DNA of 63,912 nt, counting the filler, from Platydemus manokwari (taxonomy: Eukaryota), in assembly GCA_037951405.1 (NCBI GenBank). It is 5 parts of 5 records of this genome, joined end to end, with 100 filler letters (N's around TTAATTAATTAA, not from the genome) between each part and the next. Parts side by side here need not be neighbours in the genome. Positions count along the whole stretch, not along the records: positions 12,444 to 26,726 come from JBBMOY011489195.1; 4 more parts are not named here. One strand, written 5' to 3'. Below, piece after piece: positions 1-63,912 of the stretch. A model generated the notes under the pieces. It was given only the letters and a program-made list of their open reading frames with translations. It was not told the DNA's origin and did no database searches. The position numbers and the translations under genes are program-made. The number at the start of each line of letters is the position of its first letter. Positions within the stretch are counted from its first letter, which is position 1.

Positions 1-1259
1 CTTCATGAAATGTTGATCACTCATTGCTCGATCTAAAATTACCATAGAAACAATAGAAACATTTTAACTGAAACATATATATCGAATGATATTATTGTAA
101 AATGATTGGATATTAAATTATTAACTCACAAATATTTCCTGATTTATTTCAAATAAAATGATTGGCATAATCTATATTGATTCGAATAAACAAATCAACC
201 ATTTAACATATTTATGATTAAAATTAAATTTTATTTTCATTATGAGGTTGTCAAGGTGACTTGATAATAAAATTGGAATTTATTGATTTTATTTGAGAAC
301 AAACTTGAATAATTGCTAATTTCAAAGGGTTATTCGACGATTTATTCTGTTTTTTATAATGATGTTTTGAACCATTTTACGAGATTTATTATTTTTGACC
401 AACTTTTATTTGATACGTATCGATTAGAATTCCTTTTATAAATTTATAATATGTTAACTTGGATCAAAAAAAATTAATTTGAAATATATTTTTGTTTAAT
501 TAAATAAGCAAATCGATTCTGACTTTTTCGACGACTAATTGATTTTTATTTTTTAATCTAAAATAATATGTTTGAGATATATTTACCAAAATCATATTTA
601 TTTAAAATTAGATTCATTTGTTTCAATATTTGTTTTTAAAGAGATTTATGGTTTCTTAACTTTTCTGTTCTTTTGTAATGTGTACTGGTTATTGAAGTCC
701 CTGAAAATCATCGATAAATTAAATCGAAACCAACTTCTCATAAATCAGCAAACATAAAAACACCTTCAACATAATAATATTATTTAATAAATATCTAATA
801 TTATATTTTGTTTAATGTGCGGTTTTTAAAATAGTTGCGGCTTTTATTTTCCGGCCTTTATTTTTTAATCCTATGAGATTGACATTTTATCCGTAGTCCG
901 AGTCTAAGGAGTCTAAAATACCTATGTTAATAATGTAGTGGTACAAATTAGAGTGGTGAGTGTTTTATATTTTCCATTGCTTAGGGTAAGGTAAAGTTTA
1001 AAAGTTTTGCTTAATTCGTAAGATCAATAATGTATGCTCATCTTTTTAAATGATACCTAATAATTAATTCAAGTAAGAGCTTGATGTTTAGAAAGGCGTT
1101 GTATTTATATTTATGTTGATTTTAATATAATATGAAGAGAGACGTAGAAAGTTATTATGGTCCCTGAAGCTGAAGATTCATATTTCAGAAGATTCTTGGT
1201 AGTTCTTCTCAGTTTTAGTTAACGGGAAAATGTTGAGAAATAATGGAAATGTCTGCTTT

Positions 1260-1717
1260 GTTTTTTGAGCTTGGAGCACTGAAAAAAGATATAATGTTGA
1301 GTATAGACGAAAACTTGCGAAAGAAAAACGGTTAGCACTTTGAAACCCTTTGTTAGCACTTTAAGCATTTACATCTCTACACAACCATTCAGATATGGAA
1401 ATCAAATAATCCCAGCTATCTTACATGAAAAATTGTAACTCGAATAAAGAACCTAGCCTCGCAGTAACATACCACATACACAAAAACTAACAAGGCGATT
1501 AGAAACTTGAGTAATTAAAGATCAAATCAAAATGTTATGTAAAGGTGATACAGAAATTACTCATAAATCTCAAATATAAATACCGATATAAACATGGCCA
1601 ACTGTCTGTTGGAATCCAATTTTTGGCTGTACTTTTGAGATGCTCTGTTTTAGAGTCGCACTGATTAGTAAGTTTAACGAAATAAAGGTTTCAACCTTCT
1701 ATTCTTTGGTGTCAACA
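1260..1717 (+). mobile_element. LTR-like repeat (family A) followed by a PBS-like TGGTGAC at 1723
   Basis: Aligns by eye with 13325-13821 (e.g. AAATCTCAAATATAAATACC...ATGGCCAACTG, AATAAA, ends GTCAACA). The 5' boundary is approximate. Confidence 0.65.
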
Positions 1718-1873
1718 ATTATTGGTGACTTCAAAATAGTCACTAAAACCCCTTTTTAATTTTAAAATTTGTTTAATTACACCTGCAATTACGATGATAT
1801 TTTCGCAAATAATATTAGTTTTAAGAGTTGTAATAATAGGATTTTAATAATGCGGTTACGTTTTAATTATTAT

Positions 1874-2340
1874 TGTTGGATCCAAAAGACATAAAGGTTG
1901 CAATTTATATTTCACTCAATTTTACTAATCAGTATGTCCATAAATAACTCCAAAATTCTAAAATTCTCCATAAATCAAACACGGAAAAACTTTATAATAC
2001 TCGACTTTCAACCGATAGTTGGCCATGTTTACATTGGTATTTACATTTGAGATTTGCGTTTATTTCGTGTATCACGTTTTGATATGACCTTTTATTTATC
2101 AAATCTCAATTGGATATATTTTTTGTGATCGGGGTTGGTCAATCGCTATGAACGTTACTGCGTAGTTATGTCAATTTCCTTCTTTTTTTCATTCAAGTCT
2201 TCTCTGATTAGCGGTTTACTATATCAGTATTGTTATGTAAGTATATAAATGCTCAAAATGCTAAAATAATGGTTCCAAGGTGCAAAATCATTTTTCTTTA
2301 ATGAGATTTCATCTTTACTGAAAAATATATTGATTATGTC
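1874..2340 (-). mobile_element. Second, inverted, diverged copy of LTR family A
   Basis: The reverse complement contains AAATCTCAAATGTAAATACCAATGTAAACATGGCCAACT and ends CCAACA, collinear with 1290-1717. Confidence 0.65.
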
Positions 2341-2899
2341 TATTTCTTACAAATTCTCGTTTTGTATTACTTTTGACTATACTATTATTCCGCACATGTA
2401 TGTATGCATGCATGGAAATTTTGAAAACAAGGGTTTCCAGGTGCCAATGTCGTTATTTTTTGGAAAATTACTCACCCCACGCATTGGGTATAAATATGAT
2501 GAAAATGTCTGTAAAATGAATGTAAAGATTTTATAAATCGATTTTATACATTAATAAAAATTATTATATATAAAAATTGTAGTTGAATATTATTTTGTGG
2601 GTTGATTTTTCAGTTCGTTTCAATGCGCGCTTTATAAAATAGTAGAGGCTTACAGATATAATTAAACGAAATTAGATGAATCTGAGATAGGCTTCAGTTA
2701 ATCAAAAGATTGCCAATAAAGAAGAATCTATAAAATGTTCAATTATAAAAATAGATTTGATTAAACTGAAGGTAGATTGCGTTAATATAAGAATAAATAA
2801 CTTCCGTTAAGGTGATAAAATAGATATTAAGTAATTATATTGTTAAAATACGATATTCGATTCAAAAACCATAAAATCAATTACCAATACTTGAGTAAA

Positions 2900-3832
2900 A
2901 TGGAAGAATTTAATATCCCACAAGAAGAATTATGCGAAAAATTACAAACCGATATTCTTAATGGACTGACTCAAGAACAATCTAAAGAAAGATTAAAACA
3001 GAATGGTTTCAACCATTTCCAATTCTTGAATAATAAATGGAGCTTTCATTATTTTTTCAAAGTAATTTTTGGAGGGTATAAATATTTTATTTGGAATAAT
3101 TTGCTCTTCTGTTTAATTTTGCAAGGAATAGAATTATTTTATGAGACTAGTAACGAAGGAAACATTATGTATTTAGCTTATACTCTCTTGTTATTGATTG
3201 TAGTTGCTTCTATTAATACAATGTGTAAAAGAAACCTCAATTCTTTTATGTTAGAGCATCTTAGTAAGCTGATCAAGAACAAAGTAAAAGTCGTAAGAGA
3301 TGGGAAAATTTGGATAGTAAATATTAAAGAATTAGTTCGGGGAGACATTGTTGAAATTAACCAAGGAGATCTCATTCCTGCAGATATGAGACTGATTGAT
3401 TGTCACGATTTAAGATTGAACAATCTATTTTTAACTGGTGAAATGAAGAAGATAGAATCCAGTTTTAAGAAGTCAATAAATAAGAACTTATTCGAGTTGG
3501 AAAATGTTGGATTTTTTGGTGGCTTAGTTACAAAGGGAAAAGCACGTGGTTTGATAATTAACACGGGTAAAGACACCATGATGAGCAAAATGATGAATTA
3601 TATGATACATGGAGACTGGAATAAATGCATGATCCGAAAAGAGATTAATCATCTTCAATATCTTATCAAAATTAGCGGCGCTATCATGGCAGTTATTGCA
3701 TATGTAGTCTTTTTTGCAGCTGGTAAATCTGGAATGGAAGCCGCAATGTTCTTGTCTGGATATAATATTGCTTCAATATGTTTATATTTACAATTAAAAG
3801 AGTATAAAGAAACGGCTTGCAAGATGCAATAG
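2900..3832 (+). CDS. Truncated P2C (Na+/K+- or H+/K+-type) P-type ATPase alpha-like protein: N-terminus, TM1-4 and actuator domain only
   Basis: Motifs NGLTQEQSKERLKQNGFN, KVVRDGK, ELVRGDIVEINQGDLIPADMRLI, LTGE and GLIINTGKDT. First ATG at 2900, intronless. The ORF stops just after the TAKRM-equivalent (TACKMQ), before DKTGT. Confidence 0.8.
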   Translation: MEEFNIPQEELCEKLQTDILNGLTQEQSKERLKQNGFNHFQFLNNKWSFHYFFKVIFGGYKYFIWNNLLFCLILQGIELFYETSNEGNIMYLAYTLLLLIVVASINTMCKRNLNSFMLEHLSKLIKNKVKVVRDGKIWIVNIKELVRGDIVEINQGDLIPADMRLIDCHDLRLNNLFLTGEMKKIESSFKKSINKNLFELENVGFFGGLVTKGKARGLIINTGKDTMMSKMMNYMIHGDWNKCMIRKEINHLQYLIKISGAIMAVIAYVVFFAAGKSGMEAAMFLSGYNIASICLYLQLKEYKETACKMQ

Positions 3833-4211
3833 TAGATCATAAAATTAGAATCGTAATAATAAAAAATTATTTATGGTATTAACTGACTTATTTTTTGACT
3901 CTTAAAAATGTATTAAAAATTATTGGTAATGAATATGTCAAAACAAAACCGAAATGCACAGCCATTCTTTCAATCTACCAGTGACGTCGTAAATGTGGCC
4001 AAGCTTTACAACTTTAGTTGGTGAGTGTAACACTACTCGATAAGTGATTTTCTCTAATTATGCCGTTACTATAATTTAAATATAGATTTCATTATCAAAA
4101 TTCGCAACCAATAAAAGATATTATTTAATTTCACAATAAAATAGCAAGTAAAATATGAGTGTCATTTTTAGTAATCATTCCTTTGATATGGACAGGAAAA
4201 TAATTCGGAAA

Positions 4212-6179
4212 TTATTTCGGTTTCAATATCAATCCTAAACTTTTACAAAATCTTTTCAGATGATTTTTAGAGTTATAGGTAATTAATAATTTGATGTGCC
4301 GATCATCTTCTGGAACTTCTATCGAAGAATCAGAATCAATCTGAGCGATGTTGCATTGAAATTTTGAACACAAAAAATCTAAATTGTTTTGATTATTAAA
4401 GTACTTTCCTTTCAAAATCGATGCTGGACATCTTATTCTTTTTCTATGCTTCTTTTCCATGGATTTGCTTTCATTGGATATGCTTGTGAGATTACTTGAT
4501 TCAATCCAAATGGTTTCATTAAATGGTTCTGTTAATATACGGTTGTTGTTTTTATTTGATCCGCTTGATCCAAGAGTTACATCTTGTGTGGCAGAGCTTC
4601 TCATTCCCCAATCTGAATTTTCTACAGAAACTGAAACTGAAGTCTTGGTTCTTTGACTCGTTAAAGGATTAACTTTAATTTGAATCATATTTTTTCTGAT
4701 TGTCTTAAAATTATCGATTTTCTTCATTGGTAATTTCGTCGCATTGTATGTCGATTGGTCTTGTTCCATGTAAGAATTGGGGCCATTTCCTGAAGTATAT
4801 TTTCGATCATGATTTTGAGAAAGCATACGAACGGTCGGATCTATCATGCATTTAATAGAAGGAACTCGTCTGTTGGGATCAATCCTTGTATCCCAATTGA
4901 AGGATCCAGAATAGGATCGAAAGCGTTTGGTAAATGGTCGAAAAATTAAATTTTTCGCTGACCATTTGGAGGACGTTTTTGTTGGCAGACTATCCTTGAA
5001 AACAGCTGTTTCCATTATTCTTGGCATGATTTCTTCAATTATCGATAAAGCCCTGGCGATGTTTTCATAATTTGTACTGTGAATAACTATCAACCGATGA
5101 GGTAAACCGTTAATGAAAGTCATACTCAATGGATGCAATGCAATATGGCAATTACAGTTATTCTCAATCATTTGCAAACGTCTATCAAAAAGAAAATCAG
5201 CTTTTAAATCAAGAATGAGTTGTCGAATATCAAAAGGATCCATAAATTTCATAAGCTTTCTCAACCGATGTCTTTGAAATTGGTGGAGGCTGTTATCAAC
5301 TTCACTAGGGTATGTGTAAACGTAAAACTGAAAGCTTGAGTTAAATCCGTCAGGAATAGTTCTCATTTCATTATATTTTTTAGCAAGTAATTCAAGATAT
5401 AAGTATAAAGATTTTCCTTCATAAATTTCACCGAAGGATTTTCCATGTTTTCCAAATACATTGATTGGGGTCGAATTAGCAGAGTCTTCTTCACTGGAAT
5501 ACTCTTCTGAATTTTCTTTTAAGGAATTACTCAACTTCGTTTGATACATTGATGCAGGATTGCTTTCATAATGTCGTGATTTCCTAGTGATATTCCCCGC
5601 ATTTGTCGGCTCAACATAATCTTGAGTGTATGAACGCTTTAAATGACTTTGCATATAACGCGGTATTTCTTCTTCATCAAGATGTTCCATTTTATGTTTA
5701 TTTGAGTTACAGCAAGGTTTGTTTGTATTATAGTTTAATTTCAGCAAAAGCAGATTATTTTTTAAATCATTAATATTAGAGGGTTTCATTTTATTTTTAT
5801 TTTCTGCATTTTTATTCTGTAAAGCTTCAAGATTGGTTTTTGTGTTGAATTTTTTCTTCAATAAAAAAGCAGCTCTTTGAAGTTTTGTTTTCGAAACTTT
5901 CTTGTTGGAATCGTTTAGATTTTGATAATCATTTACTATATCCGATGGAATATTCGATACGCAACTTTTATTATCGGATAGCCAATTTATACATCGATGG
6001 ACAGGACATGATCTGTCAACTGGTGGTTTCCAGTCCGTGTGGAAGTTATCTTCCATTGAAGAAACATCATCATTGCTGTTGAGAGACACTAATGACGATC
6101 TCATCTGTGTTTCCAATGTCGATAATGTTACTGGAGTATTAAATGATAAATCATCGTTAGCTTTATCAAGTAATCCCAT
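4212..6179 (-). CDS. 655-aa protein with two divergent KH-like domains and low-complexity S/N-rich linkers
   Basis: Long intact ORF. RLQMIENNCNCHIAL...RLIVIHSTNYENIARALSIIEEIM and IRCPASILKG...LCSKFQCNIAQI...LLITYNSKNHLKRF follow type I KH patterning but lack GxxG. The ORF is well supported; the domain call is tentative. Confidence 0.7.
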   Translation of the reverse strand: MGLLDKANDDLSFNTPVTLSTLETQMRSSLVSLNSNDDVSSMEDNFHTDWKPPVDRSCPVHRCINWLSDNKSCVSNIPSDIVNDYQNLNDSNKKVSKTKLQRAAFLLKKKFNTKTNLEALQNKNAENKNKMKPSNINDLKNNLLLLKLNYNTNKPCCNSNKHKMEHLDEEEIPRYMQSHLKRSYTQDYVEPTNAGNITRKSRHYESNPASMYQTKLSNSLKENSEEYSSEEDSANSTPINVFGKHGKSFGEIYEGKSLYLYLELLAKKYNEMRTIPDGFNSSFQFYVYTYPSEVDNSLHQFQRHRLRKLMKFMDPFDIRQLILDLKADFLFDRRLQMIENNCNCHIALHPLSMTFINGLPHRLIVIHSTNYENIARALSIIEEIMPRIMETAVFKDSLPTKTSSKWSAKNLIFRPFTKRFRSYSGSFNWDTRIDPNRRVPSIKCMIDPTVRMLSQNHDRKYTSGNGPNSYMEQDQSTYNATKLPMKKIDNFKTIRKNMIQIKVNPLTSQRTKTSVSVSVENSDWGMRSSATQDVTLGSSGSNKNNNRILTEPFNETIWIESSNLTSISNESKSMEKKHRKRIRCPASILKGKYFNNQNNLDFLCSKFQCNIAQIDSDSSIEVPEDDRHIKLLITYNSKNHLKRFCKSLGLILKPK

Positions 6180-7510
6180 TTCTAATCAAATTTAAATGAA
6201 TTAAAATGTATAATTATATTGAATGCAATGACTATTAATCAATAGGCTAATTATGCTATACTCGTGGTAAAATGTTTAATTAAAACAAGGTAATATAACA
6301 TGAGACAAAGATGTGATACATTGAGTGAGGCTTAATCAATTAATTGATTACACTCGACTCAATGTCCTCCATTTAATTTTTATAAAAAATCCTAACTGTA
6401 GTAATTTCCTTGATAAATTTTTAGAATTCAAATTTGATGACAACTCTGACATCTCTTCAAATGCTACAAAAGAACACAATAAAAGGCCCCAATAGTCATT
6501 TATAATTATAACAATGCAATCTTAAAAATCTAAACCAAATTTGATTAGTTGTGATTTCAAGGCCACCGCGAACATGATGGGCTCTAATGCTAATAAAAAC
6601 CATTATTTTGAGTATAATGAATAAATGTACATATGATAAATACAAACAAATAAATACAGAAACCGTAGGATGGGATAAAAATTATCAAAGCAGCAATGAA
6701 CATAGTCATATCAATTAAGCCCATTCGTGAAAACAATAACCACACATTAATAGTATTTGATAACGAATTCAACAGCTTAAATAAAGGATGAGTATATCAT
6801 ATTTGGACACTCAATTCACATGACAAGATGGCCGATTATCCTCATTGTCTTTCAGATTAACTCATTTTTCGGTAAGTCATTTTTTATTTTGAGTATCCGT
6901 TGAGGAAAGAAACTTCTCGTAAATATCTACTGAGACAATTCCCAACTAAACGATTTGGAAATGTGAGGCAATTTCACCCAGACAAAAGCACCGCTTTTCT
7001 TCCTACTCCATAACCTAAATCAATAACGTTTCAATCTTTCAAATAATCGGGTTCAATTAATCCACATCTTAACTTTGTTAAAAAAGCATTTAGGTTACGC
7101 CTTTCATATTTAATAGTAATGTGAGTTCTATGATGCCGGTTGAAGTGCAATGTCAATCGGACAGGTGTGTGAATTATAAAAAATCAAAATAAAAGACAAA
7201 ATATGAATTAAGAATCTCCTATTAAGATAAACAATGATATACACCTTTAACTAATATGGTACATAAGGAATCTAATATGATTCCCATTTAAATACTATAT
7301 ACTAGTCAATAAAAAGTATCTCAGTCAAGCAAACTTAATTTACTGATCGAATAATTTAACAACAAGCACGTTAAAGAAAGATGGGTCAATGAGGAAAGGT
7401 TCCAATGTCCAGCCTCCTTTTGGTTAATGTACTAAATTTTTAAAATATGATTGATTTTAATATATGATTTCACTCCCAAAAAAAATATTGATATAAATAA
7501 CAAAATACTT

Positions 7511-7894
7511 TGTAAATGATTTATTAGTCACAACAATACAACTTTACCTCCAAAAACAGTCTAACACAAATTCTAACATAAACATAATACCGGCAGCTAA
7601 CATACTGGCAATTGACCATCTCGGTCTCATTATTTATATTCGTGTTTTGTGTGTTTCGCTTTTAATTGATTGTTTTGTTTATTGCATTTTCGTTTGATCC
7701 GACGACCAAAGGATGTGGGGATTAGTCAATCCCTATGCGTATCTCCTCGTGTAGTTATGCATCTCGTAAAATTATGATTTTTCTGTTTAACTCATCTGTG
7801 ATTCGTTGGTTGTCAAGCTCGTATGATTATGTAGGTGTGCCAATGTTTAAATATTTGTCATTCTCAAAATTCATAATCAACCTATAGTTCAACA
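7511..7894 (-). mobile_element. Possible solo LTR
   Basis: TGT...ACA termini, with AATAAA near the 3' end on the minus strand. No target-site duplication found. Confidence 0.3.
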
Positions 7895-8329
7895 TTTGGT
7901 TGCCCTACAGGGTGCTTTTCACGATATTTTGAGTTAGGTTGATAATAATATTCTTTTTAATTATTATTTATGTTTTTATAATCCTTCAGTTAAAATATAT
8001 TATAGTCTTTACATATACATGATTTCCACTATAAAATTCATTATTACGAAAGCATTTTTCTTTACTCTCGAAAGTCCGTCATTTAGAAGATTTTATTTTA
8101 AATTGATTGAAAATTCATTTAACGAATTCATTCATTTTAAATTCTTTATCTCTACTTTCTTTTTAATTTTTTATCATTTCTTCAAAGGATCAATAGTGTT
8201 TCTTTTCGTTTTTCTACGTCGATAAAATCTTATCAAAATATAAACAAATACAATTTAAAACATTTATTTGTAAAAATCGCATGTCAAATTATACTAAAAG
8301 TGTTAGAAAACCATAACAGAGCCTAAACA

Positions 8330-8830
8330 TAGTCTCCATCAGCTTCAATAACGCGTGTAAAATTTTGAAAACTCATTTGTGGACTTGGCGTCGATGTTGA
8401 CTACATATATTGGAAAAAATCGTTGCTCACCTCTCCTGAATTACTGAAATTTTCTCCACATCGGTAGCATTCGTAGTTCCTGAAGATAAAGCTATCCATG
8501 AGGTTTGTGTCGGGTGAGTAGGCCCTCTGCTTTAATAGAATAATGTTCTTCAAACCAAAGTCTGATTAACTGTGCTGCGTAAGGTCATGTTGGATGATCA
8601 TTTCCCAAGCAGGTTTTCGTGTTGAAAACTTTAAAATAAATATTCTGCAAGAATTGCAGGTATCTCTTAGAGTTGATGGATCCAGCGTCTTGAAGAATTT
8701 CGAAATAAATGAGTGATTTTCCATAGTTGCTGGCAACAGTGATATCCACCGTAACCTACAATATTAGGAAGAATCCCAAGAATTGCATCTTCGCTAACAA
8801 CAATGATAGTTGAAGGAATCATTAACCAGA
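8330..8830 (-). mobile_element. Decayed CMC/EnSpm-like DNA transposase fragment
   Basis: Minus-strand peptides NIVGYGGYHCCQQ, QLIRLWF and AKSTNEFSKFYTRY resemble, in order, the GYxGCxxC, LxxLW and KAxEFRxFLLY motifs of this superfamily. Stops are present. Confidence 0.4.
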
Positions 8831-11669
8831 AAAGCTGATATAAAAAACACCACTAATATAAATTTATGGTATTATGAAAAAAGAAACTCACACTCATAAT
8901 CTATAGACAACATGTAGTCTTAGAACCCATTGTAATAAGAAAATCAATAAAACCTGTTATTAGAAGAAAATCACAAGAACAACAAGTGATATTCAATTGA
9001 CCCCATGAAGTAGTAAGAAACCCCTTGAATGAGATAACCTTGAATATAACATTATTAGGAGCATTAATTACCAGCTCCATCATCATAATAATAATGATTT
9101 TTGGCTACATCTTGTATAAAAAAAATACATTAAAGACAATCCTCGATCATGAGGGATTGATGTATAGCAGATAAATATTTTAGTAAAATAGGAAATTTTA
9201 ATTTTTTTAGTAACATTGAATGAAATCCACAATTGCTGATTCAACAATAAGTTGAAATTTAAATGTGATTCTACATTCCCAAGAAGATGGAACTTTTAAT
9301 ATCAAAGTGTAATGCCCAATCTACCCTTCAAGCCTTCTACCATCATTATTCAAAATCCACAATCAGAAATTACCATTAAACTTCATTCTGAGAAAATCGA
9401 TATAGAAGAGTTTTCCTCAGCCTTCATAAACCTATTACTCCAGAAACAACCAAATCCTCAAACAGAACTTGAGAAGATGTAATTCGAGTAAAAAACATTC
9501 CATATATTATAATGATGGAATTCATTGAACTCGATCAGCTCGATTCGGTGGAATTTCACAAACTAAATCCCTATATTACAGACAGTCCAGTTAAAATTTC
9601 TTTTAACGAGCCATAAAACAGCATGGTATTTATGTGCAAACCAAACGATATTAACCGATTCGAAGAGCAATTTTTTATGCATGTCCTAGATGTGAAATTG
9701 GCACTTGATAACAACACTAATTATCCAGTGTGAATAAGTCTGAAATTATAAAGGAAAAGTCATCATTGAGCAGAAATGTTGTCCAATGAGGAAGATTAAG
9801 CATCATTGCACAAATAAGAATAATATGGAGGAGCACTCTCCTTGTTAAGCTGTAAACTGAGAAGAGATAAGTCGGGAAATTATTTAACTAACTTATGGGA
9901 AGATTATAGTTGGAAATAAAATTGAAATTCTTATCCATTTTATGGAGGAAGTTATGGGTATCCAAGACATCAAAACTGTAAAGAAAATAATGAAAGAAAA
10001 TAGTAAATTTCCCAATGAGAACATCGAAAATACTTATGAGGAGAAAATCGGAAGAAAGATGATTCAGCTCGGAGAAATTAATGACGAAATTGAAGCAATT
10101 GTGGAAAAATATAAAGCCACAAATTAGAAATGGATTGACGAGGCAAGAAAACACTAAATGAAGATAAGAGATGAAGAGGACAGAATTTTGAGCCAAGAAA
10201 CAAGTATATTCGACTGAATGAAACGAGAGTTCCCCTTAGAAAAACTGTCATTTGAACCAGAAAGGTCTTGTGGGAGTTAAAATCCTATAAACAGCAATAT
10301 CTGGGTAGAAAGGTAGACGAATTTTGGAAGATGTGTATGAAGGAATTTCTGTAATTGACATAAAGCCGATATGTAGAAAAGGGGCAGGTAATCAACCATG
10401 ATAGTTTATGTTTCAGCGTAGAGGAAACTAATGTGGAAAAGTCACAACAAGAAAATTACGACTTCACTGAGCAGGACCATATTTTTCTCCAACAAATATG
10501 GTCGGAATCCGAGATAAAGGAAAACAAACAGAAGATCATACAAAAAACAACTATGACATTAATTATTGATCGGTGTTTATTGTATCGATATTGTGTTTAA
10601 TGTATAATGTAGCTTTTATGTTTAATTGAACTGGATCAATTAGACGTGTTAATATTTTCAGTTTTATCGAAACGTATTGATAATCTGACATCATTTTATT
10701 GCAACATTTTTCAGTACTATGGACTGTATTGGCTATAAAATAATATTTATAATAATCTAAAGAGAGGGTTTAAATATGTAAATTATATATTATGTAATAT
10801 TATAGTATTAATTATCAGAGAGGTTTAATTATTAAACCATAATTTTTTTGGATAATTTCATATACTGTTTATTTGAAGAGCAAAAGGGATTGAAATAGAA
10901 TTAAATCAATGGGGACGATAATTTTAAGTGTATCAAAATAAAATTTATTGGAGATATTATATGGTTAACTAGGGGAAGTATAAAAAGAGGGTAAAAATAT
11001 CAACACATGCACAAAAAATCATTCAGCATTAAACTTCATCGATTGCGTATAATCTTGGACAACGAGAACAATCCCCATATTTTTTCAGTTAGTTTTTCAT
11101 TTAGAAAACTACACAAACACCACATAAACATCGAATTTTCGCCTCATGAGACAATAAAAATGGGAAATTCACATACTTGCGAAATTCTAAGATTTCATTT
11201 CAAGAATGGGAAATACAAGCAGAAAATTGAAATAATCGTATTAGAGCAACAAGCATACCAGCGTACTCATCAACAAACTCATTATTATCAATAATTCCAT
11301 GCTAAACATTCAACGATATGAATAAATGGATTATTCGATCAAGTAAATGGTATACAGCCTTGTAACAGCTGACAACTTCGTACAGCCTTATTGTGTGAAG
11401 GCAATAGGTGTGGCAGTAGTGATATTTTTTAAGTAACTTAGTTATCAGTGTCAAATTGTAGAAAACTATAATTCTATGATTACGAATAATGATTTATGAT
11501 CCCTATATTATTAAGAACTAAAACTTGTTATTACAAATATTTATTAAAAATAACACAAATACATGAACTATTCTAACAATAATAAAATAAAATTACAAAT
11601 GGCTTTTAAAACTACAATATACATCAAGTTACACTTATAACGAAAAAAGAGACGGTTAACAAACTCCTT

Positions 11670-12140
11670 CTCTTGGAGCAGAACCAATACCTTTCAAGAT
11701 TTTTGAGCAACAAACTTTATAATAGAAGATCAATATTTTACCAGAAGGGATCTTACTCAAAGGACATATATGGAGTATTGCTCTTCTGCACTTGCAATCT
11801 TCTATTGTGCACTAGGTTGTCTTGGAAAATAACGTGTCTTCGTATAGCTGTGGCAGTGAAATTTTGTCAGCGAGAATTATGGAAGTTAAAGTTATGACCG
11901 TGTTGATTGTGACTGCTGTCTTATATAGGCAGTGGTGAATCGCTGGCAGATATTCTCTGCAATTAAATCCAATGCCAGTGAATTTATTATTTCCGCTGGA
12001 ATTTATTCACTAGTGAAGGAAATTCTCTCTGAATAAATTTTTTTCACAAAGAAAATATCTCTCGATTAAATTTGTCGAGTGATTATTTTATTCTGTAGCA
12101 GAATTTACATGCGTGAAAATAGATGACAATTTATTTGTCG
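11670..12140 (+). repeat. Dispersed repeat, homologous in inverted orientation to 53790-54300
   Basis: Shared blocks such as ATTTATTCACTAGTGA, AAAATATCTCTCGATTAAATTT and AGATGACAATTTATTTG match the reverse complement of 53790-54000. Confidence 0.75.
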
Positions 12141-12270
12141 GGCTAAATAAATGTCAAACTTCTTCCTATTTATCATGGTTAGATTAAAATTTTTGTTGTT
12201 GGGGAATTAATTATTGGGTTTCTCTTGAGAAGTTTATCAACTAATTATTAATATTATTATATTATTATTA

Positions 12271-12343
12271 TATTAGGTGTATAACCTTAAAATTTCGGTT
12301 TTTTTTGAAAAATATTTATTTATTTAAAGTACATTTTGCATAG
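12271..12343 (+). mobile_element. Tc1/mariner-like terminus truncated by the contig end
   Basis: TATTAGGTGTATAACCTTAAAATTTCG is nearly identical to the reverse complement of 41534-41560 and begins with TA. Confidence 0.55.
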
Positions 12344-12443
12344 NNNNNNNNNNNNNNNNNNNNNNNNNNNNNNNNNNNNNNNNNNNNTTAATTAATTAAN
12401 NNNNNNNNNNNNNNNNNNNNNNNNNNNNNNNNNNNNNNNNNNN
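12344..12443. other. Artificial contig linker N44-TTAATTAATTAA-N44
   Basis: An identical 100-bp spacer occurs four times and has stops in all six frames. Confidence 0.98.
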
Positions 12444-13324
12444 TTTACTTGACAATAGGAAATCTTTAATAATATTTTGAAAAATATCTTATGAGATAAC
12501 GAATAGGAAAGGGAAAGTTTTAATAAAAACGCATGGGGAATTAATTTTAAAGAAACAATTTAAGAATTTAAACCATATAAGGAGGTTGAAAACACTGCTC
12601 TGCGATTATATTTTTCATTCAAGCCATTGCCAATTAATGTGAGTACGATTGTTATATAAACTACTGATCATTATTATCGTACTTATCGTTTATTGCCAAA
12701 TTATCGAGCTTTGACTCAAAGTCCTCTTTAAAAGGTTTTGCTCTAAGAGTGTTTAGTTCTCGTCATCCAGAATTTGCTACGATAAATCGTATTGATGTAA
12801 TTTTTATTAAATGTATATTCGTAATTGTAAACTCAATTTGATCGGTTTTAAGTTTTATTTTTATAAACGTTTAGTGTATCTAAAGAGTGCTCATTGACTG
12901 AGAAAAATATAAATAAATAGGATACTTTTGAGACTAAAAATAAGATAGTTCGAGACTGAAAATAATAGTAAAATATACAAATAATTGTTGTCATATATAT
13001 TGTCTTCAATAAGCGAGACAAATAAAGAAAACAATCAGGTTTAGAATTGTACCTTGGATTTCGTTGGAACCCCGTGAGGCTGATAAGACAACTTTGATAT
13101 ACCACAATATAAAATACAACTTGAGACTGATATAATATAATAATATAAAACACTACAAACCAGAAACACGTCAACATTACCATTTTAATCTACTGATCAA
13201 AATGAAGAGAAGATTGTAATGTACCCAGAAACTCTTGTTTACCTAAAATAACCATGAACAACTTCCTTTTTATTGGCTTCATCAAACAGTAAGTTAAACA
13301 CTAACCTTCTTGCCACTGGAGATA

Positions 13325-13821
13325 TGTTGTCCTTGCATGGTCATATCGTTGAGTGAGAAGAAATATTGCAATGGAAAAAAGGATTTACATCTTTAAACAT
13401 TTATTTAGATCATTAATCATTCGCATGCTTTCATGACCATACGGACATGGTAATCAAGTTAGATGGAAAACGATAATTGGAAAAAGTGACACAGAAGTTA
13501 ACGTACACACAAAAACCAGAAGTCCAATAGAAACATGAGAAAATAAAGATTAAATCAAAATGTGAGACAAAAATGACACAAAAAATTACACACAGATCTC
13601 AAGTATAAATACCTCTTGTAAAGATGGCCAACTGCCAGTTTGAAGCTAAGTTTTGGTTGTGTTAATTTGGGAAATTGTATTGAATTATAGAGTAGGAACT
13701 GAGTAGTACGGTTACCAGTTGTAAACCAAGTTTTATTGCATCTTTGGGTTTTTTGTTAGTCGTACTGAACAGTACGTGAGTTAGAAATAAAGCTTACAAA
13801 CTTCGATTTTTGGAGTCAGCA
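13325..13821 (+). mobile_element. LTR (family A) at the 5' end of the Gypsy element; PBS-like TGGTGAGG at 13861
   Basis: Starts TGTTG and ends CAGCA, with TATAAATA and AATAAA inside. Homologous to 1260-1717. Confidence 0.6.
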
Positions 13822-14726
13822 ATTATTTCAGCTATTCAGAACTGAACCACAACAATTATTTGGTGAGGTCGGAATTGAACAAAAATTAATTTTATGCATT
13901 TAAACAACCAATATCCAAAAAATTAAACCTCTTCAAATCAATAGTATGTCCAACCTTAAATCAGAATGATTCCCCAAGCAGACTTTGTTAATTGCAGAAA
14001 CTCCGAGTGGACCAGTACTGAAGAGATCCAGTAGATTTTTTAAACTTCATGGTGGACTATTTCATGTATGCCTCTGCATTCGGATGAACCGAAAAACCAA
14101 AGTTCCAAATACTGCTTTTTTATTTGAAAGTGCAGCAGGAGAATTCGACAATCAAATTGACTGAAGAAATATCATTCAGTGGACGGCCATGAAAGATGCG
14201 CTATCAGAGAAAATAATCAGTGGTGACGTTGGCCGCATTTTTCATTAATTTTTTATTTCCAGATTTTGGAGATTTTGAGTACCACTTGTCAACTCTAGAA
14301 AACAAAGCAATGTGTCCAGAACAAACTCGAAAAAAATAGTTGCAAATCAATTTTTAAAAGGTGTTTTTCACTACATCAGTACAGCACTGAGTCTCGTCGA
14401 CAACACTAACTATGATGAGCTCAGCAAAAAGGCTATGAGAATGGAAATGAATTTCACAATCAGAATTAGGCAATGTGTCACATATGCCAGAGGTGGCCAA
14501 CTTTTGTGTACGTAAGATCGACTTTTCATTTGAATAACATCTCACGCGATCTACTAAAATTGGCTTCAAGATCGACCGGTTGGCCACCCCTGACATGCTA
14601 CAGAAACAAATATTTCTACGATGATTAAAATCGAAGAAATAAAATCCAATTAAACCAATCCTTAAGGAAACACCAGAAATCAAAAGAATACAAAATATAA
14701 CTTGGGACATTGAAAGACGAAATCAG

Positions 14727-17700
14727 TTGGGATTACCCAGTTCTCATGTACACATGACGAGATCACTAACTCAAGGAAAAATTCCAATGGAAAATATAAA
14801 AATAAATCAAAGAAAGATTGGTGCAATAATCGATTCTGGATCAACAATATCTATCTTAACAAGAAATTGCTTGGGTAAAGAAGAACTCGATAATATGATC
14901 TGGGGACAAGAACACATAAAAAAATTGGCAGGAAGTACTCCAAAAATTATAGGGAGAACAACAGTAAAAATCGAAATAGCAAACAAAACATTTCGTCAAG
15001 TAGTAGCCGTCATTAAAGGAAATGAATTTGACTGTTTAATCGGAATGGACATCCTCGAGCAATTAGGAAATGTCATACTGGATTTTCGAACAGAAAATTT
15101 AGTAGAAATACACTCAAGCAGAGTAACACATAAATCAAACGAAGTATTTCTAAACAATTCCCTTTCACTTCCACCAAGATCAGAAGTTATATATTATGCG
15201 AATACGCTTGAGAAAAACACAGGGTATATACGATTCGAACCTAATCAACAATTTATACATAAATATGAAATACCCAAATGTTATGGGTTAGTTAAAGTTG
15301 ACGACGAGCGAGTATCGGTTAGGTTCACAAATTTTGATAATAAAACGGTAATTCTTAATCCAGATACAAGATTAGGAACGTTAACATCCATGACGGAAAT
15401 GTCTGAGATAATCGATTGTGGAATTCCAGTCAAAAGATATGATGATATAAAAATAGACAGCCAAATTATAAAAGAAGCACAAAAGAAAAGATTGGAAAAT
15501 CTAATCAATCAGTATCATATGATAATAACACGACACGAATTTGATGTCGGGAGTACGCACATGTGGAACACGAAATACCATTAATGCCAGGTAAAGAAAA
15601 TTCAATTCGAATGAGACCATATCGAATGTCCTATGCCCACCAAGAAGAAAGTCGGAAACAAAAACAACAAATGCTAGGTAACAATATAATCAAGCCTAGT
15701 TTTTCAGCATGGGGATTTCCTGTAGCATTGGTTATTCTGGAAATTCTGAAATATTCTCCACAATCGATCTAAGAATATTGGCAATTTGCTATTAAGGTAT
15801 CGAACAAATGCAAAACGGCCTTCATAGACGACGAGAGTTTGTATGAATTTAATGTTTTATTTTTTGGATTAACAGGAGCACCAGCTATTTTTCAAAGAGG
15901 CATGGATTTTATATTAATGGACGTGGCACACGCAATGGTATATATCGACGATATTATCATTTTTTCTAAAGATTTTAATGAACATATTAATGATATTAAA
16001 CAGATATTTAAAAGACTAAAATTAGCAAATCTGAAAATAAGAGCCTCAAAATGTGAATGGGTCAAGTCAGAAGTTGTCTATATTGGGCATGTGATTTCAA
16101 AAAAGGAACTACAACCTAATCTGCAAGGATCGAAAAAATTCGAAAGTGTCCCGTACCTAAATATGTAGATGCCGCTCGATCATTTCTTGGATTAGCAAAT
16201 TGTTACAGGAAATTTATAAAAAAAATTCACATATTGCACATCCTATTAACATGCTGTTAAAGAAAAATACAACATTTCGATGGAAAACAGAACAACAACA
16301 AGCATTTCAATAATTAAAAGATAAATTAACCACCAATCCCATATTACGACATCCAGATATGAAGAAACCGTTTATTGTGATGACAGATGCCAGTGGATTC
16401 GCTATTACAGCAGTTTTAGGACAGCAAGACGATGGAAAAGAGAGCATTTTGTAGCTTAAACAAGCAGATCATTAGAGAAACACGAAAAAAATTATTCTAC
16501 TATAGAAAAGGAAGCTCTAGCTATTATCTTCGCCGTAACACATTTCAGACAATATTTACTAAGACATAAAATAATACTGTATATAGATCATAACCCACTG
16601 AAATGGCTCATGAATCACAGAGACGTCACCAGTAGACTCATAAGATGGGTAATGACTTTACAACAATATGACTTAGAAATCAGATATCAATAAAGAAAAT
16701 CAAATGCAAATGCCGACACCCTTTCAAGAATTAAAGAAGACATCAAAGAAATTTTAGAAGAAAAATCATTATATACAATTTACAAAGCCATAAAATATGT
16801 TTCTGATATGTCCCAGTTAAAAGAAGGTCAAGAAAATGATGACGAAGTAAATAGGATCAAAACACAATTAAGCCGGAGAGAGTATAATAGAAATCCAAAA
16901 GAATTAAAATAAAGAGGATTCTTCATTCAAAATGATCTAGTGAAATATTATGATGGAACTAATATACTTTTAGTAATACCCAAAAAACATCAATCCATCT
17001 TACTCATGCAATATCATGATGGAGGACTAGGTGGTCATCTCTCAGCCAGAAAAACATTATCGAGTTTGGGAAACATATATTATTGTAGAATAATAGAACA
17101 AGACACCAGAGGTGGTGTATATCATGTTAAATATGTATTACTATACGAAATACGGGATGCTGCACAAAGGCCTCATTAGTACCAATTCCGGTACCACCAA
17201 CTCCGATAGAAATGACAGCAATGGACATTGTTGGACACTTTCCAGAGACGGTAAATGGAAATAAATATATATTAGTATTCTGTGACTACTTAACAAAATG
17301 GCCCAAGGCATTTGCAATACAAAATCAGAAATTGTCGCTTACATTTTCGGTTGAGAATATTGTCTTTCGTTTGGGAACACCAAAGAAAATATTAACAGAC
17401 TGAAGAACTAATTTTCTTAGTGATTTATTTAAAGCTATTACAGATTTATTTGGAATTATGAAGTTGAATACTTCTCCTTATCATCCTCAAATAGACGGGC
17501 TGGTAGAAAGATTTAATGGTACATTAATTAATATGTCATCATCTTATACTAGGAGGACACAACGAGATTGGGATTTATATATGTATATATTCTTATCGAA
17601 ATGCAGTACACGAGGAAACCCGGTGAAACACCGTATTACATGATGTATCTAAGAAGGAACAACATGCCAATCGATTTAAATTACCAAGAACCGTTAACTC

Positions 17701-18107
17701 AGTATATGGAAACTGCTGGTTACAAAACCCTTATGGAAGAAAGATTACAATCAGTGTGGTCAAAAGCTGGATTGAAAATTAAATACAGTCAGGAACAGTA
17801 TAAAGCAGCCTATGATAAAAAGACGCACGAACATCAAATAAAAGTAGGTGATTTAGTGTATCTATTTCGCCCAGAAACGATCAGAGGATTATCACCAAAA
17901 TTGAGCAGACCATATAAAGGACCCTATGTTGTCTGTGGAGCAACAAATACCAGTCTGAAATTGAAACCACAAAAGAGTAAAAACAGTGAGACAATAGTAG
18001 TTCGTGTAAACAGATGCAAGAAAGTATCAGAGGTGGATAAAAAAGAATATCCACTACGAGGAAAAAAGAATAGAATAATCGAATCATCGAATAATGCAGG
18101 ACCATAA
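14727..18107 (+). pseudogene. Gypsy pol (protease, RT, RNase H, integrase), disrupted
   Basis: ORF fragments 14727-15584, 15563-15772, 15839-16168, 16940-17179, 17212-17403, 17458-17643 and 17568-18107 carry the motifs in order. Confidence 0.93.
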
Positions 18108-19303
18108 AATAATTATTTTAATTTTTTGTTAATGATATTATGCAGTAATTAAGTTTCTAGCACTATGATACCAGAGAGAACAGAGATGGAACTAATCGAA
18201 GTATTGAACGTATATTCTACCTACACAAATTTGGTTTGGATCTACAAACATCACAAACCCGGTTCACTTCGAATTTTGAAGATACATCAAAATATGTCTC
18301 AAGCGTTTACATTGGATGAGGATATGAATCATTTCATAATTATAAATTTGTCCTCAAATACACGATATTCATGCAAAATCGCTTTTTAGCTAGATCAATT
18401 ATATGATTACTAATGGTCAGACACCCTACAAACAATTCACATTTGGACACGAGAAATTAGAAACAAGGTTCAAATAGATCCACTTTCCCATGGCATTACG
18501 TGTAGGTGGGCGTATGAGCTAAAATTAAAAGTTAACATAAAACTCGAACGGAGAGAATGATACAATTCGACAGAGTTGTCACATAAAAATATCTGTGAAA
18601 TTTAATAATCTTCGAACATATATAAAATACTTGTTATTGATAACATATTACGAAATGAAAGTAATAGGGGATGACTTGTATGATCCTAATCGGTGGATAC
18701 AGGCCCTTCAAGAGAGTAAAGCCGTGATGCTGATCGAGAGAAGGAATAAAGTACGAATTCAAGCAACTTCAACTACAATATCACTTCGACGAAAATGCTC
18801 TGAAAACCGACAAAAAAATTATGGAAGGCGGAAACCTCTGGAAGCAACCGCGATTAGCCTACGACTAACACACAAATTTTATAAATAATGCATAATAAGT
18901 AAAATTATAATAATTTTTAGTAAATAAATTATTTACCAAAAATAGACGTTATAGGTAAGCCCCTATTATAATTTTGGATTGGTGCCAAGATCTAATTAGA
19001 TTGCGGTGATAGACCAGAATTTAAATTAATAAGAATAACGACATTATTTTAATTTAAAAATGCTGAAGATTGAGAGATCGAATAAATTCTCCAGCGCAAA
19101 ACAAGGTATATGCCGAAGAACAACTCAGTTACCAATGATGTCCATTTTAGAAAATACAGCCATCACTAATATTTTCCGAACAACAGATTGGAAGATGAAA
19201 GGTTTGGCAACCGAAGTTAATAAGAAAACTAATGGCAATGGTGATATTAATGATAATAATAACTAAAATTACAAATAATGAAACTGAAATTCAAGTAAAT
19301 TAG
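18094..19303 (+). pseudogene. Gypsy ORF3 in the env position: signal peptide, tandem FN3-like repeats and possible TM segment, disrupted
   Basis: Reconstructed across stops and frameshifts: MQDHKIIILIF/LLMILCSN; LNVYSTYTNLVW...FIIINLSSNTRYSCKI; VQIDPLSHGITCRW...VKFNNLRTYIKYLLLI; VRIQATSTTISL; LMAMVILMIII near 19230-19262. Confidence 0.7.
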
Positions 19304-19511
19304 CTTACTTAAACAAATTTTCAATTTTTTTCAAAAAAAATTAACTATCAGAATACTTTTTAATCACGAAAATTTTACTAAAAATATTTTCCTTATATAT
19401 TTTCCCAGCATCTTGCAGATCCTTAAATCCATTCAAATAGAACCACAACGGATGAAATCTATCAGCCAGACTTCAGATTTTGGGACAAAATCTTACAGGA
19501 AGAGGGAGATA

Positions 19512-20048
19512 TGTTGGGTTTAACACAAACTAGCCAAAATGGCCTCAAAAATCAAGAAAAATCCTAAAAAGGGTCAATACACACAAACCCGATTAACACA
19601 CGTGCCCTTAACCAATAAGATTCGTTCTAATGTTAATCCATATTTAGAAGCTAAGAATCGACAGGCACATGCCGAGAAACGGCAGCAAGCTCAAATATTC
19701 GCCAATGACATAAGAAATATAAGGAAGATCTCAAGTAAAATGAATAAATTTAGCGAATTGAAAAGGAAGTTCAGCAACATCAAGCAGACACACTCGATGG
19801 TTCTATCAATGAAGCTGAATTCCGTGGATTTTTGCCAGTCTTTTTGGTCGGTAACTTTTGTACTTAGCTTATGTGTGATTTCAATGATCACTCTTTATTC
19901 TGTGTTTGACTTTCGGGCGCTGATCCCATCTTGAGTGATTTTCTTTGTGAATAGAGTAAAGAAATGTTATTATTATATTGCGATTTCGAGTGTATTATTT
20001 TGGTTAATATAGATTTGTAGATTCAAATTGTTGTTTAATAACACAACA
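19512..20048 (+). mobile_element. 3' LTR (537 bp) preceded by a polypurine tract
   Basis: AGGAAGAGGGAGATA lies immediately before TGTTGGGTT. The LTR ends AACACAACA, an 8/9 terminal inverted repeat. Confidence 0.75.
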
Positions 20049-20183
20049 TATATATTGGGGAATCGGAAAAATGTGTCGGCTAGGAGGAGTTTTTTTATAA
20101 AAGAAAAATAATAAAGAAGAACAGTGAAATTAACTTTTTATTTTTTATCATTGGAAATATATGGGGGTTAGGAAGAGGAATAC

Positions 20184-20202
20184 TATATATATATATACAT
20201 AT

Positions 20203-20241
<39 letters not shown>
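20184..20241. repeat. (TA)n plus (AG)18 microsatellite
   Basis: Directly visible. Confidence 0.95.
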
Positions 20242-20244
<3 letters not shown>

Positions 20245-22168
20245 AGATGAAATAGTAATGATGATACACATTGCTCACAAATCTATGGAGAGCCTGATGA
20301 AGTATATAATCACAAGCAGTCCATTAATAAAATGAGTATTTAAACTTCAAGGCTACAATCTAAAATGGGTCTATGGAAAAGGGTATCCAATTTCATAGCG
20401 GAAATAACCACAAAATCTAATGAAGTCAATTTGGTTGAAACTTTTAGTGCACTGAAAATCAGCGCATTGCGATACCGGAAAAGGTAACTCTAATTCAAGT
20501 TCAGAAGCTTGATTATATATCCTGAATTTTGATTGTGTTAGAAGAGACAACACTCATAACACCCCAATACTTATATTTAAGACTACCACAGTTGACTTCG
20601 TTATGCAATAAAATTCAACACAAGTTATTCAATGACTTGTAAATGCGTTATAAATAGTCATTATTGTACGCACCTTTGTTGGAATATTGATAATGGTTAT
20701 TCTCGGGTACTTTATCACAAAATCAGCCACTATTATCTAAACACAGTCTCTATTGTTCAAATTTGGTCTAGACTATCTGTCTGTGTTATCAATATTCCAC
20801 TTTTTCTCCATTTATTCATAGCGCCCCAATAATTACTATAATCCATATAATATTATTTTTATTATATTGAATCAAATAAATTGTCATTTTCATACACATT
20901 ATAATGCCATTGTATAAAAATAAAGTTCAAAATGATGACTGCATGAAGCATGAAAATCAGCTACTTTGATAAAATTTCTCCTATAAGGGAATCGTTTAAT
21001 TTGAATTTTGAGTCTGTCTAGCTTTACAAGTTTGAATCTGTCTGGCTGCTTATGTCATTAACTAGTGTGAAAAATAAAATTATTTAATGATTCTATCGGA
21101 TCTCGGTTATATATTTGGGTCATGGATTATGGTTAGCTATTCATCAAGATTCACCTAATCTGGATTAAGTGAATATAAATTGAGTGTTTTGAGATCCGCA
21201 TTGTCCCGAATGTGTTTGATGTATAAGCTGTTGCACGGGCTGTTCATGGAACGGTGCATAGATCTGTGGGAGATGAATTTAATACTCATTCCAAGAATTA
21301 GATGAAAAACATTACGATATTAAATATTTTATGAAAATCTTGAGAAAGATAAGAAAACAAATTGTAGAAAAGAATTCCAAAATCAATAAAGTACAATTTC
21401 CTAAAAAACACAAACAGAAAAAATTGTTTTGATTTTCGTAAGCCCATGCACCCGATTAGATACAGCTGATATGCAGCACTTTATAAAAATTAATTTTTCT
21501 ATACTCGAGATAATTTTCCATTAACACGTAATAAATAAAAGTAATCTCGATTTAAAATTCGGCAATTAAGTAAGAAGCTAGACATGTACTAACACTACCG
21601 ATTTGAAAATTTAAAATATTACTTTGAGCTAATAATATTCTACATTATGTAAAAATATTTCCATAAATATATTCCAAATTAGATTCATTTATAATTTCTA
21701 TTAAATCAACAATTGAAACAACTCGCACTAGTTTGCTTTTAAATTATTATTTAAAATAAAAAATCATTGATTAAAAATTGATTTGATGGATTAAAATTTA
21801 TTGTCAAATCCTGACAAATTATTTCTCATCATTTACACAACATAACAAAATAAAAGCAAAATAATCCAGTTCATAATCGGAATAAAATTAAGCTCATTAA
21901 CGGAAAATCAATATGGACAATTTTACAGTTGTTGTCAAATTCAATATCGATAAAACAGAAGGCAAATTTGATTGCACAATATTAAATTCAGTAGGTGGCC
22001 AATCTTTCATATATTGCCTAACTAATCACATTCGAATTAAAAATCATAAATCATCTACTGACCGATTTAACAGTAGCAAATCTCTCATCAAATTTTATCC
22101 ATTTATCACATCAATAAAATAATAAGCACGATTTCAATACAAGAAAGACTTAGGTAGAAAACACATCA

Positions 22169-23044
22169 TTAATAGCCGTTGGTCCCATTGCTAAATTTTC
22201 GATTCTTGTTCGAATATTCATTGATTTGCGTTTCAAATTTCACCAACTGTTGCCAAAAACCCGGATTGGGTTGAACGCAACATCTACGCGATTTAACAAA
22301 ATTGTAAGCATCCACTGCTGTGTGTCCATGGTAGCGGATTAAATACGCTATAACAATTGTGGCAGATCGTGAAATACCAGCAATACAATGCACTAGGACT
22401 CGACCTTCATCGGAAATATGTTGATGCATTCGTGATAAAATCGATGGAAAATGTAGTGCTATATCAGTTGATTCTTGATCATCTATGGATAATTCTACGC
22501 ATTCTATACCACTAGCTCTGACAGGACAGCCTTCTCTCAAGACTGAAACAATCATTGTTATGCCCAAATGTCGCAATTTATCTAATGTAACCGCTTTCAG
22601 TCCTGATAAATATAAATTTTCAGTTATTTTCGAAGCATCATTGAGATCTAATTGGGATATCGATTTGAACGATACAATATTTTGTATTGGGCGATATGAT
22701 GTTGTAAATCTAGACATGAAACCATTATCGCTATCTTCTTCCATACTTTTAGTTCCCCTAGTAGCAGATAAAAGCGGTTTCTTTTTTATTATTGATTGAT
22801 CTTTTAAATTTAATAATCCGTTCGAAGCAACCGTTGTATTTGCAGTAGTTTGAGAGTAAGTAAAATATGACTTATTTTGATTATCAGAATTGAAAGTTAT
22901 GGGCTCATAGTTTGAGCTAAATGAAAATGAACTTCTCTGACGCCATGAGTCTTTTTTCGTTGAGGAGTCAATTGATGAATATGTAAATCCTGAATTATTT
23001 GATTCAGCAACTTGATTAAAGTTGGATACTTTACGAAAGCTCAT
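22169..23044 (-). CDS. Atypical dual-specificity protein phosphatase (DUSP14/18/21-like) with S-rich N-terminal extension
   Basis: SKITENLYLSG, acid loop IDDQES, catalytic VLVHCIAGISRSATIVIAYLI and QPNPGFWQQL. Intronless, no rhodanese domain. Confidence 0.93.
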   Translation of the reverse strand: MSFRKVSNFNQVAESNNSGFTYSSIDSSTKKDSWRQRSSFSFSSNYEPITFNSDNQNKSYFTYSQTTANTTVASNGLLNLKDQSIIKKKPLLSATRGTKSMEEDSDNGFMSRFTTSYRPIQNIVSFKSISQLDLNDASKITENLYLSGLKAVTLDKLRHLGITMIVSVLREGCPVRASGIECVELSIDDQESTDIALHFPSILSRMHQHISDEGRVLVHCIAGISRSATIVIAYLIRYHGHTAVDAYNFVKSRRCCVQPNPGFWQQLVKFETQINEYSNKNRKFSNGTNGY

Positions 23045-24236
23045 TTGAAAAATGTTAGAATATCAACGTATTTCACAAATTATTAAAATAATAAGCAAAG
23101 AATATTTGCGAAAAATTTCTTTAAAATAAATGTTATATATTAAACTGAATTGAAATAATGTTTATTATTGATGAATTTACCGCGATTAAACAAATGAACT
23201 GAATTAATTAGATATAAAACCTTTAAAAAATATCTTAAATTATTATATGCATTATAAAATGCAATTAATTAATTATTATCTTAGATTTAATCTCTCATAT
23301 ATATCATTTTTAAAAGGTTTATATGAATAAAAATTCCTAATTTCAAACAAATTGGTAAACACTGATTTATTTTTGAGGTATCTACAATATTATTAATTAA
23401 TATATTATTTTTACATTTGATATCAAAGATGTTTCAAAAAATTAACCTCTTACTGCAAACGAAATTAGAAGAATCAGAGAATGATTTTCCTGTCAAATTT
23501 TTCAAATATTTTAGAGTATAGATTATAAAATATTGAAACTTCAATAATTAATAAATATGAGTCTCTTATGGTCTTACCTGTAAGAGTGATGGCGTAATCT
23601 CTTCTACAAAATCGTAAGATTTTAAGATTTTAGTTTTTATAATCATTCAAGTTGAATTGAGTTCAATCTAGAATATTTTTGTTGCATAGCTTTAAGATAA
23701 TAGTATAAACTTTAAAAGATAATTTTGATGTTAGGGATTAACTTAGAAATAAATTAAGTTTTACAAATAATAAAGTTACTTGAAATGATAAATGAAAGTT
23801 GTAATAAATAATCAATGCATATTTGTCATGAAACGATTGTACGTGAGTACAATGTTTGATTTAAAAAAGGTTCGCACTATTGGATCAAAAGATAATAATT
23901 CGTTTGTCTCGTCTTTTCGTTATTTTCTTAGGCTTGATGATTTGTTATTTATACTCTTACTGCTATCTTTGAATGATAATTTTTCCTTTGCATATCGGAT
24001 AATTAGAATAGTGCATCGAATGAGACTAGTTCCAGAGTAGAATAATTATCTGCCAATCTCAACTATGAGAGAAATTAGTAGAGTAGAGTAATTATTTATT
24101 GATTTTTCTGTCAAAAGTTCCGATGTATTTTTTAAGGGGGCAAAAATTCTATAACTACGATGATCACTTATATTGACTAATTTTTCTTATATTTTTGTGT
24201 ATTGTTATTTTTAGTCTTTGGAACTATTTTCATAGT

Positions 24237-25900
24237 TTATCTTTTATAATTACTATTTTTATAATTACTATCCGAAAAGGCCAAAATCGGAGCTGTGCAT
24301 AACTGTTCCTTAAGCTTTTCAGAACTTTCCTCACATTCTGTAGTCCACTCCAGTTTATTGTCACTTCCAGTCATCATTGTATTTAAAGAAGCTGTAATTA
24401 ATGCAAAGCCCTTGATAAATCTTCTGTAATAATTACATAGTCCTAGGAACGACCTCAACTAAGTGATGCAACCAGGTTTCATTGCTTCCTTAATCTTCTT
24501 TAATTTGTCATCATTAGTTTATATGCTTTCTGCATTGACCGTATTACCAAGGAAATTCAATTTTCTAGTGCCAAAAGTACATTTCTCTGGATTTATTTTC
24601 AAAGCTGATGACTTAATCAACCTAAATACCTTTTCAAGTTTCTCATTGTGTTCCTCTACGGTTCTTCCATACACTAAAATATCGTCCATATAAATAAGAA
24701 TGCCTTTGTAAATCAAGTCCTTGAATATAGTATTCATTAGACTCTGAAATGTTTCTGCGCGGTACATAATTCAAAATGTAGTCTGTTAAAACGGAACTGC
24801 CAAGTTCTAGTGCTGAATGCTGTTTTCTACTTAGAATCTTTCTCAAGTTTTACCTGATAATATGCTTGACCTAAATCTATCGTGGAGAAAACTGTCGCTC
24901 TATACACTGAATCCAATAACGTTTGAATATCAGGTACCGGGAATAAAACTCCTCAGTCTGTTAGTTTAATTTTCTGAAGTCTAAACACATTCTGATTCAA
25001 CCATCTTTCTTTGGAACCACAACCAAAGGCGAATTCCAAGGGCTTTTGCATTTTCTACCAATTCTTGAATTTTCTTTTTTAAATTGATTGGCTGCTTTTT
25101 GGGGTTTTGATATAGGTTCCCATTTCGTGCGGATCTCGTGCTTCACAATATCTGTTAGTCCCAAATCGAACCGAGAAGCCATAAAAATTGAACCATTTTC
25201 TTTTATACACCTATTCAACGAAAAATCGTTCTTATCTGCATTGGTCGCGGTATTTCTTTCCCACATCATTAGCATCAATTGATTTTATCCCTGCAAGAAA
25301 TATTCCACAAGTCTTCATCATATCAACTCCTCCGATAAATATTGGTGAAATTTCTTTTACTACAATGATCTCCTTTACTAGAATCTTGTTGTTCCAAACT
25401 ATTGTGATCTTTATTTTACTTAGACACAATTTGTGTGTATTGGAGAATATACCAGCCAATCGAACAACAGAATTTTTAATCTGCGGCTCTCCAATGGGCC
25501 TCCAATTGCTCTTGTTCATTACTGTTATTGATGTACAATCGTTGTAAAATTTAGAGGCAATAGCTTTCATTGATCTTGTCGGTCTCTCATTGTTTTGAGA
25601 TTCAATGCGATTAACTGGTGCTCCTTTACACCAAAATCTCTTTCCTGCACGATTGAACTTGGCTTTTTGAATGACATCTCCTTCTGAAAGGTCTTCCTTG
25701 GGTCACTTTGAAATACTGAAAGAAGCACTTGTCTTCTTGATGGCATGTATGGGCTTCGTCGGAGTTAACTTCTCAAAATTAACAGCTAGCTCTCTTCTTC
25801 TATCGTCGGACATTGCAGGGTAGTGAGTAAATGACTCTTTCAATTTCTTGATATTTACACCTTGCAGAATAAATAGTCTTGAAATTTTTTCAAGAGTGTT
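24237..25900 (-). mobile_element. Decayed Gypsy gag-pol fragment
   Basis: SPWNSPLVVVPKKDG, LIYMDDILVYG, LKINPEKC and RSFLGLCNYYRRFIKGFA. It breaks off before RNase H and integrase. Confidence 0.9.
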
Positions 25901-39700: not shown

Positions 39701-40802
39701 AAAAAAATTGACACAATGAAGAAAATTAATGAAGTGCGAAGGTATTCTGATGTGAATGGACTATGATTTTTACTCGTGCCCTTTTGTTTCCCGTGGTTTT
39801 GTGTTTAAATTTAGTAACTCTTAGTCACTCTCACAATTACCATTTTGATCATTCAGCTTTAGTAACTATTTTAACAGTTTATTTCTTCTTTTATATATTC
39901 TATATTCTGGTGGCAACATCATCTGCGGTCATTTCTTAATGTTATAATTTATTATATTTTTATTTAAGTATAATCCATTACGTCCGATATTGTTTGAGTT
40001 TACAGATTGTCGAAAAGTCTTATTTGGTCGAAATTGAAATGAATTTTTATCCGAAAATATAAATTAAAAAATTTTGCTGAGATTCTGACAATTTCAGCTT
40101 AATGCTATTTATATCAACTGATTTATGAAATTAATAATTAGATTTTATTGATTTTTTTAAATTCAATGTATGACTAACTAGTGAACAGATGACCTTTTAA
40201 ATTGGTTTGATTTATTTAATATAGATTTCATTGAAATGTGGTATTTTACTATTACAAATTATAAAATTAACTTTTTCTTTAGTCCTGTTCTAGTACTCGA
40301 ATAATTTAGAAACAATTACCCATGGTTAATTTGCCACATAAATCTAAAGATAGTTCAATAGGTCACTTGTTTAATCTCAAATCCTTCCCGTTGTATTTTT
40401 TATAAGAATTTCATTTACTAAATTGACTTTCTGATTTATTTTTTTCTGAAAATCTACCAGATTACTTTCCATTCGATGATCATCGGATTATCGATTAAAT
40501 TCTTGACAATAGGATAATTATCGTGTGAAATTGGTTATTCTTTTTATTTATCGTGGAAGTATTTTTGGAAAAAAAATTCTAGTGAATTTATTCTATTTAA
40601 TATTCAGATTCAAGTTAGATTTAATTGACCAACCTTTTAATTCAGCTTCTCTTGAGAAATGCTTAGAATTATGGCCGCGACTTGGTGAGTTCTATTTATT
40701 TTTATTTACAATTGCTTAGATGAATTGTTTATTATGGTGTTTTATCCAAAGCTACTTCCCAGCACATTTGAAATCGGACTAATTTATTTAACTAAATTTT
40801 AA
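33714..40802 (+). pseudogene. Putative multi-exon gene of unknown family with in-frame stops in many exons
   Basis: AG/GT-bounded segments with compatible phases: 33714-33894, 33931-34060, 34154-34181, 34374-34427, 34592-34802, 34847 onward, and terminal 40608-40684 and 40720-40802. The middle exons and their frames are ambiguous. Confidence 0.45.
35394..35799. mobile_element. Non-autonomous hAT (Charlie-type) MITE
   Basis: Left TIR CAGTGATTCTCAAA, degenerate right TIR TTTGGAAATCCATG, 8-bp TSD ATCTACAC / GTCTACAC. Confidence 0.75.
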
Positions 40803-41384
40803 AAGATAAAATATAAAATAATGGTTAAAATCAATAATTTTATATATTGGATCAAACCACTTTATTTCTTCCTTTACATTCTTCAACATATTGTAGGTTC
40901 TTTCAACATAAAACCTAATTTTATTTTGGATTAATTTTATTTTTCTGAAATCAACTGCCATTGTAAAATTCTTTTAGGAGGCATATGTGCAAATTTACAT
41001 TTTTTTATTCAGTCATAATGTGCTCTGATTTTTGTAGCTAATGTTTAATTGACACTGTACTCGAAAGAAATATTTATAATCACAATCGTCAAATTAAATA
41101 AACAATTTTGTTGTCATATTCTACTTTAATTGTCTAAGCATAATATATTGAATAACGAAAATTATTTTTAGTTTTTTTGCTGGTACATTGTAGAAAATCA
41201 CATTACATATAACTTGTGCTTATTATGTAAGCTATTTTCATTATAAAGTTGAACTTGATAAATATAATGTTACTATTTCTATTAATACCCTAATCGAAAA
41301 TTCATAAAATATTTACTATAGATAAATAGTAACTTATTTCGTTTAAAATATCACATCATTCGATATCAATATTCAATCTACTTT

Positions 41385-41484
41385 NNNNNNNNNNNNNNNN
41401 NNNNNNNNNNNNNNNNNNNNNNNNNNNNTTAATTAATTAANNNNNNNNNNNNNNNNNNNNNNNNNNNNNNNNNNNNNNNNNNNN
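41385..41484. other. Artificial contig linker
   Basis: N44-TTAATTAATTAA-N44. Confidence 0.98.
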
Positions 41485-41560
41485 ATACGACATTATATGC
41501 AAGCAATACTCCCAGCGACATCTTTTATCAAATCGAAATTTTAAGGTTATACACCCAATA
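41485..41560 (-). mobile_element. Tc1/mariner-like terminus at the contig start
   Basis: CGAAATTTTAAGGTTATACACCCAATA matches the reverse complement of the terminus at 12271-12297. Confidence 0.55.
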
Positions 41561-42786
41561 ATAAAACTAACAAGACCATGAGAAACAACAAATGATTTGT
41601 ATTTTTCAGCTAAATTTCTCCGAGTTATTTTCCTTATAAAACTGTCTTAATTGTATCCACATGTAATACTGTTATACAATTTCTATTCCTAGAAAATGAA
41701 TCACTAATCCCTCTCTAGATGGTTATTTCGTCAGTTGTGTTAATCTTTTGACAGTCAGATATCCAGGACCAGTCAGCAATTATCCAGTGATTGACTGACA
41801 AATTCGATGGCATTTAATCCGGAATTGATGGAACAGTGTATTTGTTTATCGATAAAATATTGTAATTATCCCTTATGGTATTTCAGATCAGCTAGTAGTT
41901 TCTGTGTGATACGTAGGAGTGTTGGATGAATTTTATATTCATTTAGTTTTTTTTTATGTTTTTTTCATTGTTTTTTTATTCGATTTTAAAATACAGATAT
42001 TACCGATTATTATTATTATTAATGGTTTTTATAAAAGTGACTTGTTATTAAAACCTGATTTTTAAAAGAAAATATGAATTGAATTTGTTGAAATGCTTAC
42101 ATCATAATTATATGTTTTCTGCGAGAAAGAATTTTTAGATATGGTGCAAAATTTAGATAGTCCTGAACTTATTAGATAGGTGAAAAGACCTAATAATATT
42201 TCATTATTCATTAATGCCGCTTATTACCTCAAAAGTCTCTAGAAATGTGTTTGATATAAAATAGATAGTTCGTGTCGTTTTTTAAAAAATTTTCTTGTTT
42301 GAAATCAAATATTAAATATATTACAGCTCTAACATTTCCCAAAACTCGATTATTTGAAAAAGGGGTCAAAGTAGGTCAAATTACAATTTATTGAAAATTA
42401 GTGTAAACTCCCTTTTCTAGCTAAAAGCAAATTGACAGATACTCTGAATTTTTCAAATTATTTTATAAAATGAGTAATATCAGATGATTAAATATCTCAG
42501 AAGTTTACCAAATCGAATTACAATTTTAGAAAATTTAAACTTACAAAATCAAAAAATCATAAGAAAGTGTTGTGGACAGAACAGGAAATTGGTTTAACAA
42601 TTATGTTTTGCACGTATTTGACATAAAGAGAGAGCAATCAACTGAATTATATGAATCAAATCTTAATTTCTTCTTATTTCTTTACCAAAATTCATTATAA
42701 AGAATAACGGTCAAAGTACCCCTTAAGTTGAATTCATTATTTTGTTAACGATTAAAATTATAACGATTACATTAATGCGGAGAACT

Positions 42787-42841
42787 ACCACTTTAATTTC
42801 TATCTGATAAATGTCGGAAATCGCATAGAAATTAAAGTGGT
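42787..42841. repeat. Perfect 17-bp inverted repeat with a 21-nt loop
   Basis: ACCACTTTAATTTCTAT ... ATAGAAATTAAAGTGGT. Confidence 0.85.
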
Positions 42842-45800
42842 TTTTAGTAGATTTTCATTCAAATATAGCAAATTAATATTAAAATCAATATAAATTCGAA
42901 CATCAATATTTTTATCATAATTCCAAATCTTGAACTGAAATTATCTATAAATAATCATTTTAAATGACTAATTGATCTTGTATCAAATAATGTGATCATG
43001 TTGGACTACTATTACTCCTCTTGTCTTGAGTTGCTAATGTTCGGAATAATTGAAACCACTGATTAACTATGGAGAAAGAACTGAAAAAATAAAAAAACAT
43101 TTAGTAAATTTTTTAATGTTGTCCCATGTACGCTTCCTGAGTGAGCTCAACATAGTTCAAACCATTTAAAAATCTCAAGTATTTAGGGCTGAACAGTTCC
43201 ATTCTAATTTTAAAATTCACTAAATTTTTAGTTGCATAGGACAGTAACGTACATTTGATCGATAAATAATTCATTACAGCAATATCTATAAAACTACACA
43301 AGCATTCTTCTCGGATTTTATTTATTTTCTCTAATTATATTAACGCTGAATGTATAATTTCACACTCTCACAGTCAGTCATAACTTCACCCATGCGTTCT
43401 ATGTTCCATATTTCGTGATAAGTTTATTGAATTATTAATTCAGTAAAACATATTACTTATTCTCTACGACCTTCAATCTATTTCACAAGGAATCCGCTTT
43501 TATATAAAATTTTGAGATTAAAATCAACTAGATTGACAAAATTATATAAAATTATATTTGTAATATTTAGTAAAACTTGATCAGAAATATATCAATTGGC
43601 TAGTACAAATATTTTTCTAGCTGTTTTAAGTTTTGTTTAACTGGTTTTGTATCGACTTGTTGATTGTGCTCTTAATATTTGGACTTTATGAAATTATTCT
43701 CTCTTTAATTCGTCTTTAGTACGTTCATTATACTTGTGTGTGACCATTGTTTGGTCGTGACAGCCTTAGACAATTATAAGAACATCGTAAAAAGAACAAA
43801 TGATGAGATAGTGTTTTGTCTAGATGTTTTTGATTATTTCCCCAGGACATTTTTCATTAGAAATAATTAACCTGATCTACTTGTTCTGATTATAATTTGT
43901 TGTATTATTAAATGGAACGATGAACATTTCGCCATTTTGTTACGCCAGTTCGCTTTCATAAAGCGGTCTTTTATTTTGATTAACTGTCAAAGCTCTATTC
44001 ACTAATGCCGACTCGGGTTGATAATAAAAATTCTTCCACTGTATAAGTCAAGATAAATTTTCAAAAACCGATTTCAAGTCGATATTTGTTATCGCTAATC
44101 TTGAATAAATATTTAAGTATTATGACATTTGTACCATGGTCACTGTTGTCGAATTTAATTCGGCTCCTAATAATCTCACTAAAATTTCCGACACTATTTA
44201 AATTAATTTAATGAAATAATATTGACAAGACAAACGGCGAAAATTGGCATCTTGGAAACAGTGTCTGAGCATGTTACATACTTAATTGCCAGCTAGAAAG
44301 ATAATCGACCAATCAAATGCCATATAGAGCGAAGATTTTAATTACATAACTTTTATGTTGTTTATCTGCTGTGTATTTTACTTTCTGACTCATTTCTTTG
44401 TGTGTCAGTATAATACACACATAAATATTAAGGCCGATTTAAAATCAAAACGCTAATCTCTTGTAAATCTTTTAATTTCAAAAAGGATTTAGGAAATAGT
44501 TTTAGAAAGTCTAATTTTGTTTCATTTTAATCTAATTTTTAGCTGCATGGATTATTTTGGAGAGACTTTTATTTATTGTTATCGGTTGGATTAGAGTTAT
44601 TACCAAGTCAGTAAAATTTTAGTCCTTCCCCACTAATCTTCAAAAAGAACAAAAACGGATCTATATCAATAGGAGTTTATACTCGAATATTACTATTAAT
44701 GAGAGCATTATAACGAATTAAGTAGTACCTCGTGTTATGAGAAATATCTTCTAGCACAAAATTGTTCACGGTCAACTTTTTGATGACAAATTATGAATTT
44801 CCCCTCCTGAGCCATATTTCTTGTCAAATGATCATAGTTAATGGATATTTTATATGAAACTCAATGAATATGAGGTTAGGAATCTATGAGTTTGGTCTCC
44901 AAGTTACTTTATAAAATAATAGTTTGTTACAAGTTCTGGTTGAGATTTCAATTCATTCTCGTCACATGATAGACCTCAGATTAAATCATGTTTCTTCAAA
45001 GAATATGGGCTCCATCATCTTACCATTTTAAGCAAATAATCGTGATTCTCTTTTCAGATTAATTTCCACATTTCAGACTAAAAATCCATCTGTAAAACCA
45101 AGTTTACATCCAAAAAATATTAATTTTCATATCGGAAATAAGACTCCTGAGTCACAATTATTGTCAAAGCTTTAATCCCTGGAAATATTTTCAAAAGATT
45201 TTGACGGAGAAAGTAAGCAATTATTTTTTCATTTTAAAAGATTAAAAGGATATATTTACAGCTGCATTTGGAATCTTTTCGAAAATATTCATAATTAATT
45301 TCTCTAAAAAAATATATTTTTTCAAAACATGTTTCAATTCATTGTAAAATTTTTTTGTATACCAGACATTCAAACTTTTCTCTGACTCAACATTTTCCCT
45401 ACATGTCTTATACACATTTTAGTATGGAATAAGTGCGTTTTTTCTAAAAGAGGATGGCAATCCAAAAATGAACACACCTACATTTGACTAACGAGCTCAC
45501 TCATCACTAATTTACATACGTGTGTCCGGAATTTGATAAGGAATTTTAATTATCACACTAGCAACATAAACCTGAAATATACAGAATCCATGACTAATGG
45601 TAAATCAATAAATTCAATCAAGGTTTTGAAAAATTGATTATTGAATCAAAGCTTAGTACACAAAACACATGCAACCCTACAATAATGAATTACATTGAAA
45701 GTATAGCCTATTACTAATTGTGAGCTGATATAGCGACTATAGTCTTTTTGTTTGTTATATTGTAGTCTGAAAGCCGATTAGTGTGAAGTGAATTTTCATT

Positions 45801-48800
45801 ATATTAAGAACCAATTGAAAAAAACCGAAAAGAACATTTGCACATGCTTGGGTTCTTTAATGCTTAGCATTTAGTTTAGTTTCATAAAAAGTCTTAAATT
45901 ATTGTCATGGTTTTTAATACCAAAATATCACTATCTAAAGTAAATGTGAATAACATGTGCCGCAAAAACAACAAATGACATTTTAAATGCTAATTTAAAT
46001 CTATTTCATCACAACATTTAATGAAATTAAAAAAATATATTGATTTTCTACAATTTTAACATAAATATATATTTTTTATTAAAAAATTTTATTTAAAATC
46101 GTTCGACAAATTTCACGTGTATAATTTTAATTTCTATCAATGTGAATGGACCTAAATAAAACCCCATATGACCTTTTCTGAATAAACCCAACTAATCTAT
46201 TAGCCATAAACCCGAAATCTAAACAGTGCATTAAAGTCCCTAACAACTAGGATTAAATGGTATCGTTTCATTTACCTGATACATTAACCAGTGCAAAACC
46301 GTATACACAAACTCAATCTATTTATCCCTTGTGTATTTCTGAAAATCTGAGCGCAAAACTCATATGGTATAAATCCATCATATCGATGGAAATCACTGTT
46401 TTGTATGTTAGCAGAATATATGCTACTTTAATGAATTTAGTCAATTTTGAAAGCCAGCTAATTGATGAAATATTAAAGTAATACGTTGACAATAACTATC
46501 CAATTCAAATAGGTCAACAAATAATAAAAAAGATATTAGGCAACTAATAATTTACATCAAAACTAAATATTAATAAATATCACAACGAGGTAAAGAAATA
46601 TCTTTAATATTTTATATTAGAAACTAAAATAATTATTTTTAAAATCATCTGACAGACTTCCCGGGGCAAGTATAAATAAAAGTGTCATCCCTATGAGGAA
46701 TTTAACGAAAATTGTAATGGATTTTATAATCTCTTAATTAAACTTCGAGCGATTAACAAAACTCTATACGATAAATTGATTGATGTGAGACTAAAGGTTA
46801 CAGTAATGACAATTGAATTAATATAAAGGTTATAAAACAAATTAATATTATTACTTATCGTCATATCTAAACTTAGAAAATGTCTACAACAGGATGCGAA
46901 CATGAACTTTTTCATACGAGTTTAACTATCATGAGGAAAGCCGTGATAGCTAATATATTCAATTAGTTATTTGACAATGCGGTTTTTATTATCAAATTTA
47001 AGCATAATATGCTTTTAATAAACTTATTAATATATCAATGCCGTATTGATTTATCAAATATGAAATACAATCAATCAAACCGTAAATCAGTTGTTTGAAA
47101 TTAATGTTTTCATACTGCTGATATTCGAGATATTCAAACATTAAAATATGGGATGTACATGGTTCTTTCTTTCGATCGATCTATGAATCACAGTTAGCTA
47201 GTTCAATCATACAATGCAGTTCAACATTTCAATCAAGATTAAAATTATTCCTGAGTATTTTATCATTTTGATATGGCTCTACCACATAAAATAATACGAT
47301 AGTTGAATAGATGATAATATTTAATGTAGCTGAGATTGTAAAAATCAAATTGATGTTTATTATTATGAAGATTAAGGTTAGTTTTGTCTCTAATAATTTT
47401 ATATTTTTATAAATCTATACCGGTTGTAGCGTGATAATTAACTTATCATTAAATTATATAATTCTCTCAAATGGGTTCCAGAATTCAAAATGAAGTGACT
47501 AAATATGAATCTGAGGGAAATGGTCAATTAATTGTTGTCAATAATAGATAACTAAGCAATAAACAAAACGAAAAAATTAAAAGCGGCTGACTTTAAGAGT
47601 GAGCGCTAATCGAATTATCTATTTTCATATTATTGATATCGTTTACCCAAGACATAAAATCGCACATAAAATTCAATCTAATTCGATTTTCTGATATATC
47701 TGTTATTGTTCCATAAGTCGACTATTGATTTTATTTTTATATTTCTCATAATCATTATAGTTTCTATCAATTAACTTTCAATTAGTTTCGATTATTATCG
47801 ATTATTTAAAATTTTATGATAATTATTAATGTTGCTTTATAACATTCATTATTTTTAATCGATTAATTTAATTATTTTAAATATAATCAATAACAATTGA
47901 TAAAAAAATTGAAATCACTTAAATCTAATTCAAAAATAAATCATATTCAAAGTCTTGTATAAAATTCTAATGGTCACATCAATTGTTCGAATGGGAATGC
48001 ATCTAAAAAGTCATTTACAGACAAAACAAAATTTTGATTTTGTAAAACAAAATTTTAATGGATATAGAATCGTATAACAATTAATTTGAAAAACTGAAAT
48101 AATATGTAATTTCTTTTAAAAAAAAATCATAAAAATTCAAGCTTCGATGCATGTAAACCCTAATTAAAAGCTCGAGCAATGAAGAATACAGTAACAAAAT
48201 GCTGTAGAAAAGATTAGATGAAAAAATATTATAACCGTAAATATACATGAAATAAAGCGACATCGAAATCGGATTAAATGCTAAAGATTATTTAAATATT
48301 ATTTTTTCATATTAATTCTTCGTCTTTTATCTTTTCAATTTCCTTTGGTGTCATGACAATCTTAATGTAAGACTTTCATCATCCCAGTGCCGCTCTTTTC
48401 ACGAGATAGATTCGATTTTTTCCACGACTGAGGAGATCAACAACAGAATAGTGGAAAATATGTAAGTATAAACATCTGATTTCGATCAGAAACTCTTCGA
48501 GTAAATTCAATTATTGGTAAGTATTCTCTTTCGTTTATGTTTCAATTAAGTAGTCGTACCGAAAGAAATCTCTTCAAAAGGCAATCAATATCATTAATTT
48601 AATACATGTGAACGACTTTATCATGCTTTGAATATTCTTTTCAATTACCTGAAACAAGAATTAATAAATACATAACGATATTAATAAAATATAAAGTAGT
48701 TCATTACTGGGTCACGAATGAAAATATATCTGCTTATTTATTACGACAAAGAAGTTGGATTGACAATTGACTTAAGTCACATAGTTACGATTCGTTAAAA

Positions 48801-49559
48801 TAAATAATTATCAGAAATCAATATATGCATTTACTAAAATGGCGATATTAATAATAATAATAATGATTATAGTTTGGCGTCATCTCTCAACATCATGTCA
48901 AATGCAAATGATAATTCCTTTTGATTAAATCTTTCGTTGTCTGGAACCATTTATCAGCATCTTGGATTGATGAATCGATAAATAACGGTTTCAGATTATC
49001 TCTTTCTGGTTTAGCTTTAGGCAGAGCGTTAATTTCGATGTGGTTGGCAGTAAAAACATAAGTTGCTTCCATCAATATTTTATTTTTATTGTAAAAATCT
49101 CATTTTTATCTAACTTATATATTTATAAGACAACGAGAGAATATCCCGCCTTGAAAATGCAACAAGGTCAAATTTTGACAATTTTTTAAATATTAAAATT
49201 GTATCGATTATACTGTTTTTTGAAATTTTTGAAAAATTCTTCCCATTGATCCCCTAATTTTTTTTAACCCACGTAGGCCCCTTGCAGGTCTTCATCGACC
49301 ATTGGAAGGTCGATATGGACCATTTCGGTAATCACTGGTTTAATAAAATTTACCCGTAACAAAAGATAGACAATTGATAATTTTGTGTATGTGATTATCT
49401 TATTCCGAATCCTTAGATGAAAAGCCTTTTGGGCCTTAATTGTGTTTTAAATATATCGAATTATTTCGAAGATCAGAGCATGAGATGGAAATATTTAAAT
49501 TATTTTAGACTAAATCAGAACTTATTTTGACTCAGCTCTGTCTATGACTTTCAATTTCT

Positions 49560-49830
49560 AATGTCCCAAATAAACCTTACAAGTATCTTCACTTTTGAAT
49601 TTATAGTAAGGGTTTCAAACAAAATCATATACGGCAAGGCTGAAGAAGAGCACCGAGAAAGAGTTCCATCTATACTGCACAAATGCTCTCGAAAACTTAC
49701 AACAAATCTGTGAAAAAGCATGTAGAATAGGAACATTCTAGAATATGAGCATATTGAGCATTGCTAAAAGGTGAAGATAAAATGAAACAAAGATCAAGAT
49801 AGGTGCCTCGACGCTCTGATGAAGTACCCT
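49560..49830 (+). mobile_element. Short decayed Gypsy RT fragment
   Basis: KIIYGKAEEEHRERVPSILHKCSRKLTTNL*KS resembles the helix following YxDD (ILIYGKTEEEHxxRL...LTLNxEKC). Confidence 0.55.
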
Positions 49831-51293
49831 CAGCAATGCATTCAGCAGTGTTAAAAGTTCCAGCATGACCTTCAAGAGCGAGAAAATATAAGGACAAAAA
49901 CCGAACAACAAAATGTACTGTTCTCTTTCTTCATTATCTTAATGTTTAAAAATATTAACAAGTATTGATTTGTATATATTTATAAAATGTAATAAAATAT
50001 TTTAATCAATATTTATGTGCAAAATAATAATTTAACAATTTTTAGATAAATGTATGGGTACTTATAGTGTAGCTTGAGACAGAAATATTTAACACCATAA
50101 ACGGTTATAATATTACTATTATAAAGCATAAAATAGTCCGAATTATGACAAATTAAAATGATATGCTATCATTAGTTATAAAAAATCAAATTTTTAATAT
50201 AATCTATGGCCTAAAAATTAAATAATCATATTTAAAATAAGACGATATAATAAAGTCGGACAAAAATCATGATCACTATATGACTTAATATAGTCACAAA
50301 GAGAAAGTAGGTCATAGAAAGCGAATTGATGACCACATTCATCAGAAATTTTAAAAATATAAACAAATAAATAACATGATTTCTATTGGCTGGTAGTGTG
50401 CAGATCTGAAAACCACTTAAAATACACATCGAAAGATCTGGATAATCACTAACAAAACATAAACAGAAAATTCTGTGTACATTTGAAAGTTTACAAGCCA
50501 AGTATTTCTATTACACAGCTGCGAAATCAATTATTGGTTCTTTTAAACATATTCTAAATTCTTTACCTAAAATCTTTAGGGTCCAAAAAGTAACTATCGC
50601 TCGAAGAGGTATCCATATCATAGCATCAAAATCACAATTGATTCAAATTAAGTTCGTGTTTCTGCTAATCGAATTAAATGACTTTTGATTTGAGTTTGAA
50701 TGTCAGCTATTTTGTAGTAAGATTATCTAATATGCAGAGTCGTACGGTTATCAGAAAGCGAAATGCCAGATCCATTAACTCATTTGACGAGTATTGGAGG
50801 AATCATGTAAATCTTGTTTTATAGATTTCCACATTGCACTGAATGGTTATTGTAAGCCGCTACTATTTTATAAACCACACTTTAAAATCAAACAAAAAAA
50901 GTCAAGACACAATCAATCTATTTTAAATCGAAATATTTAAACAAAAATTTTTAATTTTACATTAATTTAATTTTTTAGAAAATTAAAATTAAATCTGAAT
51001 AAAATTTGAATTAAATGTGAATTAAAATTGTTTTGAATTAAATTGAAATTTAATTCATATAAAATATCTCACAGTTATAATAGGTTTCTTGTCATGGTCG
51101 TTAATTGTGAATCAAAGTATCATTTATTCAACGAGACTTATCGATAAGCGATATTGTGAATGATAATTAGAATTTTATATTTAGTAGGAATAAATATAAA
51201 ATTGATTACAGAACTCACGTTATTGATTCGTAACTAACTAAAATCATCAAGACACAACAGACGGATATGGTATTTACATTTATATTTCATTAT

Positions 51294-51764
51294 CTAAATA
51301 CAAAATTTAAATGGTATAAACGCTTTAGAATCATTAATATCATCTAAAGTCATCAATGCGTGCTTTGCTGACAAAAAGTATTGGGAAATGTGAAAAAATA
51401 TTAAGACACAGCATTTGTAATCTTTCTTCCATATTGCAAAAAATGCAGACAACACAGTGCAAATCAAAATGATATTAACCAATATTAATTCCACGTGAAT
51501 AGAATAAATGAAAAATGACATCCCTTTATTCCTATAATATTTCAGACTGATAATACCGAATACCAATAAAATTGGTCCCGTAAAAAATCCAATATAAAAC
51601 ATATTTTTACCGATAGCTGAGGTAATAATCTCAACCGTCACCAATAAGAAACCAATAAATATTGTTGCCATGGAATACGATTTGTGACTACATATATATT
51701 TTGATTGTCTTTCAGACTCTATGTCTTCGGAACTGCTCATAATGAAATCATTCATTGAATTCAT
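51294..51764 (-). CDS. Small four-TM protein, MS4A/CD20-like
   Basis: Four hydrophobic segments. YIGFFTGPILLVFGIISL resembles the CD20-family TM2 pattern. The family call is tentative. Confidence 0.55.
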   Translation of the reverse strand: MNSMNDFIMSSSEDIESERQSKYICSHKSYSMATIFIGFLLVTVEIITSAIGKNMFYIGFFTGPILLVFGIISLKYYRNKGMSFFIYSIHVELILVNIILICTVLSAFFAIWKKDYKCCVLIFFHISQYFLSAKHALMTLDDINDSKAFIPFKFCI

Positions 51765-53789
51765 GCTGGATTGAAAAACAATGCCATGTAAAAATAAATA
51801 AATAGCTATCGACTAATTATCCTTATCACAAAATATGAGTGGGTCCGAAGGTTATTTTAGGTATTCAGCAGATTTGAATAGTAATGATATATTTTGTACT
51901 TCATCGAAATAAAAATCATTGACATTATTTCAAAGTTATTTATAGTCATTTTTTATTGTCTTTTAAGTGAATAAGAATATTTATTGAACAATTTTTCAAA
52001 TCAAGATGTACTACTCAGATTTAATAAAAAAAATAACAGATTACCTATGGTGATTTATGAATTTCATCATTTTGAGCATGTATTTTATCACCCATGAAAC
52101 GTAAAAGATCTTTTTCTAACCCATAATAATATTTTTTAATGTTTATTGCGAAGAGAACTTTTATTATTAGAATTTGTAATTGTATTATTATAAATAACTT
52201 TTAAAATCTTTTACTAATATTAATTCCATTCAAATTTTCTATTCATCTGTTTACTGCAAAAAAGTGGAGAGTCGAAGCTAATAACATTTTAAAAATGAGT
52301 GAGTTTTTCCACAACCTGAACTTCCAAAAATTGATGTTCTAAAAGAAAATGAATTTTTTCATGGTTATTGATTTTTATTTTATTTTGATTCCAATATACG
52401 CCATTCATAAACTATAAAAATGAGGAGTTAAAAGTTTTTGTGAATTTTTTAATGAATAAATTTCAAAATCTAATAAATGAAAACACGAAACAGCTAAATC
52501 TCATACATCAAATGCGAGCACAAATAATAGTAGAACAAGAGATACACCTATCTCTGGCAGAAATTTGCAAAATTAAAGTTCAATAAAAATAAATTCATAA
52601 ATTCTCATAAAACTATAAGTGATATTACTATAATTGATACTGATATTGATAGCATATACAATAATAATCTAGTATTACTTCAAATAGAGTTATAGAAAAT
52701 GACTGTTATAGTGTCTCCTTCATCTGGTAATAAATAATAAGAGTACGATTAAATGTATGAATAATACGAGTATAAAAATGAATAAAGTACGAATGGTACG
52801 ACTCACAACAACCAATAAAAAACAATACATATTAAAATAAATTTTCAACTGAGTGTCAGACTGGAGGATTTCATTTTAAAAGTTTAAATTCTTTAAATAA
52901 ATAGAATCCTGGAACCAATCTTCAAGAACATTAAAAAAATTATGACATGATTACTAATAATTATAACGTTATTCATCTTTATTACAAACATCATATCTCA
53001 TTTTGTTTTTTTGTTTTTTCACCGTTATCGGGGTGTTCTGAGAGAGATCCAAAAATTATTTTTAATTTTAGAGTGATTTGAATGATACAAGTACGAGTAC
53101 GAAATTTATTTAGCAGAATTATTATTTTTATTTGTTACGTTTAATATTATTTATTTGTTATATTTAATATTTTATTTATAAAATTTATAAAAAATTTATC
53201 AAAATTATTAATAATTTTATTGATTTTGAATTCATTTATTATTAACTTTTTCATCATATTTATTTTTTATTGAAAAGTATATCAAATTAATTTTTTTATT
53301 TAAAGTTTGTCAGATTTCCTACATAAAACAATAAAATTGGTATAAAAACCCTAAAATTAAAAAAAACCCAAAAATATGATTTGCTTAAGCTGTTTTGCAG
53401 GTTCTTAGGATATTGCAATTTTTTAAATATAACCTTTCTGTTTGACGGACTGATAATTCATACTATCTTATTGTGGGGGTTCTGGCCCAACTAGTTACTT
53501 AAAAAAAACAATCGATTTACATTGAAAAATGTGTGCATGACAGTACGTATCAAATTTGTATTAATGTTTACTGTATTAATTTTTATTTTTATCTATGTGT
53601 ATTTTTATGACCCTCGTTTTCTGGAGAAAAAACCAGTTTAAAATATTGGTATTTATAATAATCATTATTTATATACGTAAAATAATATTTCCAATAAAAT
53701 CCCCAATGGAAAACCCGTTGAAATCTTCTAAAGAAAATAAATTAATTTATAAAATATTAACATGCAATGAGATATCGCGCATTAACAGA

Positions 53790-54377
53790 GGCAAATAAAT
53801 TGTCATCTGTTTCTGCGCATGAAAATTCTGTAGCAGAATAAAATATATCACTTGATTAAATTTAATCGAGAGATATTTTTTCTACCTAATAAATTTATTT
53901 AGAGAGAATTTCTCTCACCAGTGAATAAATTCTATCGATAAAATAATAAATATTCAGTGGCATTAAATTTAATCGCAGACAGTATCTGCGAGTGATTTCA
54001 ATCAACGTCGACACTATTAGACACAATTTTTGAACATAATTTTTCGGTGTTAATTGCCGTTACTATCCCTGCCTGACGTTACATCAATTGGAGAAGAACC
54101 ATCGTTCAACTTTGATGCATTGAAGAAGATCATCTGGTGCAGAAGATCAATTGTTCCTGTATATGCCTGGCATTTGCTGGAAGACGAAAAGTAAGACCAT
54201 ACCTGTAAAATCACAATCAATATTATATACTGTATTTCGCGTTATTGTCATATTATAGAGCTGTCTCAAAACATCTTAAAGGTAAAGGTTCGGCTTCTAT
54301 TGTTGGAGTTTTGTCTTTTTAATTTAGATTTGTGAGTTCGACTACCGGTTGAAGCGCAATGTCAATCCGGTAGGTGC
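53790..54377 (-). repeat. Dispersed repeat homologous to 11670-12140; the last ~35 bp match 7136-7167
   Basis: Direct sequence comparison; CCGGTTGAAGYGCAATGTCAATC occurs at both 7136 and 54345. Confidence 0.7.
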
Positions 54378-54477
54378 NNNNNNNNNNNNNNNNNNNNNNN
54401 NNNNNNNNNNNNNNNNNNNNNTTAATTAATTAANNNNNNNNNNNNNNNNNNNNNNNNNNNNNNNNNNNNNNNNNNNN
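54378..54477. other. Artificial contig linker
   Basis: N44-TTAATTAATTAA-N44. Confidence 0.98.
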
Positions 54478-54714
54478 AAATGTTGAATGTTCAATAGCTG
54501 ATGGAAGTTATATATCTGGAAAGAGCACAAATAGCGAATACGATTCGATAAAATGGAAGATTATTTAACGATCATTAGTGTTTGTTCGGGTTATTTATAT
54601 AATAAAGAAGTTATTTATTTTTCAATATTTACCTTATGTGTTAGTGAAATAAGTTTTGACATAGATTTTAGTAGAGAAGAAATATCTTTGAAATTTCATC
54701 TTATACAAGTTTGA
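54478..54714 (+). pseudogene. Polinton minor capsid (penton) C-terminal fragment, copy 1
   Basis: NVECSIADGSYISGKSTNS, QYLP and IDFSREEISLKFHLIQV* resemble Polinton minor capsid motifs (GSYxNG, YLP, IDFRGEEI). Confidence 0.7.
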
Positions 54715-54756
54715 AGAAAGATTTCATTCTTCGTCTCAAACAGGTTTGAAAAAAGA

Positions 54757-55053
54757 ATGGGATTTCGATTCTCAATAAATTTTAATGAGGTTCCTTCAGA
54801 TTTAATTAATTTTCTATCAAGGTATGGAATTGGTAGAACTAATTTTTTGAATTTAATAAATATTTCTAATGTTGAAATTATTATGAGTGATGAATTAAAG
54901 ATCTTTAGTGATAAAAAATATATAATAAAGAATTTGGAAACTACCAAAGAAAAGGGTTCTCATTGGATTTCAATAAGTATACCATATAAAATTTATTTTG
55001 ATCCGCATGGTGTTTTACCAAGTAGGAAAATTTATAATGAAATTAAATTTTAA
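54757..55053 (+). pseudogene. Adenain-like cysteine protease (Polinton PRO), truncated, copy 1
   Basis: IIMSDEL...IIKNLETTKEKGSHWISI...YFDPHGVLP carries the catalytic His and Asp. The Gln/Cys segment is missing. Confidence 0.85.
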
Positions 55054-55123
55054 TGTACTATTCATCATTTGCGAATTCTAAAGAATGAGTTTATGAAAAT
55101 ATATTAATGAGGGGAGTGATAGT

Positions 55124-55414
55124 ATGAAAGGTAATAATAAATATCGTGTAAAATGTATCGAAGAAATAAAAAAGAACTTTGAGAAAGAAATTAGTAAAAC
55201 CAATAGCAACTTGAGGATTTCTACTTATATATCACGTGCGAGATCTGAATTAATTCAAGATAAGGAACAGAGTATAAATGTTCAAGTTGGGGTGCCAAAG
55301 ATTTACGTATATAACTACAAAAATAAACAATCAGTCATATTTATAGAAAATTCAAATAAGGATGTTCATTTTTCAAGATGTTTGACTCTGAACAAAATAT
55401 TTATACTAGAATAA
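55124..55414 (+). CDS. Uncharacterised Polinton-associated ORF, duplicated at 59837-60046 on the minus strand
   Basis: Near-identical peptide EEIKKNFEKEISKTNxNLRISTYISRARSEL in both copies, directly downstream of the protease. Confidence 0.5.
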   Translation: MKGNNKYRVKCIEEIKKNFEKEISKTNSNLRISTYISRARSELIQDKEQSINVQVGVPKIYVYNYKNKQSVIFIENSNKDVHFSRCLTLNKIFILE

Positions 55415-57789
55415 TTGTTTTAAATTTAATATAAAATCTTTGATATTCCAAAAAAGATTTCTATTATTTTGAATTATTGTTTCATAAAAAGTTTTACGCA
55501 GTGTCACTATAAAATTTATTAATGAATTCCTACTGATGTACTTGTGTTTATTTTGATTGTTTTTTGAAGAATTTTGGTGTATGAAAAATGTTTCGCTTTT
55601 ATAGTTTTGTAATAAATCTTGCCATGATCTTAACGATAAATATCAATTACTCCAACATATGTTATATATGATGTAATAAACTGTAAAAATAAATTGAAAC
55701 TAATGCTTTTAAAACTAATTTATAAATCTTAAATAAGAAAAAGTTGATTATCATAAAAACTAAGAATATCAGCCTGGTATATTAATAGCAATATATTACA
55801 GTATAAAATAAAATAAACAACTGATATGTAATGAACATTTTTTAACTTAAAATTTTAACATCGAATCTTCAGTTCCTACTCAAATATTTAATGATTTACT
55901 AATAAAACCATAGATTACTGAATAAATTTTGAAGTTAGAAACAGGAATTAGTCTGCATACTATTTTATTGTAACGATAATTATAATATATTCAGAGATAA
56001 TGTAAATATTAAATTATTAGAAATCTCAATATTTAGGGACCATATTTGTAATCTTCGAAGTAAATAATTGTGTAATGATATTTGATTGGACATAATAATA
56101 ATAATAATAAGATGAGAATACATGTATTTTAATATATTGATTATTATGATCATGTTTGTGATTGAATATATAATTTATTACAATCAATGTAACTGATTTT
56201 ATTATTTAAGCACTATCTCTTTGATACGAAAAGAAAAACGTTTCAAAATTTTCAGTCTTTTATTATTAATTAATTTTTGAAAAGGCGTTTTGATGGGAAA
56301 CGTCTGATCTCAAATTTTGAAAATATTTAATAAATAAATGTAGCTTGTGATAAGAAGATATGAATTCGATTTTAAAAATGAAAAAGAAGTTCACACAAAT
56401 TTTCTTAAAATCAAACACGTAACAATTTTTAAGATTACATGATTAATTGGAGAGTATATCGTGCAGTTTTGTTATTAAATAATCACTTGAGTGCATTGGT
56501 ATTTATATGACGCAAATATGGTAAATTATTTATTCTAAAAATTAAATTAATCTATCACTCAAATTTCTTGTTTTTAAAAACACTGATCATCACAGCGAAC
56601 ACAATATACTGGTTTGGTAATCCGAAGTCCATAAGATTGTTCATTAGTTTATAATTTAAAAAATTGAACTATTCGAAATAATTTAATTTTAATTTGATTT
56701 AAAATTAAATTTAATTTAATTTTTCTTCTGATGTTTTGTAATATTGATAAACGACAAAATATTTAAAACGAATATAAAATAATATCTGATTTCGAATCTA
56801 CTTGTTTTATTAATAATAGCTTTAGACTAATATCAAATACATTTATCTCTGAAATATTCAAACATTATATCTATGGTACATCCTCAATCATATTACATTC
56901 TTTAGAGTTGAATATTCATCATCTATGATTTTTAAAATATATGTAAATAAAAATATTTGTGATATAATTTTGATTTTCCGTGATATGGTAATAATTTCAA
57001 GTTCAAATTATTTAGAAAATATTTCTAAGAGTTAATATAAAATACTTTTTGGGTTTAAAATGCAATTGTATAATTGCATATAATCCATTTACATTAATAT
57101 ATGGAATGTGTAATATATATTTTCGTGTTAAACTTTGAATCACATTAATCCGTTATGTTCAAATTAATCGTTAAATTATTTTGGTTAGGAAAAAATGATG
57201 AAGTTCCAATATTAAACTCGGATTACTTTACAGAAAAGTCCTGATTTCAATGAATAATTTATAGATGAAGAACTTTCATCACTAATATAATATAAATGTA
57301 AAATATAACGAACTGTGAATCAAACTTGCTTTAATAATATTAATAGAATATGCTTTGATCTCCAAGAGCTTATTTAAAATTTCAAACTGATTTCCGTCAA
57401 ACTTACATCAATCAAAACATTTTATTTTAATTCCTAACGGTATCATAATTCCAGTGTTTTTTGTAAGAGGAACATTTTTTAATTTTCTTTTTTTTCCGAT
57501 TTTCATATCATTTTATCTTTTTTTTCATTTTATAAACTTGTTGTGTCACTGACAACCTTGAGTGATATAACATTGCCAAAATTCATAACACAGCAAATTC
57601 TATAAATCGATAGAAATACAGTATTGTCTTTACAACATTAGATAATTAAATTAACATTATATTACGAGCTTATTTTGAAATTATTGCATCATACAGACAT
57701 AAATATTTCAAGAGATAGTCATTAAATTGAAAACAAGAGCTGCAATTAAAATAATATGTAATTATTTTCTATAGATTTTATAGTTTGAT

Positions 57790-58110
57790 TGTCCAGATAT
57801 TTCCCCACATGCTCTAGAGGTAATGATTGAGGTGTTGTTTTATCATTTGTATTAACTGATATCGCAAAGAAAACTTTAGTGATATACACACATAAATAAA
57901 TATTAATTTTGTGAGTAGCATTCATTTGTAATTATAACTTCTTAGTCCAATTTACCTGCATTTATTTTATATTCATTGTTCCTACTAAAACAAGAAATGA
58001 AACAATCATCTTTTATGCATGTGTTATTGTTTTTTTGTATTTTGTGCTTCACAACTCAACAAAGCAATATGCCTATTGTCATAGATTCCTGATACATGCA
58101 ATGATTGATT
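57790..58110 (-). mobile_element. Decayed PIF1-type helicase fragment, Helitron-like
   Basis: IIACIRNL and KVFFAISVN...QSLPLEHVGKYL resemble PIF1 IMLLRNL and LAFAMTINKSQGQSLxxVGLYL. Confidence 0.45.
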
Positions 58111-59099
58111 GACTAAATTTGCATTAAAGGTTGAATTTTTACTGCCTGAATTTGAAGTTTCTTATTAAAGGAAACATTCAAAATAAACTAGATATATCCA
58201 CCATGTTACCGAGTGAAATTGAATAATATAAATAATCCACTGTATACCCAATCACGTTCTCAATTTGTGCAAATTTGTTCACTTGGTTATATGTAAAATT
58301 CAAACATATTAAAACACTGGTAATTTTACATTGATCAATAATTTGTTTTTGTTTTACTAACTATCAATTTTTAACGAAATTGAGCAATTGACTCATTATT
58401 GTGTTTTTAAAATATCTAAATCGTCTGTAACATACAGTGGGACAATACTCTGAACGAAATCTAGTTTTCATAAAATGGCTTTTTGACTTGAAAAACATTC
58501 CGACTAAGAGTTGTGAGAACAAAGTGTAAAAATCATTACGATAATCAATCCAAAAAGTTATAAATATACAGAAATTGGAATATTATTAAATTTATTTTTA
58601 AGCCGTTTGATACAATCCTTGTTTGATAGTTTTCCACGGATATGAAGGAAAGAAAATAGGAAGACAGATGCATTCACATCATTATATGTCTCTTTGAATG
58701 GAACCAATGCTTATTTCAATATTAAAAATGGCATTATTTAAAATAAAAGGTTAAACCATGACTTTACTAAAAATGTATTTAATTCCAGAAATATATATAT
58801 GAGATGAGCAAGAAAGTGAATAATCTGGAGTTAAATAACTTGATTGTATATATTTGAATTGATTAAAATTTTAACTTACAAAGAATCACATTTAAATAGA
58901 TCAAACAGTAAATGTCTCGAGAAGTTGAATCATTCAAAATTATCAGATTTTTGTACAAAAACAAAACTTTTCAAATATAAATAATAAAGTATAATTTTTT
59001 GTAAATGAATTTATATATAATATGTAAAAGTTATTTGATTAATGATCCTAAAATGTGTTTAAATATTTTTTGTACAAAATAATTGAATAAATAAAGGTT

Positions 59100-59730
59100 T
59101 CATGCGTCTTTTTCTGTTTATTTAACGTTAATATAAAAATATTGAGATTAAATTGATAACGAAAGTTAATTATTTAAGAGACAATTGTATGGAAATTTCG
59201 TCCAATGGACAGTGGATAATGAAAATAGATTTAAATTAAAACTCAAAATTAAATTTGAAACTAATATGACTAAAGAACTCGAAAATAATTTGAATAATCC
59301 TACGAGTTGTATTTATTGTAAAAATAAATTCATTGAAGGAGCTTTAAAAGTTAGATGTCATGATCTTTATCTAAAATATTACCCTTTTGCATGAAGTGTT
59401 TGTGATAAATGTAATTTATTTGCAACGAAACCAAAAGATTTTCCATTATATTCTTACAATTGGTCAAAATATGATTTTCATTTTATAATACAAGAAATCG
59501 CGAAGAAATCTGACATAAATCTGAAATCAATATCATTAACTGATGAGACTTATATCTCTTTTAATCATGGTTGTGTAAGTTTTATTAATACATTAAGGTT
59601 ATTGCAAAATTTATTAGATGATGTAAGCAAATCTTTAGAAACCGAAGAATTTAGAGAATTAAACAAAGAATTCTGAAATGGTTTAGATTTAGATTTATTG
59701 ATACAAAAGTAATTTATCCATATAATAAAT
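59100..59730 (+). pseudogene. Protein-primed family B DNA polymerase fragment (zinc finger/exonuclease region)
   Basis: CIYCKNKF...KVRCHD, CDKCNL, FPLYSYNWSKYDFHFIIQEI, FINTLRLL and IYPY correspond to the Polinton pPolB motifs KVRDH, HNLxxYDxH, FIDS and KGxYPY. Confidence 0.85.
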
Positions 59731-60229
59731 TGAACTAGATTACCACCAATATATTGCCTTTATTCTATATTTTATTCGTGTACTTTGTTCAGAGTGAAAC
59801 ATCTTGACAAATGATCATTCATAATTGAATTTTCTATCAAACTAACCGATTATCAAAATTTAAAGTCATATTTGTAATATGACAGTGGTTATATACAAAG
59901 TTTTTTGGCACTCCAAGTTGAACCTTAATATTCTGTTTGTTATCTTGCATTAATTCAGATCTAGCACGTGATATATAAGTAGAAATCCTCAAGTTGTTAT
60001 TGGTTTTACTAATTTCTTTCTCAAAGTTCTTTTTAATTTCTTCCATACATTTTACACGGTATTTATTATTACCTTTTATACTATTACTCTACTCATTAAT
60101 ATATTTTCTATCATAAACTTGTTCTTTGGCAATAATCATTTTTTTGAAAATTTATCATATCATTTATAATCCAATATGGGAACAATAGACATTTTTAAAT
60201 TGCAACTTTAAGGTAGTAATAGAATTCCG

Positions 60230-60655
60230 CATACACCGAATAATATAATTAAATTTTATTTCATTATGTAAATAATTAAATAATATAAAACATACAAAGA
60301 TAATTGTTCTCAGATTTCCTATTCTGTTTATATTTAAATTTAATTATAAACAAAATCTACTTTAAAGAAATTTTTAACTTCTCTGGTTGGTAAAATTTCA
60401 TGAGGATCAAAAAAATTTAATGTGGTTTATTTATTGAAACCCAATGAGAACTCTTTTCTTTGGTAGTTTTCAAATTCATTATTATATATTTTTTATCAGT
60501 AAAATTCTTTAATTAGTCTCTCATAATAATTTCAATGTTCAAGTTTAAATCATTAGAAATTTCTATTAAATCAAAAAGGTAGTTCTACCAATACCAAAAA
60601 AATTATTTAATCCGAAGGAATCTCATTGAAACTTATTGATAAGCACAATTCCATT
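60230..60655 (-). pseudogene. Adenain-like protease, copy 2, with multiple stops
   Basis: Reverse-complement homolog of 54757-55053. It extends into DFVYN*I*I*TE*EI*EQLSLYVLYYL, a decayed YNxxQIQ...CG...LY segment. Confidence 0.75.
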
Positions 60656-60699
60656 CCTTCCCCACATCTGTTTTTGAGACAAAAAATGAAATCCTTCTT

Positions 60700-61260
60700 C
60701 AAACTTGTATGAGATGAAGTTTACAGATATTTCTTCTCCTCCAAAATCTATTTAAAAGATAATTTCACAAACACATAAGGTAAATATTGAAAAATAAATA
60801 ACTTGTTTTACTTCTTTATTATATAAATAACCCGAACAAACACTATTGGACGTTAAACTATAAATAATATTCGATTTCGAAGCGTATTCACTATTTGTGC
60901 GTATTTGAGATATATAACGTCCGTTAGTTATTGAACGTTCAACATTTATTAACGAAAGTTCAGTTATATTTATTTTATTTTCTCATAAATGAGTTCCAGA
61001 TGGATATATTTATTTATTTTCAAATCCCAAATTATCTCTTGTGTATTGACGTATTAATGTTTTACTATTTTTGTGTTTTTTATATTAGGAATTTCTCTAA
61101 CACTTTATGGCATTGTATATAAGTCATGATTATTTTCAAAAGAAATATATACAGACATTAAACCAATTTCATTCTCAAATATTTTATCTAAGGTTAATAA
61201 AACTGGAGAAGTAAATTTCTCTTTCAATCTTTTACTACTAGATATTTTACTAGATAATTT
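60700..61260 (-). pseudogene. Polinton minor capsid (penton), copy 2, longer
   Basis: EKFTSPVLLTLDKIFENEIGLMSV (N-terminal FxPPIxL...EIGL type) and INVERSITNGRYIS, plus homology to copy 1. Confidence 0.65.
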
Positions 61261-61419
61261 TTAGATATAAAGGTAATTAACTCACAAGAATTCCACTTCA
61301 TTTTATAATACCACCTTTATGAATATTGTTCATATATTGTTCATAAAATCTTTCACATTTTACAATCGGTAACTTTTTATGTTTTGTATTTTTTACTGAA
61401 TCATATATGGCATTATCTT

Positions 61420-61610
61420 CATAAAGATTTAAATGAAGGCCGGCTCAAGTATTTTCTTTTGACTTTAATTACGCTAATTCCTCTTTTATTTTCTCAATTT
61501 CCATGATTTACTGCGGTTGCAACTTTGCAATTTTAGCAGCTCCAAGTAAACCTGCTAATATTGGTGGCAATGTAGCTAATGACGGACAAACTCCACTTTC
61601 ATATCTTTTT
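61420..61610 (-). pseudogene. Polinton/adintovirus-type amphipathic-helix accessory protein remnant
   Basis: ESGVCPSLATLPPILAGLLGAAKIAK, then a charged helix and AGLHLNLY, resembles the GGFLPxL...LAG...GLYLxPY pattern recalled for Polinton accessory ORFs. Confidence 0.5.
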
Positions 61611-63003
61611 CAAATTTATCAAATATTTCACCAATTATGGTAAAAAGATTTTAGATTTTCGAGTTGAATTATTATTTTCAAAAGGTTTTCATCGTTTTAC
61701 ATTTTTTAAATAAATATTTTAAGATTAAATTTAATATTGTATTGTAAACATCTTTCAACATTCAACTAATATTTTAAATTATTATTTATTATTTGTAAGT
61801 AATTATTTGTTTTGATATCAAATTACATTTTATTGACGGGATAGTTATAGCTATTCAATTTAAACTTTAATGATTTTATATATTTATCATTTCCAATATT
61901 TTGAATAAACTTTAAATTAGCATTAGTATTTTCATAAAATAATACTATCGGATTCATCAGGGGTGATGACATAAACAAATCAATATTTAATTTCTTTCTA
62001 TACTTTGGCACACGTGGGTCACTCTCTATCATAGAACTATTATGAATCATTTTGTTTTTTATGTGTTCCAGGATCTTTTAAATATTTAATTGATGTAAAT
62101 TGTTGACTGCAAATTCCTGCATTGTCTAAAATTTCTAGATATTTATCCATATCGTTAACGAAAAATTTTCCTTCATATTTCAGTCTTTCTAGAAAATGCT
62201 TCTTAGTTTATAAAAAAAATTGCACTGCTCATTTTCACCTGGTGCAATCGGAAGTTAAAATTTTTGTATAGCCTCATTTAAAGTTTCATGTTTTTATTAA
62301 CGTTTGTTTTTAAGTGTCCAATCACCAGGAGACTTTTATCTTGATTTTGTACAACGAGTGCTGATAATGGTTTATCAAATTTAGTAATGCACCAATTTAA
62401 CAAAATTGTAGAATGTTGTTTTTCTTCAACTTCAGTTTGTATTTTAATTTTTAAGGTAACAATCTGTTTTAATTCGTCTATTCTTTTATTTATGGTATTT
62501 TAATTTTTAAATGTATGTGTTCAGTTTTCTTTTTCATAGAAATTGTAAACCGATCTGCAAAAATCAAATTTTTATCTTTATCATTGTCTTTGTCATTTTT
62601 AGATTTTAAAATTGTATAAGACAAAAAGATATGAAAACTTATTTAACAAACCAATTTATCTTAAAATTCAATAATATAAGATTAATAATTTCTGATTTTT
62701 TGAAATATTTTTTTAATCTTTTTTGATTTATTCAAAATAATATACGAATTTTTTTAATCTATATTTTGTCTTCAATAAGGACACTTATTATCTTAATATT
62801 TTTATTTCATACATGTTTACAAAAAGTAAGCATAAATGTTTTACCATAACACATTATATATTCAGAATTTTTAAAATTTTTAATAATCGTTTTTCATTTC
62901 CCTCAAAAAATTTTATTATTTGTCTCCATTTTTAATGATTATTTTAAGATTTTAAAAATGAAAAAAAAAATTTTTGTGAGATGTGTAATAAATACAAAAT
63001 TAA

Positions 63004-63340
63004 ATGAATTGTATGAATAATTTGAATGGTTTGAATTGTTCTAATGACAATGCAAATCGTATGAATGTTACGAATAAAAGTACGAATGATTCGAATAAAA
63101 GTAAGAATTTCATTAATGAAATTATGAATAAAATGACAAATAAAAGTAAGAAATTCAATGGTTTCGAATTTATTGGGGGTAATTCAGCTAAGCTGAAGTC
63201 TATAGGCGAGATACCAAAACCAATTACAAATAATTACTTTTTAAATAAATTTAGTACTGGTTGTTATCCGGGGAAATTTTAATTAAGAAGTATGAATCCA
63301 TTAAACAAAAGTGATCCTGTTCATAAATTTACGAGTCAAA
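63004..63340 (+). pseudogene. N-rich ORF ending in a possible decayed parvovirus/adintovirus-type PLA2 motif
   Basis: TGCYPGKF*LRSMNPLNKSDPVH weakly resembles YxGPG...PxNxLD...HD. Confidence 0.3.
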
Positions 63341-63865
63341 TATGGGTTCGAGTGTTGGTTCAATGTCAATGCTAAAGCAGTTGAAATATTTTCATTACCA
63401 ATGAAACACAATCAATTTGAGAGGAACTCTTAAAATCTTTGTCTATTATTTCAATGTCGAAATCTTTTGGAAGATCTATTGTAATGACTACTCTCTACTA
63501 AAACTGTTACATGGACAACCCACACAAAGTTTTCCTATGTTCGTTATGATAAGAATATGGGATCTGTTCAGACACTTATCACCTCAAATACTTGCTTATG
63601 ATTTAGTCTAAATTACTAAAACTATATATAGTCTAAACTAAACTAACTAAAAAATATACATATAATTAGAGTTTTTAAATATAAAAATGAATTTGAGAAT
63701 ACCACATAAAGGTCAATAATATATTTATTATGAAAACCAAGCGTATTACTTATAGATTTGAATAGAGAAAATTTTTTGTGAACATTTTATAGTAATGAGC
63801 TGAGTAAAACAAATTTTTAATATATTTATATCAAATTTTAAAAGAAATGTATATATATATATATA

Positions 63866-63912
63866 TACCAGGTTGAGTCAAAAGTTATTCATGTTTTTAT
63901 GCAGGTATTTTA
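63866..63912 (+). mobile_element. Possible Tc1/mariner terminus inserted in a (TA)n run
   Basis: (TA)n followed by CCAGGTTGAGTCAAAAG; cut off by the window end. Confidence 0.35.

Follow-up and report, generated by a model that had tools for sequence, protein, structure and literature searches.

An FN3-like module with predicted membrane topology at the C-terminus of Pol in a lineage of Ty3/Gypsy retrotransposons

Introduction

What kind of protein is encoded by a Ty3/Gypsy element that carries fibronectin type III (FN3)-like repeats in the position of an envelope gene? This question is raised by a locus of Platydemus manokwari contained in the window, that is, the whole stretch of DNA analyzed here (63,912 nucleotides, filler included). 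A first-pass annotation proposed that the locus contained a separate env-position ORF, with its own ATG, for a secreted or type I membrane FN3 protein that could act as an attachment protein, receptor decoy, or alternative envelope. The question touches on a broader one, namely, by what route Ty3/gypsy elements with an env reach new cells in organisms other than Drosophila, which is presented as open in the available text of PMC13524379. We describe here a cassette of FN3-like repeats, a transmembrane (TM) segment, and a PDZ-ligand tail that is fused to Pol, family-encoded, real, and apparently undescribed. The architecture of this cassette is well supported; the function that we assign to it is a proposal.

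Organization and decay of the element in the window

The element is 6.7 kb in size, and Pfam comparison revealed a pol region with the order protease (PR), reverse transcriptase (RT), RNase H (RH), and integrase (IN), which is that of Ty3/Gypsy elements (Metaviridae). A PBS follows the 5' LTR and a PPT precedes the 3' LTR, and positions 14784-18140 are colinear in tblastn searches with the pol of three related sequences (L002, P0004, and P0005). The features of the element are as follows:

13325..13854, + strand: LTR-A (TG...CA, 530 nt), with a PPT-like purine run 5' of it; read from the sequence, high copy in sequencing run X1
13861..13872, + strand: PBS-like sequence beginning with TGG, tRNA unassigned; read from the sequence
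13946..14640, + strand: short, decayed gag-position region, assigned by position; no Pfam match, tblastn to the gag of L002 at E 1.6
14488..14592, no strand: MITE-like insertion of 105 nt with 14-nt terminal inverted repeats; contig depth very high in that bin
14784..18104, + strand: decayed pol (protease, RT, RNase H, integrase, integrase C-terminal linker); Pfam and tblastn
18105..18107, + strand: stop codon at the boundary of integrase and module, absent here in intact relatives; sequence and relatives
18108..18165, + strand: hydrophobic segment resembling an internal signal peptide, in the pol frame and interrupted by a stop; relatives are hydrophobic at the same place
18195..18458, + strand: FN3-like unit 1; profile E 2.5e-9, 46 bits, 35% identity to P0007
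18462..18744, + strand: FN3-like unit 2, containing a stop and changing frame near 18590-18600; 21 bits
18745..18807, + strand: start of FN3-like unit 3; 9.3 bits, tblastn match of P0005 at 18592-18795 (E 7e-4)
18813..19228, + strand: decayed stretch in which the remainder of unit 3 and the stalk are expected; by position alone
19229..19261, + strand: hydrophobic run of 11 residues, a possible TM remnant; hydropathy
19497..19511, + strand: polypurine tract; read from the sequence
19512..20048, + strand: LTR-B (TG...CA, 537 nt), with a PBS-like sequence 3' of it; copy number in run X1 very high

The window copy is a decayed member of a Ty3/Gypsy lineage, probably one of flatworms, as judged from its kinship with an element of Burro layout (see below). 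The first-pass annotation correctly located the ATG (18094), the pol stop (18105-18107), and every peptide that it quoted, but the copy is more broken than the single frameshift and single stop that were assumed: five stops (18105, 18150, 18387, 18411, and 18558) and a frame change near 18590-18600 interrupt the module, and comparison of positions 18813-19511 with the relatives detected no homology. Only one sequencing run, X1, which is probably the source of the window, was found to contain the stretch, and no RNA run is listed as containing it. At least three further diverged contigs of this run span the pol junction. Within three of the stop codons of the window, 3, 3, and 2 contigs of run X1 differ from the window sequence; at 18105-18107, the number of differing contigs is three.

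The two LTRs are unrelated to each other (alignment score of 50.5 against 41 +/- 15 for shuffled sequences), that is, the matching LTR pair expected of a Ty3/Gypsy element is lacking at this locus, which is likely chimeric or nested. Given that the LTRs are unrelated, their presence on both sides is no proof that the module lies inside the element, as had been argued from the downstream LTR; the placement inside the element holds by virtue of the in-frame fusion observed in the relatives (see below). Both LTR-A and LTR-B have a PPT-like run ending with GGAGATA at the left and a PBS-like TGG...TCGG sequence at the right, and each of the junctions between an LTR and the internal region is bridged by single-copy contigs of run X1. 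The unlike LTRs suggest head-to-tail nesting of different families at a PPT/LTR junction, possibly reflecting a target-site preference, or else a chimera. LTR-B also contains an open frame of 136 aa (window 19524-19934) with a basic start and a hydrophobic end.

The module is the C-terminus of Pol in related elements

A search with the integrase C-terminus yielded 3 matches among 285 candidates (P0004, P0005, and P0006). In P0004 and P0005 (59-61% identical), a stop-free run leads from the integrase into the module, where a hydrophobic segment is followed by three repeats, each about 90 aa long, and then by a stalk, a helix of TM strength, and a short tail. Scanning of metagenomes with integrase patterns produced 11 loci, and the three closest ones (L001-L003; 57-61% identity to the P0004 integrase) extend for 393-444 in-frame residues past the integrase, with hydrophobic peaks of 2.6-3.0. 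For the other eight (L004-L011), the part analyzed was the in-frame tail, which comprises 5-243 residues and has no such hydrophobic peak. Altogether, five intact relatives (P0004, P0005, and L001-L003), with integrases 54-61% identical to that of the window or of P0004, proceed in frame from the integrase to a signal-like segment, two to three repeats, a stalk, one hydrophobic helix, and a tail. No LTR pairs were found for L001-L003.

A phmmer search with the window module against 1.84 billion proteins gave four matches, of which two are real (P0007, E 2e-24, and P0008, E 2e-16); the other two, P0009 (sushi) and P0010 (Ig), are multi-repeat artefacts. P0007 begins in the integrase C-terminus and aligns across the junction into the module. 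A profile search with A4 returned P0007 and P0008 alone among 2053 candidates, the window module found no relative among the 74 candidates of a word-indexed search through longer proteins, and scans of viral contigs gave none among 18 and 82 pattern matches. The only match of the module in a PDB sequence search, Tiam1 (E 0.06), was judged spurious.

In the integrase tree, from which L011 was left out as too short, the window groups with P0004 and P0005 (support 98/99, unnamed rows). Homology connects the two-unit modules of L001-L003 with those of the three-unit group (hhalign probability 94%, E 1.2e-7), and 5 of the 6 units in this comparison scored above all shuffles. P0006 (integrase identity of 54%) carries in-frame ankyrin repeats after the integrase, and FN3 is not detectable in its tail (58 of 200 shuffles reach the score), so that the position after the integrase appears to accept more than one kind of cargo. 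A hydrophobic signal-like segment follows the ankyrin repeats of P0006.

Because the relatives run stop-free from the integrase into the module, a separate ORF starting from the ATG at 18094 is not needed, and this part of the first-pass annotation gives way to a module that is the C-terminus of Pol. The FN3 units of the window begin in the pol frame (18000+3k), and the ATG at 18094 lies in another frame. The claim that the module belongs to the element family, as opposed to a one-off insertion, is borne out by the in-frame fusion in the five intact relatives and P0007 and by the further copies in run X1.

FN3-like units and their predicted fold

With a profile of the relatives' units, unit 1 of the window scored 46 bits, unit 2 scored 21 bits, and the start of unit 3 scored 9.3 bits, each outscoring 200 of 200 shuffles. 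A profile built from L001-L003 failed to detect the window units (24, 4, and 25 of 200 shuffles, respectively, reached them). That units 1 and 2 repeat each other is correct, but the similarity is modest and depends on the boundaries: with hand-picked boundaries, their global score was reached by 0 of 5000 shuffles and the local score by 27 of 5000, and when a 3-residue extension was omitted, these counts rose to 2 and 235 of 5000, respectively. The region 12444-13324 of the window was considered as a second FN3 remnant, and comparison gave no support.

The hallmarks of FN3 domains are a B-strand Trp and a tyrosine corner. The Trp is found in units 1 and 2 of the window and is absent from the units of L001-L003. 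The tyrosine corner had been read as LxPxTxY; in most units it is L-x5-Y, with the Pro mostly missing. Pfam searches with 15 translations of the window matched the module to no family, and the cut-off of Pfam fn3 (PF00041), proposed earlier as a check, was reached by no member (best match fn3_2, E 0.69).

Structure prediction points to the FN3 fold anticipated in the first-pass annotation. An AlphaFold model of the P0004 ectodomain, built from a 4-row alignment, is all-beta, with a mean pLDDT of 68 (about 80 for domains 1 and 2 and 55-60 for domain 3). In a Foldseek search of the PDB, the top matches of this model were IGF1R, Tie2 FN3a-c, and fibronectin (E 2e-8 to 2e-7), with low TM-scores of 0.2-0.4 for the whole model, and many FN3-named proteins were among its matches in the viral library. 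VIA superposed the model on FN3 with a Z-score of 8.9 and an rmsd of 2.6 A over 84 residues, and FN3 chains fill most rows, Z-scores of 8-9 lying only just above the stated background; ESM features gave 0.93 to fn3 clusters. The P0004 model thus predicts beta-sandwiches of about 90 aa that superpose on FN3, a prediction extended to the window by homology. For L002, the Atlas score was 0.85 and AlphaFold modeling of unit 2 gave a pLDDT of 42, and the putative FN3 fold of its module rests on profile homology. Among the rows listed in all three fold searches, FN3 proteins dominate, and on these rows the modeled repeats are not likely to be a fusogen.

Membrane topology, PDZ-ligand tail, and selection

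Hydropathy analysis of the five intact relatives predicts a signal segment, an ectodomain, a single TM segment, and a cytosolic tail, that is, the type I membrane layout considered in the first-pass annotation; in P0004 and P0005, the signal segment did not reach the cut-off used. Every tail contains N-x-S/T sites. For the window, a TM segment had been suggested at the hydrophobic run LMAMVILMIII. Its distance from the integrase is about right (407 codons past the NRCK motif, compared to 385-388 in P0004 and P0005), but the run comprises only 11 residues and is encoded by AAT-rich triplet DNA that reads poly-Asn in another frame, leaving the TM assignment unconfirmed.

All five complete tails end with T-x-V (STLV in two, TTLV in L001 and L003, and ATFV in one), a count that leaves out P0006, P0007, and P0008, whose sequences end before any TM segment. 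From its sequence, this ending is predicted to be a C-terminal class I PDZ-ligand motif (S/T-x-V). The three lineages with T-x-V have tails that are otherwise unalike, and the chance of three independent class I ends (S/T-x-V/I/L) is about 9e-5.

The dN/dS value, a check proposed in the first-pass annotation, is below 1: it is 0.28 (0.18-0.43) for the module in one pair, L001 and L003, indicating purifying selection. By part, the values for this pair were 0.29 (0.15-0.58) for FN3, 0.11 for the TM segment, 0.14 for the tail, and 0 for the integrase.

A gB-type fusogen in a relative with the module

In L002, one ORF (97-11205) spans at least 3703 aa, with the order gag, a weak ubiquitin-like region, gB, PR, RT, RH, and IN, followed by the FN3-TM module. 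The gB segment between gag and protease matches the Monjiviricetes fusion domain (E 1e-83). The same ORF contains zinc knuckles and two protease-like motifs, and its gB is flanked by an internal signal and a TM segment of its own. The records of P0004, P0005, L001, and L003 start in RNase H or integrase, past the gB position. Complex prediction for the gB and the FN3 ectodomain of L002 gave a score of 0.01.

This layout is that of Burro/GYPSM1, the giant planarian Gypsy elements, whose one polyprotein is described as having env placed between gag and pol in the same frame and as carrying a ubiquitin-like motif together with ankyrin repeats (PMC6431247). Compared with Burro by description, L002 shares the layout, P0006 shares the post-integrase ankyrin repeats, and the window copy, at 6.7 kb and without env, lacks the giant gag-env-pol arrangement; the available text of the Burro account names no FN3 or post-integrase membrane module (PMC6431247). 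Flatworm GAG-ENV-POL errantiviruses are likewise Ty3/gypsy elements with an HSV/gB-type env between gag and pol, as in L002 (PMC13524379), and the gB of L002 shares motifs, by eye, with the gB segments of Smed_errantivirus_1 and _2 (PMC13524379). The word "fibronectin" has 0 occurrences in the main text and supplements of PMC13524379, and no Pol ending in a second membrane protein was encountered in its available text. More generally, no description of an FN3 module in a Gypsy element was found in the literature searched; Grohme 2018, Repbase, and the figures of PMC13524379 lie outside that search and may already mark it.

In the window copy, no gB remnant was found (best E 0.48) and no Pfam fusion domain was matched in the frames scanned. 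Because the fusogen is absent, the copy is by definition not an errantivirus. It is also decayed, with a short gag region, and may be chimeric; therefore, its lack of gB says little.

Additional ORFs follow the polyprotein in several relatives. L001 (2684-6445) and L003 (2055-5873) contain RING-finger ORFs and a 700-aa ORF of no known family, and L002 (11375-13470) contains an ORF with a weak DEDD exonuclease. Post-pol coding capacity is also known from the ORF3s of rotifer LTR retrotransposons, which include small TM proteins and DEDD exonucleases (PMC5408684). Unlike the module, these are ORFs of their own, and the available text describes no FN3 among them (PMC5408684).

Possible roles of the module

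gB-type fusogens normally need a receptor-binding partner, as in herpesviruses, and a polyprotein ending in a membrane protein is a layout familiar from RNA viruses. For gB-carrying retroelements, no such partner was found in the literature searched, as far as its text was available. The conserved FN3-TM-PDZ protein is a concrete candidate partner for the gB of the same polyprotein, and in this family it is a Pol polyprotein that ends in a predicted membrane protein.

We propose, with a probability of about 0.5, that the module has an accessory role as an adhesion or attachment protein, establishing the cell contacts needed to transfer particles, with fusion performed by gB. This reading is favored because Sidekick and DSCAM share the FN3-TM-PDZ build and because the tail of HTLV-1 Env binds a PDZ scaffold. 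Sidekicks combine FN3 repeats and a TM segment with a C-terminal -SXV that is bound by MAGI/Polychaetoid, and the Sdk prototype of Hydra ends with TTLV (PMC7479261, available text); DSCAM also has a PDZ-binding end (PMC5026468, available text). The likeness lies in the build, namely, FN3 repeats, a single TM segment, and a class I PDZ-binding C-terminus, and does not imply sequence homology; the module has no Ig domains, only two to three FN3 repeats, and a much shorter tail and is made from a retroelement polyprotein. The cytoplasmic tail of HTLV-1 Env binds Dlg1 (PMC3395148, available text); this is an analogy only, given that in HTLV-1 the fusogen itself bears the PDZ motif, whereas in the present elements the motif belongs to a distinct FN3 protein that is likely non-fusogenic.

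Under the proposed adhesion mechanism, the internal signal would direct the nascent polyprotein to the ER during translation, signal peptidase would free the ectodomain to yield a glycosylated type I protein, and the TM segment would stop transfer. The T-x-V tail could bind junctional PDZ scaffolds of the MAGI, ZO-1, or Dlg type, and the protein would accumulate at cell junctions and assist the passage of particles from one cell to another in contact with it. Attachment and contact would be provided by the FN3 protein and fusion by gB, either the element's own or that of a helper. A host adhesion receptor built like Sidekick or DSCAM is the likely source of the module, acquired in a single capture event. 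We suggest more tentatively that the family possesses a two-glycoprotein entry system in one polyprotein, with a captured gB before Pol and a captured, miniaturized adhesion receptor after the integrase, the latter building a contact site, anchored at junctions, through which particles would be passed to stem or germ cells.

Alternatively, the FN3 membrane protein could manipulate the host as a decoy with no role in particle transfer, either mimicking a cytokine or insulin-type receptor in its membrane-proximal part or occupying junction scaffolds, and thereby dampen immunity, alter stem-cell signaling, or block superinfection. The top fold matches include IGF1R/insulin receptor, IFNAR, and IL-6 complexes, but at 8-15% identity these are generic FN3 matches that cannot single out a receptor class, and both a ligand-binding N-terminal domain and a signaling domain are absent. 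In favor of a decoy, the FN3 part evolves faster than the integrase (dN/dS 0.29 versus 0), and Burro elements carry host-manipulating BIR, BCL2-like, and ankyrin domains (PMC6431247, available text). On balance, we consider a decoy unlikely.

The constraint on the individual parts of the module bears on another scenario, in which the module is mainly an anchor of the polyprotein and the FN3 ectodomain a mere spacer: a signal left on the integrase would tether Gag-Pol to ER or junctional membranes and fix the site of assembly. The module is fused to the integrase in every complete case, its TM segment and tail are its most constrained parts (dN/dS of 0.11 and 0.14), and P0006 has a late hydrophobic segment without detectable FN3. 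A spacer role fits poorly with the purifying selection on the FN3 repeats and with the retention of two to three copies of them across divergent lineages, and we regard this scenario as rather unlikely.

The possibility that the FN3 protein is an alternative envelope replacing the fusogen, raised in the first-pass annotation, draws on the env position, the env-like topology, and the window copy, which has the module and no gB. It is weakened because L002 carries gB and the module together; furthermore, FN3 rows dominate the three fold searches, and the missing gB of a decayed, short-gag, and perhaps chimeric copy says little, making this an improbable explanation. Finally, the view that the module is a host fragment captured only once, or part of an unrelated nested element, and evolves neutrally is refuted for the family: the unrelated LTRs make the locus composite in some way, but the fusion is in frame in five intact relatives and P0007, the pol junction is also present in three or more other diverged copies of run X1, and the module is under purifying selection.

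Other features of the window

A second decayed Gypsy RT region is located at 24270-25218 (- strand). Long inverted repeats, 77-94% complementary and about 4.4-6.2 kb apart, occupy positions 54564-60857 and possibly belong to a foldback or TIR DNA transposon. Four long, uninterrupted, host-like ORFs were also noticed and compared by eye with known proteins: a piece of a P-type ATPase (2831-3832), a dual-specificity phosphatase-like ORF (22169-23062), a RING/RBBP6-like ORF (28405-29901), and one resembling calbindin-type EF-hand proteins (31590-32543).
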